Positions 1-64,000 of a DNA stretch of 64,000 nt are shown here, piece after piece. The position numbers were made by a program, and so were the translations under genes. Below the pieces are notes generated by a model that saw only the letters and a program-made list of their open reading frames with translations, had not been told where the DNA came from and did no database searches. Position 1 is the first letter of the stretch. Every line of letters begins with the position of its first letter. Source of the stretch: an uncultured delta proteobacterium (lineage in GTDB: Bacteria; Desulfobacterota; Binatia; UBA9968). The stretch is taken from the NCBI GenBank assembly GCA_963745835.1, contig CAVUZH010000013.1:256001-320000 (forward strand). The letters are read 5' to 3'.

Positions 1-234
1 GAATCTGCCGAAACGATACGTTCATCTGCAAGTACCGACTGGGCTGTTCGCGCCGCGGCGGCTGTGCTCATAAGGTTTGCCCTCGCTTTTTTGTTTATTG
101 ATTACTTTTATTTCATCTAACCTGGTTTGTCCAGCTCACCCAAAGTCGCACGCCCAGCCGCGAACAAGTGATTCTGGGTGAGGTTCGTCGATGAATAAAA
201 AAATTGGGCGTGAAATTGTCCAATTCAAGGTTCG

Positions 235-1101
235 GTGCTAGATTCGCCCTTGATGCTGGCATTACGTAAGACTTTAGTGTTGTTTGTCGCGTTGGCAACG
301 CCCTTAGTAGGCTGGGCCGGCGAAGCGCAGAATGCATTTAACGAAGGCGTTAAACACCACCAGGCCGGCAAATTCAAAGAAGCGATCGCGGCTTACGATC
401 GCGCCATCAAAATATCCCCTGACGCCAGCGAAGCCTACAACAACCGGGGCCTGGCCTACCATAAACTCGGACAGATCGGCAACGCACTTAAGGATTACGA
501 CCAGGCGATTAAACTCAATCCTAACTTCACCGACGCACTGTACAACCGCGGCAACGCCCTGTTAGCGCAGAAACATTACGAGGGCGCTATAAAGGACTTC
601 GACCAAGTCATCAAGCAGAATCCAAAGATGCCGAAGGCCTATGATCAGAGAGGACAAGCCTATTCAGGCCTGGGACAATACGACAACGCCATCAAGGACT
701 TCAATCAATCGCAGAAACTCGATCCCAAAGACCCCGACCTCTATTATAGTCGTGGGCTCGCCTACCGGCGGCTCGGCAAGCATGATTTGGCGGTACAGGA
801 CTATTCCGAAGCTATTAAACTCGAGCCGAAGAATGCCGAGGCCTATAACAATCGCGCCAATGCCTATTCTCTGCTCGGCCAGTTCAATCACGCGCTCAGA
901 GACTACGATCAAGCCATCAAACTCGATCCTAAAAACGCGCGGATCTATGCCAACCGCGGCATGATCAAGCTGCGCCAGGGCAAAGGCGAGGATGCCCAAG
1001 TCGACTTCAACAAGGCGATGGAGCTGCAACCGGATCTGAAAGAACAAATCCAATCGATCACCAGCGATCGGAAAGGCGTTCCAACAGTCAAGAAACCGTA
1101 A
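235..1101 (+). CDS. Secreted tetratricopeptide-repeat (TPR) protein
   Basis: Signal-peptide-like N-terminus, then about 7 TPR repeats (AYNNRGLAY...A..DYDQAIKLNP). Start may be ATG 253. Confidence 0.9.
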   Translation: MLDSPLMLALRKTLVLFVALATPLVGWAGEAQNAFNEGVKHHQAGKFKEAIAAYDRAIKISPDASEAYNNRGLAYHKLGQIGNALKDYDQAIKLNPNFTDALYNRGNALLAQKHYEGAIKDFDQVIKQNPKMPKAYDQRGQAYSGLGQYDNAIKDFNQSQKLDPKDPDLYYSRGLAYRRLGKHDLAVQDYSEAIKLEPKNAEAYNNRANAYSLLGQFNHALRDYDQAIKLDPKNARIYANRGMIKLRQGKGEDAQVDFNKAMELQPDLKEQIQSITSDRKGVPTVKKP

Positions 1102-1106
1102 CGGCC

Positions 1107-2165
1107 ATGCGTCATACCGGGATCAAAGTTTTTGTCTTGTTGTTGGCTGGGTTCATTTCTGAAACCACTTGGTCCGCTCAGGTCATTGAACCGCTCAAAG
1201 AGGCGCTGCAGTTGCACGAGACGGGGAAAATAAAGGAAGCCATCGTCCTCTATGACAGGTTCATCAAAACTCATCCGAAACGGATCGAAGGATACTTCAA
1301 TCGCGGCAACGCATACTACGATCTGGGACAAAATCAGCGCGCGGTAAACGACTATAGCGAAGTGATTCGTCTGTCGCCCAAGGACAGCGAGGCTTACTTC
1401 AATCGCGGCAATGCCTATCGGCGACTGAAACAAGAGCGGGCCGCGCTCGACGATTACAGCGCCGCCATCAAATTGACCCCGCAAGATAGCAGAGCATACA
1501 TCAACCGCGGCAGCATCCACTTCGACGCGCGTCGTTATGACGACGCGGTGGAGGATTTCTCCGCGGCCATCCGCATTAGCCCGGAAGACGCCGACTCTTA
1601 TTTCAACCGCGGCAATAGTTATCTGGCTCTCAACAAGAAGGACGAGGCGATCAAGGATTATACCGAAGCGCTCTCATTGGAAGAAAAGCTGGTTGATGCT
1701 TTTTATAATCGTGGCATTGCATATTCGGATTCGGACAAAATCGACGCCGCCATAGCTGATTTTACAGAAGTGATAAAACTCAATCCAAAGTTCGGCGACG
1801 CTTATTATAATCGCGGGCTGGCGGCCGCCAAGGCCGGAAAGTACCAGGCGGCGGTCGAAGACTACAGCGAATCGATTCGTCTTAACGCGAAGGATCCGGA
1901 AGCGCCATTCAATCGCGGCATCGCCTTTCTGCGCCTGGCGAAATACGATTATGCGGCAAGAGATTTCAGCGAAGTTATTCGCCTGCAACCGCGCAATGCC
2001 GAAGCTCACGTTTATCGCGGTATAGCGCGCATCTATCAAAAAAGACAACAGGAGGCCGACGGGGACTTCCAGAAGGCCTTTCAACTAGATCCGAGTTTGA
2101 AAAAGAACCTTCAGCCGCTCATCGAAGAAGCCAAGGCGCAGATCAACAGTGAGCCGGAGAAGTAA
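1107..2165 (+). CDS. Secreted TPR protein
   Basis: Signal-peptide-like N-terminus and about 9 TPR repeats (AYFNRGNAY...); 5 nt downstream of the first TPR gene. Confidence 0.9.
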   Translation: MRHTGIKVFVLLLAGFISETTWSAQVIEPLKEALQLHETGKIKEAIVLYDRFIKTHPKRIEGYFNRGNAYYDLGQNQRAVNDYSEVIRLSPKDSEAYFNRGNAYRRLKQERAALDDYSAAIKLTPQDSRAYINRGSIHFDARRYDDAVEDFSAAIRISPEDADSYFNRGNSYLALNKKDEAIKDYTEALSLEEKLVDAFYNRGIAYSDSDKIDAAIADFTEVIKLNPKFGDAYYNRGLAAAKAGKYQAAVEDYSESIRLNAKDPEAPFNRGIAFLRLAKYDYAARDFSEVIRLQPRNAEAHVYRGIARIYQKRQQEADGDFQKAFQLDPSLKKNLQPLIEEAKAQINSEPEK

Positions 2166-2405
2166 CGGCGGCTCTCGCCGGTTCAACTTGCTAATTTCGT
2201 GTTGATTGCGCCGCTTCGTCCAAGAGCTGTGAGAAAGCTAACTAAGACCTAGCTCGCTGGCCGGGAAGTGACGCTTCCCATGACCCGCATCGTTCACGAA
2301 GATAGCCGGTCATGAAATGTCACATTAAGATTCAACCGGGCAGGAATTCGATCATGATACCTTGCCAGATTCCTCCTCTCCCGTTAGCAGAAAGGCGCCG
2401 TAGAT

Positions 2406-2915
2406 ATGACCAAGATCAAGAAGATCCTCGCTCCCGCGGATATGTCCAATCTGTGCATTTCGGGAATTCGTTTCGCTCTCGAACTGGCGCAATGGCAGCA
2501 ATCCGAGGTGTTGATCTACAACGTTCTTACCGTCGAAGAGACTCCTTTTCCCCAAGGCACTGAAGAATGGGTTGCCAAGCAGACCGAGCTGCCGAAGCTG
2601 AAAAAAATTTTGGATCAACGGAAAAAGACGCTGAATGATTTCATCGCGAAAGAATTCGCTGATCTAACCGGAACAACCAAGGTCCGGCAGGAAGTAGAAA
2701 TTGGCACACCTTATAGGCGGATCGTCGACAAGGCTGCAGCCGAAAGTGTCGACATCATCGTCATGTCCACTCACGGGCGCACGGGGTTGGCCCACATGTT
2801 GATCGGAAGCGTCACCGAAAGAGTCTTGCGCCGCGCCTCGTGCCCGATTCTTGCCGTGCCGGCGCCGCGGCGGAACAAACGATTATCCAGACGGATGAGT
2901 AAGACCGCCGGTTAG
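2406..2915 (+). CDS. Universal stress protein (Usp)
   Basis: IKKILAPAD N-terminus; DIIVMSTHGRTG...IGSVTERVLRRASCPILAV Usp motif. Confidence 0.92.
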   Translation: MTKIKKILAPADMSNLCISGIRFALELAQWQQSEVLIYNVLTVEETPFPQGTEEWVAKQTELPKLKKILDQRKKTLNDFIAKEFADLTGTTKVRQEVEIGTPYRRIVDKAAAESVDIIVMSTHGRTGLAHMLIGSVTERVLRRASCPILAVPAPRRNKRLSRRMSKTAG

Positions 2916-4210
2916 ATTTTATCCCGGCCCCAGAGATCGCCCTGTTCGATATTGGGTTGATCCAGCGCCGGGAATTCCAGACCCTCGATTTCCTGTAAGG
3001 TCTTACCCGCAATCGCTTGAAGGTCGCCATACATGCCAACGGTCGCTTGCATCACACGCTCGATTTGTTCCTCTCGTTTCGCCCATTGCTTGATAATCGC
3101 CCTCTTCTCTCGATCGAGATCCTCGCGCATGCATGAAAACGCTTCGACAATGGCTTGCACCCGCTGACGAAACCGCTGCCCGGTCAAGTACTGATAGACC
3201 ATTTCCATTTTGGTTTGTTGTCCCTCGGATGACTGGCGAACCGCGGCAACCTCGAGCAGGGTCTGACGCAATACCACCGCGACCGGCACTGCTGCTCGCG
3301 GATGCGTCACCCATACGCCTTCGACAAACTCGAAGGTTTCAACGTCCTTGGGTAATGCCTGGCTGACAATCACAGCAATCTCAGCCTTGGCGGTTCGCTG
3401 ATCTTCGCGCAGTTTAACAAGCCACCCGTCGCTCCAATTCTTGGTCCGTTTGCATTCCCAGAGAATAAATCCGCACGACTGGCCGAGAGCTCCGTTGACC
3501 CGATGGAGCACGTCGCCGCCGAATTCACCCTTGGGCACCGGCTGGATCGAATCTCGTGGGAATTTGGTTCTTAACAAGTTCTCCAGCTCGAGCTCCTGCA
3601 CCTCGCCCTGCAACTGTTGAGAACCCTGCTCGGCGCGGCGCTTGAGTTCTTCGATCTGGCGCTGCATAGAGCTGATTGTTTGCTCCTTTTCGAGGACTTT
3701 GAACTTGAGCTCTTCTTCGGTCTCTTTGCGAGCCTGCTCTCGGGTGGCGGCGAGCGACTCCTGCACCCGCTTTTCAATAGTCAGCTCCGCTTCCCGTTTC
3801 AGATCATCCAGCTCACGCTGTTTTCTCAGCACTTCCGCTTGAGACTTTTGCGCCTCGGCGAGCTTGATCTCTCGCTCCTTCAGGACCTCTTGCAGTTCGG
3901 CAATCGCTTTGGCTTTTTGCTCGAGATCCGTGGCTAACGACAGTTTTGCCTTGCGCGCTTCTTCGGCGGCAATCTTGCCCCGCTCCTGAAGCAACTTAGC
4001 AGCTAGCTCCTGATCGATTTGCTCTCGGGCACGAGCGATAGCCGCTTCGCGATCGCGCAGCATCGTTTCCTTTTTGGCAACATCGGCATCCTTTTGCGCC
4101 AGCCGTATTTCGAATTCACGCCGGGTCGCTTGAATCAGCGGCGCCGCTAGCGACTCCGTCAGCTTAATTTCGATGTTACACTGCGGGCACGTAATAGCAG
4201 GTTCGAGCAC
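2912..4210 (-). CDS. DUF2130-family coiled-coil protein with an RmuC-like nuclease-fold C-terminus
   Basis: Probable GTG start at 4210 after GGAGG; ITCPQC zinc knuckle; long coiled coil; QQLQGEVQELELE...GGDV...ILWECKRTKNWSDGW. Confidence 0.8.
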   Translation of the reverse strand: MLEPAITCPQCNIEIKLTESLAAPLIQATRREFEIRLAQKDADVAKKETMLRDREAAIARAREQIDQELAAKLLQERGKIAAEEARKAKLSLATDLEQKAKAIAELQEVLKEREIKLAEAQKSQAEVLRKQRELDDLKREAELTIEKRVQESLAATREQARKETEEELKFKVLEKEQTISSMQRQIEELKRRAEQGSQQLQGEVQELELENLLRTKFPRDSIQPVPKGEFGGDVLHRVNGALGQSCGFILWECKRTKNWSDGWLVKLREDQRTAKAEIAVIVSQALPKDVETFEFVEGVWVTHPRAAVPVAVVLRQTLLEVAAVRQSSEGQQTKMEMVYQYLTGQRFRQRVQAIVEAFSCMREDLDREKRAIIKQWAKREEQIERVMQATVGMYGDLQAIAGKTLQEIEGLEFPALDQPNIEQGDLWGRDKI

Positions 4211-4458
4211 AATCAACCTCCGGATTTGCAACGAGAGTGTTTTGCGATAAACCAATTCATAAATCCACCTTTTTTTAAATCCTGCAACATCGCATAGCTC
4301 TAAGAAACGGCGATGGTAACCATCGCTCTGGAACGCTGTGGCATTTCTCTGGCTGATTACAAGCCTTGACGATAAACCACGGGGTTGGTATTCCGAGCGA
4401 GGGATGAGACGATATATCTTCGATGCAGTCGAACTATCTCGCGGCAAACTAACGGGTA

Positions 4459-4570
4459 TCAGAACCTAGCATGAGAATTTGCCCCAGAGCCGTCACCCCC
4501 GAATGTCTTAACCGGGGGTCCAGTTTCGGTGCCGCCTGGATTCCCGATAGAAACATTCGGGGAATGACAG
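4459..4570. repeat. REP-like palindromic element, copy 1
   Basis: GTCACCCCCGAATGT (4492-4506) pairs imperfectly with ACATTCGGGGAATGAC (4553-4568); related copy at 63901-63996. Confidence 0.65.
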
Positions 4571-4734
4571 ATTCTAGAGGTCCGGGAATCACTCATACGG
4601 CGCAAGGGCGTTGGAATCAAACCCGCAGTGATTGAAGATGTTTGCGGCACTACCAACTGCTTGCAAAATCAGCCTGGCAATGACGCACTCACGGCTGATC
4701 GCCGGCAAACAGTAAACAAAGAGAATATTCATTC

Positions 4735-6321
4735 ATGGGTGAGACTCGCGTCGATCTACTGCACCTCCTGGAAGATTTGCGAGATGCGTACCCTGGGTCT
4801 ATTGAAGAAACCATTCTCACTGAGATAATGGCCAATGCGCTCGACTCGGGCGCTACGCGAATAAGTTTTGAATGCGACCCGACGCAAAGCATACTCATCG
4901 CTGTCGATAACGGCTGCGGCATGCAACGGCGGGAGCTGGCGCGCTATCACGATATTGCCGCGAGCACAAAAACCCGTGGCCAAGGAATTGGCTTTGCCGG
5001 AGTCGGAATAAAACTCGGATTGCTCGTTTGCAGTGAAGTTTTTACCGAGACCCGCCGAGGGAAAAGCCACATCGCGACCTCCTGGCACATGGCTTCGCGG
5101 CATCGCGCGCCCTGGAAATGGGTGCCGCCTGCCGGTCTAGTCTCTGAACGCGGCACTGCGGTTCGCCTGAAAGTTCAAAACGCCTTATCTCCTCTGCTCG
5201 ACCCCGGTTTTCTCGAAGGTGCTTTGCGCCGTCATTTTCAACCTTTGTTCGATCCAAGTTTCGACGAGTTTCTTGCCGAACAATATCCCAAGGGCATCGC
5301 AATCTATGTCAATGGCGAGCACCTAGACAGGCATGTCTGGGCTGCGCCTCTCTCTGCGCCATTAACAATTCGGTTATCACGAAAGCGTAAGCCTTCGGCT
5401 CTCGGTTACTTAATTCGCCAGGAGAATTCACTGCCGGAAGAAAGACGCGGCTTAGCGATCAGCACTTATGGCAAAGTAATTCGGCGCGGCTGGGATTGGC
5501 TGGGTATGACGCCAATGTCTCCGGAGCGGATCGGCGGACTTATCGAAGTGCCGGAGCTGACGGCTTGTCTGACCTTGAACAAAGGCGACTTCATTCGCAC
5601 TGGCGCGCGCGGCGCCACCTATCTCGCCTTTCGAAAGGCCATTCAGGAAGCCGTTACCCGGCAACTCGCAACCTGGGGAGATACCCGGGCATCGACGGAT
5701 GAAGCGCCGCCGCGAGAAGTCCGCCCTTTGCAACGCGACTTGGCCCACGTGCTCGAAGACCTCGCCATCGACTTTCCTCTACTCTCATCGCTGGTAGAGC
5801 AACGCTCCGGTGGGCAGAAAAAACTCCCTCTCGGGCGGGCATCGAAAGCCGCTGTGTCGCGCGCATTTGTGGCAGCATCGATAGCCGAACAATCTGAAGC
5901 TTATCCGAATCCGCGTGAAGCCACGTTGTCGCCGCAGGACCGAAACGGCGATGCCAGTCCTCACCACACGTCGGTGACTGAACCGGTCGCGGCGCCGGGT
6001 CGCGGCTTGCTGCTGCCGGCGAAAGACGCTATGCGGCGGCCCGGACATTATGGACTCGATATTCAGTTTGAGGACCAACCGGAGACGTTGGAACTGGCGC
6101 ATTTGATGGAATCGACGGTTTGGGTTAATCGCGCGCACCCAGCCTATCGTCGAGCAGTTGTCTCGCGTTCCATCGGTTATCACATCGCCCTGGCGGTAGC
6201 GATGGCCCTGGCACCGCTCGCCGTAGAGTCCGCCAACGAACACGCCTTCGTGAGCGCATTTCTCTTTCGCTGGGGTGAAACTATCGGAAACACAGCTACA
6301 CCCAAACAGAAGAAGCGTTAA
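4735..6321 (+). CDS. GHKL (HSP90/MutL/MORC-like) ATPase with an uncharacterised C-terminus
   Basis: EIMANALD (N box), DNGCGM (G1), GIGFAGVGIK (G2), GTAVRL; no HisKA domain. Confidence 0.8.
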   Translation: MGETRVDLLHLLEDLRDAYPGSIEETILTEIMANALDSGATRISFECDPTQSILIAVDNGCGMQRRELARYHDIAASTKTRGQGIGFAGVGIKLGLLVCSEVFTETRRGKSHIATSWHMASRHRAPWKWVPPAGLVSERGTAVRLKVQNALSPLLDPGFLEGALRRHFQPLFDPSFDEFLAEQYPKGIAIYVNGEHLDRHVWAAPLSAPLTIRLSRKRKPSALGYLIRQENSLPEERRGLAISTYGKVIRRGWDWLGMTPMSPERIGGLIEVPELTACLTLNKGDFIRTGARGATYLAFRKAIQEAVTRQLATWGDTRASTDEAPPREVRPLQRDLAHVLEDLAIDFPLLSSLVEQRSGGQKKLPLGRASKAAVSRAFVAASIAEQSEAYPNPREATLSPQDRNGDASPHHTSVTEPVAAPGRGLLLPAKDAMRRPGHYGLDIQFEDQPETLELAHLMESTVWVNRAHPAYRRAVVSRSIGYHIALAVAMALAPLAVESANEHAFVSAFLFRWGETIGNTATPKQKKR

Positions 6322-6428
6322 AGGTGTGATAAGCGGGAGAGCAGGCACGCACGCCTGCATCTAGAAAAAAATAATGACCCGCATCGCAATTGGAAGCCGC
6401 TGTAAACACTTAACCATGGCTCCGGTTT

Positions 6429-7976
6429 CTAACGTCCACTGAACTCCGCGAGTAGCTTTTCCAGATCTTTCAAACTAATCGGCTTTACCAGATAGGCGTC
6501 GAAGCCCGCGGTCTTGGCGCGTTCCTGATCTTCCTCTTGCCCATAACCCGAGACCGCGATCAAGAACATTTTACTCGAACCCAGTTCCTGCCGCAGTTGC
6601 CGGGCTACTGAGTAGCCATCGAGTCCCGGCAGGCCGATGTCACAGAGAACTACCTGCGGCAAAAACTGCCGTGCCTTTTCTAAGCCTTGCGGGCCTGTGA
6701 CCGCGAGCTCAACCTGATGTCCTTTGTCTGACAAAAAGATCTGCAGCGTACGAGCTGCCAACGAATTATCGTCGATCACCAGAATACGGTAACAGGCCAG
6801 CGCATCAGCATCGGCTATGGTCGATTTAGGAGCTGGGTCACGGCTATCGGCAAACTTCTGGGTTGGCAGGCGAATAGTAATTTCTGAACCGTGCCCGGGA
6901 CCTTCACTTCTGGCATGCACTTCTCCACCATGCAGTTCAATCAATCCTTTGACCAGCGACAAACCGATTCCAAGCCCGCCTTTGCGTCCCACACCTGGAT
7001 CAAACTGACTGAACGGCTCGAAAATACGCGCCAGGAAATCCAATTCCATACCGATGCCGGTGTCACGAACGCTCAGGACCGTGCAATGCTCGTCTGGATT
7101 GTCGACTAGCTTTACCGTCACCGTATCCCCGGCGCTGGTAAATTTGCCGGCGTTTTGCAGGAGATTGCTGATCGATTGCGCCAGTCGGGTGCAATCACCT
7201 ACGACCCACACAGGGTGGCTCGGCACGTCCAGTGCTAGCTCCAAACCGTTTGACTCTAAAATCGCTCGATAGTCATCCACCGTTTGCCGCACGATAGCAG
7301 CGAAGTCGCAGGGCTCGCGGGCGAGTCCGATCTGGCCGCGAGAAATACGTGAGACATCGAGCAAGTCATCAACCAAACGGCTCATGAGGCCGATCTGCCG
7401 GCCGATGATGTCGCGAAGTTCCTGAGATACCGGCTCCGGCGTTTGCGTTTCGGGGAGAATATCAAACGCATTACTGACAACCCCAAGAGGATTTCGCAGT
7501 TCGTGCGCTAGCGCAGCTAGAAAATCATCCTTCTGACGATCCGCATTGCGCAACTGTGCCACCAGCTGACGATTTTCCCGCTCTCGATCATAGAGACGCA
7601 ATAGCGCGTTGACCGTAGCCAAGAGCTCGTCCGCCTGAACCGGCTCAATCAGATAAGTGTCTGCGCCGCATTCCAACCCGTGAATTCGGTCAGCCCGCGT
7701 CGTGTGCACTGCCGAGATTTGCAGCACCATAATTTGAGCGCTCAGTGGATCGCTCTTGATCGTGCGGCACAGTTGGGTGCCATCTACGTCCGGCAACTTA
7801 ACATCGAGTAAAATCAGCTGTGGCTTTGCTTCTCGGATTAGCCGCAAGGCATCCGCCCCAGTAGCAGCCTCAACCACCCGGTACCCGGCCAACTGAAGAA
7901 TGCGGCTCTTGGCGTACCGACCCGCGTCGTGATCGTCGACATTCAGAATCGTGTACTCTAGGGTAGGGTTTGTCAT
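6429..7976 (-). CDS. Hybrid sensor histidine kinase (REC-HisKA-HATPase-REC)
   Basis: N-terminal receiver (LLDVKLPD), LAHELRNPL H-box, NLLQNAGKF, GLGIGL, C-terminal receiver. Confidence 0.95.
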   Translation of the reverse strand: MTNPTLEYTILNVDDHDAGRYAKSRILQLAGYRVVEAATGADALRLIREAKPQLILLDVKLPDVDGTQLCRTIKSDPLSAQIMVLQISAVHTTRADRIHGLECGADTYLIEPVQADELLATVNALLRLYDRERENRQLVAQLRNADRQKDDFLAALAHELRNPLGVVSNAFDILPETQTPEPVSQELRDIIGRQIGLMSRLVDDLLDVSRISRGQIGLAREPCDFAAIVRQTVDDYRAILESNGLELALDVPSHPVWVVGDCTRLAQSISNLLQNAGKFTSAGDTVTVKLVDNPDEHCTVLSVRDTGIGMELDFLARIFEPFSQFDPGVGRKGGLGIGLSLVKGLIELHGGEVHARSEGPGHGSEITIRLPTQKFADSRDPAPKSTIADADALACYRILVIDDNSLAARTLQIFLSDKGHQVELAVTGPQGLEKARQFLPQVVLCDIGLPGLDGYSVARQLRQELGSSKMFLIAVSGYGQEEDQERAKTAGFDAYLVKPISLKDLEKLLAEFSGR

Positions 7977-8150
7977 TTAGTTTTTGGCGCAACGCCATGT
8001 GCCAGTCATTGATGCGCTTTCAAATACAGAATTTCCTCCTGATCATCAAGTATATTCGCAAAACCGTTCGATTGTGGTCATGCTCCTCGAGCCGAACCCA
8101 TCTAAGTAGCGGGATACATTGTAAGCGCGCGCCACCGAGCAGTTTCGATC

Positions 8151-9242
8151 TCATGCTAAGCCATAGAAGGTTCGGGGATTCTGGCACAGGATCTTCTCGA
8201 CTAAAGCGCCGGGCACATCCTCGCGACCGCGCAGATTGGCGACAAACTGCGGCTCCTTGGAAGGATCGTTATGGCCGTAATCGGACCCAATGATCAACTT
8301 ATCCTCGCCGAGAAACCGCACCAGGTGCGGCAACTCTTCATCGGCCTCGCAGGCTACCCAGAAGCGATACTCACGAAAGAGCTCCTGCGGATCGCTAAAC
8401 CTCCAATTGCTTTGCTGCCGCCGCAACACATGCCAGATGTAGGGCACCCAACTGGCGGCAGCTTCGATGAAACCGAAACGCAAGCTCGGGAATTTTTCCG
8501 GAATTCTATTGTGCACCAGATCACGGAACGCAAAAACCGGCAGCACGCGATTATGCGCGAAGGTGTGATTGCGTTCGATATCGAAGAGCTGCATCAAATA
8601 GCGGCTGCCTGAACCGGTGTGAATACAGATAGGCAGATCGAGCTGCTCCGCCTGGGCATAGATGGAAAAGAAATAAGGGTTATCGAGCGTGAGATTGCCT
8701 TCCATGCCGCGAAAGAATATACCAACCGCGCCACGCTCCTTCGCCCAAGTCATTTCTTTCACCGCCGAATCGACCGCGCGTAACGGCAGGATCGCCACCC
8801 ACTTGAGCCGTTCCGGGGCTTTAGCGCAAGCATCGGCGACAAAGCGATTGTAGGCGCGGCACAGGGCTATCTCCAACTGCGGATCGTCAGTGAGATACAC
8901 CAGAAAAAGTGTCGGATAGATCACCTGTACTTCCACAGCGATTCTGTCCATGTCCTTCAGACGCGCGATGGGATCGGTCAATTCTCGGACCGCCAGGTGA
9001 ATGTCTCCCCTTCCGGCTTCTCTCTTGGCCGCCGAAGGCGTGATCAAACTAAAGCTGCCCTTGCCCGCCGGCTTGGGAAAGATCTCGCCATCAATCAGCC
9101 AAAACGCATTTCGATCTTTGTACCAGGTGTCGTCGGGAATCTTCGCCAGGATAGGCCTGCGCGGATACATCTCTCGATCGATAAATTCCCACATCGCCTC
9201 CGACTCGGCGATATGGGTATCTGCGTCGATCACACCAGCCAT
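8151..9242 (-). CDS. Amidohydrolase family 2 protein (ACMSD/LigW-like)
   Basis: IDADTH N-terminal motif, ICIHTG, IGSDYGHND; likely start ATG 9242. Confidence 0.88.
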   Translation of the reverse strand: MAGVIDADTHIAESEAMWEFIDREMYPRRPILAKIPDDTWYKDRNAFWLIDGEIFPKPAGKGSFSLITPSAAKREAGRGDIHLAVRELTDPIARLKDMDRIAVEVQVIYPTLFLVYLTDDPQLEIALCRAYNRFVADACAKAPERLKWVAILPLRAVDSAVKEMTWAKERGAVGIFFRGMEGNLTLDNPYFFSIYAQAEQLDLPICIHTGSGSRYLMQLFDIERNHTFAHNRVLPVFAFRDLVHNRIPEKFPSLRFGFIEAAASWVPYIWHVLRRQQSNWRFSDPQELFREYRFWVACEADEELPHLVRFLGEDKLIIGSDYGHNDPSKEPQFVANLRGREDVPGALVEKILCQNPRTFYGLA

Positions 9243-9262
9243 GATTTCACTCCCATCTAAGA

Positions 9263-9302
9263 GTTCGTTGAAATCGTTCAAGTAGTTCAAGCCGTTCAAA
9301 TC
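9263..9302. repeat. Short degenerate GTTCAA/TTGAAC tandem repeat
   Basis: gttcgttgaaatcgttcaagtagttcaagccgttcaaa, about 9-nt period. Confidence 0.5.
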
Positions 9303-9363
9303 GCAAGAACGATCGCGCGACTTGATACATCAACATCTTCGGCAGATTATCCGAGCTACTGGG

Positions 9364-10356
9364 CTATTTTTTAAACTTGTCGATAAATCCGCTTTTCTTG
9401 ATTTCTTCCAAGACGCTGCCGTCCAGGAGCCTCAGGCTCTCCGGCGTCTGCCCCTTGGCTTTGGCATTCGTGGCGGCCACCTGTGTAATGATAAATTCCA
9501 GGCCCTTGCGGTCGGGCAACACCATCACGCCGTCACCGTATTTGGCCAGGTAGTAGTCGTAGCCGAGACTGGCATCCTCATCGCTGACGCGGTTGTATTT
9601 CTTCATCAAGGACACTGCCAGCGCTTTGTCTTTGCGCAAAACGAAGTAACTCTCGATGATCGCTTTCATGGCGTTGACGATCTTCGGACGGTTGGCCTCG
9701 AAGTAGCTGCGCTTTACGATAAAGCAATTCTGCGGGAATGCCACACCGCTCTCGGCCAGATCGATGAGCGAATTTAGCTTGAATTCTCTCATGCCGACTG
9801 TGGTGTGCGGTTCGCTTAACAAGGTCGCGTGCACGGTCCCCTGGCTCAAAGCCGCCAGCCGCGTCATATTGCCACCGGTCTGGACGATGGTCACGTCCTT
9901 GGGATTGATGCCGAGTTTTTCCAACGCCACCTGAGTTGCGTAATCCGATGCCGAACCGAAGCGGCTGATGGCGATTCGTTTGCCTTTCAAACCTTCCGGC
10001 GTTTTTATGTCTGGACGAACTAGCAGCTTGTTGGGAATGAAGTTGATGCCGCCAGCGATAATCGTCGCATCGGCTCCCTGCAGATTGGCGGTGATGGCCA
10101 GAGCTCCGGTGGTAAAGACAATATGCAGCTCGTTAGCTAACAACGCCTGCATCGCCGGCGTGCCGCTCTCCAACGCCAGGTACTCGCCGTCGAGGCCGTA
10201 TTTCTGAAAAATTTTCTTCTCGTAAGCGAGCCACAGCAGCGCATGGATCGCAGTCGAAAAACCGCCGCTGGCGGCGCGGAATTTTTCCTGGGCGGCAGAG
10301 CGTAGCGGCAACGCCAACCAACATAACGCGAGAGCGACAGTTAAAATCTTTTTCAT
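9364..10356 (-). CDS. NitT/TauT/NMT1-type ABC substrate-binding protein
   Basis: Signal peptide; FQKYGLD; LKGKRIAISRFGSASD. Confidence 0.88.
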   Translation of the reverse strand: MKKILTVALALCWLALPLRSAAQEKFRAASGGFSTAIHALLWLAYEKKIFQKYGLDGEYLALESGTPAMQALLANELHIVFTTGALAITANLQGADATIIAGGINFIPNKLLVRPDIKTPEGLKGKRIAISRFGSASDYATQVALEKLGINPKDVTIVQTGGNMTRLAALSQGTVHATLLSEPHTTVGMREFKLNSLIDLAESGVAFPQNCFIVKRSYFEANRPKIVNAMKAIIESYFVLRKDKALAVSLMKKYNRVSDEDASLGYDYYLAKYGDGVMVLPDRKGLEFIITQVAATNAKAKGQTPESLRLLDGSVLEEIKKSGFIDKFKK

Positions 10357-10548
10357 AGAATTCCTTTATTCAAGCTCCACCCAGTCAGGTTTGAACACGG
10401 ACAGATTTCACTGTCAAGATAACTCGCCGCAGGCGGCGAGTGCTGCGCTTTAGGGTCGGCTGATTTCTATCAACCGGGCTCGTATGTTGACTTCTTACAG
10501 CCGGCTCACGTAATTAGGTGTAGATCGCGCCGCATGAAGGATCTGTGA

Positions 10549-11556
10549 ATGAAGCGCCATTGGGAAATCGTTCTCTTGAGCCTGGCCATGGCCCTCTGGC
10601 CGTTGTCAAGATTGGCCGCGGCGCAAGAACTTGAGAAGCTCGCCATCGGCCATTCTAACCTGCGCAACGATATCGCCGCGCTCTGGATACCTAAAGACCT
10701 CGGCATCTTCCGCAAGAACGGCTTAGATGCCAACATCGTCCTGATTACCGGCGGTCAACGCATGACTCAAGCGCTCCTCTCCAGTTCCGCCCCGCTGGGA
10801 TTTACCGGAGCCACACCGGTGGTCACAGCCGTTGCCGGCGGCGCCGATACCGTGATGATCCTCGGCATCAATAACAAATTGACTTACGACATTTGGGCAA
10901 AGCCCGACGTCAAAAAGCCGGAGGACTTAAAAGGCAAGACTCTCGCGATCAGCAGCTTTGGCAGCTCATCGCATGTGGCATCGTTTCTCATGCTGCAACA
11001 CTTCAAACTCGATGAGAAACGCGACCGCATCACATTTTTGGCCATCGGCGATGAACCAACTCGGGCGCAAGCGTTGATCGCTGGAAGAATCGACGCTACG
11101 ATTATAGACCCGTCCGTCTCGCTGCAGATCAAAGACCGCGGTTTTACCTATCTCGGCAACCTCGAGCCCCTGGGAGTTCCCTTCGTCAACAACGCGCTGG
11201 TGTCCACTCGCGCATTCCTAAAAGAAAGGCCTCGCGCGGCGGAGGCTGTCGTCCGATCCATCGTCGAAGGCAATGCCTTCATGCTCAACCCGGCCAACCG
11301 GGCGAAAGTCACCGAGATCCTGGCCAAGCATCTCCGGCTAAGCGGCGAGGAAGCCAGACGGACGTATGAAGACTTACTGCCCAAGGTCGAAGCCAGGCCT
11401 TACCCGAACATGGACGCCGTCAAAGCGACGATCGAGATCATGGGTTCGCGCAATCCCAAGATCGCCCGGTTGAAACCGCAAGATGTCCTCGACACTTCGA
11501 TTCTTGAGCGCCTCGAGCAAAGCGGATCGATTCGCTCGGAATCGGCAAAACAATAG
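10549..11556 (+). CDS. NitT/TauT/NMT1-type substrate-binding protein
   Basis: Signal peptide; GIFRKNGLD; LKGKTLAISSFGSSS. Confidence 0.88.
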   Translation: MKRHWEIVLLSLAMALWPLSRLAAAQELEKLAIGHSNLRNDIAALWIPKDLGIFRKNGLDANIVLITGGQRMTQALLSSSAPLGFTGATPVVTAVAGGADTVMILGINNKLTYDIWAKPDVKKPEDLKGKTLAISSFGSSSHVASFLMLQHFKLDEKRDRITFLAIGDEPTRAQALIAGRIDATIIDPSVSLQIKDRGFTYLGNLEPLGVPFVNNALVSTRAFLKERPRAAEAVVRSIVEGNAFMLNPANRAKVTEILAKHLRLSGEEARRTYEDLLPKVEARPYPNMDAVKATIEIMGSRNPKIARLKPQDVLDTSILERLEQSGSIRSESAKQ

Positions 11557-11564
11557 GAGCGAAC

Positions 11565-12662
11565 ATGATTTTTCTTACCAATGCTCACGTTGAGCAGGTT
11601 CTCGACATGCCCACCTGCATTCAAGCGATGGAGGAGGCATACCACGAGCTTAATCAATTGCGCGCCGGTTACCGGCCGCGGATCGATTTCTATGTTCCGC
11701 AAGAACCTCACTACTATCGTTGGGGAACCATGGAAGGCGCATCGCGCAAGCTTGGCGTCTTCGCCATCCGCATGAAATCAGACATGCTGGCGTGGGAAAA
11801 CAAAGACGGCTTCATCGTCGAGGATAAATACTGCATCGAGCGCGGAACCTATTGCGGCCTGATATTTCTCACCAGCACACGCAACGGCGAGCCCTTGGCG
11901 ATCATCAACGACGGTTACCTCCAGCATATGCGGGTCGGCGCCTGCGCCGGGCTGGGAACCAAATACCTGGCGCGGCAGAACTCGAAAGTATTGGCGATGA
12001 TCGGCTCCGGCGGCATGGCGCGGACCTATGCCGAAGCGATCAAACACGTCAAACCCATCGAAGTCATGCGCGTATTCAGCCCGACCAAAGCCAACCGCGA
12101 AGCTTATGCCGCTGAAATGACCGAGAAGCTGGACATGGAAGTGATCGCCGTTGACTCGCCGGAAAAAGCGCTTAAAGGCGCCGACGTGGTTGCCCTAACC
12201 ACCGACTCGCTGGTTCCGGTGATCAAGGCCGACTGGCTCGAGCCCGGAATGCATATCAATAATGTGCGCAATAACGAAGCCGGTCCTGACGTTCTAAAGC
12301 GGGCCGACGTGATCGCCCGCCTCGGCACATCCACTCTGTTCGCCGACCGCAACGCTCCGGAAGTAACCACGGGCAGCGACGGCATGTTCGGCTACATCGC
12401 CGGCAACGCCGAGGAAAAAAACAAGATTCCCTCGGCGCCGCATTACGAAATCGACAACCCGGGGATCGGCACCGTGCCCGATGTGATGGCCGGCCGTTGG
12501 ATTGGCCGCGCCAATGATCAACAGATCACGTTTTTAAACAATCAGGGAACGCAAGGCCTGCAGTTCGCCGCCGTCGGCGGCACGGCTTACAATCTGGCGC
12601 GCGCTAAAGGTCTTGGACATCCGCTGCCGCTGGAATGGTTCACGCAGAATATACGGGATTAG
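11565..12662 (+). CDS. Ornithine cyclodeaminase/mu-crystallin family protein
   Basis: TRNGEPLAIINDGYLQHMRVGA, IGSGGMA Rossmann motif, WLEPGMHI. Confidence 0.88.
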   Translation: MIFLTNAHVEQVLDMPTCIQAMEEAYHELNQLRAGYRPRIDFYVPQEPHYYRWGTMEGASRKLGVFAIRMKSDMLAWENKDGFIVEDKYCIERGTYCGLIFLTSTRNGEPLAIINDGYLQHMRVGACAGLGTKYLARQNSKVLAMIGSGGMARTYAEAIKHVKPIEVMRVFSPTKANREAYAAEMTEKLDMEVIAVDSPEKALKGADVVALTTDSLVPVIKADWLEPGMHINNVRNNEAGPDVLKRADVIARLGTSTLFADRNAPEVTTGSDGMFGYIAGNAEEKNKIPSAPHYEIDNPGIGTVPDVMAGRWIGRANDQQITFLNNQGTQGLQFAAVGGTAYNLARAKGLGHPLPLEWFTQNIRD

Positions 12663-12773
12663 AGAAAGTTGCAGTGATGGAGAGCTGGAGTTATGGCAAA
12701 AACACTCGAATCTATTTTCTGATTCCCAGCGTTTCTCCCTGACTCGGTACTCCATCTCAAGGAGGATTCATTT

Positions 12774-13568
12774 ATGGCGGTTCTTCGCTACATCGCTTAT
12801 CTCAGCGATGATCCGGAAAAAACAAGCGACTTCTATCGTCGCTTTCTCGGCACCGAAGAACTGGGCCGCTCAGGCGAAGGCGAAATCTCGATTACCGATG
12901 GATTCTACAATCTGACGTTTTTCAAAAGGCGCGCTCAATTAAACGAATTGAAAATGGAGTGCGGCCTGCATCATATCGGTTTGGCAGTCGATGATCTGGA
13001 AGAAAGTAAAGGACGGTTTCTAGCTCTGAATCCGCGCGGCATGATCCTCCAGGAGCCCGACGATATTCATCACGGAGAGATCAGAATTCACGACCCCGAA
13101 TGTTTTCCGGTTAGCTTGTCGACCCGGCAATTCGGCGTGCCGGCTGAAAAAGAAAAGCAGTTCCCCCGGGTCCGTCATATCGCCTACAACGCTTTGGATC
13201 CGGAGATGATGCTGCGCTTCTACACTCAAGTCTTCGGCATGCGCGAGGTGCCGTCAAGCTACCAGCGGCGGCAGCAAGGCCGGGGCAACCGGTTTTGCGG
13301 CGACGGCCAGACCAATCTGGCAATACACCCGTTCTACAACCCCATCGAAGGCCATGAGGCGAAATTCGGCATCAATCATGTCGGGTTTCTCACCAACACG
13401 ATGGAGGCGACCTTAGCCGAATTGCGCAAAGTGTTGAACATCGCGCCTCGCCCATCGACCCGACCCTACGCCGAAGTCCGATTCCGCGATCCGGAAGGCA
13501 ACGCGCTGGATTTGTCGCAGACCAAAGGCTGGGAGGTGGATGTGAACAAATGGGTCAGTGCGGCCTAG
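12774..13568 (+). CDS. Two-domain VOC/glyoxalase family protein
   Basis: Tandem VOC domains (GLHHIGLAVDDL; RVRHIA...GINHVGF...FRDPEGN). Confidence 0.85.
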   Translation: MAVLRYIAYLSDDPEKTSDFYRRFLGTEELGRSGEGEISITDGFYNLTFFKRRAQLNELKMECGLHHIGLAVDDLEESKGRFLALNPRGMILQEPDDIHHGEIRIHDPECFPVSLSTRQFGVPAEKEKQFPRVRHIAYNALDPEMMLRFYTQVFGMREVPSSYQRRQQGRGNRFCGDGQTNLAIHPFYNPIEGHEAKFGINHVGFLTNTMEATLAELRKVLNIAPRPSTRPYAEVRFRDPEGNALDLSQTKGWEVDVNKWVSAA

Positions 13569-13574
13569 CGCTCA

Positions 13575-13610
13575 TCAACGTTCAAAGTTTAACCCTTCAA
13601 CGTTCAAAGC
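13575..13610. repeat. Short GTTCAA-type repeat
   Basis: tcaacgttcaaag occurs twice. Confidence 0.5.
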
Positions 13611-13750
13611 CAGAATTGAATCGATCCAGTAGCATTGTGGTACGAAAGCTAATTTGTTTTAGCCCGGATTCCGCAGTAGAGATGGATACCTTAGAGTGAT
13701 CGAGGGGCGAGCATGGAGGAGCGAAGGCACAGAAGCGAACAATTTCAAAG

Positions 13751-13932
13751 CCGTGTATGGTGCTTGCCCTGGGCTGGCAATTTTTTTCAAGCGTCCGCTA
13801 AAGCACTGGAGCTTGCAGGCCACTATCAGCCACAGACCTATTGCCTTGGTTCCGGAGGGTTCGTCCCTTGATCGCTGTGTCATCCTGAACTGCGGGGATT
13901 CGGGTGTAGTTCAACTCCATCGGACAGCCTGC
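13751..13932 (-). ncRNA. Candidate structured non-coding RNA or orphan IS110-like non-coding end
   Basis: Several helices visible by eye: GCUGU/ACAGC enclosing UGAACU/AGUUCA; AGGG/CCCU; AGGUC/GGCCU; GUGC/GCAC enclosing AGCG/CGCU and UUGCC/GGCAA. No credible ORF. Confidence 0.35.
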
Positions 13933-13994
13933 ATCACTCGATTTAACGTTGACTGCATGCGCGCACTCTCATCATCGAGAAAGTAGGAGATAAC

Positions 13995-15008
13995 ATGAAA
14001 GGCACAAGAACCATTGCGGCCAGTTTGACGATGCTGCTTTCGTTGCTGTCGCAATTTAAAATTTCTATAGCAGCGTCCGCACCTTTAGAAAAACTTACCA
14101 TTGGCTGGAGCGCCGTCGCCGGCTCGCAGGCGCCATTTTGGATCACCAAGGAGGCCGGCCTGTTCGAGAAAAACGGCCTTGACGTGATCATGATCTACCT
14201 CGACGGCGGCTCGCGAGCGACCCAAGCGATGATGTCCGGCGATCTGCCCATCGCCCAGGTCGGCGGCAACGCCCCTGTCGTCGCCAAGCTTCGAGGAGCT
14301 GACGTAACCCTGATCAGCGGGCTGCTAAACGTTCTCGCCTACAGCATGGTGGTTTCGCCGGAGATTAAACGGCCAGAGGATCTGAGGGGCAAAAAGCTCA
14401 CAGTCAGCCGTTTCGGATCCAATTCGGACTATGCCACCAGAAAGATACTGCTCAAATGGGGCCTCAAGCCCGACGTTGATGTGGCGATTTTGCAGATCCC
14501 CGGCGGGCAACCCACCCGGCTCGCGGCAATTCAAACCAAGCAGGTACACGGCATGGTCGCGCAACCTCCAGTAACCAACATGGCTCGTAAATTCAATATG
14601 AACATTATCGCGCAACCTGAGGATTTCGGCGGGGCTTATCCCACCACTCCTGTCGCATCGCGGGTTTCCTACATCCGGGAAAGGCGCGACACTGTGCGTA
14701 AATTCACCCGAGCCCTGCTCGAAGGCATCCACCTCTATAAGACCGACAAGGAATTCAGCAAAAAAGTGATCGGAAAATATGTCAAGACCAACGATAACGA
14801 CGCCTTGGAGGACAGCTACCAATTCTTCTCTCGCCTGGTGCCGGAGAAACCGTATCCATCACTCGATTCCGTCAAAGAAGCGCTGGCGGAGCTCGGCGAG
14901 AAAGACGCCAAAGCGCGCGCCTCGCGTCCGGAAGATTTCGTCGATATGAGTCTGATCAAAGAGTTCGATGACAACGGTTTTATCGACGGGCTGTATAAAA
15001 AGCGTTAG
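13995..15008 (+). CDS. NitT/TauT/NMT1-type substrate-binding protein
   Basis: Signal peptide; GLFEKNGLDV; LRGKKLTVSRFGSNSD. Confidence 0.88.
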   Translation: MKGTRTIAASLTMLLSLLSQFKISIAASAPLEKLTIGWSAVAGSQAPFWITKEAGLFEKNGLDVIMIYLDGGSRATQAMMSGDLPIAQVGGNAPVVAKLRGADVTLISGLLNVLAYSMVVSPEIKRPEDLRGKKLTVSRFGSNSDYATRKILLKWGLKPDVDVAILQIPGGQPTRLAAIQTKQVHGMVAQPPVTNMARKFNMNIIAQPEDFGGAYPTTPVASRVSYIRERRDTVRKFTRALLEGIHLYKTDKEFSKKVIGKYVKTNDNDALEDSYQFFSRLVPEKPYPSLDSVKEALAELGEKDAKARASRPEDFVDMSLIKEFDDNGFIDGLYKKR

Positions 15009-15375
15009 TTGGCAGGGTTCGAGATAAGCCATTTAGTACTGTTTGGTAGCGATCTGGCGTGCAATAACGACCAAGGTTTGGACTCAATTCCCTGTCCATC
15101 CGGTTGAGATTACATCTTTACAACCCATCCGCCGCGTTATAGAAAGTGATCTCCTTACTGGTTATTGCTTCAGTTAGCTATCCTGCAGTGATGTCGGTGA
15201 AGATATCGACCGGATCAACCGCCCAGGCGTCAGAACAGCTTTCCTGATGCTGTGGATGTCATGGGAGCTTAGATGTCGAGCATGCTTCTAACCGTCAGCC
15301 CAAATTCCATAGACGGGGCTGCCCAATCATTTAAGCGTCAGTTGTGATCGGTAAAATCTCGCAAAGGCGATACCG

Positions 15376-18300
15376 ATGAACGATCATCGAAGTGCAGAGT
15401 TAAAAGATCAGCGGCTATCTGTCGATCAGGTACTGAACACTTCCGAGCTGTTTCGGCGTACCTCGCGCGCGCCCGAATATGCGGCCGAGAACCGCGCGCT
15501 GACCGCGTTGGCGCAGGCGATGAAGCAATCGTCGCGGACTTTTTTGCAAAAGTTGGCGGACATCGCGCTCGAGCTGTGCCACGCCGACTCCGCCGGGATC
15601 AGCATCCTGGAAGAAAGCGAGCGCGCCCGCGTGTTCCGTTGGTGCGCCGTAGCCGGTCGTTATGCGCCGAACATCAATACGCGGATGCCGCGCGACGGGT
15701 GCCCGTGCGGAACCGTGCTCGAACGGGACTCTGTCCTTCTATTCAATCGCCCTGAACGGCACTTCCTCGCCCTGCGGGAGATGAACTTACCGGCCTTCGA
15801 AAATCTCTCGGTGCCATTTCACAGCGGTGGCGAACCGGCGGGGACGCTGTGGGTTCTGGCTCATACTCCAGAGCGGAAGTTCGATGCCGAGGATGCGCGG
15901 CTGCTGACCAGCCTGTCCCGTTTCGCATCCGCGGCATACGCCATGATCGGCACCGTCGAAGCCGCCGCTTCCAAGCACACCGACGAAGAGTTGCCTGAAA
16001 GCGAAGAGGAATTCCGTGCGGTGTTTGAGCTCTCGAGTGTCGGCCAGTGCCAGGTCGATCCGATCACTGGACGCCTCGTCCGAGTAAACCGCAAAATGTG
16101 CGAGATGACCGGCTACTCCGCGGAAGAATTGACTCAGCGCACAACCGGTGAACTGACGCATCCGGATCATCGCGAGACCACCGCGGTTTTACTGCAGCAG
16201 CTATCGCGCGGCGAGATCCGGGCGATCTCTATCGAAACCAAGTTGCTACGCAAGGATGGCTCGACTTTCTGGAATCACCTCAATGTGAGTCTGCTGCGGC
16301 GCGCTGCGGGGCACGCGCCTCGTGCCACCGCGATTTTCCGCAACATTTCGGCGCGCAAGCAAGCTGAACAAAAGCTGTATGAAGCGGAGGAGCGCTTGCG
16401 ACTTGCCACGCAAGCTGCCGGGGTGTTTGCGTGGGATGTCGATCTATTGACCGGTACGATTAAATACTCAGAGAACATGGCACAGGTGTTCGGTTACGAG
16501 TCACTGCCGGAAAAATACTCATATGCGCACGAAGCAAAGACAGTGATTCACCCGGCCGACCGTGAGCGGGTCAAACAAGCGTCGCAACGTGCCTACGAAG
16601 AAAACGGAACGTTCTCGGCTGAGTTTCGCGCCGAAGCCGCTGGCGGTCGGTATGTTTGGGTCCAATGTAACGGAACGGTTTTGCGCGATGCACACGGCAA
16701 CCCCGTACGCTTTGTCGGCATTGTGCAAAACATCGACGACCGAAAACGAGCGGAACAAGCGTTGCAAGCATCCCAAGAGCGCCTCGGTCGCGCGATACAG
16801 ATAGAAACCGTAGGAGTCACTTTTTTCAAGACCGACGGCACCATCACTGAGGCCAACGACGCCTTCCTGCGTATGAGCGGCTATAGCCGCGGTGATTTGG
16901 AACACGGGCACGTGCGGCGGGACAGGATGACTCCGCCCGAGTGGATGGGGCAATCACTGCAGGCGGTGGAGGAGTTCAATACGAGGGGCCGCACGATTCC
17001 CTACGAGAAGCAATACATTCGCAAGGACGGATCGCGCTGCTGGGCTTTGTTCGCCGCCACGCGGATTGCGGCAGATGAGGGCGTCGAGTTTCTTATCGAC
17101 GTCACCGAAAGCAAACTGGCGCAAGAAAAATTGCGCGAAAGCGAAGAACGTTTTCGCACGATGGCTGACAGTTCCCCGATGATGATTTGGGTAACCGATG
17201 CCGCCGGTCGCATCGAATTCGTTAATCGATCCTATCTGGAGTTCTTCGGGATTAGCCGTGAAAGAGCCGCGCAGCTGGACTGGTCGGAAATTATTGATTC
17301 CGATGATCGAGAATACCTAGAAGAATTCAGGGTTGCGCTGCGTGATCGACAGCCGCTGCACGCGCGGGGGCGGGTGAAACGGCATGATGGTGAATGGCGC
17401 TGGATCGCATCGCGTGGCAATCCACGCCTCGGCCCCGCGGGCAAAGTGACCGGCTATGTCGGTAGTTCGGCGGATGTCACGGAGCTGATCAAATCACAGG
17501 AAGCATTGCGGGAAGCCGACAGACGCAAGGATGAATTTCTCGCGACACTCGCGCATGAGCTGCGGAATCCGCTCGCGCCTATTCGAAACAGCCTGCAAAT
17601 CCTCAGGCTCAGAGGTTCTACCGAGCCGGCCACTGAGCAGGTTTACGAGATAATGGAACGTCAGGTGAATCAGATGGTGCGCTTGGTCGATGATTTGCTG
17701 GAAATATCCCGCATCACGCGCGGTCAAATCGAACTACGCAAAGAGCGCGTTTCACTGACAACCGTGATCCAGAGCGCGGTGGAAGTCAGCAAACCCCTGA
17801 TCGAGGACGCCGGCCATCATCTCGCGATCTCGCTGCCGCCTGAGCCGCTCACGTTCGAAGCCGATCCTGTGCGGCTGGAGCAGATCGTTTCGAACCTCCT
17901 CAATAATGCCGCCAAGTATACCAATCCTGGAGGGCGCATCTGGCTCGCCGCGCAGCGCGAGAGCGATCATGTAGTGATCTCGGTGCGCGATAGCGGCATC
18001 GGCATCTTGCCGGATATGTTGCCCCGTATCTTTGAAATGTTCACGCAGATCGAGCATTCGACCAACCGAACTCAGGGCGGGCTGGGTATCGGACTCACTC
18101 TGGTTCGCAGCCTGGTGGAAATGCATGGTGGCAAGGTCGAGGCTCGAAGCGAAGGTCCGGGTAAGGGCAGCGAATTTATTGTTCGCCTACCGCCCGGTGA
18201 GAACGCCCGAAGCGAAATTGTTCGTGACGGTATGCGGCACTTCGGGAAGCTATCTTCCAAGCGGGTGTTAGTGGTCGATGACAACCGGGATGCGGCCAAT

Positions 18301-18642
18301 AGTCTCGGCAAGCTGCTCAATTTGGCAGGAGCCGAAGCTCGGGCGGTCTACAATGGCTTCGCAGCGCTGGAGCTACTCCCAACGTATCAGCCCGGCGTGC
18401 TGCTAGTCGATATCGGCATGCCCGACATGGACGGATACGAGTTGGCGCGCAGAGTTCGACGAATCCCGGACTATGGAGATCTCACGCTGATTGCATTAAC
18501 AGGCTGGGGCCAGGCCGAGGATCGCCAGCGCTCGCAAGCCGCCGGATTCGATTTCCATCTCACCAAACCCGCCGACTTTGAAACGTTGCAAACGTTGCTT
18601 GATTCGCTGCAAGATCCGCAAAAAAACCGAACGAGACACTGA
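15376..18642 (+). CDS. Hybrid sensor histidine kinase (GAF, 4 PAS/PAC, HisKA, HATPase, REC)
   Basis: GAF domain, repeated PAS/PAC motifs (RKDGS..W), LAHELRNPL, NLLNNAAKYT, GGLGIGL, C-terminal receiver. Confidence 0.95.
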   Translation: MNDHRSAELKDQRLSVDQVLNTSELFRRTSRAPEYAAENRALTALAQAMKQSSRTFLQKLADIALELCHADSAGISILEESERARVFRWCAVAGRYAPNINTRMPRDGCPCGTVLERDSVLLFNRPERHFLALREMNLPAFENLSVPFHSGGEPAGTLWVLAHTPERKFDAEDARLLTSLSRFASAAYAMIGTVEAAASKHTDEELPESEEEFRAVFELSSVGQCQVDPITGRLVRVNRKMCEMTGYSAEELTQRTTGELTHPDHRETTAVLLQQLSRGEIRAISIETKLLRKDGSTFWNHLNVSLLRRAAGHAPRATAIFRNISARKQAEQKLYEAEERLRLATQAAGVFAWDVDLLTGTIKYSENMAQVFGYESLPEKYSYAHEAKTVIHPADRERVKQASQRAYEENGTFSAEFRAEAAGGRYVWVQCNGTVLRDAHGNPVRFVGIVQNIDDRKRAEQALQASQERLGRAIQIETVGVTFFKTDGTITEANDAFLRMSGYSRGDLEHGHVRRDRMTPPEWMGQSLQAVEEFNTRGRTIPYEKQYIRKDGSRCWALFAATRIAADEGVEFLIDVTESKLAQEKLRESEERFRTMADSSPMMIWVTDAAGRIEFVNRSYLEFFGISRERAAQLDWSEIIDSDDREYLEEFRVALRDRQPLHARGRVKRHDGEWRWIASRGNPRLGPAGKVTGYVGSSADVTELIKSQEALREADRRKDEFLATLAHELRNPLAPIRNSLQILRLRGSTEPATEQVYEIMERQVNQMVRLVDDLLEISRITRGQIELRKERVSLTTVIQSAVEVSKPLIEDAGHHLAISLPPEPLTFEADPVRLEQIVSNLLNNAAKYTNPGGRIWLAAQRESDHVVISVRDSGIGILPDMLPRIFEMFTQIEHSTNRTQGGLGIGLTLVRSLVEMHGGKVEARSEGPGKGSEFIVRLPPGENARSEIVRDGMRHFGKLSSKRVLVVDDNRDAANSLGKLLNLAGAEARAVYNGFAALELLPTYQPGVLLVDIGMPDMDGYELARRVRRIPDYGDLTLIALTGWGQAEDRQRSQAAGFDFHLTKPADFETLQTLLDSLQDPQKNRTRH

Positions 18643-18835
18643 GCTGCGTCCACGCGCGCACCCGCGGAAGTTCCGAGTCCCTTCGGTTTAAATGGCCGGT
18701 GAGCAAACTAGCTCTGACAAGACCTATGCGTCGCGCCAGAAATTTGTCGTTGACAGTTCTCCATTCCGGCTTATCTAGAGCTTCGATTGTCTGTAGGTCG
18801 TTCCGCGCAGCAGCGGATCACTTTCGCGGCGCTTT

Positions 18836-19426
18836 TCATTCGTGGAATCGGCGAGTCGCGACAGCGGCCGCTTCTTTGACCTGCGGCAGAGGACAGAAAT
18901 TGTTTGCCTCCACTCCGAACACTGGATTGAACTTGCTACGAAAATTTTCCAAAGCAATGACCGCCGCTAATTCCACCAATTCCTCGTCGGTGAAGTGTTC
19001 ATTGAGCCGATTGAAGAACTCATCCGTAACCCGTCGTTCCGTGTAGGTCATCCGCTCGGCTAACTCCAGCGCCAACCGCTCGCGCAATGAAAACAGCGGA
19101 TTCTCCTTGTAATCTCCCAGCACTGCTTCGACTTTCTCCGCGGAAGCCCCATTTTGCATCGCACTGGATGCGTTACTGTCAATTCAAAATGGGCAGCCGT
19201 TGATATTGGCGGTCTTAACACAGAGAAGGTGCTTTAATTCGGGCGAAATGAGCCCTGACTCCTGAATCCCTTGAGCCAGTGCCTGAACTCCCCTCTGAAT
19301 TGTCGGTCTTAACGCATAGACTTTCGCAGTATTCGAAACCACGCCCAGGCGCTTCTTCTGCGCTTCAAAAACTTCTCGCACCTCGTCATTCGCTTCACTT
19401 TCGGTTATGCCTTTGATTCTCGCCAT
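18836..19426 (-). CDS. AhpD/carboxymuconolactone-decarboxylase-like protein, putative selenoprotein (CPFU)
   Basis: ATG 19426 after GGAGGG. The two track ORFs 19184-19495 and 18836-19159 are in frame and join across TGA 19184-19186 as ...ANINGCPF-U-IDSNASSAMQNG..., 196 aa. The UGA sits at the second Cys of the family CxxC. Confidence 0.85.
19156..19171 (-). promoter_or_regulatory. Candidate SECIS hairpin of the AhpD-like gene
   Basis: GCAUC-CAGUGC-GAUGC starting 12 nt after the UGA; CCAUUUU/AAAAUGG can form an outer stem over the UGA. Confidence 0.5.
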
Positions 19427-19649
19427 ACTCCCTCCGCGCTCGATATCTAAATTGTGTTTCGCAACACTGTTACACGAAATCCGATGGTCTTCCACAAAGA
19501 TGCAAATCTCGCCTGACTCGATTTAGCTCCGACTGCTGCAGCTGGAGCGAATCTATCATACGGTTGCGCTGGATAGTTAACGTGTTTCGAGATGACATCT
19601 AGAATAACAATTCATCCCAGCAGCATGAGAGTTGTTGATCGCGGATGAG

Positions 19650-20138
19650 TCAACTCGCCGGCAGCCCCAACGCAAAGGCAATTTGCCTGAGCACATTTTT
19701 CTCGGCGTCTGAGATGCGTTCCCCGCCAATTCCGAAGATACCGCCTTCGTTCGAAGCCTCGGCGACGCGTTCGCCGACGGCTAGCAGCCATTTTTTGAAC
19801 TCATCGGCTTCATCGGCTTTGGCCTTACGGCTAACGATATCATTTACCGCCCTTATGTGATTCAACGCCAACTCCTTTGCCTGCTCCGGATCTTTGATGC
19901 CCTGAGGAGGCTCCGGTTTGGTTTGCCGCTCTTTCAAATCCGCAGCCAACTCGGCAATCAGCGGATTGGAACTGCCCTTTTGCAGCATCTCCGCCATAGC
20001 CATTCCCATCGATAACATCTCCTTCAGCACCCCCCAAGGCCCGTTGGGGCTGGCACAGGTAACCGCTAGTCCGACCATTGGCGCAGCGGCAACAATCATT
20101 TTCCATTCTTCCGTAGTGAAATCGCTTTTTCTTGCCAC
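19650..20138 (-). CDS. Hypothetical helical protein
   Basis: GTG start after GGAGG; protein-like composition (FTTEEW...VAEASNEGGIFGIGGERISDAE). Confidence 0.75.
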   Translation of the reverse strand: MARKSDFTTEEWKMIVAAAPMVGLAVTCASPNGPWGVLKEMLSMGMAMAEMLQKGSSNPLIAELAADLKERQTKPEPPQGIKDPEQAKELALNHIRAVNDIVSRKAKADEADEFKKWLLAVGERVAEASNEGGIFGIGGERISDAEKNVLRQIAFALGLPAS

Positions 20139-20229
20139 TGGAATTGCCTCCTGGTCTAAGAGTCAGTTGTTGTGTCGCTGAGATCATGCGGCGATGAAGT
20201 CTGTAAACAACATGAAAGATATTAGGCTG

Positions 20230-20583
20230 TCACCTGGCATCCTCCACCCGAACCAGCTCGATGACCCACCGTATTACCGCATTCGGCGGGATCCGGCCGT
20301 CCCTCGTACCTTCTCGATACGCAAGGTGCGGACTCACGCGCGCCTCCCTGGTTCCGCCTTCGCGCATTCCTATGACACTAGTTTCAAGCATGGCGGTGGG
20401 ATCCCGCCGCCCGACTTCGAATCGATACTCGTCGCCAGGTTGATCATCGGAGCTGGCTATTTTCTCGCCTCGGTTTAGAAAACCCTGGTATTTGATCACG
20501 GCAAAGCTTCCAGGCTCTGCCCCTCGACCGGCGCCAATACTAAGATCCCTAATTTTGATGCCCTTCTTTTGCTTTAGGTTCAC
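20230..20583 (-). CDS. FKBP-type peptidyl-prolyl isomerase-like protein (divergent)
   Basis: DLSIGAG, IKYQGFL, GMREGGTR...PHLAY...IPPNAVIRWVIELV; several canonical pocket residues look substituted; start approximate. Confidence 0.75.
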   Translation of the reverse strand: MNLKQKKGIKIRDLSIGAGRGAEPGSFAVIKYQGFLNRGEKIASSDDQPGDEYRFEVGRRDPTAMLETSVIGMREGGTREARVSPHLAYREGTRDGRIPPNAVIRWVIELVRVEDAR

Positions 20584-20617
20584 CAAGAGAGAGCCTGAGT
20601 TAGGATCGTGGTGCGCG

Positions 20618-21361
20618 TCAAATAAAGTGAAATCCGCCGTCGACATTCAATAGTTGTCCGGTCATGAAGTCGCTGTCTGGCGATGCCAGAAATAAGACGG
20701 TGCCGACCAGGTCGTCTTCGATCTGAGAGCGCTTGATGCTGCGTTGCTGAGCGCGGATTTTTTCGTATTCGGGATCAACCTTCCGTCCTTCGGTGACGAC
20801 GAATCCCGGACTGACGGTATTCACATTGATGTTGAAATCGCCAAGTTCCCGCGCCATCGCACGGGTCATGGCGATGATCGCGCCTTTGGAAGTGACGTAA
20901 TGGATGTAGTTGGGATTGCCGGTGAGAGCGACGTTGGAAGAGATATTGATGATCTTGCCCTTGTTTTGCTTCCGCATGTAAGGTACCGCGGCTTTGGCGC
21001 ACAACCATGAGCCGCGCACGTTGACTGCCATTGCCTTGTCGAATTCATCGACCGTCATCTCCCAGAACGGTCCTTTCCAGACTGTCATGAAGTAAGCGGC
21101 GTTATTGATGAGAACATCCACCGTACCGAATTGTTTGACGGTCTCGTCGACCATCGCCTTGACGCTCTTCTCATCGGTCACATCGCACGCCATGCTGATC
21201 GCGCTGCCGCCGATATCGGTTACGGCTTTCACCACATGATCGGCGCTGACGATGTCCGGCAATGCTACCTTGGCGCCTTCTTTAGCAAAGGCTACTGCAT
21301 AGGCTTTGCCGATCTTGCCGCCGCCGCCGGTAATGATCACGGATTTATCTTTGAATCGCAT
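20618..21361 (-). CDS. Short-chain dehydrogenase/reductase (SDR), paralog 1
   Basis: TGGGGKIG, NNAA, YVTSK catalytic motif. Confidence 0.93.
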   Translation of the reverse strand: MRFKDKSVIITGGGGKIGKAYAVAFAKEGAKVALPDIVSADHVVKAVTDIGGSAISMACDVTDEKSVKAMVDETVKQFGTVDVLINNAAYFMTVWKGPFWEMTVDEFDKAMAVNVRGSWLCAKAAVPYMRKQNKGKIINISSNVALTGNPNYIHYVTSKGAIIAMTRAMARELGDFNINVNTVSPGFVVTEGRKVDPEYEKIRAQQRSIKRSQIEDDLVGTVLFLASPDSDFMTGQLLNVDGGFHFI

Positions 21362-21429
21362 CTACAATCCCCAACAAATGATAAAAATAAAAACGGAAAG
21401 CTGAACAGATACCTCATTCAGCTTCCATT

Positions 21430-22176
21430 TTATCCGATAAAATTCGCGCCGCCATCGACGTTCAGCAATTGTCCCGTCATGAAGTCGCTTTCGGGCGAGG
21501 CCAAAAACAGAACGGTTCCTACTAAGTCGTTTTCAACCTGGACCCGCTTCAGAGAGCGATTTGCCACGCGGCTGGCACTAAACGCCGGCTCGACCTGGCG
21601 GCCTTCGGTCTCGACAAAACCCGGAGCCACCGTATTAACGCAGATATTGTAATCGCCAAGCTCCCGCGCCATGGCGCGGGTCATCGCGATAATTGCTCCT
21701 TTGGAAGTGACGTAGTGAATATAATTCGGACTGCCGTTCAAAGCGGTGCCGGAGGAAATATTGATAATTTTGCCTTTCCCTTGCTTCTTCATATGAGGAA
21801 ATGCCGCCTTGGCGCATAGCCAAGATCCCCGCACATTCACGGCCATCGCCTTGTCGAATTCATCGACCGCCATCTCCCAGAACGGCCCTTTCCATACTGT
21901 CATGAAATACGCGGCATTGTTCACCAGAATATCGACCCCGCCAAACTGCTTGGCGGTCTCGTCGACCATCAATTTGACGCTCTTTTCATCGGAAACATCG
22001 CATGCCGAGCTGATCGCCGTGCCACCCATGTCTTGAATCGCTTTGACCACATGATCCGCGCTGGCGATATCCGGCAACGAAACCTTGGCGCCCTCTTTGG
22101 CGAACGCCATCGCATAAGCTTTGCCAATCTTGCCACCGCCGCCGGTAACGATCACGGATTTATCTTTGAAACGCAT
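21430..22176 (-). CDS. SDR, paralog 2 (tandem duplicate)
   Basis: Same motifs and nearly the same sequence as paralog 1; ATG 22176 after GGAGG. Confidence 0.93.
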   Translation of the reverse strand: MRFKDKSVIVTGGGGKIGKAYAMAFAKEGAKVSLPDIASADHVVKAIQDMGGTAISSACDVSDEKSVKLMVDETAKQFGGVDILVNNAAYFMTVWKGPFWEMAVDEFDKAMAVNVRGSWLCAKAAFPHMKKQGKGKIINISSGTALNGSPNYIHYVTSKGAIIAMTRAMARELGDYNICVNTVAPGFVETEGRQVEPAFSASRVANRSLKRVQVENDLVGTVLFLASPESDFMTGQLLNVDGGANFIG

Positions 22177-22449
22177 GGTCGAGTCCTCCTGTGGGAAACT
22201 ATGAAAACAGAAAGCGGAAAACTGAAACAAATGCTTGCTCTAAGATTATGCAGAGGCAAAGCTGAACCAATGCTTCCTAATGCGACTTGTTTCCGTTTTC
22301 AGCTTTTATAATTCAGCTCTAACAAATGTTGCCCCTGCCTTAACACCGCCTCCGCGGCGTGTCAACGAACCTGCCATTTCATTGACTTGAGCCGGCGCCG
22401 CACTTATGATCGAAACCAGATAGAGCCGTGATCATGTCGGTGACCACGA

Positions 22450-22540
22450 TTTGAGAATTTTACGAATACGGAACACAAACACGATTTTGAGCGAAGCGTT
22501 GAGCACAACGAAGCATATGAGGCTTTTTCAGCATTCTGGA
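22450..22540. repeat. MITE-like intergenic element (AACACG-rich family)
   Basis: Shares gagaatt..aacacgatt..gagcga..ttgagcac..acgaagcatatgaggctttttc.gca with 56205-56300. Confidence 0.65.
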
Positions 22541-22550
22541 AGGGGATTAC

Positions 22551-23510
22551 ATGGCGAAACTGAAGCTCACGATGGCCTGCGATAGATACGACTATCTCCA
22601 GCCTTTGCGCGAGGGCCAGGTCGAAGTCGAGGGCATCGATCTCAACCTGATCACGGTTGAAAGCGGCATTCGCCATGAGCGAATGTTCCGATACGGCGAG
22701 TACGATGCCTGTGAGTTCTCAATGTCTTCCTATCTGGTCGCGCGCGGCCGAGACGTGGATTGGTTGCAAGCCATTCCGTTTTTTCCGCGCCGCATGTGGG
22801 GGCACAAATTCTGCTTCATTCGCTCCGGTTCCGGGATCAAGAAGCCCGCGGATCTAAAAGGCGGCCGCATCGGTTTGCGCAGCTATGAAAACACCCTCGC
22901 CCTGGTCACCAAAGGCATGCTGATGAACAGCTACGATCTGTCGGTCACCGATGTCACCTGGGTAATTGTCAACAAAGAACACGTTGGTTTTAAACTTCCG
23001 CCGAACATCAAAGTGGAATTCGTCGACGGCCAACGGAAACTGGAAGATTTATTGGTTGAGGGCAAGGTCGATGCGGAGGTTGAACCGGATTTACCGCAGC
23101 GCTGGATTCGCGACGAAGGAAGCATCGAACGGCTGTTTCCGGAATTCGAAAAAGAGGAGAAAGAGTACTATCAGCGGACCAAGGTTTTCCCGATCATGCA
23201 CCCGATTGTCATCAAGAAAGAAATCCTCGACAGCGATCCCTGGGTGGCCACCAGCCTCTACGAAGCATTTGTGGCGTCACGTCAAGCGTACAACGAGTTT
23301 ATGGAGCAACCGCACCGGCTCAGTTTTGCCTGGGCACGCTCGTATTTGGAAGAAGAACGGAAGTTTTTCGGTAAAGACCCTTTTTATCAGGGCTTCAGAG
23401 AAAACCATCACGACGTGCAGAATTTGATTAAGTTTGCCGGCCAGCAGGGCATGCTCGGCCGTCAATTGACTGTTGAAGAGTTGTTTGCTGAGAACACCCA
23501 CGGCACATGA
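22551..23510 (+). CDS. 4,5-dihydroxyphthalate decarboxylase (PhtD/OphC)-like protein, binding-protein fold, no signal peptide
   Basis: LKLTMACDRYD, YDACEFSMSSY, AIPFFPRR, FPIMHPIVIKK. Confidence 0.8.
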   Translation: MAKLKLTMACDRYDYLQPLREGQVEVEGIDLNLITVESGIRHERMFRYGEYDACEFSMSSYLVARGRDVDWLQAIPFFPRRMWGHKFCFIRSGSGIKKPADLKGGRIGLRSYENTLALVTKGMLMNSYDLSVTDVTWVIVNKEHVGFKLPPNIKVEFVDGQRKLEDLLVEGKVDAEVEPDLPQRWIRDEGSIERLFPEFEKEEKEYYQRTKVFPIMHPIVIKKEILDSDPWVATSLYEAFVASRQAYNEFMEQPHRLSFAWARSYLEEERKFFGKDPFYQGFRENHHDVQNLIKFAGQQGMLGRQLTVEELFAENTHGT

Positions 23511-23601
23511 TGGCATCGTCATAGTGATAAAAGAAGATTCCGGGCGCTCGCTTTTTCGGATTAAATTTTTGTGAATAGCACAGTTGAGAGAGGAGACTAA
23601 G

Positions 23602-24705
23602 ATGGCTGAGTATCGAATTATCGATGCGGACGGGCACGTCATGGAGCTTGACAGCGAGCTGCGCGAATTCATCGGCCCACCCTACAAAGATCTGGAATGG
23701 CATCAGAGCTATTCCTTTTGGCCAGGCCTCACCATGGACGGCTACTTGCGTTCGTTGCGTCAGAAAGGCGGCTGGGCCGGCGGCGGCGACGGCCCGAAGG
23801 CAAATCACTGGCTCGACTTTCTCGACAAGAACAAGATTGAGCTGACGGTTCTTTACCCGACTCAGGGGCTCACTCACGGAGCGATCCAGGATAGAGACTG
23901 GGCCATTTGCATGGCGAGAGCCTACAACGACTGGCTCTATCACAAATTCATGGCAGTGAGCCCACGCCTCGTCGGCGTTGCGCTTTTGCCGATACAAGAT
24001 ATCGCCGAAGCGGTTAAGGAATTGCGCCGTTGCGTTAACGACCTCGGCATGGTCGGCGCCGTGCTGCCTGCTGTCGCTCCTGCCGGCCGGCTTTACAGCG
24101 GTCCTGAATTTTACCCGCTATGGGAAGAAGCGCAGAGGCTGGACGTACCGGTTTCGACTCACGGCGGCCTAAGCATGCCGTCGCTGGGCCTCGATATGGT
24201 GAACAATTTCACCATCGGACACACACTGGAACATCCGTTCGCCCAGATTCGCCAGTTCACCGCCTTGATGTTCGAAGGAGTTTTCGAGCTGTTCCCAAAC
24301 TTCCGCTTCGGCTGCATTGAATGCGGCGTCGGCTGGGTGCCTTACATGATGGACCGAATGGACGAGGAACAGGAGCGTAAAGGTCACTATTCGCCGCGGT
24401 GCAAAATGAAACCCAGCGAGTACGTCAAGAAAGGAAATATCTTCTTCGCCGTCGAAGTCGAAGAGTCGGCGCTACCGCTGGCCGCGCAAGTCGCCAATGA
24501 CAATGCGCTCATCTGGGCTTCCGATTATCCGCACGAACGCGATCAGCGCGACTTCAGCCAGGACATTCCGAATTTAATTAACCGCAAAGATGTCAGCGAT
24601 GAGCTCAAGCGCAAAATCTTTTGGGACAATCCGTTGAGATTCTACCCGCGGTTGAAGGAACGCGTGGAGAACGCTCAGTTATCAAAGAAAGCTGCCAGCG
24701 CATAA
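23602..24705 (+). CDS. Amidohydrolase family 2 protein
   Basis: IIDADGHVME, VSTHGG, WASDYPHE; ATG 23602 after AGGAG. Confidence 0.88.
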   Translation: MAEYRIIDADGHVMELDSELREFIGPPYKDLEWHQSYSFWPGLTMDGYLRSLRQKGGWAGGGDGPKANHWLDFLDKNKIELTVLYPTQGLTHGAIQDRDWAICMARAYNDWLYHKFMAVSPRLVGVALLPIQDIAEAVKELRRCVNDLGMVGAVLPAVAPAGRLYSGPEFYPLWEEAQRLDVPVSTHGGLSMPSLGLDMVNNFTIGHTLEHPFAQIRQFTALMFEGVFELFPNFRFGCIECGVGWVPYMMDRMDEEQERKGHYSPRCKMKPSEYVKKGNIFFAVEVEESALPLAAQVANDNALIWASDYPHERDQRDFSQDIPNLINRKDVSDELKRKIFWDNPLRFYPRLKERVENAQLSKKAASA

Positions 24706-24790
24706 TTCACAGTCGGATAATGGCATTCCGATGATACATGATTACGTTTAGCCCAAAATGCGCTAGACCGGGCTCGATAAAGAACAGTTT

Positions 24791-25546
24791 ATGAACCAGG
24801 ACGAATTCATCGCCGAATTGTGGGGCTATGCCGCGGAGGTTCCCACCGAGCAGCACCCATGGTTCGACGGAATCATCAAGCACCGCTGGAGTAAGGAGCA
24901 AATTATCCTCGGCGAAGTGCAGCACTATCTGCGCGTCCGCACCAACCCGATCTTCTTTGGCTATATGGCGGTCAACGCCGTATCCGCCAAAGAGTATGCG
25001 GTGATGGACACGGTTCTGGAAAATTTCATGGAAGAGCTGGGCGGTAAACGCACGCACATGGATATCATGCTGCAATTCCTCGAGGAAGGCGGCATCTCAC
25101 GGCAGGAAGCGGACAACGCCGAGCCGGCGCCGGGAACCATGGCGGCGATCGAAATGATCATCGGCTGCTGCCAAAGACGTTCGGCGTTGGAAGGAGTGGC
25201 CATGCTCGCCTTCGTTGAAAGCCAACTCGGAGGCGCGGGCAAGGTCTCCGAAAAGGTCTATCGTGAATTGACCGAGCACTATGGCTTCTCGGCCCGCGCC
25301 GCGGAAACATATCGGCTGCACGCCGCGCAAGACGAGGGACACGGCAGCCGCCAGATCGATGCGATTCGCTTGCTAGCCAATAATAGTGAAACTCAAGACA
25401 AAGTACGCGCGGCAGTGAAGCTTGGCGTGACGGCTTTCACTCTGGAATGGGACGGCCATGTTCAGGCAATGACCGGCAAAAGAGAATTCTGGGGCGGGGT
25501 CGCCGATGTAAAGCTGCGGCAACCAAAGGTCAAGTTAGCAAAGTAG
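24791..25546 (+). CDS. Heme-oxygenase-like diiron (CADD/PqqC/TenA-fold) redox protein
   Basis: ENFMEE...H, VESQ and HAAQDEGH match the CADD-type E/H/E/H/D/H ligand pattern. Confidence 0.78.
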   Translation: MNQDEFIAELWGYAAEVPTEQHPWFDGIIKHRWSKEQIILGEVQHYLRVRTNPIFFGYMAVNAVSAKEYAVMDTVLENFMEELGGKRTHMDIMLQFLEEGGISRQEADNAEPAPGTMAAIEMIIGCCQRRSALEGVAMLAFVESQLGGAGKVSEKVYRELTEHYGFSARAAETYRLHAAQDEGHGSRQIDAIRLLANNSETQDKVRAAVKLGVTAFTLEWDGHVQAMTGKREFWGGVADVKLRQPKVKLAK

Positions 25547-25662
25547 TCTTGAACTTTTTCCTAATGCTTGTTGGTCGCCGAGTTATTCGTTTTTAGGAAC
25601 CTAGATATAGGCTTCGCGGGTATGACCTAACGACAGTCGAAACCGAAAACCCGACACCCGCA

Positions 25663-25884
25663 TCACACCGGCCAATCCTGTGGTAATTCCCGACGCAATT
25701 TCTGATACTCCGGGTTGTCGGTTTGCTCGCGCCGCAGGCGAGCCAAGGCCTCAATGATTTCCTTTTGAACTAACTTAAGCGAATTGGAGACCATGCCCGT
25801 GGTCTCTTCGAAGCCGAGGCCTCAATTGCTGTATCAGCCGCTCATGCGGGTCAGGATATAAAGATCCTTTTCTTTTCTCGTCAT
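25663..25884 (-). CDS. Putative small selenoprotein with two Sec (U-Y-S-N-U), 73 aa, unknown family
   Basis: Translated by hand: MTRKEKDLYILTRMSG-U-YSN-U-GLGFEETTGMVSNSLKLVQKEIIEALARLRREQTDNPEYQKLRRELPQDWPV*. TGAs at 25834-25836 and 25822-25824; ATG 11 nt after the upstream stop; SECIS-like hairpin downstream. Absent from the ORF track. Confidence 0.7.
25787..25806 (-). promoter_or_regulatory. Candidate SECIS hairpin for the double-UGA gene
   Basis: Perfect 7-bp stem GAGACCA/UGGUCUC with loop CGGGCA; the loop starts 23 nt after UGA2 and 35 nt after UGA1. Confidence 0.6.
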
Positions 25885-25895
25885 TGCATCACCCG

Positions 25896-26312
25896 TCAAT
25901 TCGGAACACCGGAGAACCCAACTTGCTGCACGGTGATCGACTCAGTTGTCGTCTGCGGCTGTCCTTGTTCATTAACCATTATCCGTAGTCGCACGAAAAA
26001 TCTCCACTGATTTTCCTGCCAGCTCACGAGCAGAATCAAGAATGCATTATCGACTATGGTATTCGGCGGTTCCTCACAAGCGACGGCGAGATCGAGAATG
26101 AAATGGTCTTGCGCTGCGACTTTTAACGGTGGCCCAAACTTGAGTTCCTCAGCCTTGAATTTTCCATGCGGCACCCGCACGGAAAGCAGGCTCATCGGTG
26201 TTTCGGTCATGTTTCGCACCCGCCATTTGAACAACCACCGCCCCGGGTCCTTACTCGTGCCGCACTCAGCCTGCTCAACTTCAATCTTCGGCCCCCCATT
26301 CTCCCCACTCAT
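25896..26312 (-). CDS. Hypothetical beta-rich protein directly upstream of the double-UGA gene
   Basis: 138-aa ORF from ATG 26312; alternating hydrophobic strands (WLFKWRVRN, FILDLAV, WRFFVRLRI). Confidence 0.7.
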   Translation of the reverse strand: MSGENGGPKIEVEQAECGTSKDPGRWLFKWRVRNMTETPMSLLSVRVPHGKFKAEELKFGPPLKVAAQDHFILDLAVACEEPPNTIVDNAFLILLVSWQENQWRFFVRLRIMVNEQGQPQTTTESITVQQVGFSGVPN

Positions 26313-26317
26313 TACGG

Positions 26318-26358
26318 TTGAACCAAGCGTTAGCTGGAACACTGGAACATTTGGAACG
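26318..26358. repeat. Short TTGAAC/TGGAAC repeat
   Basis: ttgaac...ctggaac actggaac atttggaac. Confidence 0.5.
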
Positions 26359-26364
26359 CCGTGA

Positions 26365-27384
26365 TCAAGGTTTTAATTTTCCTTCCGCTCTTAGCTCCTG
26401 CTGAGCTAGCTTGAGAATTCGATCGTTGACCACGCGGTCCAAAGTGAAATTCTTGTCCACCAAGCCGGCGCGAATGTCCTCATCGAGCATTTGCTGGAGG
26501 CCTGCTGTGGCAATGGACAGGTCCGAAGTAAGGCCGGGCGCATAGAGATCCCAGGCGGCGCTGACGATGTCCGACTCGCCCTGCAAGCCTGCCTCGTATC
26601 CCGACTTGATCGCTTCCTGCTTGTTGAACTTGGCGAGATTGATTCCTTGTATATAGGCCTTGAGCATACGCTTGCTGGTCTCGGGAAACTTCTCCAGCAT
26701 CTCATTGCGGGTTACCAGAATGTTTTGCGGAATACCTAAGGACTCGCTCATATTGCTGATGACAGAATAGCCTGCCTTGATGAGCCGAACGCCGTCTTCT
26801 GTGGAAAACGGCGCTGCAGCGATGATCCCCTTTTCGATTGCCGCCGCCCGCAAAACCGTGCCGCCAACCGCGCGCAGCACCACGTCTTTGTCGGGATTGA
26901 TGTTGTTCTTTTTGAGGAAGGCTTTCATGGCAAACTCGGAATACGTTCCTGCGCCGGTTACCCCAACGATCTTGCCTCTGAGATCTTCCACGCTGCGCGT
27001 CTGCTTGTTACCAAGCAAAATGTAATTCGTTGTGCTCGAAGTGCATCCAATGATAGCCAAATCCAAACCGCGCGCTTTACTGCGAAAAACTGCCTGAGCG
27101 CCGCCGATGGCCGCAAAATCCACTTCACCGGAAACCAGAGCGGCAATCGCCGCCGGACCGCCACGGATGAGAATCGGTTCGACTTGGAGCCCCTGCTGCT
27201 TGAAGAATCCGCGCGCTAGCGCTGTCCGAAACGGGATCTCGCTATTCCACGCCAGGCTGACGAAAACCATGCGGAGGTTCTTCTTTTCTTGCGCGAGAGC
27301 CGCCAAAGGCTGTGCCAGCATAAACAAGACAACCAATGTTAAGCAGAGCGGGCCGACATAGTGGGAGAGGGTTGGAAGCTTCAT
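26365..27384 (-). CDS. NitT/TauT/NMT1-type substrate-binding protein
   Basis: Signal peptide; GFFKQQGLQVE; LRGKIVGVTGAG. Confidence 0.88.
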   Translation of the reverse strand: MKLPTLSHYVGPLCLTLVVLFMLAQPLAALAQEKKNLRMVFVSLAWNSEIPFRTALARGFFKQQGLQVEPILIRGGPAAIAALVSGEVDFAAIGGAQAVFRSKARGLDLAIIGCTSSTTNYILLGNKQTRSVEDLRGKIVGVTGAGTYSEFAMKAFLKKNNINPDKDVVLRAVGGTVLRAAAIEKGIIAAAPFSTEDGVRLIKAGYSVISNMSESLGIPQNILVTRNEMLEKFPETSKRMLKAYIQGINLAKFNKQEAIKSGYEAGLQGESDIVSAAWDLYAPGLTSDLSIATAGLQQMLDEDIRAGLVDKNFTLDRVVNDRILKLAQQELRAEGKLKP

Positions 27385-27421
27385 TCAGGCGTCTTCCTTT
27401 CCTGAGCGCTGCTGGCACCAG

Positions 27422-27451
27422 GTGAACTATTGAACGGCTTGAATTTTGAAC
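27422..27451. repeat. Short TTGAAC repeat
   Basis: gtgaactattgaacggcttgaattttgaac. Confidence 0.5.
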
Positions 27452-27463
27452 ACCTAAGCACGT

Positions 27464-27931
27464 TTATCTTATCGCGTATACTGAAGTACGGCCTTGCTTG
27501 TCAAAACTGATTACGTCGTAGGCTGCGGATTGGCTCCTTCCATTCCCGGTGAGCCAACCGGCATGCCGGGCACCGCCAGACCCGCCACGGCCGGCCTTTC
27601 TTTGAGCAGGCGACGAATAAGATCTGCCGGCACATGGCCTTCAATCACATAGCTTTGAACCAGCGCGGTATGACACGAATAGAGTTTCTCCGGTACGTTG
27701 TATTTCATTTTAACGTCTCCGAGTTGCTTGCCCGTGACGTCCTTCTTTTCGATTCTAAAACCATTCGATTGCGGGTGCCCAACCACGCTGAACAGCATCC
27801 TCAGCCGGGATCCTGATGACCGTGATCGATGTTGTCGCGGATTTCGGTTGCGCATAGCTGGCCGCGCCGCTCATGAACAGGAAGAGGAAAATAGTGGCAT
27901 ACCGCCAGCAAAACGAGTTCCTTAAAGGCAT
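27464..27931 (-). CDS. DUF411 (CopG-like) exported metal-binding protein, putative selenoprotein (UGCC); three apparent 1-nt deletions
   Basis: ATG 27931 after AGGAG; signal peptide; QDPG-U-GCCSAW (TGA 27801-27803); SCHTA..YVIEGHVPA..GLAVPGMPVGSPGME; C-terminus YDVISFDKQGRTSVYAIR* after a frameshift near 27520. Confidence 0.75.
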
Positions 27932-28075
27932 TAATCTTCTCCTGACCTATAGAGGTGATGCCTCAAATTACCAGATAGCGTAGGTGCGGCAAGCGCAATA
28001 TGCGTGACGCGCGTTGACACTGAAGCTGGGACTGCGGTACCGATAAATTAGCGGATTTGCTGAAAGAGGTGGTTC

Positions 28076-29206
28076 ATGAAAAATGGTTTCAAGATTCTCG
28101 ACAGCGATATGCATTTGATGGAGCCAGTGGATCTATGGGAACGCTATATCGATGCGAAGTTCAAGGCTGATGCGCCGCGCGGCCTGACCAGCGATAACGT
28201 TCGCGATTTACGCATGGCGCACCCGGACGGCCGCTACTGGGGATTACCGGCAAGCCACAATCGTAACTCATCGCACCATCGAGGCCACAACTTCAGAAAA
28301 AACCAGACTATCTATAGATCGCATGCCGAGCGTGGCTGGACTGCGGACGTTCAGCTCGAGGCGATGGACATCGAAGGCATCGATGTCGCAGTGCTTTACC
28401 CGACGCGTGCGCTGCAGGTCCTGAGCGAACCTAGAATGGAACCGAAGTTCGCCGCCGCTTTGGCGCGGGCCTACAACGATTGGCTTTACGATTTCTGTAA
28501 AACCAACCCATCCCGGCTTCTCGGCGCCGGCATGATATCGCCTTTCGACATCGATGAAGCCGTCGCCGAAGCCAAACGCTGTGCGACCGAACTCGGTTTT
28601 CGCGCGGTTTTCATGCGCTCAAGCATCATGGAGGGACGAAACTGGTTTGACGAATACTTCGAGCCGCTGTGGGCGACGTTAGAAGAGTATGAACTGCCGG
28701 TCGGCTTTCACGAGTCGTCCTCGTCTGCGGCACGGCAGACTGGTGACTTTTTTGAACCGAATTTCATGCTCCGGCGAGCCGTCGCTCAACCGATGGAGCA
28801 GATGCTCGGCCTAGTGAGCCTATGCTCCGGCGGAGTCTTGGCGCGCCATCCCAAGCTGCGGGCCGCGTTTCTGGAAGCGAATTGCACGTGGCTGCCGTGG
28901 CTGTTGTGGCGTCTGGACGAAGGTTGGGAGCGCGAGGGCGATATCTGGGCGCAAGACTTGACCATGAAACCGAGCGAGTACTTCAAGAGACAATGCTTCG
29001 TATCGGTGGAGCCCGACGAGGATGGCGTCAAGTACGTAATCGATTACATCGGCACCGGGCGGCTGGTATTCTCCACGGACTACCCCCATGGAGATTCCAA
29101 ATTTCCAGATGCAGTCGAAACTTTCCTCGATCTGCCGATCACCGATAACGACAAACGTAAAATTCTTTGGGACAACTGCGCTGAGTTCTATCGTCTCGGT
29201 GCATAG
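28076..29206 (+). CDS. Amidohydrolase family 2 protein
   Basis: ILDSDMHLME, VGFHE, FSTDYPHGD. Confidence 0.88.
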   Translation: MKNGFKILDSDMHLMEPVDLWERYIDAKFKADAPRGLTSDNVRDLRMAHPDGRYWGLPASHNRNSSHHRGHNFRKNQTIYRSHAERGWTADVQLEAMDIEGIDVAVLYPTRALQVLSEPRMEPKFAAALARAYNDWLYDFCKTNPSRLLGAGMISPFDIDEAVAEAKRCATELGFRAVFMRSSIMEGRNWFDEYFEPLWATLEEYELPVGFHESSSSAARQTGDFFEPNFMLRRAVAQPMEQMLGLVSLCSGGVLARHPKLRAAFLEANCTWLPWLLWRLDEGWEREGDIWAQDLTMKPSEYFKRQCFVSVEPDEDGVKYVIDYIGTGRLVFSTDYPHGDSKFPDAVETFLDLPITDNDKRKILWDNCAEFYRLGA

Positions 29207-29477
29207 AAGTCTTGGAATTACAAATCCAAACCTCGGCTTCTTTATTCTCGCGCAGACGCTAGCTTATGCTGTAACACTGCCGGCTTGGGTCGCTGGGGCT
29301 TTTTGGCCGGTCAGATTTGGCGTTATCGAAATATTCGGTGATCAAGCAACCGTCCGGGAAGTAAGCAGCGGACTCGAGCCGCTCGCTTCGAAAAAAAACC
29401 TGAGAGGACGACGGGTCAGGTCAACACGGAGTAATTTATCGAAGGTTTAAGCGGCGGTCCCATCCTGGGGAGGATTA

Positions 29478-30791
29478 GTGGCTGAGCAGGAATTTTCTTC
29501 GACCGAACTTTATGATGCCTGGACGGTCCTATCGCTCGAGGACAAACTCGAAGGATTTAAGCTCTTGCATCCAGAGGAGCGCGAGCGTTTTTTCAAGCAA
29601 TTGAGCGCCCGGGACGAGGCCAACTTGCTCCAAGCTTTTCCGCCGGGAGAGCGACGGTTTTGGATCCGTCTCTTGGCACCGGAAGACGCAGCGGATCTTA
29701 TTCAAGAAACTGCCCCGGATAAGCGCGAAGAAATAGTCTCGTTGATCGACGAGCCGTTGAGGAGCGAAATCAAAGGCCTGCTGGCCTACGCCGATGATCA
29801 GGCTGGCGGTTTGATGAGCCCGCGCTATGCCCGCTTGCGCCGCAATATGACGGTCGATGAAGCGTTCAGTTATCTTAGGCGCGATGCCCGCGATCGCGAG
29901 AAAAAGTTCTATTACGCATTCGTCGTCGATCCGCAAGAGAGGCTTCTTGGAGTCGTTTCCTTTCGAGATCTGTTCTCGGCCCGCGGCGATCAGTCGATCG
30001 AAAGTGTCATGCGTACGGATATCGTCACCGCGCGCGACAATATGGACCAGGAGGCGTTGAGCGATCTTTTCGCCCGGCACAACTTGATGATGATTCCGAT
30101 CGTCGACGCTGACAGGCGTATTAAAGGAATCGTGACTCACGACGACATCATCGACGTTCTGCGCGAGGAAGCTACCGAAGATATTCAAAAAATCGGCGGA
30201 ACCGAAGCTCTCGACGCGCCGTATCTGCAGATTCCGTTGACGCAGATGATCAAAAAACGCGCCGGATGGCTTGCAGCTCTGTTTATTGGGGAAATGCTCA
30301 CGGCCACGGCGATGGGTTATTACGAAGATCAGATTTCGCGAGCCGTTGTCCTTGCTCTGTTCGTTCCGTTGATTATCAGTAGCGGCGGGAACTCCGGCTC
30401 GCAAGCATCCACCTTAGTGATCCGCGCTATGGCTCTGAAGGAAATCCGCATTTCGGATTGGTGGCGGGTGGTTCGGCGTGAATTCAGCGCCGGCATCGCT
30501 CTCGGCTGCATCCTCGCGATAATCGGTCTGATCCGAATTTTGGCATGGCAGGGTCTTTTTCATTCCTACGGCGATCATTACATGCTGATCGCACTGACCG
30601 TCGCCTTCAGTCTAATCGGAGTCGTCCTGTGGGGAACGCTGGCGGGCTCCGTTCTGCCGATTGTTCTGCGTCTACTCGGTTTCGACCCGGCCAGCGCCTC
30701 GGCGCCGTTCGTCGCCACCCTTGTAGATGTCACCGGATTGATCATTTATTTCACGGTCGCGACCCTGGTTTTGACCGGCAGACTGTTGTGA
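29478..30791 (+). CDS. mgtE: Magnesium transporter MgtE
   Basis: MgtE N-domain, CBS pair (AGGLM), SSGGNSGSQ, DPASASAPFVATLVDVTG. Confidence 0.95.
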   Translation: MAEQEFSSTELYDAWTVLSLEDKLEGFKLLHPEERERFFKQLSARDEANLLQAFPPGERRFWIRLLAPEDAADLIQETAPDKREEIVSLIDEPLRSEIKGLLAYADDQAGGLMSPRYARLRRNMTVDEAFSYLRRDARDREKKFYYAFVVDPQERLLGVVSFRDLFSARGDQSIESVMRTDIVTARDNMDQEALSDLFARHNLMMIPIVDADRRIKGIVTHDDIIDVLREEATEDIQKIGGTEALDAPYLQIPLTQMIKKRAGWLAALFIGEMLTATAMGYYEDQISRAVVLALFVPLIISSGGNSGSQASTLVIRAMALKEIRISDWWRVVRREFSAGIALGCILAIIGLIRILAWQGLFHSYGDHYMLIALTVAFSLIGVVLWGTLAGSVLPIVLRLLGFDPASASAPFVATLVDVTGLIIYFTVATLVLTGRLL

Positions 30792-30863
30792 ACAGGCCAA
30801 GCGCTTGGATCTCACAGAGCTCACCGCATTCCGGAAGTTGTCGCCAGTTTTTGATTGAATTAG

Positions 30864-31262
30864 CTATTTCGGCGGGGCGTAAAGCTGCAGCAGATTGCCC
30901 TCGCTGTCAAAAAAATAAAAACCGCTGCCACTCGGACGATCTACGGCGGGCGTGGTGTGAATTCTCACTCCCCAATCTCCCATTTTCTGCTTGGCCAATT
31001 CGAAATCATCGCGGCTTACAGTAAACGCCTGGTGCGTCGCCCCTTCTCTTTCGATGAACTCACCATCCAGCGGTTTCGGTCGCTGAAACAAAACCACCAT
31101 GCTCTCGCCGGAGCGAAGATCTGCGCGCGAGAGCCCTTTGCCCATGTCGTCGCGGTTAAGTTTTGCGATGCTCATGCCGAGGATCTCAGTGTAAAACTTA
31201 ACCGCTCGATCTACGTCGTTACACGGAATTCCGATATGGTAGACACCCGTCGTTTTTATCAT
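30864..31262 (-). CDS. VOC/glyoxalase family protein
   Basis: YHIGIP...HQAF...FYFFDSEGNLLQL. Confidence 0.85.
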   Translation of the reverse strand: MIKTTGVYHIGIPCNDVDRAVKFYTEILGMSIAKLNRDDMGKGLSRADLRSGESMVVLFQRPKPLDGEFIEREGATHQAFTVSRDDFELAKQKMGDWGVRIHTTPAVDRPSGSGFYFFDSEGNLLQLYAPPK

Positions 31263-31427
31263 CGCAGCCTCCCGCACAGAAAATTAGCATTACCTCGCCG
31301 CACCGACGATCACAATATGAGAAACGGCAGCTTTTAGATCGGCGCTACCCCAGGCGTTAAAATCGACGGCTGATCACTGAGAACCAAGTCGCCACGGTCG
31401 CGCGAAACAAGGACCCGCACTATCGCC

Positions 31428-33668
31428 TCATCCGCTACTTGTCCCGTATTCTTTCGTTATCTTGAGCGCCTCGTACACTTTCTCCGCAGTTATAGGCAGA
31501 TCGGTAATTCTCACTCCGCAGGCATCGGCAACCGCGTTGGCCACTGCGGCGGCCGTCGGCGTATTTGCCACCTCGCCAATCGCCAAGCTGTTGTACGGGC
31601 CCGGCCCATGCGGCACATTTTCGATAACCGAAGTTCTTAACGGCGGGATGTCCATGATATTGGGAATCTTGAATTCGCCAAAATTAGTAGTCACGATTTT
31701 GCCATTGTCGAAAAGAATTTCTTCTTGCAACGCATAACCCAAACCGAACACAACCCCGCCATCGATCTGCCCCTGATGCATTAACGGATTAATCACCTTG
31801 CCTGTGGTATGCGCCGATACCATCTGCTTGAGGATCACCTGTCCTGTTTCCGGATCGACTTGCACTTCGGCGATTTGCGCCGAGACCGACGCGTCATGGG
31901 ATTTTTCTGAACTCTTGTAATAGCCTTTGACCGTGATCGGCGAGCCCTTGGCTTTAATCACCTCAGCAAAACTCATCCGTCGTTTCGATTTACGGTGAAT
32001 CACGTGGGCATCGGCAAGCTCGAGCTCTTCAGCCGGGACCATTAGCTTTGCTGCCGCGACGGCGATTACCTCTTGCCGCGCCGTTACCCCTGCTTCGTAG
32101 GATGCGTTGCCGTAGACCCTGGTGGCGCGGCTGCCGCCGACACCGCCGTCGCTGGGCACGGTCGTGCTGTCGAGCTGGGCGAGCTCGATCTCGCCGGCCG
32201 GCACACCGAGTTCCTGGCCGACGCATTCGACGATAACCGTCAGAACGCCGGCGCCTTGATCCACCACCGGCGAGGAGACTTTCACCTTGCCGTCTTCTTC
32301 GATTTTGACGAAAACATTGCCTTCGCCGCCGCTCGGGCTCCACTCTGAAAAAGCCAGACCGCGGCCGACATTCTTCGGCCTGGGCCTGTTATAACCGGAC
32401 AATTCGATGGCCCTCTCCAGTGCTTCCACACCTCTGATATGCGACACGTGGCCGCCGATCGGAGTTTCATCGCCGTCGTGCATCAAATTTTTGCGCTTGA
32501 ATTCGGCCGGATCCATGCCGAGCTTGTGCGCAACGATATCCATCTGACTTTCGTTGGCGAAAAATCCCTGAGGGTCGCCCGGGGCGCGCATGTGCCCGCA
32601 GGGAATTTTATTGGTGTAAACCATGCGTTCTTCGATCAAGCAGTTGGCAATCTTATAGGGACCGGCGCAAGTCGATGCGCCAATCAAATACCCTGCCGGC
32701 TTCATCGATCCGTAAGCGCCGCTGTCGAATATGAAATCAAGATGATGAGCGACGATGGCGCCATCTTTTTTCACGCCGGTTTTGGCCCTGATGATCGCGG
32801 CATGACGCGGATTACCGGCAGTAAGTTCTTCGCCGTAGTCCATCACCATCTTCACCGGTTGACCGCACTTGAGCGAAAGAAAATAGGCAACCGGTACATC
32901 CATGAACCCGCCCTTGCCGCCAAAGTCCCCGCCGATATGCATCGGATGGAACACCAGCTTTTCCTTATCGATACCGATGCAATTGGACAGCTGATTGCGA
33001 ACCGCAAACGGTGTCTTGCTGCACGACCAAATCTTCGCGCCGCCACTTGGATCGGCACTGACCACGCAAGCATGGGGCTCGAGATAGGACTGATGAGTGA
33101 CTTGGGTTGTGAAGGTGTTTTCGACGATCACGTCCGCCTGCCTGAAACCGGCTTCGATATCGCCCTTGCCCCATTTCAGGTAAGCAAACACGTTGCTGAC
33201 CTTTTCCACCGGCACAGGAAGGCCTTTATACGAAAGCAGGTCGGGATGAAGAATCGGCGCATCTTCTTCTATTGCCGCGAGCGGATCGAGCAACGGTTCC
33301 ATTTCATCGTATTCAACTTCAATCAACTCGAGCGCCTGCTCCGCCGCGAGTCTGGTTTCAGCGGCGACCGCCGCAACTTTTTCGCCGATGAAGCGCACCA
33401 ATCCATCCGCGAGAACCGGGTTATCGTAGATGCACCTGCCGATTCTCAATCCAGTTACATCCTCTCCGGTAATCACCGTTTTGACGCCCGGCACCTGGCG
33501 CGCCTTTTCGGTGTGGATCTTGGTAATGCGACCGGACGAAATCGGGCTTCGCAAAACCTTGCCCCAAAGAATGTCCGGCAGCTTGACGTCGGCGCTGTAA
33601 AGCGCCCTTCCGGTAACCTTTAACTCACCCTCGATGCGCGGTGTTGGTCGCCCCACTACCTGGGTCAT
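31428..33668 (-). CDS. Xanthine dehydrogenase/CoxL-family molybdopterin-binding subunit
   Basis: KVTGRALY, YLEPH, GGDFGGK, MRAPG, INP...GQIDGG, IGE. Confidence 0.92.
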   Translation of the reverse strand: MTQVVGRPTPRIEGELKVTGRALYSADVKLPDILWGKVLRSPISSGRITKIHTEKARQVPGVKTVITGEDVTGLRIGRCIYDNPVLADGLVRFIGEKVAAVAAETRLAAEQALELIEVEYDEMEPLLDPLAAIEEDAPILHPDLLSYKGLPVPVEKVSNVFAYLKWGKGDIEAGFRQADVIVENTFTTQVTHQSYLEPHACVVSADPSGGAKIWSCSKTPFAVRNQLSNCIGIDKEKLVFHPMHIGGDFGGKGGFMDVPVAYFLSLKCGQPVKMVMDYGEELTAGNPRHAAIIRAKTGVKKDGAIVAHHLDFIFDSGAYGSMKPAGYLIGASTCAGPYKIANCLIEERMVYTNKIPCGHMRAPGDPQGFFANESQMDIVAHKLGMDPAEFKRKNLMHDGDETPIGGHVSHIRGVEALERAIELSGYNRPRPKNVGRGLAFSEWSPSGGEGNVFVKIEEDGKVKVSSPVVDQGAGVLTVIVECVGQELGVPAGEIELAQLDSTTVPSDGGVGGSRATRVYGNASYEAGVTARQEVIAVAAAKLMVPAEELELADAHVIHRKSKRRMSFAEVIKAKGSPITVKGYYKSSEKSHDASVSAQIAEVQVDPETGQVILKQMVSAHTTGKVINPLMHQGQIDGGVVFGLGYALQEEILFDNGKIVTTNFGEFKIPNIMDIPPLRTSVIENVPHGPGPYNSLAIGEVANTPTAAAVANAVADACGVRITDLPITAEKVYEALKITKEYGTSSG

Positions 33669-33954
33669 CTCCTACCTCCAAGAACTGTTCTTCAGAACAA
33701 CGGCTGCTTGATACGAGTCATTTCTAGGCTTGAATGTGTTCGGTTGTCCAGCGATAGCAGAGCGGTTATTTCGATGAGCACGCCGATCAGTGGAGATAAC
33801 TCCTTTGCAATCGACGCTGACGAAGTTTTGGCTGCAGCTTACCAAGGCCGATCGAGCGCTCAGACTATAATCAATAATCTTCTGCAGTATGCCCGCCGAG
33901 CATGATTGCTCGGCTAAAGGGCTTTCCAATGACGAGGAATCGCCGGAGCTGAAG

Positions 33955-34435
33955 CTAAGAATCAGGCAGGCGCTGGTACTTTCCTTTGAAAAAAAGCAGC
34001 GGCCGGCCGTCCGTCGCATTGGCGTTGACGATTTCGCCGACAACGATGGTATGATCACCGCCGTCGTAGCATTGAGTAATTTTGCACTCCACATAGCCGA
34101 GCGCGGCATCGAGAATCGCTGCCCCGTTCTGGCCGGAGTGCCACTGCAGGCCGGCAAACTTATCAATCCCCTTGGTCGCAAAACGACGCGACACCTCTTC
34201 CTGATCTTCGCTGAGAAAATTTACCGTGAAACCGTTCTGCAAGTTGAAGCACGCATAGCACTGCGCGCTTTTGTCAACGCTGATCAAGACCAGTGGTGGA
34301 TCTAAGTGATAGCGACATGAAAGCGTTGGCTGTGAGTCCGTTTGCATTTCCGTCTTTGTCTTGGGTCGTAATCACGGTAACGCCAGTGGCAAAATGGCCC
34401 ATGACGCGCCGGAGCTCTTGTGGTTCGATCGACAT
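33955..34435 (-). CDS. Flavin reductase (RutF/HpaC-like), +1 frameshift near 34303
   Basis: MSIEPQELRRVMGHFATGVTVIT...GLTANAFMSLS in one frame continues as LDPPLVL...GGDHTIVVGE in another. Confidence 0.85.
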
Positions 34436-34647
34436 ATTTGCTTTTTGGGAATTTTTTAACTGCTACCAGAGTCAACCTGATGCTGTCAATCAGGGTAGTA
34501 TAACCTGATTGCGGGCGGCGGACGCAGGTGGATGAGACCTCTAGTCGTCCAATTGCCAGCGGTTCGCAGAAAGCAACGCCATTCTTCTCATGTGCTAGAC
34601 GGTTCCTTACGGAACATGGTAAAGATGAAATTCAAAGGAGGTGCCCA

Positions 34648-35211
34648 ATGGCGGTACAAGAACGAAAAGCGGAGAGTTCGTTTGACAGATACATCGCCGA
34701 AGTTCGCGCCGTTTGGGGCGATGGCAAAGATCCCCAGCTGCCCCACCAGATAGCCGCGTTGATGGAAAAGTTGTTTGCCAGTACCAGCGCCGACGATCCT
34801 TGGATGGCGCAGATCATTCGAGAGGGCAAGCCCTCGCGCGAGCTCTATCGAGACACCGAGCACGGGTTCATCCAAATGGGCCATGTGCACCAACCCGGAC
34901 ATGGCAATACGCCGCACGACCATGGCCCATGCTGGGTTGTTTACGGGGCCTTCAGCGGTCTCACTGAAATCACTAAATACAAACGCACCGACGACGGTTC
35001 ACAACCAGGCAGAGCAATTCTTGAAAAAGATGAACTCCATCGGCTATCCCCTGGCACGGTCAAACCCTATCTGCCCGGCGAAATTCATTCAACCCATGCC
35101 GTCGAAGGACCTGGCGTGGTCTTTCGTTTTCTAAGCTATGATTTAGATAAGATCCACCGCAGCCGATATAACATGGAAAAAGAAACCATCATTCCTGTTC
35201 CTGCTAACTGA
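34648..35211 (+). CDS. Cupin, thiol-dioxygenase-like protein
   Basis: ATG after AGGAGG; TPHDHGPCWVVYG and PGEIHST three-His pattern. Confidence 0.7.
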   Translation: MAVQERKAESSFDRYIAEVRAVWGDGKDPQLPHQIAALMEKLFASTSADDPWMAQIIREGKPSRELYRDTEHGFIQMGHVHQPGHGNTPHDHGPCWVVYGAFSGLTEITKYKRTDDGSQPGRAILEKDELHRLSPGTVKPYLPGEIHSTHAVEGPGVVFRFLSYDLDKIHRSRYNMEKETIIPVPAN

Positions 35212-35221
35212 CCGGCCGACC

Positions 35222-35935
35222 ATGAGCGCAGGTAATATCATTTTCGAGCAGATCCGGTCGAGCGGGTGCCTGTCCTATCTCCTATGCTGTCCTGAGAAAA
35301 AAAAGTGCGTCGTCATCGATCCGGAGCTCGACAAGGCCGAAGAGTACATCGAGCTGGCTAAATTTTTTTCCTCGGAACTGCTTTACGCGATAGATACCCA
35401 TACCCATGCCGATCATAACTCTGCGTGCAAGGTGCTGCGCGAGAAGCATGGCATCAAGGTGATCATGCACGAAGCCACCGATGCGCCCTACATCGACGTG
35501 GCGGTCAAAGATGGAGACGTCATTTCTTTCGGCAGCCAGTCGATCAAAGTGATATATACTCCCGGACACACTCAAGACGCCATGTGCCTTTTATGCCGCG
35601 ACCGTATTTTTACCGGTGATACGCTCCTCATCGGCGGCTGCGGCAGAACCGACTTACCCGGCGGCAGCGCCGAACAACAATATGAGAGCTTGCGCAAGCT
35701 GCGCGCTTTTGGCGATGAGATTCGGGTTTATCCCGGCCATGATTATCGCGAAGCGGTTTCAACTCTGGGCGATGAAAAGCAAAAAAACACGCGCATGCTA
35801 TTTCCGAGCAAAGAAGAGTTCGTGCAGTTCATGACCTCGCGCAAACCACCGTTGCCGCGAAAGATCGAAGGTGCTCTCGAATGGAATCGCACGCCGATTC
35901 AAGGCACGCAGAGAGGTATGGGCGAAGGGATTTAG
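35222..35935 (+). CDS. MBL-fold persulfide dioxygenase (ETHE1-like)
   Basis: GCLSY, DTHTHADH, TPGHT, FTGDTLLIGGCGRTD, YPGHDY. Confidence 0.85.
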   Translation: MSAGNIIFEQIRSSGCLSYLLCCPEKKKCVVIDPELDKAEEYIELAKFFSSELLYAIDTHTHADHNSACKVLREKHGIKVIMHEATDAPYIDVAVKDGDVISFGSQSIKVIYTPGHTQDAMCLLCRDRIFTGDTLLIGGCGRTDLPGGSAEQQYESLRKLRAFGDEIRVYPGHDYREAVSTLGDEKQKNTRMLFPSKEEFVQFMTSRKPPLPRKIEGALEWNRTPIQGTQRGMGEGI

Positions 35936-36039
35936 CAGGCGTTGCGCTCGCCCGACTCGCTTCAACGTACTGAAGCGTACGTCTCAGCTCATCGAACTTC
36001 GCGCGTCTCGCCTCTGAGATCTTTTTGAGCAGCCTGCTA
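35933..36039. mobile_element. MITE-like element with TAGCAGGC/GCCTGCTA terminal inverted repeats
   Basis: Perfect 8-bp terminal IR; right end tttttgagcagcctgctag matches ends at about 49200 and 56295; no ORF. Confidence 0.65.
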
Positions 36040-36188
36040 GTCTTTGGACGAGTCATCACAGCGTTTGAGAAATCATGAGCTGCGATCTTTCACTTCGCTC
36101 TAACAGCTGTCCCCATTCTCCCGGATTGCTTAGTGACTTCTGGTAATTTTAGCATCTCGTTGATTGATCTCTATTTTTGCAAAAGAAC

Positions 36189-38045
36189 ATGAACCGGTCC
36201 AGAAGCTGGTCAACAGCTGACGTCCTCGCCACGATTCGCCGCTACTGGGGATACTCCGAGCTACGACCGTTGCAGGAGGAAGCGATGCGGGCCGGTCTTG
36301 ATGGCCGCGATTCGCTGGTCGTCATGCCTACAGGAGGCGGCAAGTCGTTGTGCTATCAAGTTCCGGCCGAGCTTGCCCAACGCACCGATATTGTGGTCTC
36401 GCCGCTTATTTCCTTGATGAAGGATCAGGTCGATGGCCTGAGGGAGTGCGGCTATGCGGCGGCGGCACTCTACAGCGGCATGCCTCTGCACGCAGTCCAG
36501 GAAACCGAAGAGCAGGTCGCCGCCGGGCGCTACCGGCTGGTGTTTGTCGCGCCTGAACGGCTACTGACGGCGCGATTTCTCCACCTCATCGCGCCGCTCA
36601 AAGTTCGCGCCTTCGCCATCGATGAAGCGCACTGCATCAGCCAATGGGGTCACGACTTCCGGCCGGAATATCGCCAGCTGGCGGAGATCAAGACACGTTT
36701 TCCGCAGGCAAGCATTCACGCATACACCGCGACCGCCACGCAGCGCGTGCGCGCCGACATTATCGAGCAGCTTCGTCTCAGCAAGCCAGTGGTGCTGGTC
36801 GGCACTTTCGATCGTCCCAACCTGCTCTACCGGATCATTCCACGCATCGATGCACGGGCTCAGGTGCTCGAAGCGCTGCGGCGTCATCCCGGGCAAGCGG
36901 CCATCGTCTACTGCCTCAGCAGGAACGATACCGAATCGATGGCGGAGGCGCTAAAGGCCAACGGCTTGCGCGCAGCTTGTTACCACGCTGGTATGGAAGC
37001 GGACGCGCGGCGGCAAACCCAGGAGGCGTTTTCGTCAGAAACGTTGGACGTGGTCGCGGCAACGGTCGCCTTCGGAATGGGGATCGATCGTAGCGATGTC
37101 CGCTGCGTCATTCACGCCGCCATGCCGAAATCCATCGAGCACTATCAGCAGGAGACCGGCCGCGCCGGGCGCGACGGCTTGGAAGCGGAATGCGTTCTCC
37201 TATACTCGGCGGCCGACGTGCTCCGCTGGGAATCGCTGATCGAAAAGAGCGCTGCCGAATCCAACCCGGCGCCGGAGAGCATCGCCGCAGCGCGCGAGCT
37301 CCTCGCACAGATGCGCCGGTTGTGCACGGGTGTTCATTGCCGGCACCGAACGTTATCCGAATACTTCGGCCAAAATTATTCCAAAGCCCAATGCGGCGCC
37401 TGTGACGTCTGCTTCGACGAGGTCCAAGGTTTAACCGATGCGACGCTTACGGCACAGAAGATTTTATCCTGCATAGCTCGAGCAGGACAGCAATTCGGCG
37501 CCGAACACATTGTCGACGTGCTCCTGGGCGCCCAGACCGAACGGGTGCGACGCTGGGGTCATGACAAACTCACCACCTACTCTTTGATGAAGGGGACCGA
37601 CCGCAAGTCAGTCACCAACATGATTTATCAGCTTCTCGATGAGGGCCTGCTCGAACGAACTGGCGATAATCGGCCGGTTCTCAAACTCAACGACGCGTCG
37701 TGGGCGGTGCTACGCAGCCAGCGTACGGTTCAACTGCTGCAGCCAAAAACCAAAGCTCGTAAGAGCCGCTTTGAAGAAGAATCATGGAGTAATGTTGACA
37801 CTGATCTGTTCGAAAGTTTGCGGAGCTTGCGGCGCGAACTCGCCGCTGAGCGCGGTGTTCCGGCATATCTGCTATTCAGTGACGCAACGCTGCGCGACAT
37901 GGCGCTGGCAAAACCAGGATCAGCCGCTGCGCTCTTGAGCATCAGGGGAGTCGGCGAACGCAAACTGGCGGATCTAGGGGAGCGTTTTCTCGAAGTGATT
38001 GCGAAGCATGGTCGAGAAAACCGCTTGCCGCTGGATGTCAGTTGA
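36189..38045 (+). CDS. recQ: ATP-dependent DNA helicase RecQ
   Basis: MPTGGGKSLCYQ, DEAHCISQWGHDFRPEY, YQQETGRAGRDG, Zn-binding/RQC and HRDC domains. Confidence 0.96.
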   Translation: MNRSRSWSTADVLATIRRYWGYSELRPLQEEAMRAGLDGRDSLVVMPTGGGKSLCYQVPAELAQRTDIVVSPLISLMKDQVDGLRECGYAAAALYSGMPLHAVQETEEQVAAGRYRLVFVAPERLLTARFLHLIAPLKVRAFAIDEAHCISQWGHDFRPEYRQLAEIKTRFPQASIHAYTATATQRVRADIIEQLRLSKPVVLVGTFDRPNLLYRIIPRIDARAQVLEALRRHPGQAAIVYCLSRNDTESMAEALKANGLRAACYHAGMEADARRQTQEAFSSETLDVVAATVAFGMGIDRSDVRCVIHAAMPKSIEHYQQETGRAGRDGLEAECVLLYSAADVLRWESLIEKSAAESNPAPESIAAARELLAQMRRLCTGVHCRHRTLSEYFGQNYSKAQCGACDVCFDEVQGLTDATLTAQKILSCIARAGQQFGAEHIVDVLLGAQTERVRRWGHDKLTTYSLMKGTDRKSVTNMIYQLLDEGLLERTGDNRPVLKLNDASWAVLRSQRTVQLLQPKTKARKSRFEEESWSNVDTDLFESLRSLRRELAAERGVPAYLLFSDATLRDMALAKPGSAAALLSIRGVGERKLADLGERFLEVIAKHGRENRLPLDVS

Positions 38046-38121
38046 GTTTCCGGAAACCAACGCGTGAACATGCCGCGGAAAAAGTGTCGCCTCATCCAGG
38101 CATTTTTGCGTCTTGCCGTGC

Positions 38122-38583
38122 CTAATCTTTTACTTGGACGATCATCTCAGTTTCCACCGGAGCATCGCCGCCAAGAGACGCCACGCCGATGGCTGCTCGA
38201 GCATGCCGGCCGCGCTCACCCCACAGCTTAACGTATAGATCGGACTCGCCGTTGATGACTTTAGGCATGTCCTTGAATCCGGGAGCAACGTTTACGTAGC
38301 CGGTGACCTTAACAATACGCTCGACGCGATCAAGATCGCCCAGTGCGACCTTGATAAACGCCAGGTGATTGAGGGCGCAGAATTGCGCCATCTCGTAGGC
38401 CTGCTCGACTGTAACGGCATCGCCGACTTTACCCGTGTACTTCCTTTTTCCGTTGACTGTGCCCGTATTGCCGCCCACAAACAGGATATTGCCGACCTGT
38501 ACACTCGCGATATAGTTTGCCACCGGCGTGGGTGGTGTCGGCACCTCAAAACCAAGTTCTTTTAGCTTTTTTTCAATTTCCAT
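38122..38583 (-). CDS. RidA/YjgF family protein
   Basis: PVANY, VINGESDL...GERGRHARAAIGV. Confidence 0.9.
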   Translation of the reverse strand: MEIEKKLKELGFEVPTPPTPVANYIASVQVGNILFVGGNTGTVNGKRKYTGKVGDAVTVEQAYEMAQFCALNHLAFIKVALGDLDRVERIVKVTGYVNVAPGFKDMPKVINGESDLYVKLWGERGRHARAAIGVASLGGDAPVETEMIVQVKD

Positions 38584-38635
38584 CCTTCCTCCTGTATCAA
38601 GTTAGTTGAGAATTTCCTTTGATTTCGTTAGCAAG

Positions 38636-39757
38636 CTAATCCAAATTTTGCATTTGCGCGTTCGCCCGTGGATTTCCTTGTTTTGGCACGAGCACAATAT
38701 TCTCCGGCGAGAAATGGGCGCAGATCGAATCTCCTCTCTGAAAAACAAACTTCGGCCCCGTCTTGGCCCGGATTGTCAAATCACCATCGCGGAGAACATA
38801 TTCTCGGTGGTCACCGAAATAGGCAGCCAAATCCACCTTCGCCGGCCAGGTATTTTCCGCAGGCAATTCTTGAAGTGTTCCCAGCTGAACATTTTCAGGC
38901 CGAATCAGCAGCAATGCCTGTGTCGCGTTGGCGACCCGTCGGTCGATGGTGATTGTCCGACCGTTCCCCAGCACTTTCAGTCGACACCCCTCAGCCTGCG
39001 ACTCTTCCACGACCGCCTCTAGTAAATTGGCCACGCCGATAAAATCGCTGACAAATTCCGATTGCGGATGTTCGTATATGTCCCACGGTGTACCGACCTG
39101 TTCGATGCGTCCTTCGTTCATGACGATGATTCGATCCGAAAGCACCATAGCCTCGGCTTGATCGTGAGTCACGTAAAGCGTCGCGATACGGAAGCGAGTT
39201 TGCATTTCCCGAAGTTCAAATCGCATTCGTTCCCGGAGCTTGGCGTCAAGATTACTAAGGGGCTCATCCATGAGAAGAATCGAAGGATTGCACGCCAACG
39301 CCCGAGCAATGGCCACGCGCTGCTGCTGGCCGCCGCTTAGCCGGCTGGCCATTCTAAGCCCGAGCTCCGGTAAGCCGACCATCATGAGAACTTCTTCAAC
39401 TTGTTTGCGGATTTGATCCGAGGGAAGCCGACGAACCTTTAAGGGAAATGCAATGTTTTCAAAAACCGACATGTGAGGCCAGATAGCGTAGGACTGGAAA
39501 ACCATCCCGAGTTTGCGTTTTTCCGGTGGCACAAATTTGCCCGCGGCGGGGTTACTTACGATTTGGTCAGCTAAAACAATCTCTCCTTCATCGTTCTCCT
39601 CCAGCCCCGCGATTAACCGCAACGTGGTCGTCTTGCCGCATCCACTTCCTCCCAGAAGTGTAACGAACTCGCCCTGCTCAACTTCGAAGCTTATACCCGC
39701 CACGGCACAAACGTTACCGAAGGATTTTCGTAGATTATTTACTTTGACCGTCGCCAT
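38636..39757 (-). CDS. ABC transporter ATP-binding protein (Fe3+/polyamine type)
   Basis: GGSGCGKTT, LSGGQQQR, MDEPLSNLD, TOBE domain. Confidence 0.95.
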   Translation of the reverse strand: MATVKVNNLRKSFGNVCAVAGISFEVEQGEFVTLLGGSGCGKTTTLRLIAGLEENDEGEIVLADQIVSNPAAGKFVPPEKRKLGMVFQSYAIWPHMSVFENIAFPLKVRRLPSDQIRKQVEEVLMMVGLPELGLRMASRLSGGQQQRVAIARALACNPSILLMDEPLSNLDAKLRERMRFELREMQTRFRIATLYVTHDQAEAMVLSDRIIVMNEGRIEQVGTPWDIYEHPQSEFVSDFIGVANLLEAVVEESQAEGCRLKVLGNGRTITIDRRVANATQALLLIRPENVQLGTLQELPAENTWPAKVDLAAYFGDHREYVLRDGDLTIRAKTGPKFVFQRGDSICAHFSPENIVLVPKQGNPRANAQMQNLD

Positions 39758-39773
39758 AGCTTTACAAAGTTTT

Positions 39774-41504
39774 TTAGAGCCGACCGATTTCCGGAGGGAC
39801 TCTACCCTCGATCGCCTCCGGGCGCTCTTTCTCGATCAACAAAACTCGTTGAATAGCAGAAAAGCCCGTTAACACAGCCAACATGATAATCGCCAACACA
39901 CTGACAACCTGCGGCGGTTTTTCCGCCCAAAATTGCAGCAAGACGATGCTGAGCACTTCGGTGCCATATCCGTACAGCAGAATCGGCGTACTAAGATCGC
40001 GGATAGCGATGAAGACAAAGAAGATTGCGCCGGAGAGCATGCCGGGTCTGATCAAGCGCAGTACGACAGACCAAAGCGTTCGCAGCCAACTTGCGCCATG
40101 CACCCGAGCGCAATCCTCAAGTTCTTGGTGAACTTGCACCATCGTGCCACTGAGGGCACGGACGCCGAGCGGTAGCCCTTTGATGATATATGCGATGAAT
40201 AGAATCCAAAGCGACCCATAGAAGATCCACAGTCCGGGAATCGTGAGATATGCCCATAGCATACCGGTAGCCAGCACGATGCCCGGAAGCGTCCACGGTA
40301 GCCAGCTCAGCAGTTCGAGCCATCGTTTGCCCCAAAAATTCAGGCGAGTCGTCACGTAGGCGATAAGCACGGACAAGGTGACGCCGCCTACAGCCGCAAG
40401 GACCGCGAGTATGAGAGTGTTATAGAGCGCTCGCAAAACCATGTCATCTCGAAATGCTTGATAGTAGTGTTTGAGCGTGAAGCTCTCGAACGTGAGCACG
40501 CCGACGCTCGACTGGAGCGATGAAAGCAGAAGTTGGCCGATAGGCAAAACAACCGCAAGTACGATATACAGCGCTCCGAATATAAAAGCGGGCCATCTCC
40601 AGTGTTTTAGACGCACGAGCCTGGGATTGTAGCCTTTTCCGGTTATGGTGAAGTACTGGCGATCGCCTTGAATGCGCCATTGCACATAGACCATGGCGAA
40701 CGTCAGTAGCACAATAGTTATTCCGAGAGCCGTTGCGACGCCGTATCGCGCCGGCTCAAAAAAGGTTATGGCGCGGTAGATTTCATTCGTGAACACATAG
40801 ATTCCTGCGGGTGTGCCGATTAAGACAGGCACCTCAAATGCCTCGATGCCTTGAATGAACGACAAGATGAAAGCGCCGCCAATCGCCGGAGCGACAAGCG
40901 GAAGGGTCACTCGTACGAGCGTTTCCAAAGTGCCTGCGCCGCACGTACGCGCGCTTTCCTCGAGGGACGGGTCTAACGCTCGAAACGCTCCGTAAGTTAG
41001 GAGGAAGATGAACGCCGTGGACCCTAGCGCCATAACAAAAATCATCCCGGTATACGAGTAGAGGTTGAAAGGCGCCGATTCCAAACCGAACGCGCCCATG
41101 AACAGTTGATTGACGATGCCGCTATGGGGATTGAGCAGCATGAGATAAGCCAGAGCGTTGAAGATCGCCGGAATAAAGAACTGAACCGGTATGAGCACCT
41201 CCATAGTGCGGCGCAATGGAACATCGGTCCGAGTAACCAGCCATGCGAGAACAACTCCCCAAATGGTGGCTAGGGTGGTCTTCACAAACGACAGGAAGAA
41301 ACTATTGGCAATGACTTTATAGGTGTACGGCGAACTGAACGCATCGATATAGGCCGAGAGCGAAAGCCGGCCGGGCATCCCTGGAGGCGCCCCCCAGATG
41401 CTACCGACGAACAACATCAGAAAAGGCGGCAAGACTAGAAAGGCAACCAAGATCAATAGACCGGTAGCCAGTACGGTTCTCAGGCGAATCACGAAGTTTT
41501 TCAA
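39774..41504 (-). CDS. ABC transporter permease (FbpB-like, duplicated domain)
   Basis: Two EAA-type loops (LEESARTCGA; LEDCARVHGA); many transmembrane segments. Confidence 0.93.
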   Translation of the reverse strand: MKNFVIRLRTVLATGLLILVAFLVLPPFLMLFVGSIWGAPPGMPGRLSLSAYIDAFSSPYTYKVIANSFFLSFVKTTLATIWGVVLAWLVTRTDVPLRRTMEVLIPVQFFIPAIFNALAYLMLLNPHSGIVNQLFMGAFGLESAPFNLYSYTGMIFVMALGSTAFIFLLTYGAFRALDPSLEESARTCGAGTLETLVRVTLPLVAPAIGGAFILSFIQGIEAFEVPVLIGTPAGIYVFTNEIYRAITFFEPARYGVATALGITIVLLTFAMVYVQWRIQGDRQYFTITGKGYNPRLVRLKHWRWPAFIFGALYIVLAVVLPIGQLLLSSLQSSVGVLTFESFTLKHYYQAFRDDMVLRALYNTLILAVLAAVGGVTLSVLIAYVTTRLNFWGKRWLELLSWLPWTLPGIVLATGMLWAYLTIPGLWIFYGSLWILFIAYIIKGLPLGVRALSGTMVQVHQELEDCARVHGASWLRTLWSVVLRLIRPGMLSGAIFFVFIAIRDLSTPILLYGYGTEVLSIVLLQFWAEKPPQVVSVLAIIMLAVLTGFSAIQRVLLIEKERPEAIEGRVPPEIGRL

Positions 41505-41570
41505 AAAGTACCGGCATCAACAGAATTCAAAAAACTACTCTGTTGATCACACGGTCCTGAGAATACCGAT

Positions 41571-42662
41571 TTAGCGGACGCCGTAAATGGCTTCGGACAA
41601 GCGATACAATTTGTCTCGTTCTTCTCGAGAGTCGGTGCCCGCGAAAGGGAGCAATCGGACCTTGTCAATTGACCATTCCTCGCGGGCCGCTTTCACGCCT
41701 GTCCTGGCGGGAGTAACATTCTGCGCGGCGGCAATGCGCTGAAACTCTTCCGAGAGCGTAAACTCCAGAAGCAACTTTGCGGCGTTTGGCCTGGGAGCAT
41801 TCTTTACCAAAGAAGTGGCCATAATGCTGTGCGTGGCTCCTTCAGGCAGGGGTAGCCATTTCACTGGAGAACCCGCATACTCCACTAAAGCTTCGGCATC
41901 CACCGGAAAGCCGATGGCAAATTCGCCTTGGGCAACGCGCGAAGCGATCTGTTGATAGGTTCCGGCGCCGAGAAACACCGGCTTGTTTTGAGCGAGCTTG
42001 CGGTGGAAATCTTCCCCGAGTTCCGGCTGAAGCAGTGTGCCGACAAATAGCGCGTGACCTGCGCCGGCGGAGCGCGGATCGTCCATCAGGATTGCGCCCT
42101 TCCATTTAGGATTAGCAAGATCCTTCCAAGACTTTGGCTCGTCTTTGGCGGAGACACGGTTCCGATTTATCAGTATCGATCTTAAGTTCACGTAATGCGG
42201 CGTAAACGGTAACTGCGGCGCGCCGATCATCTTCAAGATATCCGGATGCACGACCTTAAGGGACGGCGGCACCCATCGATCCAGAGCATCGGCACGGAAC
42301 ACATTGGGTAGTGTGATGTCAGCCCCCGCCTGAAGCAGGTCGGCGTTCTGCCTTTTGGTTCGGACTTCTGTTTGTACCCGCTCTCCGACTTCTCTGGCGC
42401 GACCCGTGAGAGCTTCGACTTTGATTCCATAGCGCTCTTCAAAAATAGGTTTTGCTTTATCGAGAATTTCCCGGAACGAGCTCGTTCCGTAAACAACCAC
42501 TTTGCCTTCCTTTTTGGCTGCAGCGATCACTGCATTCCAGTCCCTTTCCTGACCTTCGGCATTCAGCGGCGCGATACTAGCAACAAGAAGCACGGTTAAT
42601 GCCCCAGCACAACGAATTCGCTGAAGGCTTAATCTCACAATGGCACCCACGTTCGCATTCAT
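41571..42662 (-). CDS. ABC extracellular solute-binding protein (Fe3+/thiamine class)
   Basis: AAAKKEGKVVVY, PKSWKDL..PKWKG, APRPNAAKL; in operon with the permease and ATPase. Confidence 0.9.
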   Translation of the reverse strand: MNANVGAIVRLSLQRIRCAGALTVLLVASIAPLNAEGQERDWNAVIAAAKKEGKVVVYGTSSFREILDKAKPIFEERYGIKVEALTGRAREVGERVQTEVRTKRQNADLLQAGADITLPNVFRADALDRWVPPSLKVVHPDILKMIGAPQLPFTPHYVNLRSILINRNRVSAKDEPKSWKDLANPKWKGAILMDDPRSAGAGHALFVGTLLQPELGEDFHRKLAQNKPVFLGAGTYQQIASRVAQGEFAIGFPVDAEALVEYAGSPVKWLPLPEGATHSIMATSLVKNAPRPNAAKLLLEFTLSEEFQRIAAAQNVTPARTGVKAAREEWSIDKVRLLPFAGTDSREERDKLYRLSEAIYGVR

Positions 42663-42865
42663 TTTGCTTATTTCCTCTCGACAAGTTTAACGGAGATTTA
42701 GGCGCGCTCACAAATATATGAATATGGTACAACCTTCAAATAGATTATCCACCGAAGCAAATTAACCTAAGAGCGTGAAATGGTGTAAGCCGAACGCGAA
42801 ACTGTGTCCATCGACACAGCCGGACTTTGTGATCTTTGCCCGCTTTGCGCGAAATTTTTTGATGT

Positions 42866-45700
42866 TCATCCTTCATCCTTTTTTAAATAATAGGCCTCTA
42901 ACGCCGGCTTGTATGAGCGGGGCAGCCAGTAAGGGCGGCGCAGATTGTCCGGCCCCGGTGCGGGGCGGGTTTTCAGCAGCCACTTTTTGTAGACCTCGTG
43001 GGATTTGTTGGTATCGACGAAAACGTCGCCATACTTGTCACCGGCGCCGGGTTTTGTGACGCGGACCTTTTGATGCCAGCAGTGCTGGCCGCTGATGAAG
43101 TCCGGCTGTACCGGGAACGTCAGATTCTGATGTACGCCGCCGTCTTGCCAAAAAATTCTTTCCGAATCGGGATCCTCGCTTTTGAAAGGTTGCACGCCGT
43201 GAACGTGGCGCATTAACCATTTGCCCGGTTCTGTTTGTTGTAAGTCGACCAACGCGGTGGACCAGCGTTCGCCGCCGGAATTTTCCTGCAATCGCCAGCG
43301 ACCGAGATGATGAGAACACGCGATCACACCGGGCTTGATCCCTTCCGTCACCCAGACTTTGTCGACAAAGTAGCCAATTTCGGTGTTGATCTTAAGAAGA
43401 TCGCCGGTTTTAACGTCAAGAACTTCCGCGTCTTTGGAATTGAGCCAGATCGGGTTGCGATGAGAAATTTCATACAACCATTTGGCGTTACCGGAACGGG
43501 TATGGATCAAGGTCGGCAAACGGAATGTCGGCAACAACAACATCTCACCGGCATTAAAATCGATATTGTCGGGGTGAACGTGGCTTTTGATGTAACCCGG
43601 GATTGCGTATTCCGGCCAGCTCCAATCTTTTAATGTTTTTGAAAAGAACTCCAATTTGCGCGATGGTGTCGGAAAACCGGCGCATGCTCTGCCATCGATT
43701 TCTACGCCCAGAGCAACGCCGTTCTTGGCGACGATGCTTGTGGCCGGATCGATTGTGGCTCCTTCCATGTCCTGCGGCTTGATCCCTGTCTCATGAACAT
43801 TGTAAACGTCGTCTTCGATCAAGAAGGCGCCGAACCTACGCATGTACTCTAGCGGCGTCAATCCTTGTTGTTCCGCGGCCGCGGGAAGGCCGGGGACGCT
43901 GTTCTCAAAAATCCAACGATAGTAATCGTCCACCGTCATCTTTTTACCCGGCTCGTACGGTGATTCGAAATACTTTCGAATGCCGAGAGATCCGTCGGGA
44001 TCAACCCGCCATGAGAGTTCGATCCAAAATTCGTCTTCTTCCCAAACCTCACCAAGCCCAGCTTCGGCATGGGCCTGGTAGGTAAAATCGAATTTTTTAC
44101 CTTCTTTTTCTAAAGCCACTCTCAACACCGGTTGGCGAAAGCCAATCCAGCGCGCGGCCTGGGTTTCCTGGGACATGAGATCGTGCCGTTCGGACGCATG
44201 GCCCATGGGCAGAACGTAATCGGCAAACCAGGCAGTCTCGCTCCACGTTGGTGTCAAACATGCATGACGTTCGACTTTACTTTCATCAGTAAGCATTTCG
44301 ATCCAGCTCATGCCGTCGGGATTGGTCCAAACAGGGTTGTAGACGCGGGTAAAGTACATCGCCAGTTTGCCGCGACCTTCTTTGATGAAATGGGGCAGGA
44401 GAAAACTCATCTCGAAAAACGCCAGCGGATACTCCCGCGGCAGTAGCAGCTCGTTCCAGACTTTTGCCGGCGGCGGCATCAACGGCGGCGCAGGTATGTA
44501 CTTATTGGTGGCATTTGGCGCCGTGCCGCCCGGAGTTCCTACAGCCCCGACGAGCACCACCAGAAACTGCAGCGCGCGCGCCACCTGCCAACCGCCAAGA
44601 TTGCCGGCGGCGGCATTGCGCCACACGTGCGACGAAAACGCCGAGCCCGCGCGAGCGATTTCATGGGCGACTTCGACGAGAACTTGGGGATCGACACCGG
44701 CTTCTTTAGCGGCAAACTCGGGCGTGTAAGCGGCGTAGATCTGCTTCAAGACTGATACAAAGGAGAGGAACGTCTGGGGCTTGTCGGGATGCTCATGACG
44801 CAAATACTCCTCCCAATTGACCCATCTCCTGACAAAGTCACGATCGAAGAGATCTTCCTGCAGGAGAACATTGCACAGCGCGAGAAGAATCGCCGCCTCG
44901 CTGCCCGGCCACGATGACAGCCAGTAGTCTGCTTTCGACGCCGTATTGGATAGCCGTGTATCGATCACACAGATCTTGGCGCCACGCTCCTTGCCTTCGA
45001 TGATGCGCTGGGCGTGCGGATTGAAATAATGTCCGGTTTCAAGATGAGAGCTGAGCAACAGCATGAAGCGAGCATTGGCGTGATCCGGCGAAGGCCGGTC
45101 GATGCCCGACCACAAGGCATAGCCGGCGCGAGCGCCGGCTGAGCAGACGTTGGTGTGGCTGTTATGGCCGTCGATGCCCCACGAATGTAAGATCCGCTGA
45201 TGGTAGAGCAATTCGTGACCCGGTCTGCCGACGTGGTACATAATTTCGTTGCGGCGCTCTTCTTGAAGCGCTTTGCGCACCCGCGCCGCAATATCATCGA
45301 GAACTTCGTCCCATGAGACCCGTTCCCATTTGCCTTCGCCTCGTTTGCCAACCCGCCTGAGTGGATACTTGATGCGTTCCGGATCGGTCACTTGATTAAG
45401 AGTTGCCGGACCTTTGGCGCAGTTGCGTCCTCTGCTGCCGGGATGTTCAGGATTACCTTCGAAGCGTCGAATACGATGGCTGTCTTTCTCGACGATCGCG
45501 ACCAGACCGCAAGCCGCCTCGCAATTAAAACAGATGGTCGGAATGATCCGGCAGTGTTTCTCAACTTTTCTTGGCCATTGGGCGGTGTCGTATTCCACCC
45601 AATCGTCCCATTTCTCGACAGCGGGAAAATTGGCCAGCCCGCTACTCGCGCGTTCGAGGTTGGCTGCAGCCGGATGAAGTGGGGTACGAGTGTCATTCAT
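42866..45700 (-). CDS. DMSO-reductase-family molybdopterin oxidoreductase catalytic subunit (Psr/Ttr-like, no Tat signal)
   Basis: CFNCEAAC...C 4Fe-4S motif; HTNVCS putative Cys ligand; HTRS; C-terminal molybdopterin dinucleotide domain. Confidence 0.9.
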   Translation of the reverse strand: MNDTRTPLHPAAANLERASSGLANFPAVEKWDDWVEYDTAQWPRKVEKHCRIIPTICFNCEAACGLVAIVEKDSHRIRRFEGNPEHPGSRGRNCAKGPATLNQVTDPERIKYPLRRVGKRGEGKWERVSWDEVLDDIAARVRKALQEERRNEIMYHVGRPGHELLYHQRILHSWGIDGHNSHTNVCSAGARAGYALWSGIDRPSPDHANARFMLLLSSHLETGHYFNPHAQRIIEGKERGAKICVIDTRLSNTASKADYWLSSWPGSEAAILLALCNVLLQEDLFDRDFVRRWVNWEEYLRHEHPDKPQTFLSFVSVLKQIYAAYTPEFAAKEAGVDPQVLVEVAHEIARAGSAFSSHVWRNAAAGNLGGWQVARALQFLVVLVGAVGTPGGTAPNATNKYIPAPPLMPPPAKVWNELLLPREYPLAFFEMSFLLPHFIKEGRGKLAMYFTRVYNPVWTNPDGMSWIEMLTDESKVERHACLTPTWSETAWFADYVLPMGHASERHDLMSQETQAARWIGFRQPVLRVALEKEGKKFDFTYQAHAEAGLGEVWEEDEFWIELSWRVDPDGSLGIRKYFESPYEPGKKMTVDDYYRWIFENSVPGLPAAAEQQGLTPLEYMRRFGAFLIEDDVYNVHETGIKPQDMEGATIDPATSIVAKNGVALGVEIDGRACAGFPTPSRKLEFFSKTLKDWSWPEYAIPGYIKSHVHPDNIDFNAGEMLLLPTFRLPTLIHTRSGNAKWLYEISHRNPIWLNSKDAEVLDVKTGDLLKINTEIGYFVDKVWVTEGIKPGVIACSHHLGRWRLQENSGGERWSTALVDLQQTEPGKWLMRHVHGVQPFKSEDPDSERIFWQDGGVHQNLTFPVQPDFISGQHCWHQKVRVTKPGAGDKYGDVFVDTNKSHEVYKKWLLKTRPAPGPDNLRRPYWLPRSYKPALEAYYLKKDEG

Positions 45701-45712
45701 TTGAAATCCTTC

Positions 45713-47236
45713 TTAGCTTAAGGGTAGCGCCTGGCCCGCCTTGATCCACAGATGCTCGTACATCCACAAGCCAAACAGCGCCAAAACTGCGGCGATCACA
45801 TTCGGGAACACCGAACCTATCGGCAATAGGATCAACAGCACCGGCAGGATGGTGCCGAGCCCGATCACGAATATCCAAAATGATTTTCGCAGCGCTCCTT
45901 TGGTCAACAATTCGCCCGCTCGCACTGCGTCGTCGGCGCCATGCTTCAAAAACAGCTCGGCAAAAATCATCCCGACGCTGACGAGCAGCGAGATCACGAG
46001 CAAGTTAGCCAGCCAGTAAAACATCGGCACGGTGACTCCGGTAAAAACGCCCACCAAAGTAAGCATCGCCGCGCCGGCTATGATCGCCTGCGCCAGCAGA
46101 TGCCAAAACAGCAGCGGACTTTGCCAGAAATCTCTTCCCCGAGCCTGAGCGAAGAGAAATGCCGAATACCCAGCTGAGGCGATCGCAAATAACGCCGCCG
46201 CCCAGATCACGACGTTGGAGACAGTGCCGGTGAGAACTCTTTGCCCCAGCCATAACGCTGCCAAAGCTCCGAAAATCATCAGGACATAGCCGCCTAATGT
46301 TAACCACGAGTTCAAATTGGGTTTAGTCAGCAAGAAAAAAAACCGCGACGGTTTTTTGAGATCGAATACCAGCAGCAACATCGTCGCAGTAAGAAAAATT
46401 AACGAAATGATCGGGCTGAAGAAATTCAGAACCAACTCGTCGTGTTGGAAACCCATGTTCAAAAACAACGTCGAGAGTAGCAGCACACCCGCGGCAATGG
46501 ATTTGGTCCAAAGGTAGGTCGCGATCTTTTTCCCCCAGGGAATCATATGCGGCACGTCGTAGACCTCGCGGGCGCCGCCCGGGACCGGCCTGTCGGCTCT
46601 GCCACTGCCTAATGCATAAAGGTCTTCGCCAGGCGGCTTCTCCGCCCAGAAATGGCTCGACTGCGGTTCCATCATCGCCGGGGTGAGCAAGTCGCCCTCA
46701 ACGCCGGCGTAGAAGAGTTTTGGTTTCGTCCCTTTCTCCGGCTTGCGAACCGTGACTTTGTCCATGGCGATGCGCCGGCTGATATCGCTCTGCGGATCGT
46801 CGAGATCTCCCGACAGGATCGCTTGCGTCGGACACACCACTTCGCAAGCGGGCTTATAGCCCATCTCGACTCGAGATGCGTCGAAGTTACACTTAGCCGC
46901 CGTGTTACGATCCGGATCGATATAAAGCGCGTCGTAGGGGCATGCTTGCATGCAGGATTTGCAACCGATGCAGCGCTCGTGGTCGAAGTCGACAATGCCG
47001 TCGGGCCGGCGAAAAAGTGCCACGGTCGGGCAGATCTCGATGCACGGCGCATCGTCACAGTGATTGCAGCGAAGCACGGCAAAGTGGCGCCGGGTTTCTG
47101 GATAAACCCCTTTTTCGACGTACTTCACCCAAGTCCGGTTCACTCCGACGGCAATATTGTGTTCTTCCTTGCATGCCACCGTGCAGGCATGACAACCGAT
47201 GCAACGGTTCTGATCGATGACAAATCCGTAGCGCAT
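45713..47236 (-). CDS. Fused 4Fe-4S ferredoxin (PsrB/NrfC-like) and NrfD/PsrC membrane anchor
   Basis: CIGCHACTVAC, CNHCDDAPC..ICP, CIGCKSCMQACPY, then NrfD-type helices (WGKKIATYLW, DLKKPSRF). Confidence 0.9.
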   Translation of the reverse strand: MRYGFVIDQNRCIGCHACTVACKEEHNIAVGVNRTWVKYVEKGVYPETRRHFAVLRCNHCDDAPCIEICPTVALFRRPDGIVDFDHERCIGCKSCMQACPYDALYIDPDRNTAAKCNFDASRVEMGYKPACEVVCPTQAILSGDLDDPQSDISRRIAMDKVTVRKPEKGTKPKLFYAGVEGDLLTPAMMEPQSSHFWAEKPPGEDLYALGSGRADRPVPGGAREVYDVPHMIPWGKKIATYLWTKSIAAGVLLLSTLFLNMGFQHDELVLNFFSPIISLIFLTATMLLLVFDLKKPSRFFFLLTKPNLNSWLTLGGYVLMIFGALAALWLGQRVLTGTVSNVVIWAAALFAIASAGYSAFLFAQARGRDFWQSPLLFWHLLAQAIIAGAAMLTLVGVFTGVTVPMFYWLANLLVISLLVSVGMIFAELFLKHGADDAVRAGELLTKGALRKSFWIFVIGLGTILPVLLILLPIGSVFPNVIAAVLALFGLWMYEHLWIKAGQALPLS

Positions 47237-47786
47237 TGAGAACCTTTCTAGTGAATTCGGAGAAAAGGTGGCCGCGTAGCTTGATTTTGATAGCAGAGAA
47301 ATTCGCAAAGCGTCAACCGCTTAGCAAAGATATCGAGTAAATGAACTCCTGCGTTAATTTTTTCGGGTCGAAAATGCCGGAGGGATGATATCTTCGTTGT
47401 CCTTCCCGCCCAATCACGCCCCAGCCATCCCACGCTCGTTTCGTGCAGGCTTCAGCTGTCCAAAACAATTCTCCATTATCTAAGTTCTCGCTTGAGAAGT
47501 GAGCATTGAAAGACGAATAAACCAGCGGTAATTTTCGCAGCATTTGGGCAAACGAAAGAGACGGACTACAGGGGACAAAGAGCAAAAAATCAAAATAGCA
47601 ATCAAACGATTCTTGTACGGCATCTCAATATCCGTAGCTCTCTACCCGTCAATTCGAAGACGGCTTTGCAATGAGTGTCACTATAAGTCTCTTTCCTAAT
47701 CGCGGCCAAGAGATTCGGATCAGACTCGCGTTGTCACGGGCTCGGCACGAATGACATTACAGATACGTTGAATCGATGAGACGATA

Positions 47787-48350
47787 CTAGATCCCAGTCC
47801 CATAATTGTACAGCTCAGCTGATACGGAACGGACGTCTATGTCGTAAAGTCTGTAAATATTCATACGGCCAAGTGGCGGCACGTATACGTGTAACGAAAT
47901 CGCGTCACACCGTCCTGGCTGAAGGTTCGAAACCTGATGAATGGTGGACGGCTCTTCAATCTGAACGTCACCCGATTGGTAGTCAGTTGATGCCACCGGC
48001 TTAATCATTCCGTTAAGGGCTGGCGTAAATAGACTTTCAGTTAGTATACCTCGAATTATTTTTACGCCGCCCAAAGAATCTCCATGATCATGAATCAGAG
48101 ATCTTTGACCACTTTTCCAACAAATCATCAAAATCTCAAATTGCTTATCCCTCACGACTATGTTTCTCGAATAACGATCCTCACTAAAGGACGCATGCTC
48201 AGATATCTCCTCTTCTGTAACGATCAACCTCTGGAGTACTTCGATCATTCTAGAACGCGTCATGACAGAGACATCTCTTTTCAGTAGTCCAATCAAATCT
48301 GTTAGTGAAAGTTTCGCAGTCGATTCGTAAGCCATTTTCAATATCTGCAT
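47787..48350 (-). CDS. Cysteine dioxygenase type I
   Basis: YSRN, CWKSGQRSLIHDHG, IHQVSN, SLHVY..P; visibly AT-richer than flanking genes. Confidence 0.85.
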   Translation of the reverse strand: MQILKMAYESTAKLSLTDLIGLLKRDVSVMTRSRMIEVLQRLIVTEEEISEHASFSEDRYSRNIVVRDKQFEILMICWKSGQRSLIHDHGDSLGGVKIIRGILTESLFTPALNGMIKPVASTDYQSGDVQIEEPSTIHQVSNLQPGRCDAISLHVYVPPLGRMNIYRLYDIDVRSVSAELYNYGTGI

Positions 48351-48469
48351 TTTGGGTGTGCTTTGATCAATTAACTTATTTGATGGTTTCTTAAGCCTAC
48401 GATGTTGCTCCCTTCACGTGTCCTGGGTTCTGGGATGGACTCTCTTAAATTGATATTATAGAATTCGTC

Positions 48470-48925
48470 TTCATGTGATGCGTTCCTCGTTAAAGAGCTT
48501 GCGCAAAACGACGACGCCTTCTCCATTCGTCGCACAAGCTCGTTGACTTTGATTCCCGTCATCGCGTGTTCGAGTGCCTGAACCGGACTCTGCTCGTTCG
48601 GCCCGCCTAGGCAGACCACTAGCCAAGCCCGCCCGTTGGTGATCACGTCCAAACTCGCCCATTGCTGGGCAAAAAGAACCGGGTGCCGATGAACAACCGT
48701 AACCATGCCCCCACGGCCAGGCGCACCTTACTCGTGACGGCCGCAAGTGCGAACAAAAGAGTTACAGATTCAAGTCGAGGTTTGGCCAGCAGACTGTCCC
48801 CAACCCATACCGTGTCGAATACTTCCGAGCTCTCGGCGCGCTGGGCCATGTCAAGGAGATCGCCTACTTTGATTGCACAGATAATGACACGGTTGGCTAA
48901 AGTTAGTCCAAAGGATGTAAAACAT
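48470..48925 (-). pseudogene. LLM-class flavin-dependent oxidoreductase remnant
   Basis: FGLTLANR, VWVGDSLLAKPRLES, RHPVLFAQQWASLDVITNGR spread over three frames; truncated. Confidence 0.75.
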
Positions 48926-49184
48926 CGTTATCCTTATGATTGCTGCCCGTAATTCTCTGGTCTACGGCAGGTCACCCACCAATAGTTTGATCTCACCTAA
49001 ATTAGTACCCATTTCAGTAGGGCGTAGCCACTTGTCAGCCTATTTTCAACGCAGAATCACCCGTTCTTGCGCAAGAGCTGAAAAACGACTTCGTAGACCA
49101 TCGCACGCTCATCTTTTTCATCCTCTGCCCTCAAATGTGTACCCACATTGGTTCCCGACCGCAAAGTTTCTTTTCCTTAAGTGC

Positions 49185-49204
49185 TTTTTTCAGCAGCCTG
49201 CTAG
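49185..49204. repeat. MITE-family terminal sequence
   Basis: ttttttcagcagcctgctag, matching the right end of the 35933-36039 element. Confidence 0.5.
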
Positions 49205-49475
49205 GCTATAAAACTGAAGAACTCGGATTCAAACTGATCAAAGAAGGTGATTTGTTCAAAGCCCAGTCTTACCCAAAACAACAGTATGGAAAAGATATCA
49301 CATATGGTGGGCACTCTTTATATATATCTAACTAAGAAAGGGCAGGTTGTCCATTTTGAAAAAGTGATTTAAGCGCGGCGCGAGACGCGTGGCGAGGCTC
49401 AGGCTTTCTAACCTACAATTCGCTCTGTTTGTTTTTTCAGCCTTGCGCGAGCGCCACTCCGCGATGAACATTTCT

Positions 49476-50447
49476 CTACCGTTGGGCGAAGTAACCAGCC
49501 TGCTCTAAGGCCTTAATCAAACTATGATCAAGAAAATCATTGGGGTTGGTTATCTTGGCGTTGGGGTGTTCGCTTTGCCTTAGAATTTCCGCGATGCCTT
49601 CGTGTGTGGAGTAAGGCGGACGCGCAGTATAGTCCAGACCGTACTGATAGGTAGCTTCCAAAATCTCATCCTCCGTGTCGCGGTTGTATTTTTGCAGAAC
49701 TTTCTTGGCGAAACCCTTGTCGATTACCATTCGGTGGATTCCTTCGGAGTACCCTTTTAAGAAGTTAAGCACGGTTTCTCGATTGGAGTGCAGATAGGAC
49801 CGGCGAGTAAAGATGCTTGAATGGGGAAAATGAACGCCTGCCTGGGCCACATTGATTAGGACTTTAGCCCCGGCTTTCCCGGCCCTGAGATTGGTGGGGG
49901 GGGTAAAGGGTGCGGCGACAATAAGTCTCTTAGAGATTGCCGCCGCCAGCTCCGCCATGCCACCGACTTGCAGAATGTTAACATCTCTGTCCGGATCAAT
50001 TTTGGCATTTCTTAGAATGTAACGGGTGGTGAAGTCCGTCGAAGAACCAAAGCGAGTTACCCCTACAGTCTTACCTTTCAGTTCCGCGACGGACTGTATC
50101 TCCGGCAAGGCCATAAAATAAAAGGCCGGCGCATTGGCTACACCACCGATGATTACCAGGTCAGCACCGGCCAAAGTCGCGTCCACTACCGGTTTGCCTC
50201 CGCCGACTCCAATCGCCAACTCCCCGGCTAGTAGAGCGCTTACGACCATAGACGCACCGGGGATATAAATAAGTCTTACGTCAAGTCCGTATTTTTCGAA
50301 TATCCTTCCCTCCGCAGCTACCCACAGAGCAGTGTGCAGTCCACCCACGGCCGGGTAATTGACGTTCAATCTGACTCGACTGGCCTGAGAAAGGAGAGGC
50401 GCTGGATAGAGAAGAAGAAGAAACGTCACCACAAGGAATCGCATCAT
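49476..50447 (-). CDS. NitT/TauT/NMT1-type substrate-binding protein
   Basis: Signal peptide; IFEKYGLDV; LKGKTVGVTRFGSSTD. Confidence 0.88.
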   Translation of the reverse strand: MMRFLVVTFLLLLYPAPLLSQASRVRLNVNYPAVGGLHTALWVAAEGRIFEKYGLDVRLIYIPGASMVVSALLAGELAIGVGGGKPVVDATLAGADLVIIGGVANAPAFYFMALPEIQSVAELKGKTVGVTRFGSSTDFTTRYILRNAKIDPDRDVNILQVGGMAELAAAISKRLIVAAPFTPPTNLRAGKAGAKVLINVAQAGVHFPHSSIFTRRSYLHSNRETVLNFLKGYSEGIHRMVIDKGFAKKVLQKYNRDTEDEILEATYQYGLDYTARPPYSTHEGIAEILRQSEHPNAKITNPNDFLDHSLIKALEQAGYFAQR

Positions 50448-50470
50448 GGTGCACTCCTTTGTCAGGTGAC

Positions 50471-51643
50471 CTATGTCGGGATATCCTGTAGGAACATCTC
50501 GCGAGGCAACTCAGTCCCTATCCCTTTTTGACGGGCACCCTCAAAAATGCGGCCGCCAACGCTTGCGAACTGGACTCCCTGGATGCCGGCGCTCGGTCCG
50601 ATCTCACCTTCGAGGGTGCCGAAAGACTGAGTCGCCAGGGTGGTGATCTCGTCATTGCTGGCGCGACGATACGGCTCTCCCGTCTCCCAATTGACGCAAT
50701 CGACATAGCGACCGTAGGGATAGCGCTGACGCTCCTTGATGCCCTGCGTCACCCAACTGCTAAGTGGGATCTTAGCTCGCTCCTCGGGCGTTCCTGCGGT
50801 ATAGCTCATGACGTTCATACGGATGGCGAAGTCGTCGTCAACGTAACCTGCTACAGAAGGCGGCGTCCGTCTGAGCACAAGACCGACGGTATTGATGCGG
50901 GCGCATACGTCCGGGCCGAGTTCCCATGACATAACATTGCTGATGTGCGTTCCTGGTTCTAGCCAGTCCCCTTCGATGACAGGTGTCATCGAGTTAGTGC
51001 AGGCGGCAACAATATCTGCGTCGCGAACAGCTTCTTTCGCGCTGTCAACAGGCACCACTTCGCAGCCAACCTTTGCGGCTATTTCCCTGGCGTACTTTTC
51101 CCCGTTTATCCTTGTTGGACTGAATACTTTGATGGTTTTGATCGGGCGCACAACGCTGAAGGTCTCTGCAAAGCTTCGCGCCATCCCGCCTGAGCCAAGC
51201 ATACCAAGGACCTTTGCGTCCGGCTTTGCCAGGTACTTAGCCCCGATGGCAGCGTTTGCAGCGACGCGCAGGTGCTGGATATATCCGTCATTCATAATCG
51301 CCAGCAGTTCTGCATTTTCTACGCTGTAGAGCAGCACTAACCCGCCGTAAAGTCCGGGCTTGTAGCAGTAGGTGACCCGACGAGTAACCCCATTAATGAT
51401 GGGCCAGGAGAGAATATCGGGCTTGATGCGCAAGGCGTAATAGCCTGGCATCCGCATGCCACCTTCCATGGAGCTAAAGGAGAAAAACTCATCCGGACGG
51501 GAGGTGGGTATGAGGTTGTCGATGCGTGGACGTCGAATGCCATCGCCACGTGCAAGCTGACGAATACCTTCTTCCAGGCCGTCAATAGCTTCCCGCGCTG
51601 TGATCGCTTGCTCTTGGTCTTGGTTGTTCAGAAATAGTGGCAT
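50471..51643 (-). CDS. Ornithine cyclodeaminase/mu-crystallin family protein
   Basis: MPLFLNN start; NDGYIQHLRVAA, LGSGGMA; paralog of 11565-12662. Confidence 0.86.
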   Translation of the reverse strand: MPLFLNNQDQEQAITAREAIDGLEEGIRQLARGDGIRRPRIDNLIPTSRPDEFFSFSSMEGGMRMPGYYALRIKPDILSWPIINGVTRRVTYCYKPGLYGGLVLLYSVENAELLAIMNDGYIQHLRVAANAAIGAKYLAKPDAKVLGMLGSGGMARSFAETFSVVRPIKTIKVFSPTRINGEKYAREIAAKVGCEVVPVDSAKEAVRDADIVAACTNSMTPVIEGDWLEPGTHISNVMSWELGPDVCARINTVGLVLRRTPPSVAGYVDDDFAIRMNVMSYTAGTPEERAKIPLSSWVTQGIKERQRYPYGRYVDCVNWETGEPYRRASNDEITTLATQSFGTLEGEIGPSAGIQGVQFASVGGRIFEGARQKGIGTELPREMFLQDIPT

Positions 51644-51864
51644 AGCTTGTTCCTTTTTACTTTGTCGATGAGTCACACTTTGGGATTGTTTGTATACTGG
51701 GCGTTTTACCCTTGTCAACCGCCGCCGCTCTGCCTTGGCCGCCACTTCCACCTCCGTTAAAGATTTCGCCCGTTATTTCCTGTTTCCACCTTCCATTCCT
51801 TACTCGCCCTACACTAAACTATGGACGGGTAAGTGTGTCATCCACAATGGCAGAGAGGGGTGCC

Positions 51865-52293
51865 AGGTCCAGTGGCGTTAAGATCAAGTCACCTTCTTCC
51901 ATTGGAAATTTTTCTCCCTCAACGACCGTTGAGGCCTGCCTCCCATGGGGGACAAACCGAATTGCCGCTAAGTTGTGCCGATGAGCTCGCGCGATCTCGC
52001 CGGAATTGACAATGGAAAATGAAAAATGCAGATTCCGCGATGTGGAATTTCCCGGAACGTTGGGGCGAGTTCCCACGTGGTTGGAGCAAACAATTCTTCA
52101 GGCTCCATTTTTTCGCGCAAACACCGAGATCATACGCATATCTAAGAGAAGTTTTTAGGACATGTCGGTTCTTGCCCAGTCCGTAAACCCACGGGTCGAC
52201 TTTGAAGAACTCTTGTTCTTTATCGACATAGAAATCTCTCCACGCCAAGGTATGACTTCCTTCCGCCTGTAACCGCTCGTAAGCAAGTTGCAT
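51865..52293 (-). pseudogene. Fused remnants: PhtD-like C-terminus plus gentisate-dioxygenase-like cupin fragment
   Basis: LAWRDFYVDKEQEFFKVDPWVYGLGKNRH resembles the C-terminus of 22551-23510; ARAHRHNLAAIRF...VEGEKFPMEEGDLILTP is a cupin piece. Confidence 0.7.
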
Positions 52294-52394
52294 GACACGT
52301 ACTTGACACGGGCTATGGGGGTTCGTTAAAAACTACGGCTGTACGAGTTCATTACTCGGAGATTTCTCATGCGACTCATTCCGCAGTTGTTAGA

Positions 52395-53025
52395 TTGGAC
52401 AATGCCTATACTCTGGGCAAGGCCATCTTTCGGCTCGTTGCCGTCACATTCGCCTTGGCCCATTATCCAGCGCTTCTCCTCTTCCCAGCAGCTACTGGCT
52501 ACGCCGCTGAAACATTGATCCCGTTAAAGGTTGGCTATCTCTCCATCGCAGCAGGCCATTCCGTTCTGTGGGTTGCAAAGGAGGCCCGGATCGTCGAAAA
52601 GAACGGTCTAAGCGTGGAAACGGTCTATGCCCCATCGTCTGCGCTCACGCAGGCCATGCTTTCACGGAGCATCCCGCTGGGTATTACTGGGCCTGTGTCG
52701 CCTCTGGAAGCGAACGTAAAGGGTGCAGATTTCGTTATTCTGGGAACCCTGAGGAAAACTCCGACCCCTGGTCTATTTGGTAAGCCACAAGAAGATTACG
52801 AGCGTCAAGCAGCTACGTGGAAAAAAGCTTGGAGTGGGCCGGTTCGGGAGCGCAACCGATAAAATCCTTATTATGACGCTCAAAAAATTCGGAATCGAGC
52901 CTAACGAAGTTAGCCTGCTGCAGCTGGGCAATTCGGCATTGAGAATGATCGCCTTACAACAACAGGGAATTGACGCAACCATTTTGGCAGTCGAGGACGG
53001 ACTTGCCGCCAAGCGGCGTTGTTGA
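52395..53025 (+). pseudogene. Frameshifted, truncated NitT/TauT substrate-binding protein
   Basis: EKNGLSVE and LRGKKLGVGRFGSATD in different frames; ends at about 200 aa. Confidence 0.75.
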
Positions 53026-53146
53026 AAATCAAGGTCATAGAAAAGGCTTAGGATCGGTCGGCATAGTAGGGGGTGGAAATATCAACAGCGCCTCAGGGGT
53101 CGATCAAGTAGCGCTCCTCCATTTGGTATCGAGAAGATCTTTGTGA

Positions 53147-53815
53147 CTAGCAATAGTGCCGGTAGATGCCGTCGAACTTGCCGAGCTTAAAGCGCACCGC
53201 GTACTCCGCGGTTTGCCGTACCAAGTGTTCCATCACAGGGGAATCGGTATAGCGCGCGATGATCTCGGAGGCCATTTTGATGTGATCCTCGTCCGCTGCC
53301 TTATGCACAGTGAAGAACTGGAGGGATGAGTCACCAAGGTTATAGTGCTTGCGCAAGGATTTGTCGAATTCCTCGGAGTAGCGCTGTACCATCGTTTCAT
53401 CCACCAAGCCGGAGACCCGGTTCTCCGCCGGAGAGCCCAACAGCATTCCGCGAATGGTCTTGCTCGTGTGTGCGAAGCATTCGAAGATCTGGCCGCTCTT
53501 CTGAAAATCATCCTCTTTGAGCCCTATGGCGAGCCCGAATCGCTTGGCGAGGTCCGGATGGCTTTGCTCTTCATTGAACTGGTAGTTGAAATAGTTATAC
53601 AACTCGGGATTGTGAGCGTTTTTTACCATGCAGAGCGCAAAGCCTTTTAGCAGCGCTTTGTTATGAAGGTAGTGTTGAATCGACCACCCCTGAAGGCGGC
53701 GAATCGACAACCGGCCTTCCCGCAGCTCCGAAAAAAAAGCACTTTCCATGAGCTGCCGGACTCCCGGTTGAATGATCTCTTGGGTGAGGGAATCGACGAA
53801 AGCTTTATTTTCCAT
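53147..53815 (-). CDS. Heme-oxygenase-like diiron (CADD/PqqC/TenA-fold) protein
   Basis: FNEEQSH, VDE, HKAADEDH ligand pattern. Confidence 0.75.
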   Translation of the reverse strand: MENKAFVDSLTQEIIQPGVRQLMESAFFSELREGRLSIRRLQGWSIQHYLHNKALLKGFALCMVKNAHNPELYNYFNYQFNEEQSHPDLAKRFGLAIGLKEDDFQKSGQIFECFAHTSKTIRGMLLGSPAENRVSGLVDETMVQRYSEEFDKSLRKHYNLGDSSLQFFTVHKAADEDHIKMASEIIARYTDSPVMEHLVRQTAEYAVRFKLGKFDGIYRHYC

Positions 53816-53871
53816 GGCTTTTGCGTTCTCCTTTCCTTCGTGCGAGTTGACGCTGAAAAGAGCGATCTGGA

Positions 53872-54700
53872 TCAGGCTTCCGCTCGATAGAGACCAGTCG
53901 CCTCCATCAATGGCCGATCGGTGATCGAGAATAACAACGCTTCGTTGCCAGACTGATTCTCATGATGATGCCATAGCCAAAGCGGGATGACAAAAGAATC
54001 TCCCTTTTGCCATTGCAGGAAACCTTCACCCACCGCCGTCCGGCCGCGTCCGCGAAATACGTGGTACAAGGTTGAACTTGTGTGACGATGAGACCGGGTC
54101 CTTTGCCCGGGTTTGAGCAGTTGCATCGCACAGAACATCGTCGCCAGCGTAGGCCCACCGGATCGTGGATTGACGAATTGAACAAGAGAGCCGTCGTAGG
54201 GGTCGGCTTCGGAGCCATTGATGGCTTGTAAAGCCGCATAGGTATCTCCCCACGGGTAACGAAACGGCATCCCGACGGGCTCGGAATTTAATCGCTGTGA
54301 TGCGGGGGGCCAATCCCAGGTGGCGCGTGGAATCTCCATCCGCCCGCACGACCGTTTGCGCTTCCTTCTCGTATTCCTCGAAAAAGAGCGCGTTCAGGGT
54401 ATAGATGAGCGGGCCACCTAATCCGTCCAACCAGATGATGGGCTCCCCGGAAGCATTGAAATGATCATGCCATGTCCAATTGGGAGTGAGAATCAAATCA
54501 CCTTCCTCCATGAGGAAGCGCTCACCTTCAACGACGGTACAAGCACCGTGACCTTGGACGACGAATCTGATAGCCGCCATGTTGTGCCTGTGCGCCCGGG
54601 CGACCTCGCCAGGGTTCACAATCGAAAAACTGAATTGCAGCGTTCGCGAAGTTGATTTAGAAGGGCTGTACGGGCTGATCAGCCGGATCGATCGGCGCTC
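53872..54700 (-). pseudogene. Gentisate 1,2-dioxygenase-like bicupin, 5'-truncated and frameshifted near 54310
   Basis: ARAHRHNMAAIRF...GDLILTPNWTWHDH...IWLDGL, then FRYPW...DPYDG...HRHTSS...WHHHEN in another frame. Confidence 0.8.
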
Positions 54701-54742
54701 GGCCAGCTCGAAACTTATACTATCCTTGGCTCTTAGCAACCC

Positions 54743-54860
54743 TCTATGGCGCGAGATTGAATGGTGCGTCGCGTCTGAGGAGCCCATCAAGTTTACTCTG
54801 CCGGAAGGTCTCACGCCGAGAAAAATCTCGAAGGGAAAGAAATTGGGGCGGATGTTGAAC
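54743..54860 (+). pseudogene. Inverted internal fragment of the PhtD-like gene
   Basis: Plus-strand WREIEWCVASEEPIKFTLPEGLTPRKISKGKKLGRML aligns by eye with VTDVTWVIVNKEHVGFKLPPNIKVEFVDGQRKLEDLL of 22551-23510. Confidence 0.6.
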
Positions 54861-54911
54861 ATCGTTCCGTTCAAGCGAAAGGTGATCTCCAAGAGGAATA
54901 CGGAGTCCCAT

Positions 54912-55280
54912 GATAGGGTCGTTTGAAAGGTGATGAGTCCGGCCTTTCGTCCGATCAGGTCTTTCGGGGCGCGAATCGATCCATCAGCGTTAACCCAAAT
55001 ATGTGACTGACTGAAGAGGCGGCGCGGAAATACCGGGATCGCCGTAAAGGGCAAGCCTTGGCCTTTTGCCATAATATAGGACGAGAGCGAAACCTGACAC
55101 GCATCAAATTCCCGCTCTGCCAGCATGCGGTAGTGGCGGTTGAGCCCGTTCCTCAAAGAGTTGGACTCACCCACGGCCAGCACCTCGAGATCAATATCCC
55201 TAATACCGACAGTCCCATCGAAAAAACGGGATATGGCGGTCATATAAAGATAGCGCCATGGTGAGTTTTTGCCGGCCCAT
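54912..55280 (-). pseudogene. PhtD-like gene 5' fragment (frameshift in a T-run near 55225)
   Basis: MGRQKLTMALSLYDRHIPF/FDG...FDACQVSLSSY...AIPVFPRRLF...FQTTLS, then breaks off. Confidence 0.78.
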
Positions 55281-55569
55281 AACCTGACTCTGTTTCTCTC
55301 GATGCTCCTTCGGTCCACGCTTAAAGTCGCTCTAAAAAAACTGTGGACTATTGTGAGCCAAGTACCATCAGCGTCACCCTGTTGTTAACTAAGTCTGCAA
55401 CCGGAAGATAGGCGACAAAATCAACCCCAGCATTCATCCACCCTTATCTCGCGGAATAGAGTGTCAAACTATTCTTGCTAATCTTGCTAAAACAAAATCT
55501 GAGGAGAGACCTTGTTATCTGTTTTTCATTGAGGTCTACACCGTTTTCTAATTGACCTCCCCACCGTGC

Positions 55570-56140
55570 TCAATTCTTCCGGGTTGGAAAAGCCGGGGGG
55601 ATGATGTCTTCCGTGCTCCTACCATTCCGATCGCGACTCGCCCAGGCATCCCAAGCACGCTGGGCAAAACCGTATCCGCTTGAACGACAGCTCGTCTTCG
55701 TCGATTCGAGTGGATCGGCCGTTCTCAATCGCGATTTCACCATTGACAATGACGGTTTCGACGTCCGCACTGCCGTACTCAACCGAGCGTTGATTGGATC
55801 GCGCGCCGGACCGTATCGGGTGGTGCGCAGATTGACGATCACCACATCGGCTTTTGCACCGGCGGCAATGCGCCCAAGATCTTTGCGGCCCAGAGCCTCG
55901 GCGCCGACGATGGTCGCAGCGTTAAAAACGTCGGCCGGGCGCGCGCCGGGAGCGTTCTTATCGACGAGGCGCGAAATCAACGAGGCGTCGCGCATCTCGG
56001 CGATAATATCGACAGGATAGGTATCGGTCCCTAGCTCTATCTCAATACCGGCTGCAAGATACTGATCGAAGGACTCCATGGTGAAGGCCATCTTCGCGCA
56101 TTTGTGCCGGACAGTGTCCGACGGTGGCCGCCTGACTCGG
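55570..56140 (-). pseudogene. Amidohydrolase (MtaD/AtzA-like) 3' remnant
   Basis: GHCP, LGTDTYP, ATIVGAEALGRKDLGRIAAGAKADVVIV; 5' part absent, abutting a repeat element. Confidence 0.75.
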
Positions 56141-56164
56141 CGATGATCCTTAATTCCTCACTAT

Positions 56165-56300
56165 CGCTCTGCGGATCCTCGTGTTCGTGTCCGTGAAACG
56201 TGATCGAGAATTCCGAACGAACACGAACACGTACCACGAACACGATTCGAGCGAGACGATTGAGCACGAAGCATATGAGGCTTTTTCGGCAGCCTGTTAG
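56165..56300. mobile_element. MITE-like element (CGTGTT/AACACG-rich)
   Basis: Internal tcgtgttcgtgt/acacgaacacg inverted repeat; end ctttttcggcagcctgttag; homologous to 22450-22540. Confidence 0.6.
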
Positions 56301-57163
56301 TTCTTCCCTAGCGACACCATGAAGATTCCTGCCACCACCATGGCGGCGCCGGCAACTTTGCGCCGGGTCACAATCTCTATCTGCCGCGCCATCAAAGGCG
56401 TCAAGATGAGCACGAATACCGCGTAGCTATTAATCAGCGGAGCAATAATCGTGACCCGCTCCATGCTTAGGGCAACATACATACATAGGAAAGACCCGCC
56501 GGTAAAAATCCCCGACCAGACAAACCAGCGCGCGGCATTGGCCGTAGGCCAACAAAATTTTTCGCCATGAAGATAACGCGTGATTAGAAAGATTTCGACC
56601 GTCGAGGTGAGCGCGGCGATCCCCGCCGCCAGGATCGGCTCGCCGCCGCCGTCGCCGAGGCCCCAACGCACCGTGACGTCCTTGCATGCGAAGATCAGGG
56701 CGCAGAGAAAGGGAAAGATCAATTCGATTTTATGATAGGAGCTCGTCGCTCCGGTCCACGAGACGGTGACCAGGCCACAAACGGTCACGAAAACTCCGGC
56801 GATCACCCATGGGCCTGGCCTCTCGCCAAGAAGCAGTATCGCCAGAACCGTGGAAAACATCGGCGTCGTATTGATGATGGTCGATGTAACCGAGCTGCCC
56901 ATGGTTCGAATGCCGCGGAAACTCAACACACGGGTTACGCCCGGCACCAACAAACCCACGGCGACAAAAATTAAATTGTCAAAAATGAAAATTGGCGCGA
57001 AGGGGCGAAGTAAGAAATGCGCCGATAATAGAAACACGGTATTACCGGCAATAGTGATCCAGGCGCCCCATGGCGCCGCAGCCAGGTGATAGCCGCGCTG
57101 CGCCAAGAGGCTGGCAATGGCAAAGCAAACCGAAGTCAAAATCCCGAAGAAGATCGGCAACAC
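56297..57163 (-). CDS. EamA/DMT family transporter
   Basis: About 10 transmembrane helices in two repeats; LAILLLGERP. Confidence 0.85.
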   Translation of the reverse strand: MLPIFFGILTSVCFAIASLLAQRGYHLAAAPWGAWITIAGNTVFLLSAHFLLRPFAPIFIFDNLIFVAVGLLVPGVTRVLSFRGIRTMGSSVTSTIINTTPMFSTVLAILLLGERPGPWVIAGVFVTVCGLVTVSWTGATSSYHKIELIFPFLCALIFACKDVTVRWGLGDGGGEPILAAGIAALTSTVEIFLITRYLHGEKFCWPTANAARWFVWSGIFTGGSFLCMYVALSMERVTIIAPLINSYAVFVLILTPLMARQIEIVTRRKVAGAAMVVAGIFMVSLGKN

Positions 57164-57240
57164 GGAGCTTTATAAGTTTCCTTCGAAAGCGATTTCGTCT
57201 AGAGTGCCCGTTATATCCGAATTTTTTCACAATCGCATTC

Positions 57241-58306
57241 ATGCCTCCAACTAATCTCGCCCTGATCCGCCGCAGACTACTCGGTTGGTACGAAAAGAAC
57301 AGGAGAGATCTTCCCTGGCGCAGGACCTCGGATCCGTATGCGATCTGGATTTCCGAAACCATGCTGCAGCAGACGCAGGTCAAAACCGTTCTTCCTTATT
57401 ACGAAAGGTTTCTCAAAGCGTTTCCGACCATCACAGCATTGGATCGCGCCCCGCTTCGACAGGTCCTGCGTGCCTGGTCCGGGCTAGGATACTATCGGCG
57501 CGCGGAGAATTTAAAAAAATCCGCATCGGCGCTGATGCGCCGGCACGGCGGAACTATGCCCCGAAGACTACGAGAGTTTGCGCGCGTTGCCGGGAATCGG
57601 CGATTACACCGCGGGCGCCATTCTCAGCATCGCCTTCCAGAAATCTTACCCGGCGGTTGACGGCAATGCGCGGCGCGTATTGGGCCGTTTGTTCAATATG
57701 GCCGGGGCGAAACAGTTACGCGCCGCGGCAGAAGAGCTCATCTCGAAGTCGAACCCGGGCGATTTGAACCAGGCGATCATGGAACTCGGCGCAACCATTT
57801 GTCTACCCGCAGAGCCGCTCTGTTTACTCTGCCCGCTCGCCGCGCATTGCCGTGTGCACAGCGGAAGCGGAACCTCCAAGAAGCCGGCGTCCCGGAAAAA
57901 ACTGAAGTTTACAAACGTCACGTGGCCTCTAGCGATTATTCGCCGCGGCGAAAAAATTCTATTGCGGCGCCGCGCCAATAGAGGTTTGCTCGCCGGAATG
58001 TGGGAGTTTCCAGGCGGTGAGAAGCCGGGAAACGACGGGAGCCTGAGAACTTTATGGCGTCATCTGCACGAAATCGGGCCTCTTTCAGTTGTCCCTCTGG
58101 GCATCGGCGAAATCCGTCATAGCATTACTTACCGCCGCATTCGCGCACCGATTTTTTTATTCGATCTCGCTGGTAATGACACCATCGACTTGCCTCCCTT
58201 CAACTGGCGCTGGGTAGCTCCGGCCGCGCTGAACCGTTATCCAGCATCCTCCATGACTCTAAAAGCGGCCCGAGTTTTAGCAAGCTATGAAAAAAGTGCT
58301 TGTTAA
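57241..58306 (+). CDS. mutY: A/G-specific adenine glycosylase MutY, +1 frameshift near 57560
   Basis: RDLPWR, ISETMLQQTQV, WSGLGYYRRA, then LPGIGDYTAGA, VDGN, CLP..PLCLLCPLAAHC, NUDIX-like WEFPGG. Confidence 0.93.
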
Positions 58307-59045
58307 AAGCCTCCTCATCTCGGCGATAGTCGCATCCCTGGTTTATTTTTACCTTGCCTTGCCCAATGTTTCGCTCTTGAAGAACAGAAATCCTCAGACC
58401 TCTGCGCTTATGGAACTACGCGACCAGGAGAACAGAGAAAAGAAGTTGCGGCTGTCACGGCAACAAATTTGGGTGCCTTACGGACGGATTTCAGATCATC
58501 TAAAGAAAGCTGTTCTGCTCAGCGAAGACGCTTCTTTCTTCAGTCACAACGGAGTGGACTTCGCCGAGCTCAAGGAAGCATTCAAAAGAGATCTAAAAAC
58601 GCTCAGTTTCAGACGCGGCGGCAGCACCATCACGATGCAGCTAGCAAGGAACTTGTATTTAAATCCGGCAAAAAATCCGCTGCGGAAAATGAAGGAAATC
58701 ATTATCGCTTGGCAGCTTGAGCAGACTCTTTCTAAAACTCGGATCTTCGAGCTTTATCTAAATATCGTCGAATGGGGCCGCAATATTTACGGCGCCGAAG
58801 CAGGATCCCGTCACTATTTTGGCAAGTCCGCCGCCAGTTTGGATCCATTGGAAGCCGCCACTTTGGTGGCGCTACTGCCGAGCCCGCGAACAAATCGTGA
58901 AAAAAGCATTCTTCAGAGGCGAAACCTCGTGTTAGCAAGACTCGCCAAGGTGGGCCACATCAGCGAAAAGGAATACCATCGCGCTAAGGAAGTTCCGCTT
59001 TTCTACAAGGCAAAGAAGGACACTCCCCGGCTGCTGCAAGATTAA
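58287..59045 (+). CDS. mtgA: Monofunctional peptidoglycan transglycosylase
   Basis: SEDASFFSHNGVD, RGGSTITMQLARNL, RKMKE, YLNIVEWG. Confidence 0.92.
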   Translation: MKKVLVKSLLISAIVASLVYFYLALPNVSLLKNRNPQTSALMELRDQENREKKLRLSRQQIWVPYGRISDHLKKAVLLSEDASFFSHNGVDFAELKEAFKRDLKTLSFRRGGSTITMQLARNLYLNPAKNPLRKMKEIIIAWQLEQTLSKTRIFELYLNIVEWGRNIYGAEAGSRHYFGKSAASLDPLEAATLVALLPSPRTNREKSILQRRNLVLARLAKVGHISEKEYHRAKEVPLFYKAKKDTPRLLQD

Positions 59046-59211
59046 AATTCAGCGCGGCTACCCCGCCGCCAAATTACCCCTGATTCGCAGTACATCCTTT
59101 TTCTTCCCAAATCGTCTAAGTTTTGAGGCATAATCTCCGGCGAATGATAGCCTCCACCCTGATCGCCGAACACAATCGAACAGTTTTCGCCGGACAAAGA
59201 AAGGGGAACGA

Positions 59212-59420
59212 ATGGAAAAGGGCACAAAAAAGCTGGACACCACCCTGGGCGAGCTCATTGCGGCGGCCAGCGAAGTTGCTTTTGAATACTCCGATAATGA
59301 CAGAGACGCCTACAAGCTGGCTCAGGCAGCGCTGATCGAAATTCTCAGGAAAGCTTCCCATGCTGGCAGCTTGGACGATTTTGGTGAATCGCCGCGCCAA
59401 GAAAAACCTATCTTCACTAA
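59212..59420 (+). CDS. Small hypothetical protein; true end probably near 59420
   Basis: ATG after AAGGGG; TTLGELIAAASEVAFEYS helical core; the track ORF runs through a terminator-like hairpin. Confidence 0.5.
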
Positions 59421-59433
59421 GCCTACCATCCGG

Positions 59434-59467
59434 GAGGGGCGGAAAGTCCGCCCCTCGCTTCGTTTTG
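59434..59467 (+). terminator. Rho-independent terminator-like hairpin
   Basis: GAGGGGCGGA-AAG-TCCGCCCCTC followed by GCTTCGTTTTG. Confidence 0.7.
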
Positions 59468-59771
59468 TTACCTTAGCTCCGGGAACTTTAAACCACCGCC
59501 GGACGTTATTCATTCAGTATTTGGGCGCAACCAAAGTGCGCGATGGATCATCTAAATCGAAATGCTGAACGTTATACTGAGTTGGCTTCTAAAAGCACAG
59601 CTGCCGATAATCCAGATGGAACACTGTGTCTGAGTTGAACCGCTGTTGCTGGATAGACAATTGGAGCGCGATTCGCTAGAGAAATACCGGCCGGGCCTCG
59701 AATCACCGCACAAGACGTGCCATTACAGTGGTTCGTACCTCGAGACCGGCGAGAACACAAAGCGAGGGGTC

Positions 59772-60737
59772 ATGCTGATCAAAAAACCGGATGATATCAA
59801 GTCCTCAGAGATTACTCCCAGGGAGCTGTATCTTAACCGTCGACAATTCATGCTTTCAGCCTCGGCTAGCGCTGTCACCGCAGGCGCGGCTCTCGCTGGA
59901 TTCGATCTCTTTCGGGGTGCAAGCCAAGCTCTTGCCGCCGAACAGATTGCCAACTTAAAGAAGAGCTCCTACAGCACCAGCGAGAAGCAAAACTCATTTA
60001 AAGACATCACCAACTATAATAATTTCTACGAGCTTGGGCCCGACAAAGAAGATCCGGCGACAAACGCCAAGTACTTGACTCCGACTCGGCCCTGGACGGT
60101 AGCGGTGGAAGGTGAGGTCAAAAAGCCCAAGACCTACGACATCGATGCTTTGACCAAGCTAAGTCCGCTGGAGGAAAGAGTTTATCGACTACGGTGTGTC
60201 GAAGCTTGGTCCATGGTGATCCCGTGGATCGGCTTTCCTTTAAACGCGCTAATCAAACTCGCCGAACCTACCGGCAACGCAAAATTTATCCAGTTCGTGA
60301 CCTTGCATGACCCGAAGCGCATGCCCGGCCAGAAATTGCCGATCATGGAATGGCCCTACGTCGAAGGCTTGCGCATGGACGAAGCCATGCACCCGTTGAC
60401 GATCTTATCGGTGGGCTTGTATGGCCAGGTATTGCCGGCGCAGAACGGCGCCCCGATTCGCGTGGTGGTGCCGTGGAAATACGGTTTCAAAAGCATCAAG
60501 TCCATCGTCAAAATCCGTTTCGTCGAAAAACAACCACCGGCGTCTTGGAACATGATGCAGCCCCAGGAGTACGGATTTTACTCCAACGTTAATCCCGAGG
60601 TCGACCATCCGCGTTGGACCCAGGCGACGGAGCGGCGCATAGGGGAGTTTCTCCGGCGCAAGACGCTCATGTTCAACGGTTACGGTGATCAGGTCGCGCA
60701 GCTATACAGCGGCATGGACCTTAAAAAATTCTACTAG
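59772..60737 (+). CDS. msrP: Protein-methionine-sulfoxide reductase catalytic subunit MsrP
   Basis: SEITP..YLNRRQF Tat motif, [35 protein letters not shown]. Confidence 0.96.
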
Positions 60738-60906
60738 GAGCGAAGTCGAATTGGCGTTTAGCGAGCTGCGATAAAAACCGAGATCACAACTATATTCGCG
60801 TATACGCGCCGGCGATGATAACTTGCACTGTCTGTCCTCCAAGCTTGCATTCTTCTTCCGAGAAAATGCCTTCTAAGCGCTGTTTGACTTCTATGTAGTT
60901 AACCCG

Positions 60907-61557
60907 ATGCGCTCCTGGATAAAACCTGCGCTCTTCATCGCCTGCCTGATCCCGCTAACGCAGCTCGCGTACGGATTTTATACAGAAGACTTGACCGCCA
61001 ATCCGATCGAGTATATCACCCGCTTCACCGGGTCGTGGGCGCTCATCATTTTAATTACCAGCCTGGCGGTTACGCCTTTGCGCAAGATGTTCGGCTGGAA
61101 CGCGCTGATCAGATATCGGCGCATGCTGGGTCTTTTCGCGTTTTTCTATGCGGTCCTGCATTTCCTAACCTATATGGTCTTGGACCATTTCTTCGACTTT
61201 CAGGCGATTGCCAAGGACATCTACAAGCGCCCCTATGTCACCGCTGGATTCACTTCATTCGTCTTGATGATTCCGCTGGCGCTCACGTCGACGGCGGCAA
61301 TGATCCGGCGTCTGGGCAAGCGTTGGCAACAGTTACACCGACTGGCCTATATTGCCGCAGCCGCCGCAGTTCTTCACTTTTACTGGCTGGTTAAATCGGA
61401 TATCCGCCGCCCTGCGCAATACGGCGCCGTGTTAGCATTGCTCCTCGGTGTCCGAGTTGCGTATGCGTTACTGCCGGCGGCGTCAAAACGCTTCGCCGGG
61501 AAAGCTAAAACGGTCACGCCGCAAACCGGCGGCTCTCGGTCGACAAGCGCGCGTTAA
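60907..61557 (+). CDS. msrQ: Heme-binding membrane subunit MsrQ
   Basis: ANPIE..TG.W, RRMLGL.AFFY..LH, PLALTS, W..LHRL.Y; follows msrP. Confidence 0.95.
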   Translation: MRSWIKPALFIACLIPLTQLAYGFYTEDLTANPIEYITRFTGSWALIILITSLAVTPLRKMFGWNALIRYRRMLGLFAFFYAVLHFLTYMVLDHFFDFQAIAKDIYKRPYVTAGFTSFVLMIPLALTSTAAMIRRLGKRWQQLHRLAYIAAAAAVLHFYWLVKSDIRRPAQYGAVLALLLGVRVAYALLPAASKRFAGKAKTVTPQTGGSRSTSAR

Positions 61558-61818
61558 GCATTCGCCGAGCTCTTTTCTACTTTTATGCCTAGCTTTTTAC
61601 ATGCGCGGGCGTAAGTTGTTGGGATTTATGCCGAAGATCTCCGTAGCGCCCTTTTACAGTGGACGACCCGACTGCGCCGTCTCTTGCGTCTTGACTGCTT
61701 AAATATCCTCGTTAAAGGCGCTGCATTGTTGATTCGTTCGACCATCTAACAGTCGATGACAGATGCGTGGAAAGCCGCTGGTTGGAATAGCTGTTAAAGG
61801 CGCATGTCTCGGCCACTT

Positions 61819-63278
61819 CTAGTAACGCCTTTTGCGGGTCGTTCCTCCACCGAAAAGCGAACCGAGCACGCCGCGGATGATCTCACGGCCGACCTGACTG
61901 CCGATGGCGCGGGCCGCGCTTTTACCCATGGCATCGAACAAACCTCCCGCTTCCGCTTGCCACGAGCCGCCTGCCGTCTTCGCCGTCGGCTGTTCGAGCT
62001 GCGGCGCTCGAGATTTGAGCATTTCATGCGCCGACTCGCGGTCGACTAATTTTTCATAGTGGCCATAAATGGTCGACTGTTTCACGATACTTTCTCGTTC
62101 GCCCGCTGCCAGCGGCGGCAACTGGCTTTGCGGCGGGTAAATCAAGGCGCGATCGACGATCGTGGGCCGGCCCTTTTCGTCCAGGAATGAAACCAGTGCT
62201 TCACCAACGCCCAATTCGGTGATCGCCGTTTCAACGTCGATGGCGGAGTTCTGGCGGAATGTCTGGGCGGCGGCTTTGACAGCCTTTTGATCGCGCGGCG
62301 TAAACGCGCGCAACGCATGCTGCACGCGATGGCCCAATTGACCCAGCACGACGTCGGGAACATCCAACGGATTCTGAGTGACGAAATAGACGCCAACGCC
62401 TTTGGAGCGAATCAGCCGGATTACTTGCTCGATTTTTTCCAGCAACACGGCCGGCGCATCGTTGAACAAGAGATGTGCTTCATCGAAAAAAAATGCCAAC
62501 TTGGGTTTTTCCGGATCTCCCACCTCGGGAAGCTGCTCGAACAACTCCGACAACAGCCAAAGTAAAAATGTCGCATATAGCTTGGGAGCGTTAATCAGTT
62601 TGTCGGCAACCAGGATATTGATAGTGCCCCGTCCTTGACTGTCGGTTTGCATCAGGTCATCGAGATCGAGCGCTGGCTCGCCAAAGAAATTTATCGCCGC
62701 CCTGCTCTTCCAGCGCCAGCAGGCCGCGCTGTATGGCGCCGATACTTGCTGCCGAAACGTTGCCGTACTTGGTTTTAAACTTTGCGGCATTGTCACCGAC
62801 GAATTGCAGCATTGAGCGCAGGTCTTTGAGGTCGAGCAGCAGCATGCCGTTGTCATCGGCGACTTTAAAAACCAGGTTGAGTACGCCGCTTTGGGTTTCG
62901 TTCAAATTGAGCAACCGCGCCAGCAGCAACGGCCCCATATCCGAGATTGTCGTGCGCACCGGATGGCCTTGTTCGCCGTACAAATCCCAAAAGACCGTCG
63001 GATAAGGGGCAAAGTCAAATTCTTTTAGGCTCGAGTTTGTCGAGTCGCTCGCGGATTTTCGGATTCTCTTGACCGGCCCGGGCGATTCCGGACAAATCGC
63101 TCTTTACGTCTGCCATGAATACCGGCACGCCTATACGGCTAAAATTTTCGGCGATGACCCGGAGTGTTACCGTCTTTCCAGTGCCGGTCGCACCGGCGAT
63201 CAAACCGTGGCGATTGGCCATCTGCGGCAGTAACGAGTGCTCGCCGCTGCCTTTAGCAATGCGCAGACCTTCCGCCAT
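61819..63278 (-). CDS. DUF853/YjgR HerA-like ATPase, two frameshifts (near 63025 and 62690)
   Basis: [36 protein letters not shown] and FFDEAHLLF...[17 protein letters not shown] in successive frames. Confidence 0.88.
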
Positions 63279-63511
63279 GAGATGCACCTCCCTCGGTGAG
63301 GTAAAAGATCATACTTCGTCCTATCTAGCGAACTATTAGTCAAAATAGGTCACTTGATGTATAGACCAGCGCGGACGTGAATTAAAGCACAGCGTCACAC
63401 GTCTAAGGCATCAAGAACGAACGAGATGAGCTCGAGCCGAGCCGGAGGGCGGCGCGTTAATCCCGGCGTTCTTAAACCAACAACAGATAAATCATACTGG
63501 AGGATCACACC

Positions 63512-63787
63512 ATGAAACGTTTCCTTAGCGTGTTAGTTGCTTCAATGTTTATAGCTTCGGCAGCTTATGCCCAGACCGGGAAGAGTGAAGAAAAGAAGAG
63601 TTCCGGTAGAATGCAATCCGAGTCGGTAAAGACCGATGGTAAAGAAAAGTCTGACTCGGTAAAGACGGAAGGAAAAGCAAAGGCAAATCGAAAGCCGAAT
63701 CCAAAGGCGAAACCGAGCACTAAATCGACCGATGGCAAAGCTACAAGTGAGACCAAGCCCGCCAGCAAATCCAAAGCCGCCAAGTAA
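63512..63787 (+). CDS. Small secreted Lys/Ser-rich low-complexity protein
   Basis: GGAGG RBS, signal peptide ending AYA, repeated S.SVKT.GK units. Confidence 0.75.
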   Translation: MKRFLSVLVASMFIASAAYAQTGKSEEKKSSGRMQSESVKTDGKEKSDSVKTEGKAKANRKPNPKAKPSTKSTDGKATSETKPASKSKAAK

Positions 63788-63803
63788 GCTTTGATTCAGT
63801 TCA

Positions 63804-63829
63804 AGCCAGGTGTCCCTCCGCACCTGGCT
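63804..63829 (+). terminator. Hairpin after the small secreted protein gene
   Basis: AGCCAGGTG/CACCTGGCT 9-bp stem; no U-tract. Confidence 0.4.
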
Positions 63830-63900
63830 GCCACTCGCCGCCGCAGTTCCACAAGCTAAATAGAATAAGCGATAGAATGAACACTCGCCAAGCTGCGATT

Positions 63901-63996
63901 TCAGAAAGCGATGAGAATTCTGCTAAAGAGTCACTTCCGAAGTATGGCATCGCGGCTCAGTCAAGCCACCACCGCTAAAAACATGGGGAATGACGG
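63901..63996. repeat. Degenerate REP-like element, copy 2
   Basis: tcagaa..atgagaatt..gtcac..ccgaa ... aaacat.ggggaatgac shared with 4459-4570. Confidence 0.55.
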
Positions 63997-64000
63997 AGAA

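Follow-up and report, generated by a model that had tools for sequence, protein, structure and literature searches.

The window analyzed here is a stretch of 64,000 nucleotides from an uncultured delta proteobacterium (GCA_963745835.1, CAVUZH010000013.1:256001-320000), which was compared with 34 related loci (513 kb in all, the window included). Its nearest relatives among the retrieved loci are MAGs of 'Candidatus Binatia' or 'Deltaproteobacteria', and the host is a soil-dwelling member of the class Binatia. Three genes with candidate selenocysteine (Sec) codons, herein referred to as G1, G2, and G3, were found on the minus strand. The TGA positions given for them in an earlier note on this DNA (19184, 25822, 25834, and 27801, all on the minus strand) are correct, each number being the low coordinate of its codon (19186-19184, 25824-25822, 25836-25834, and 27803-27801). 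The genes, their features, and their neighbors are the following.

18836..19426, minus strand: G1, gene of the AhpD/CMD family (Pfam CMD), 196 codons, one in-frame TGA, motif C-P-F-U
19156..19171, minus strand: G1 hairpin GCAUC-CAGUGC-GAUGC, 12 nt 3' of the TGA (folding)
19184..19186, minus strand: G1 candidate Sec codon TGA, opposite the second Cys of CxxC in 2ijc, 2gmy, and 2o4d
24791..25546, plus strand: convergent gene for a heme-oxygenase-like 'iron-containing redox enzyme' (CADD/BesC-like; Pfam PF14518, 64.2 bits)
25663..25884, minus strand: G2, 73 codons, two in-frame TGAs (G-U-Y-S-N-U-G), own terminator TGA
25787..25806, minus strand: G2 hairpin 2, GAGACCA-CGGGYA-UGGUCUC, likely SECIS (folding, conservation)
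25809..25824, minus strand: G2 hairpin 1, 6-7 bp, second TGA in the 5' arm, loop variable (folding, 34 sequences)
25822..25824, minus strand: G2 second candidate Sec codon, a stop in 34/34 loci and TGA in the 33 with codons read, opposite an invariant Cys
25834..25836, minus strand: G2 first candidate Sec codon, TGA in 33/33 loci reaching the site, opposite an invariant Cys
25896..26342, minus strand: h148, gene for a conserved all-beta protein, the next gene 5' of G2 (AlphaFold2, synteny)
26365..27384, minus strand: gene for an NMT1/THI5-like substrate-binding protein, between G3 and h148 (Pfam NMT1, 82.6 bits)
27464..27931, minus strand: G3, DUF411/CopG-type gene (Pfam DUF411), signal-peptide-like N-terminus, three reading frames in the window
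27522..27523, minus strand: G3 deletion 3, one base gone, the frame then stopping early at TAA 27513-27511 (alignment)
27771..27788, minus strand: G3 hairpin, window form GCG-U-GG / UUGGGCA / CC-CGC, 12 nt 3' of the TGA
27783..27785, minus strand: G3 deletion 2, one G gone from a G run, within the hairpin (alignment)
27801..27803, minus strand: G3 candidate Sec codon, motif U-G-C-C, TGA in 17/17 loci with the motif
27817..27818, minus strand: G3 deletion 1, one base gone between these positions (alignment with L006, L001, L003, and L008)

The TGAs are conserved in the related loci: both G2 sites in 33/33 loci, the G3 site in 17/17, and the G1 site in 2/2 (L006 and L004). The UGA sites go beyond chance because of this conservation, and not from statistics on the window alone. 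Two of the TGAs had been placed on conserved Cys positions; alignment with relatives bears this out and extends it to all four. With TGAs conserved, Cys in relatives, and coding sequence on both sides, the three genes are good candidates for Sec recoding, as had been proposed.

G2 appears, from its sequence, to be the Sec-containing version of a C-x3-C protein family, about 71 residues long and unannotated, the named members of which are archaeal. Full-length Cys forms account for 21 of the 26 profile matches retrieved. These relatives have C-x3-C at both U positions, and all nine with a named source organism are archaeal. In an alignment of 17 full-length Cys forms and 4 Sec forms, both U positions of G2 lie opposite invariant Cys, and the invariant positions are C17, C21, F25, T28, M31, R64, P68, and P72. 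The family signature, a Cys/Sec pair four apart followed by F-E-x-T-x-x-M-V and a C-terminal L-P-x-x-[FW]-P, is present in G2. No Pfam or NCBIfam match was found for the family in either its Sec or its Cys form, and no solved fold was found for G2 at E<1. The AlphaFold2 model of G2 (pLDDT 92.1) has four helices, and the two Sec residues are predicted to lie at the end of helix 1, four positions from each other; this helix is part of the bundle. The part of G2 preceding the first TGA varies like coding sequence, because the entropy of codons 2-16 (0.74/0.43/1.39 at codon positions 1/2/3) has the same pattern as that of codons 46-73 (0.75/0.34/1.31). Among public MAGs, the G2 copy in L006 carries a frameshift, and P0070 has a double frameshift.

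PMC13188914 lists small metal-binding proteins that contain two Sec residues: the NF041115 'metal-binding protein' (UxxU), an FmdB-family putative regulatory protein (UxxU), and MbdU (CU). Like these, G2 is small and has two close Sec residues in place of a Cys pair; unlike them, it has U-x3-U spacing on a helix, and no NCBIfam match to those models was found. The string 'UxxxU' was not found in the 2026 selenoproteome review.

Both hairpins of G2 are strictly maintained. Hairpin 1 (-7.5 kcal/mol) has 6 pairs, none of which is broken in 34 sequences; five one-sided changes were found, with pairing always kept. Hairpin 2 has 7 pairs, 0 broken in 34 sequences, and is invariant even at silent sites: third-codon-position entropy is 0.26 over codons 26-33 versus about 1.3-1.4 elsewhere in the gene. 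Since no pair of either hairpin is changed on both sides in the 34 sequences, their support comes from invariance, not covariation. At -9.2 kcal/mol, equaled by 2 of 200 shuffles, hairpin 2 is the sole hairpin of the locus that stands out by folding energy, and it is the likely SECIS. It starts 15 nt 3' of the second TGA and 27 nt 3' of the first. In line with the earlier note, the TGAs are followed by stem-loops.

G1 starts at the ATG at 19426, preceded by the Shine-Dalgarno-like GGAGGGAG. It matches Pfam CMD (PF02627) with 42.9 bits (cut-off 23), its C-P-F-U corresponding to C-x-x-C, and aligns over its whole length to solved CMD proteins, with the CMD domain crossing the TGA. A Cys form was not found among close orthologues in the matches listed. 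Selenoproteins like G1 are already known: the table of PMC13188914 includes AhpD-like and CMD-like CxxU forms, and G1 resembles them in its CMD domain and in Sec for the second Cys of CxxC. Residues 1-173 also align with NCBIfam NF053654, 'YciW-related (seleno)protein', but the window copy scores 169.7 bits and the L004 copy 158.6 bits, against a curated cut-off of 310. G1 was therefore ruled out as an NF053654 equivalog and is a Binatia-specific branch set apart from it. The G1 hairpin (-4.7 kcal/mol) does not stand out by energy, 9 of 200 shuffles being equally good; the 33 nt 3' of the TGA are the same in three genomes save for one loop base. These data are weak evidence for the hairpin as a SECIS.

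G3 orthologues are intact in 17 related genomes, with a single reading frame apart from the TGA. By eye, these relatives begin with a hydrophobic leader; they align with DUF411/CopG (PDB 6wis/6wje) over 110 residues (E=2.7e-26), C-G-C-C included. They differ from it in the first Cys, which is replaced by Sec (U-G/D/E-C-C); in the intact L006 copy, U lies opposite the first Cys of C-G-C-C in 6wis. CopG of Pseudomonas aeruginosa is a periplasmic copper-resistance protein with a copper cluster in the CxCC motif. The ORF at 27511-27855 matches Pfam DUF411 (PF04214) with 94.9 bits (cut-off 27). The window copy differs from L006, L001, L003, and L008 by three single-base deletions, which were overlooked when G3 was described as a plain UGA-recoded gene; as given, the sequence cannot yield a full-length protein. 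The in-frame TGAs reported for three genes stand for G1 and G2 and not for the window G3, where TGA 27801 is out of frame with both the ORF from 27931 and the DUF411 C-terminal ORF. At a Leu found in 17/17 relatives (H-L-Q/E/R), the window copy instead encodes Pro. The hairpin in relatives, GUGGGU-CGGGC-ACCUGC, lies 14 nt 3' of the TGA; in 16 relatives its 6 pairs are formed in 96.9% of cells, and 2 pairs are changed on both sides (covarying). Its energy (-4.2 or -5.2 kcal/mol) is no better than that of shuffled sequences, 81 and 83 of 200 being equally good. Neither the 2026 selenoproteome review (main text) nor the BSepDB paper with the available part of its supplement mentions DUF411, CopG, or PF04214, and a literature search found no paper pairing 'DUF411' with 'selenoprotein'. 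The families of two of the three genes are absent from one recent selenoprotein catalogue checked.

The bacterial SECIS model, as set out in the Fig. 2 legend of PMC13188914, has a loop of 3-9 nt, a G in the first two loop positions, a UGA-to-loop distance of 16-37 nt, and an energy of at most -7.5 kcal/mol. By these values, G2 hairpin 2 agrees with all four features for both UGAs: a 6-nt loop, G at position 2 and again after it, -9.2 kcal/mol, and distances of 22 and 34 nt. The G3 hairpin agrees in loop, G, and spacing, with -4.2 versus -7.5 kcal/mol; the G1 hairpin agrees in spacing alone, at -4.7 kcal/mol and with no G in its loop before position 3. A relaxed SECIS consensus, as the earlier note had suggested, is not established, the G2 hairpin fitting the published model and those of G1 and G3 being simply weak. 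As in the bSECISearch consensus and the E. coli fdhF element, the hairpins lie within the ORF just 3' of the UGA, and G2 hairpin 2 fits. The differences are that two G2 UGAs, separated by 12 nt, have one region in common, that the second invariant hairpin of G2 has the second UGA in its stem, and that the hairpins of G1 and G3 fall short of the stability required by the model.

The surroundings of G2 are conserved. h148 adjoins it upstream in every locus but L033, which has no sequence upstream of G2 (33 of 34); in the window, 11 nt separate the h148 stop from the G2 ATG, and the likely h148 start is the ATG at 26312. The h148 model has eight strands (AlphaFold2, pLDDT 92.3), and no Pfam or NCBIfam match was found for it. 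The NMT1/THI5-like gene is found at the same place in many, not all, loci. The iron-containing redox enzyme (60.6 bits against NCBIfam TIGR04305, below the cut-off) lies 3' of G2 in 31 of 34 loci with 77-96% amino-acid identity and is a context neighbor only. In 17 related genomes G3 is found 5' of G2 and in the same orientation, and this conserved synteny accounts for part of the local selenoprotein density. A very selenoprotein-rich lineage, which that density had been held to imply, was not borne out: among 179 candidates from a read-through screen of the 513 kb, only G1 and G3 orthologues were added. By contrast, systematic mis-calling was confirmed, since public gene calls cut G1 and G2 short almost everywhere. 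For G2, 68 of 70 public matches are tails of 43-52 residues. For G1, 115 of the 120 listed matches comprise only the part after the TGA, and 107 of the 120 are the 107-residue ORF that follows it. Four unbroken full-length calls were found among the listed G1 matches, all with W at the site; two also read the terminal TGA as W, and therefore represent genetic-code-4 gene calls.

Judged by sequence comparison, the UGAs of G1, G2, and G3 are most likely decoded as Sec, the window copy of G3 being broken or mis-assembled. Decoding as Trp, Gly, or Cys, by reassignment or near-cognate read-through, is very improbable. It would agree with the W found at these TGAs in some public gene calls, but such calls also give W at the terminal TGA and are genetic-code-4 artefacts; TGA is still a stop here, terminating 11 of 40 Pfam-supported window genes. 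The internal stops of G2 are always TGA, whereas its terminator varies among the three stop codons (TGA 17, TAG 10, TAA 6; n=33), and Cys at all four sites in relatives is a signature of Sec, not of Trp or Gly. The same alternative gains from the lack of visible Sec machinery: tRNA-Sec was not found in the window or the 34 loci, Rfam gave no matches in the window, and no SelD-like or SelB-type motif turned up when all 513 kb were searched. This absence says little, because those genes fill only a few kb of a genome. Equally improbable is that the UGAs are true stops, with short ORFs as products (43 residues for G2, 107 for G1) and a leader peptide or regulatory RNA upstream in G2. Gene callers predict exactly these ORFs, and an ATG lies 3' of the second G2 TGA within the conserved hairpin. 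Against this, G2 codons 2-16 vary as coding sequence does, unbroken Cys relatives of G2 cover its whole length, the full-length model packs the Sec-bearing helix into the bundle, and both the CMD domain of G1 and its alignments to solved structures span the TGA.

For G3, it is quite possible, if somewhat doubtful, that the frame breaks arose in assembly or base calling and that the organism has an intact Sec-containing DUF411 gene. Two of the three deletions lie within short G or C runs, further window genes look split (HerA-like, 61822-63320; MutY-like, 57070-58306; fragments 48371-48927 and 55447-56160), and the same type of error occurs in related public MAGs. On the other hand, the first 47 kb contain about 35 unbroken genes, including ORFs of 1088, 944, and 746 codons. 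Compared with the short-read L001 over 22801-28688, all three within-gene indels fall in G3 and the remaining indels are intergenic, and the Pro replacing an invariant Leu is as expected under relaxed selection.

If the UGAs are decoded as Sec, this would follow the ordinary bacterial route, in which SelB brings Sec-tRNA(Sec) to a UGA with a hairpin downstream within the coding sequence. Sec use by Binatia is undocumented in the literature searched, since no paper pairs 'Binatia' with 'selenocysteine'. G1 would be a cytoplasmic AhpD/CMD-type thiol-selenol oxidoreductase with CxxU. G3 would be a secreted DUF411/CopG-type metal protein with Sec for the first Cys of CxCC, the window copy having been inactivated by three single-base deletions or mis-assembled. 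G2 probably shares a transcript with h148, a predicted conserved beta-sandwich protein, and its likely role may be that of a diselenol/diselenide redox switch or a soft-metal chelator.

The ORFs of the window were listed under the standard code and with TGA readthrough, and the minus-strand sequence was then read directly. Both approaches place TGA codons on the minus strand at 19186-19184, 25836-25834, 25824-25822, and 27803-27801. All four positions of the in-frame TGAs reported in the earlier note are exact, but the last of these codons is out of frame with both window ORFs of its gene, the C-terminal ORF at 27511-27855 and a leader-bearing ORF starting at 27931. The genes concerned, herein referred to as G1, G2, and G3, and the neighbors of G2 are as follows.

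18836-19426, minus strand: G1, a 196-residue protein of the CMD/AhpD family when the TGA is read through
24791-25546, plus strand: heme-oxygenase-like "iron-containing redox enzyme" (PF14518), with weak CADD/BesC-like NCBIfam matches
25663-25884, minus strand: G2, 73 codons with two internal TGAs (motif G-U-Y-S-N-U-G, U being a candidate selenocysteine)
25896-26342, minus strand: h148, the gene directly upstream of G2
26365-27384, minus strand: NMT1-like gene
27464-27931, minus strand: G3, a DUF411/CopG-type gene (motif U-G-C-C)

The proposal of recoding had been made dependent on conservation of these codons, and they are retained in related genomes. The TGA of G1 is present in both loci with the whole gene, L006 (94% identical) and L004 (86%), while L005 stops short of the site. 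Both internal stops of G2 are TGA in 33 of the 33 loci reaching the site (L033 begins at the second TGA), and the TGA of G3 occupies the U site in 17 of the 17 loci carrying its motif. In the window, which has a G+C content of 53.9%, TGA is also an ordinary terminator, ending 11 of 40 Pfam-supported genes. Standard bacterial selenocysteine (Sec) insertion is the economical reading of the UGAs of G1, G2, and G3, and we regard it as quite probable. No tRNA genes and no Rfam matches at gathering thresholds were found in the window, and no tRNA-Sec was detected by ARAGORN in the window and 34 related loci from public metagenome-assembled genomes (MAGs). Signature motifs of SelD-like proteins and SelB-type GTPases gave no matches in the same 513 kb.

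G1 matches the Pfam family CMD with 42.9 bits (cut-off 23). Among NCBIfam models, NF053654 ("YciW-related (seleno)protein") scores best with 169.7 bits; since the cut-off is 310, G1 is related to that equivalog without belonging to it. In alignments with the structures 2ijc, 2gmy, and 2o4d, the U of the G1 motif C-P-F-U falls on the second Cys of CxxC. The protein search with G1 yielded 610 matches at E≤1e-10. Among the 120 matches listed, 107 are exactly the 107-residue ORF following the TGA, and query coverage is at most 59% in 115. Only 5 of the listed entries are full-length: one is frameshifted and four read W at the TGA site, two of the latter also reading the terminal TGA as W, which identifies them as genetic-code-4 gene calls. 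AhpD-like and CMD-like CxxU selenoproteins are already included in a table of a 2026 review (PMC13188914), so that G1 represents a new branch of this known kind. G1 would be a CxxU oxidoreductase.

No Pfam or NCBIfam match was found for G2. In the first protein search with G2, 68 of 70 matches were tails of 43-52 residues starting at a Met past the second TGA; the remaining two were full-length with W at both TGA sites, and one of them had W at the terminal TGA as well. A scan of genome contigs with G2 resulted in the 34 loci, from MAGs titled Binatia, Deltaproteobacteria, Thermodesulfobacteriota, and Syntrophobacteraceae, with Udaeobacter and Verrucomicrobiia in two titles. The two latter loci, L007 (titled Candidatus Udaeobacter) and L014 (titled Verrucomicrobiia), bear a Binatia-type locus, and L014 resembles L012 (titled Binatia) in having the same order of genes and nearly identical proteins. 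Mis-binning of these contigs seems more likely than transfer.

Codon statistics of G2 were calculated for 33 sequences, namely the window and 32 loci (L006, with a frameshift near its end, was omitted). Entropies at codon positions 1, 2, and 3 are 0.74, 0.43, and 1.39 for codons 2-16, located 5' of the first TGA, and 0.75, 0.34, and 1.31 for codons 46-73. The terminal stop is TGA in 17 of these sequences, TAG in 10, and TAA in 6. Together, the entropies and the stop usage indicate that the region preceding the UGAs is translated in the G2 frame, and the varied terminal stop, as opposed to internal stops that are always TGA, indicates that the latter are specifically UGA. For codons 26-33, third-position entropy is only 0.26, so that a constraint at the RNA level covers the 36 nt past the second UGA.

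The consensus fold of 34 G2 sequences contains two hairpins with 13 pairs, none of them broken. Six one-sided changes occur, each retaining pairing, and no two-sided changes were found. Hairpin 2 (25787-25806, minus strand) has the form GAGACCA-CGGGYA-UGGUCUC and an energy of -9.2 kcal/mol, equalled by 2 of 200 shuffles; its loop starts 22 nt past the second UGA and 34 nt past the first. The bacterial SECIS model, as described in a figure legend (Fig. 2) of the 2026 review, has a loop of 3-9 nt with G in the first two loop positions, a spacing of 16-37 nt, and an energy of -7.5 kcal/mol or lower (PMC13188914), and hairpin 2 agrees with this description on every point. In hairpin 1 (25809-25824, minus strand; -7.5 kcal/mol), the 5' arm includes the second UGA, and the loop varies in sequence and lacks the G. 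Hairpin 2 is described here as the putative SelB-binding element of G2; it may serve both UGAs, or hairpin 1 may assist at the first. G2 is a compact natural test of the limit on SECIS-UGA distance: the same invariant loop follows its UGAs at distances of 22 and 34 nt, and the second UGA is also covered by a second invariant hairpin.

When 1.84 billion representative proteins were searched with a G2 profile, 116 matched. Among the 26 retrieved, 21 are uninterrupted, have 60-133 residues, and show C-x3-C in place of the two U residues, and five are partial or frameshifted. Both Cys residues are invariant in an alignment of 17 Cys forms and 4 Sec forms, and Pfam and NCBIfam contain no family matching the Cys forms. 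A later profile search for the family found 184 proteins; the nine for which an organism is named all come from archaea (Sulfodiicoccus acidiphilus, Thermoplasmata, Thermoplasmatota, Geothermarchaeales, Thorarchaeota, and Heimdallarchaeota). These nine (P0329, P0336, P0339, P0343, P0354, P0376, P0381, P0382, and P0391) fall into Sulfolobales, Thermoplasmata, Geothermarchaeales, and Asgard groups. The Sec forms seen belong to Binatia-like bacteria in every case.

The AlphaFold2 model of G2, made from the 33-sequence alignment with U entered as C, has four helices (pLDDT 92.1), and both Sec positions are predicted at the end of helix 1. In a fold search against the PDB, no solved structure was matched at E<1. 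A DNA-binding helix-turn-helix function is unsupported, the low-probability fold matches being mostly helix-turn-helix regulators and none having E<1. The best score in an ESM Atlas search with a Cys form was 0.79, an uninformative value.

The gene h148 directly precedes G2 in 33 of 34 loci, the exception (L033) having no sequence upstream of G2, and its stop is 11 nt from the G2 start. Its confident model (pLDDT 92.3) is a beta-sandwich of eight strands that resembles no recognisable family; the fold search retrieved nothing more specific than generic beta-sandwiches such as ApaG and ASF1 (E≥2e-3, TM-scores 0.27-0.46). In 31 of 34 loci, G2 faces the heme-oxygenase-like diiron-type gene in convergent orientation; contig ends account for two of the three exceptions. 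The protein of this gene is far more conserved than h148 (77-96% identity in 31 loci vs. 35-87%), and the gene, always tail-to-tail with G2, has an amidohydrolase_2 gene after it and then an unannotated one of 319 residues. G2 may act with h148 as a diselenol/diselenide switch or a soft-metal chelator.

The DUF411 domain of G3 was found in its C-terminal ORF (94.9 bits, Pfam). In relatives, G3 is a single open frame with one TGA and the pattern T-V-Y-x-x-P-x-U-[GDE]-C-C-x-x-W-[VM]-x-H-L, and in the alignment with PDB 6wis (E=2.7e-26) its U corresponds to the first Cys of C-G-C-C. The hairpin following the TGA, analyzed in 16 of the 17 relatives (L002 was omitted), has six pairs with 96.9% of cells paired and two pairs changed on both sides; its covariation score was reached by 0 of 500 shuffles, a control that ignores relatedness, and its energy of -4.2 kcal/mol is no better than that of shuffles. 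The G3 copy of L002 (about position 1096) has no homology past residue 37 of the 68-residue C-terminal query. CopG has a role in copper handling, and G3 would be a metal protein of the CopG type, secreted and using a selenolate as ligand.

In comparison with L006, L001, L003, and L008, the window copy of G3 is one base short at three sites, 27818/27817, within 27785-27783, and 27523/27522, and carries Pro where all 17 relatives have Leu. Beyond 47 kb, several genes are likewise split over reading frames, as would be expected if the breaks in G3 were an assembly error, an explanation to which we give somewhat less than an even chance. However, the three deletions are the only coding-sequence indels relative to the short-read locus L001 across 22801-28688, which points to real decay of this copy. 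The first 47 kb of the window are almost free of such breaks, while genes at 47000-64000 are split across frames or fragmentary, including a HerA-like ATPase (three frames) and MutY-like, cupin, amidohydrolase, luciferase-like, and NMT1-like genes (examples at 61822-63320, 57070-58306, 53872-55318, 55447-56160, 48371-48927, and 52720-53037). This could be either a pseudogene-rich region or a local assembly error. Frameshifts were also found in public MAG copies, namely L006 at 10001-10186 (G2 tail), P0070 (double), P0188 (G1), and the L002 copy of G3 described above, with P0069 also affected; more truncated calls in databases follow from these.

The density of recoded genes had been taken in the earlier note to imply a very selenoprotein-rich lineage, an expectation that the local test in 513 kb did not bear out. 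There, 179 same-frame ORF pairs joined by a TGA were compared with Pfam, a screen blind by design to G2-like genes and to families outside Pfam, and only orthologues of G1 and G3 were recovered. By inspection, a domain spans the TGA only in the CMD (G1) orthologues; in the DUF411 (G3) orthologues the match lies downstream of it. The other Pfam-bearing candidates, including two adjacent same-frame permease genes, have domains wholly on one side of the TGA. A codon-usage screen recovered none of the three known cases. Additionally, 17 genomes have G3 and G2 on one strand with G3 upstream, and an NMT1-like gene often intervenes, so part of the local density reflects conserved gene order.

Other genes of the window include a 944-residue molybdopterin oxidoreductase followed by a 531-residue 4Fe-4S dicluster and NrfD-type membrane protein (42866-47308, minus strand), neither with an in-frame TGA. 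Two tandem paralogous short-chain dehydrogenase genes (20618-21361 and 21430-22230, minus strand) each also match, with about 76% nucleotide identity, the L006 orthologue of the other. NMT1/THI5-like substrate-binding (five copies), amidohydrolase_2 (three), and ornithine-cyclodeaminase-like (two) genes are repeated at 9364-15008, 26365-27384, 49476-50447, 8151-9299, 23584-24705, and 28076-29206, in what looks like a lineage-typical expansion.

Sec recoding itself is a textbook phenomenon. The main text of the 2026 review contains none of the terms DUF411, CopG, PF04214, UxxxU, YciW, and NF053654 (PMC13188914), and in the literature searched DUF411 never occurs together with selenoprotein, nor Binatia with selenocysteine. 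Neither DUF411 nor CopG is mentioned in the BSepDB text and the Table S1 part of its supplement; Table S1 includes 11 Binatia genomes, listed as analyzed only. Within these sources, Sec-containing DUF411/CopG, the G2 family, and Binatia as a user class appear unrecorded.

A joint reading can be proposed, which we consider doubtful as a whole. The order DUF411(Sec)-[NMT1]-h148-G2(2 x Sec) might form a selenium-based soft-metal/redox operon of Binatia, in which a CopG-type copper protein that is secreted and contains Sec would be combined with a helical diselenol protein of the cytoplasm and the beta-sandwich protein partnering the latter. The SECIS layout of G2 would then be an undescribed one, in which the two UGAs, 12 nt apart, depend either on a single SelB-binding hairpin or on a tandem pair whose first member hides the second UGA, and Binatia would be a Sec-using class whose small selenoproteins are absent from current catalogues.

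For G1 and G2, public databases contain hundreds of entries that are truncated or were translated with the wrong genetic code, while the true proteins hold the residues that matter, and two new family models could correct annotation pipelines. Sec in a CopG-type copper-binding motif and the helix diselenol point to selenium chemistry in metal handling, which would concern an abundant, uncultured soil lineage.

Follow-up and report, generated by a model that had tools for sequence, protein, structure and literature searches.

A candidate di-selenocysteine (U-x3-U) protein family encoded beside a CADD-like dimetal oxidase in uncultured soil bacteria

A 73-codon reading frame with two in-frame UGA codons

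Does an apparently empty gap next to a convergent oxidase gene hold a real gene in which two UGA codons are read as selenocysteine (Sec, U), and if so, what might its product do? The initial annotation of the window (the whole 64,000-nt stretch of DNA analysed here) placed in this gap a 73-aa protein with two in-frame UGAs, starting at an ATG 11 nt past the upstream stop codon. Translation of the minus-strand frame 25884..25663 from this ATG with TGA read as U reproduces the proposed protein exactly, as MTRKEKDLYILTRMSG-U-YSN-U-GLGFEETTGMVSN...DWPV*, 73 residues in all, and the ATG indeed lies 11 nt past the TGA stop of an upstream 148-aa ORF. The features of the predicted gene are the following.

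25663..25884, minus strand: coding sequence of the predicted 73-aa U-x3-U selenoprotein, terminal TGA (25663-25665) included
25834..25836, minus strand: UGA1, predicted Sec17 (U17); TGA in 84/84 distinct Sec-form stretches
25822..25824, minus strand: UGA2, predicted Sec21 (U21); TGA in 84/84 distinct Sec-form stretches; inside the 5' arm of hairpin A (see below)

In the public annotation, the gene is reduced to its last 43 residues, and 66 of the 70 database relatives are likewise 43-aa gene calls, denoted 'hypothetical protein' wherever a name is given. Current pipelines either overlook this gene or truncate it to 43 residues. The proposed absence of a known family held: no Pfam or NCBIfam model matches the protein, and searches with the Sec form read with Cys and with 12 Cys forms yielded no match in Pfam or NCBIfam release 20.0. 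A profile search of the PDB with the small family returned chance matches only (best E 0.0046, to a designed protein), and a Cys form had no match above 0.79 in the ESM Atlas. There is no thioredoxin-type Pfam match for the small protein, and the x3 spacing is found in every member.

The profile hydrophobic moment, a crude test of helix amphipathicity, peaks at 100 degrees for residues 34-54 and at 120 degrees for residues 4-16. Conserved residues U17, U21, F25, T28, and M31 form an i, i+4, i+8, i+11, i+14 series. One Tyr of the protein is also nearly invariant, and its C-terminus is fixed as [WF]-P-x. Parts of the gene are covered by RNA-library contigs from four soil or rhizosphere libraries of four studies, one of which spans positions 25665-25922 with both TGAs unchanged; contaminating DNA is a possible source of all these contigs. 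Among the RNA-library contigs of relatives, the differences fall mostly at third codon positions of the 73-aa frame.

Conservation of the UGA codons and the coding signal

Homologs of the U-x3-U gene are carried by many uncultured soil bacteria. Public records list the host MAGs as Candidatus Binatia or as 'Deltaproteobacteria bacterium'. All 40 loci from the order to which the window belongs (three families) retain the two TGAs, as do 78 of the 80 loci detected in a survey of 185,579 species genomes; protein identity to the window sequence drops to 40% among the relatives. The two exceptions in the survey are L090, with Cys-x3-Cys (TGY at UGA1 and TGT at UGA2), and L098, with Cys-x3-Sec (TGY at UGA1). 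The initial annotation had named variable TGAs, or TAA and TAG in their place, as evidence that would speak against a di-Sec protein, along with conservation that begins only at the internal MVSNS. Neither pattern was observed. Wherever a TGA is replaced, the substitute is a Cys codon and not TAA or TAG, and the N-terminal 16 codons are conserved with variation of the wobble type. For the codons preceding the UGAs, pS is 0.596 and pN is 0.281 (dN/dS 0.30), and dN/dS in the C-terminal part is 0.28. The ATG start is at the same position in 39 of the 40 loci of the order, and the terminal stops of these 40 loci comprise 15 TGA, 18 TAG, and 7 TAA.

The 12 codons that follow UGA2 (+5..+16) show a different pattern, with pS of 0.112 versus 0.60-0.63 in the flanks, that is, about five-fold lower, and with third-position entropy of about 0. 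The same stretch of 77 archaeal Cys-form genes (see below) shows no drop (pS 0.69 vs 0.72 and 0.71 in the flanks). Judging from these alignments, the depression of synonymous sites after UGA2 is limited to the Sec forms. Taken at the level of comparative sequence evidence, the 73-residue U-x3-U protein is confirmed as the product of a real, translated gene.

A probable SECIS element and a second hairpin

The perfect 7-bp hairpin with a CGGGCA loop, claimed to lie within SECIS range of both UGAs, was located at positions 25787-25806 (hairpin B). The overlapping hairpin GGCCUC..GAGACC, suggested as an alternative fold, is absent from the minimum-energy structure, which contains a different stem-loop instead (hairpin A).

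25787..25806, minus strand: hairpin B, GAGACCA[CGGGCA]UGGUCUC, probable SECIS; 7-bp stem, 6-nt loop, -9.2 kcal/mol alone
25808..25825, minus strand: hairpin A, UUGAGGC[CUCG]GCUUCGA; part of the minimum-energy fold, -8.2 kcal/mol alone, with UGA2 in its 5' arm

The 76-nt fold has an energy of -24.5 kcal/mol (z -2.39), and 2 of 200 shuffled sequences were equally stable. The start of hairpin B lies 15 nt past UGA2 and 27 nt past UGA1, and the corresponding distances to its loop are 22 and 34 nt. The bSECIS consensus model (PMC13188914, Fig. 2 legend) involves an apical loop of 3-9 nt and an upper stem of 4-16 bp; a G at loop position 1 or 2, often followed by G or U; a spacing of 16-37 nt; and a minimum free energy that does not exceed -7.5 kcal/mol. 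Hairpin B falls within these four published limits for both UGAs, with the 34-nt spacing near the upper limit of the model, and is the sole hairpin here to do so. Hairpin A departs from the published limits in two respects: there is no G in loop positions 1-2, and the distance from UGA1 is 15 nt.

Across 84 sequences, 99.8% of the hairpin B cells are paired. The first four bases of its loop, C-G-G-G-Y-A, are invariant in 84/84 sequences, with G at position 2, and the synonymous sites within the edges of the hairpin are frozen, loop position 5 alone being free. For hairpin A, 95.6% of the cells are paired; the loop codon is free, the first three bases of the CUCG loop vary freely, and the stem changes are one-sided and compatible with pairing. 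Covariation, which had been put forward as a check on the hairpins, was not detected: none of the 14 pairs shows compensatory double changes, and 28 one-sided changes occur in 3 pairs. The case for RNA structure therefore rests on the invariance of synonymous sites, not on covariation. In the C-x3-C gene of L090, hairpin A is destroyed and hairpin B is nearly intact, so that part of the conservation of hairpin B could be at the protein level or recent. A search of positions 25500-26000 against Rfam detected no SECIS, and the only match was a chance one to a snoRNA (E 5.1).

Most likely, hairpin B, located inside the coding sequence, serves decoding with the SelB/tRNA-Sec system of the genome: SelB and tRNA-Sec, together with this hairpin and its CGGGYA loop, would insert Sec at both UGAs, which are 12 nt apart. 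One possible role of hairpin A is to mask UGA2 during the reading of UGA1, or to fix the spacing at that stage. The terminal TGA of the same mRNA, 52 codons after the second UGA, is an ordinary stop, so recoding would have to depend on context. This gene, in which a single qualifying SECIS and a conserved hairpin over the second UGA accompany UGAs only 12 nt from each other, would be a compact natural case for the action of SelB on tandem Sec codons.

Selenocysteine machinery

Absence of selABC from the genome was another finding that the initial annotation had named as evidence against Sec decoding. The machinery is present, with all components above the family cut-offs: tRNA-Sec (74 bits, anticodon tca), and selA (608 bits), selB (394 bits), and selD (383 bits), which form one cluster. 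Outside the order, selA and selB were found in 3/3 genomes with the U-x3-U gene, and neither was found in the C-x3-C (L090) genome. The one relative without both selA and selB, G015 (100% complete), also lacks the U-x3-U gene. In G007 (96% complete), the U-x3-U gene is present with no selA or selB above the cut-off, and in the L098 genome, the completeness of which is unknown, one TGA is kept and neither selA nor selB was found.

Cysteine forms in archaea

In about 100 archaeal homologs, Cys is invariant at both UGA positions. Among the longer matches retrieved in the profile search, 22 of 28 contain C-x3-C, with both Cys invariant in the alignment, and the alignment of Cys forms, when used as the query, retrieved 80 loci, all with archaeal titles. 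The Cys forms align to the Sec form over the full length. By these alignments, the 73-aa protein belongs, as the predicted Sec form, to a family that is ~71-73 aa in length and characterized by an invariant C-x3-C motif, and in which the Cys forms are almost all archaeal.

The archaeal Cys form directly precedes a TENA/HDO gene in 77 of the 80 loci. Two further parts of the archaeal cassette are a zinc-finger domain and the Cys-rich protein Ta0938 (PF11494); a search for Ta0938 in the genome from which the window derives found no copy. All-Cys versions of the small protein exist naturally in archaea, and one partner enzyme has a solved relative (PDB 4lqx).

Alternative readings of the two UGAs

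Under one alternative, translation is confined to the 43-aa ORF that begins at Met31 (MVSNS...), and the upstream stretch is a conserved untranslated leader or RNA element, in line with the 43-aa calls for 66 of the 70 database relatives and with the RNA-level constraint in the stretch after UGA2. Such a leader, however, would not be expected to behave as this one does: the 16 codons before and between the UGAs vary at third positions, with dN/dS like that of the rest of the gene, and the differences in the RNA-library contigs also follow the 73-aa frame. The start codon, too, stays in place in all but one of the 40 loci, and the archaeal forms align from end to end, with Cys at both UGA positions. 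We consider this reading barely credible. Another group of explanations supposes that the UGAs are passed by other means, through a reassigned code or through near-cognate read-through that inserts Trp or Cys, or that the gene is a decaying pseudogene. Two short metagenome contigs were indeed called with TGA=Trp, resulting in W at both sites, but TGA is the terminal stop in 15 of the 40 loci, that of the window included, and hence the code is not reassigned. A decaying gene with two TGAs and a dN/dS of 0.3 would not persist across about 100 species, and read-through without Sec is at odds both with the presence of the TGAs tracking selA and selB in the genomes tested and with the bSECIS-type hairpin at the expected place. 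These explanations, taken together, are very unlikely. We regard it as highly probable that all parts of the Sec reading hold jointly, that is, that the gene is real, codons 17 and 21 encode Sec, and hairpin B is the SECIS.

Genomic neighborhood

The genes that surround the U-x3-U gene in the window are the following.

25896..26342, minus strand: p148, upstream operon partner, usually 136-138 aa in relatives; no known family
24791..25546, plus strand: CADD-like heme-oxygenase-like dimetal oxidase (HDO), convergent; Pfam Haem_oxygenas_2 and TENA_THI-4
26365..27384, minus strand: NMT1/THI5-like substrate-binding protein gene upstream of p148, a variable neighbor; Pfam NMT1
27511..27931, minus strand: CopG/DUF411-like gene with U-G-C-C, TGA at 27801-27803; Pfam DUF411

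In 95 of 97 distinct loci, p148 is the next gene upstream and has the same orientation; the other two loci have only 101 nt of flank. It is present in 49 of 60 relatives, compared with 48 for the U-x3-U gene. The 212 homologs of p148 are all unnamed or denoted 'hypothetical protein', and no match to this protein was found in Pfam, NCBIfam, or, by profile search, the PDB.

The HDO gene is convergent downstream in 88 of the 97 loci. Among the 60 relatives, 48 have both the U-x3-U gene and the HDO ortholog, and both are missing in the same 12. This strict co-inheritance ties the small Cys/Sec protein to an uncharacterised CADD-like dimetal oxidase. The HDO scores 60.6 bits against the CADD family model TIGR04305, under the cut-off of 200, and its nearest solved structures are those of CT610/CADD (1rcw and 8va9; E 2.4e-11). 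The motifs E..H, E, and H..D..H, the residues of which we take to be metal ligands, align with those of CADD and are invariant in 20 sequences. Tyr27 of CADD aligns to Phe25 of the HDO, which is invariant in 20/20 sequences, at the first column of the local alignment.

Other neighbors are less constant. Of the 97 distinct loci, 29 have the NMT1/THI5-like gene upstream in the same orientation. The CopG/DUF411-like gene is so placed in 27 of 120 loci (duplicates included) and was not found in the 7 genomes of genus g25. Two neighboring Cys-to-UGA genes had been cited in support of Sec decoding. One of these, the AhpD/CMD-like gene with C-P-F-U (TGA at 19184-19186), is clear; the other, the CopG/DUF411-like gene, is broken in this assembly, where three frames are needed to cover it, but 5 relatives have it in one frame that contains the TGA. 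When the whole window was scanned for further C..U or U..C sites, 78 candidates resulted, of which the AhpD-like and CopG-like sites were the two taken further; the scan as such was too noisy to use.

Comparison with known systems

SelL, found in aquatic eukaryotes and some bacteria, has a thioredoxin fold and forms a diselenide within its UxxU redox motif. The protein described here resembles SelL in that both positions of the putative redox motif would be Sec, rather than one Sec and one Cys, and differs in the x3 spacing and in the lack of a thioredoxin-family match for the 73-aa protein. PMC13188914 (2026) lists 119 selenoprotein families, and the available portion of its Table 1 has no U-x3-U row. 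To the extent covered by that portion, the known bacterial double-Sec families have in common with the present one two Sec a few residues apart, pairs of Cys or Sec with a downstream hairpin, and a supposed redox or metal role. What sets the present family apart is the U-x3-U motif, the absence of an NCBIfam match, the small size (73 aa) and probably helical structure, and the tie to a dimetal oxidase. If the Sec reading is correct, the known selenoproteins would gain a further family, one marked by an unusual U-x3-U pair and common among the members of a large, uncultured group of soil bacteria. The FdhA genes of the same genome provide canonical bacterial SECIS elements for comparison. Hairpin B is like these in being a hairpin within the coding sequence, after the UGA, with a G-rich start of the loop; the FdhA elements have a spacer of 11-12 nt, a stem of 6-7 bp, and the loop GGUCU, compared with 15 nt, 7 bp, and CGGGYA for hairpin B. 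Unlike the canonical arrangement, here one qualifying hairpin would serve two UGAs, and an additional conserved hairpin contains the second UGA.

Among the small dedicated redox partners of dimetal-carboxylate enzymes, YfaE, NrdI, and NrdH, which act with ribonucleotide reductase, contain Fe-S, flavin, or CxxC in known folds. These resemble the 73-aa protein, by analogy only, in being small proteins encoded beside a dimetal enzyme and co-inherited with it, and have no sequence relation to it. The neighboring HDO shares the heme-oxygenase-like fold family and the aligned motifs with CADD/CT610, the self-sacrificing 4-aminobenzoate synthase (1rcw, 8va9), but falls under the TIGR04305 cut-off and has Phe at the position of the sacrificial Tyr27. 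The available part of the CADD paper (PMC9522330) mentions no small Cys/Sec partner for CADD, and in the available part of a review of HDOs, neither a partner protein nor a reductant or ferredoxin was found. With no physiological partner named in these parts of the two sources, the U-x3-U protein is a concrete partner candidate for the CADD-like enzymes.

Possible functions

We tentatively propose that the small protein is an accessory of the CADD-like oxidase, acting jointly with p148 and through the U17/U21 pair, most likely as a dedicated two-electron donor. The small protein and the co-transcribed ~138-aa protein would deliver electrons to the neighboring HDO, and the dimetal site would thereby be kept reduced. 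Two Cys or Sec residues at i and i+4 on a helix are not the usual redox geometry, which counts against the electron-donor function. More speculatively, the U-x3-U and C-x3-C proteins, with p148 in bacteria or with Ta0938 and the zinc finger in archaea, could be an accessory system that gives electrons or metal to an orphan HDO branch extending from archaea to bacteria. In this broader scenario, the bacterial accessory proteins would have been converted to selenoproteins, with one SECIS hairpin decoding the two UGAs 12 nt apart and the second hairpin sequestering UGA2.

The initial annotation had suggested a diselenide or a soft-metal site for the pair. The selenolates might instead, with the conserved Met, form such a metal site for Cu(I), Fe, or a similar metal, and the role of the small protein in the oxidase cassette would then be that of a metal carrier, sensor, or chaperone. 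The pair is Sec at both positions in 78 of the 80 loci, as in the double-Sec families called metal-binding in the available part of Table 1 of PMC13188914, and the i, i+4, i+8, i+11, i+14 spacing from U17 to M31 also fits a metal site. The same holds for the surroundings of the gene, namely the Sec-containing CopG-like gene upstream in 27 of the 120 loci and the zinc-finger domain and Cys-rich Ta0938 of the archaeal cassette, and for the requirement of CADD activity for added Fe and Mn (PMC9522330, in the part available). Yet one chain would contribute only two Cys/Sec ligands, the CopG-like neighbor is seen in a minority of loci and in 0/7 genomes of genus g25, and the protein has no match to any metal-binding family; a soft-metal site is possible but somewhat doubtful. 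It is improbable that the small protein is a substrate of the oxidase or a sacrificial scaffold, for example, a donor in trans of tyrosine or of Cys/Sec. Such a role is suggested by CADD itself, which, according to the available part of PMC9522330, is self-sacrificial and consumes its own Tyr27, where the neighboring oxidase has the invariant Phe25, and by the nearly invariant Tyr and the fixed [WF]-P-x end of the small protein. Against it, the match between Tyr27 and Phe25 falls in the first column of a local alignment, and all 73 residues of the small protein are conserved as in a folded protein. The donation of tyrosine in trans is further marked down because this Tyr is replaced by Phe in three members of the family (L038, L039, and P0129).

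A small gene with two in-frame TGA codons

With TGA read as U, translation of the minus strand beginning with the ATG at 25884 yields a 73-aa frame, MTRKEKDLYILTRMSG-U-YSN-U-GLGFEETTGMVSNSLKLVQKEIIEALARLRREQTDNPEYQKLRRELPQDWPV, that terminates at the TGA at 25663-25665. The ATG is positioned 11 nt past the stop of a 148-aa ORF, reproducing the arrangement proposed in the initial annotation. The standard code leaves only a 43-aa ORF, starting at Met31.

25834-25836, minus strand: UGA1, in-frame TGA of the small gene
25822-25824, minus strand: UGA2, in-frame TGA of the small gene
25896-26342, minus strand: p148, upstream ORF of 148 aa

The small gene was detected by six-frame search (E <= 5.6e-14) in the window's own genome and in 48 of the 60 relatives, or 46 of 58 without the unpublished genomes G012 and G018, both of which carry the small gene, p148, the oxidase gene described below, selA and selB. 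Every match contains exactly two in-frame TGAs. All 40 aligned loci (the window's own and 39 from relatives, in three families of one order) share the pattern ...G-TGA-x-x-N-TGA-..FEET.GM[VI]SN..., with the intervening GLG conserved, not invariant, and in 39 of them the homologous start codon is ATG. The terminal stop varies (15 TGA, 18 TAG, 7 TAA), whereas the internal TGAs are constant.

A pattern scan covering 185,579 species, each represented by a single genome, produced 214 relatives. Among the 80 best, which were retained, 78 are of the U-x3-U form, one is C-x3-C (L090) and one is C-x3-U (L098), the last otherwise identical to a U-x3-U locus (L112) over the 69-nt stretch compared. At both positions, read here as selenocysteine (Sec), homologs have TGA or Cys codons. 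The record titles are mostly those of metagenome-assembled genomes (MAGs) called Candidatus Binatia or 'Deltaproteobacteria bacterium', with some Chloroflexota and a few other names, all being labels of MAG bins that may be wrong. The 120 loci collapsed to 97 distinct coding sequences; the protein and 69-nt stretch of the G018 locus (L020) recur in a public record (L082).

Two deviating genomes were observed. In G006, from the same genus (contig C25, about 106241-106460; L016 and L054), the C-terminus of the small gene is frameshifted (...EYQKSAAGIASGLAGV...), a form that also exists as the 52-aa database protein P0071 and is either a genuine variant or an assembly error. G032 (contigs C207 and C143) encodes two U-x3-U copies, with two TGAs in each, and two p148 copies.

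Coding signal and Cys-containing homologs

The codons upstream of the UGAs show coding-type conservation, with dN/dS close to that of the C-terminal codons and, column by column, ordinary wobble changes (Gly GGC/GGT/GGG, Ile ATC/ATT/ATA) and exchanges between Arg and Lys.

Nei-Gojobori estimates for three regions of the small gene (38 sequences)
Region: pS; pN; dN/dS
13 codons before UGA1 and 3 between the UGAs: 0.596; 0.281; 0.30
12 codons after UGA2 (+5..+16): 0.112; 0.041; 0.34
40 C-terminal codons: 0.631; 0.302; 0.28

Searching 1.84 billion representative proteins with a profile returned 124 matches, the majority of them the 43-aa fragment; among the longer matches examined, 22 of 28 are C-x3-C proteins of 60-133 aa, several with extended or truncated N-termini. 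In a 17-row alignment, both Cys are invariant at the positions of the two U; no variation is seen in F, T, M, L, R, P and P either. A collection of 5.8 billion proteins contained only two full-length matches, P0003 and P0004 from short metagenome contigs, with W at both UGA sites and, in one of them, also at the terminal TGA; these contigs were evidently gene-called with the TGA=Trp code.

A conserved RNA element downstream of UGA2

The 12 codons after UGA2 (GGC CTC GGC TTC GAA GAG ACC RCG GGN ATG GTC TCC) are nearly frozen, third positions included, and their synonymous difference is about five-fold below that of the flanks. In 77 archaeal Cys-form genes, pS in the same three regions shows no drop (0.72, 0.69 and 0.71), so the synonymous constraint is a property of the Sec forms. 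Two hairpins lie side by side in the minimum-energy fold:

25808-25825, minus strand: hairpin A, in which UGA2 is paired with the Phe/Glu codons
25787-25806, minus strand: hairpin B, candidate SECIS, invariant in 84 distinct sequences save three places

The three places in hairpin B are loop position 5, where all four bases occur, the seventh pair, which is A-U or G-U, and one mismatch in one sequence; the bases directly flanking the stem vary. This hairpin (7-bp stem, 6-nt loop with G at position 2 followed by G, -9.2 kcal/mol) lies 22 nt from UGA2 and 34 nt from UGA1, bearing out the claim of a 7-bp hairpin within SECIS distance of both codons, and agrees with all four criteria of the bSECIS model as worded in its figure legend (PMC13188914, Fig. 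2). Hairpin A departs from two of the criteria in that legend (PMC13188914); its loop codon is hypervariable, its stem differs among sequences only by one-sided, pairing-compatible substitutions, and it is destroyed in the C-x3-C gene L090. No compensatory double changes were found in the hairpin pairs, so covariation proves nothing for either hairpin. In the two FdhA genes of the same genome, by comparison with hairpin B, the spacer is 11-12 nt, the stem 6-7 bp and the loop GGUCU. Given the agreement with the bSECIS model and the conservation, SelB carrying Sec-tRNA would bind hairpin B, resulting in recoding of both UGAs.

Selenocysteine machinery, novelty and expression

The window's genome encodes a tRNA-Sec (74 bits, Rfam; anticodon tca, ARAGORN), and selA, selB and a Sec-containing selD are clustered on contig C22 (65479-70161), so the Sec genes on which the initial annotation depended are all present. 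The SelD has its own in-frame TGA (...AAG-U-AAKLG...). As far as can be seen from sequence, the U-x3-U gene would be decoded in the ordinary bacterial way. Among 61 genomes, selB was above the cut-off in 55 and selA in 58. G015 (100% complete) is without selA, selB and the small gene. In genomes from beyond the order, selA and selB were detected in 3 of 3 with U-x3-U and were not found in the C-x3-C genome or in the C-x3-U genome, which may be incomplete. G007 (96% complete), with the small gene present and selA and selB not found, counts against this phyletic pattern. The FdhA genes (C18:417030-419831 and C23:50053-53342) have Sec sites and hairpins with the common loop GGUCU; in the C18 match, residue 135 is another in-frame TGA.

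The initial annotation recognized no family for this protein, and neither the Sec form nor any of 12 Cys forms has a match among the models of Pfam and NCBIfam (release 20.0). A review of May 2026 gives 119 selenoprotein families in its Table 1, including the double-Sec UxxU and UxxxxU (PMC13188914); all but a few rows of the table were covered, and these show neither a U-x3-U family nor any entry linked to an oxidase like the one beside the small gene. Full-text literature, survey supplements (which may list the family) aside, yielded no selenoprotein work on Binatota and no UxxxU selenoprotein or diselenide. The U-x3-U gene is filed here as a putative new selenoprotein family.

Contigs assembled from RNA libraries of soil or rhizosphere (four libraries, four studies) overlap parts of the locus. 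One, corresponding to 25665-25922, spans the entire ORF with intact TGAs. Differences are mostly at third positions of the small-gene frame. These contigs may represent DNA carry-over.

Genomic neighborhood in bacteria and archaea

A p148 gene (~138 aa) immediately precedes the small gene, in the same orientation, in 95 of the 97 distinct loci (median gap 40 nt), the other two having only 101 nt of flank. No p148 relatives were found in Pfam, NCBIfam or PDB, and each of its 212 homologs is unnamed or a 'hypothetical protein'. Downstream, on the opposite strand, 88 of the 97 loci encode a ~252-aa heme-oxygenase-like protein of the TENA/PqqC group. This oxidase, 68-97% identical among relatives, is only distantly similar to CADD (TIGR04305, 60.6 bits where the cut-off is 200; PDB 1rcw and 8va9, E 2.4e-11). 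The three genes co-occur as follows, a pattern rather than a statistic because kin are not independent:

Small U-x3-U gene: 48 of 60 relatives
Oxidase ortholog: the same 48 of 60
p148: those 48 and G026 (71% complete)
None of the three: 11 of 60

Cys forms are nearly all archaeal: all 80 loci of one alignment by title (Thermoplasmata, Bathyarchaeia, Nitrososphaerota and others) and nine of 10 additional loci in a second. The conserved archaeal three-gene row (L129-L208, match at about 5001-5213) consists, in this order, of a 71-aa C-x3-C protein; a ~298-aa protein combining a zinc finger with a TENA/THI-4 domain (PDB 4lqx, E 5e-93), present in 77 of 80 loci; and a ~97-aa Ta0938 protein (PF11494) with C-x2-C...CC-x2-C, in 74 of 80. 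A heme-oxygenase-like enzyme adjoins the small gene in archaea and bacteria, and is thus a partner common to both domains.

Both neighboring genes reported to have Cys replaced by UGA were recovered, one of them intact only elsewhere:

18836-19495, minus strand: AhpD/carboxymuconolactone-decarboxylase-like gene, interrupted by an in-frame TGA (19184-19186)
27511-27931, minus strand: CopG/DUF411-like gene, TGA (27801-27803) at the first Cys of C-G-C-C (...DPG-U-GCCSAW...)

In the AhpD-like gene the case is clear: the TGA is the U of a C-P-F-U (CxxU) motif and is followed after 12 nt by a small hairpin. Such a protein is an already listed kind of selenoprotein. The second gene, whose C-G-C-C we take to be the CopG motif, requires three frames here, with two 1-nt gaps relative to G006, and is therefore an assembly error or a pseudogene; in five relatives (L226-L230) it is a single frame that contains the TGA and encodes a signal peptide. 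Of the 120 loci, counting duplicates, 27 have this gene upstream of the p148/U-x3-U operon. The rows covered in the review table include no DUF411 or CopG selenoprotein (PMC13188914), and the literature search returned nothing relevant.

Possible functions

U17, U21, F25, T28 and M31, spaced i, i+4, i+8, i+11 and i+14, would form one side of a predicted helix; by a crude test of the hydrophobic moment, only residues 34-54 gained support as helical. From the neighbors and co-inheritance we tentatively propose that the small protein could serve the dimetal oxidase as its own donor of two electrons; small redox partners dedicated to dimetal enzymes offer a precedent. In the CADD assays described in PMC9522330, several rounds of O2 activation and added reductant were needed. 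Nearly as likely as an electron donor, although doubtful on its own, is a soft-metal carrier, given the recurrent Sec-containing CopG-like gene upstream and the richness of the archaeal cassette in Cys-metal domains. Less likely, the small protein would be a sacrificial substrate of the oxidase, which has Phe at the place of CADD's sacrificial Tyr27; however, the Tyr of the small protein is not invariant.

A pairing of genes for NMT1/THI5-like binding proteins and Amidohydro_2 enzymes is repeated around the locus (22551-23510 with 23584-24705; 26365-27384 with 28076-29206). The first pair and the TENA-like oxidase span 22551-25546 on the plus strand, and the second pair lies within 26365-29206; these pairs and the oxidase presumably resemble pyrimidine or thiamin-salvage gene sets.
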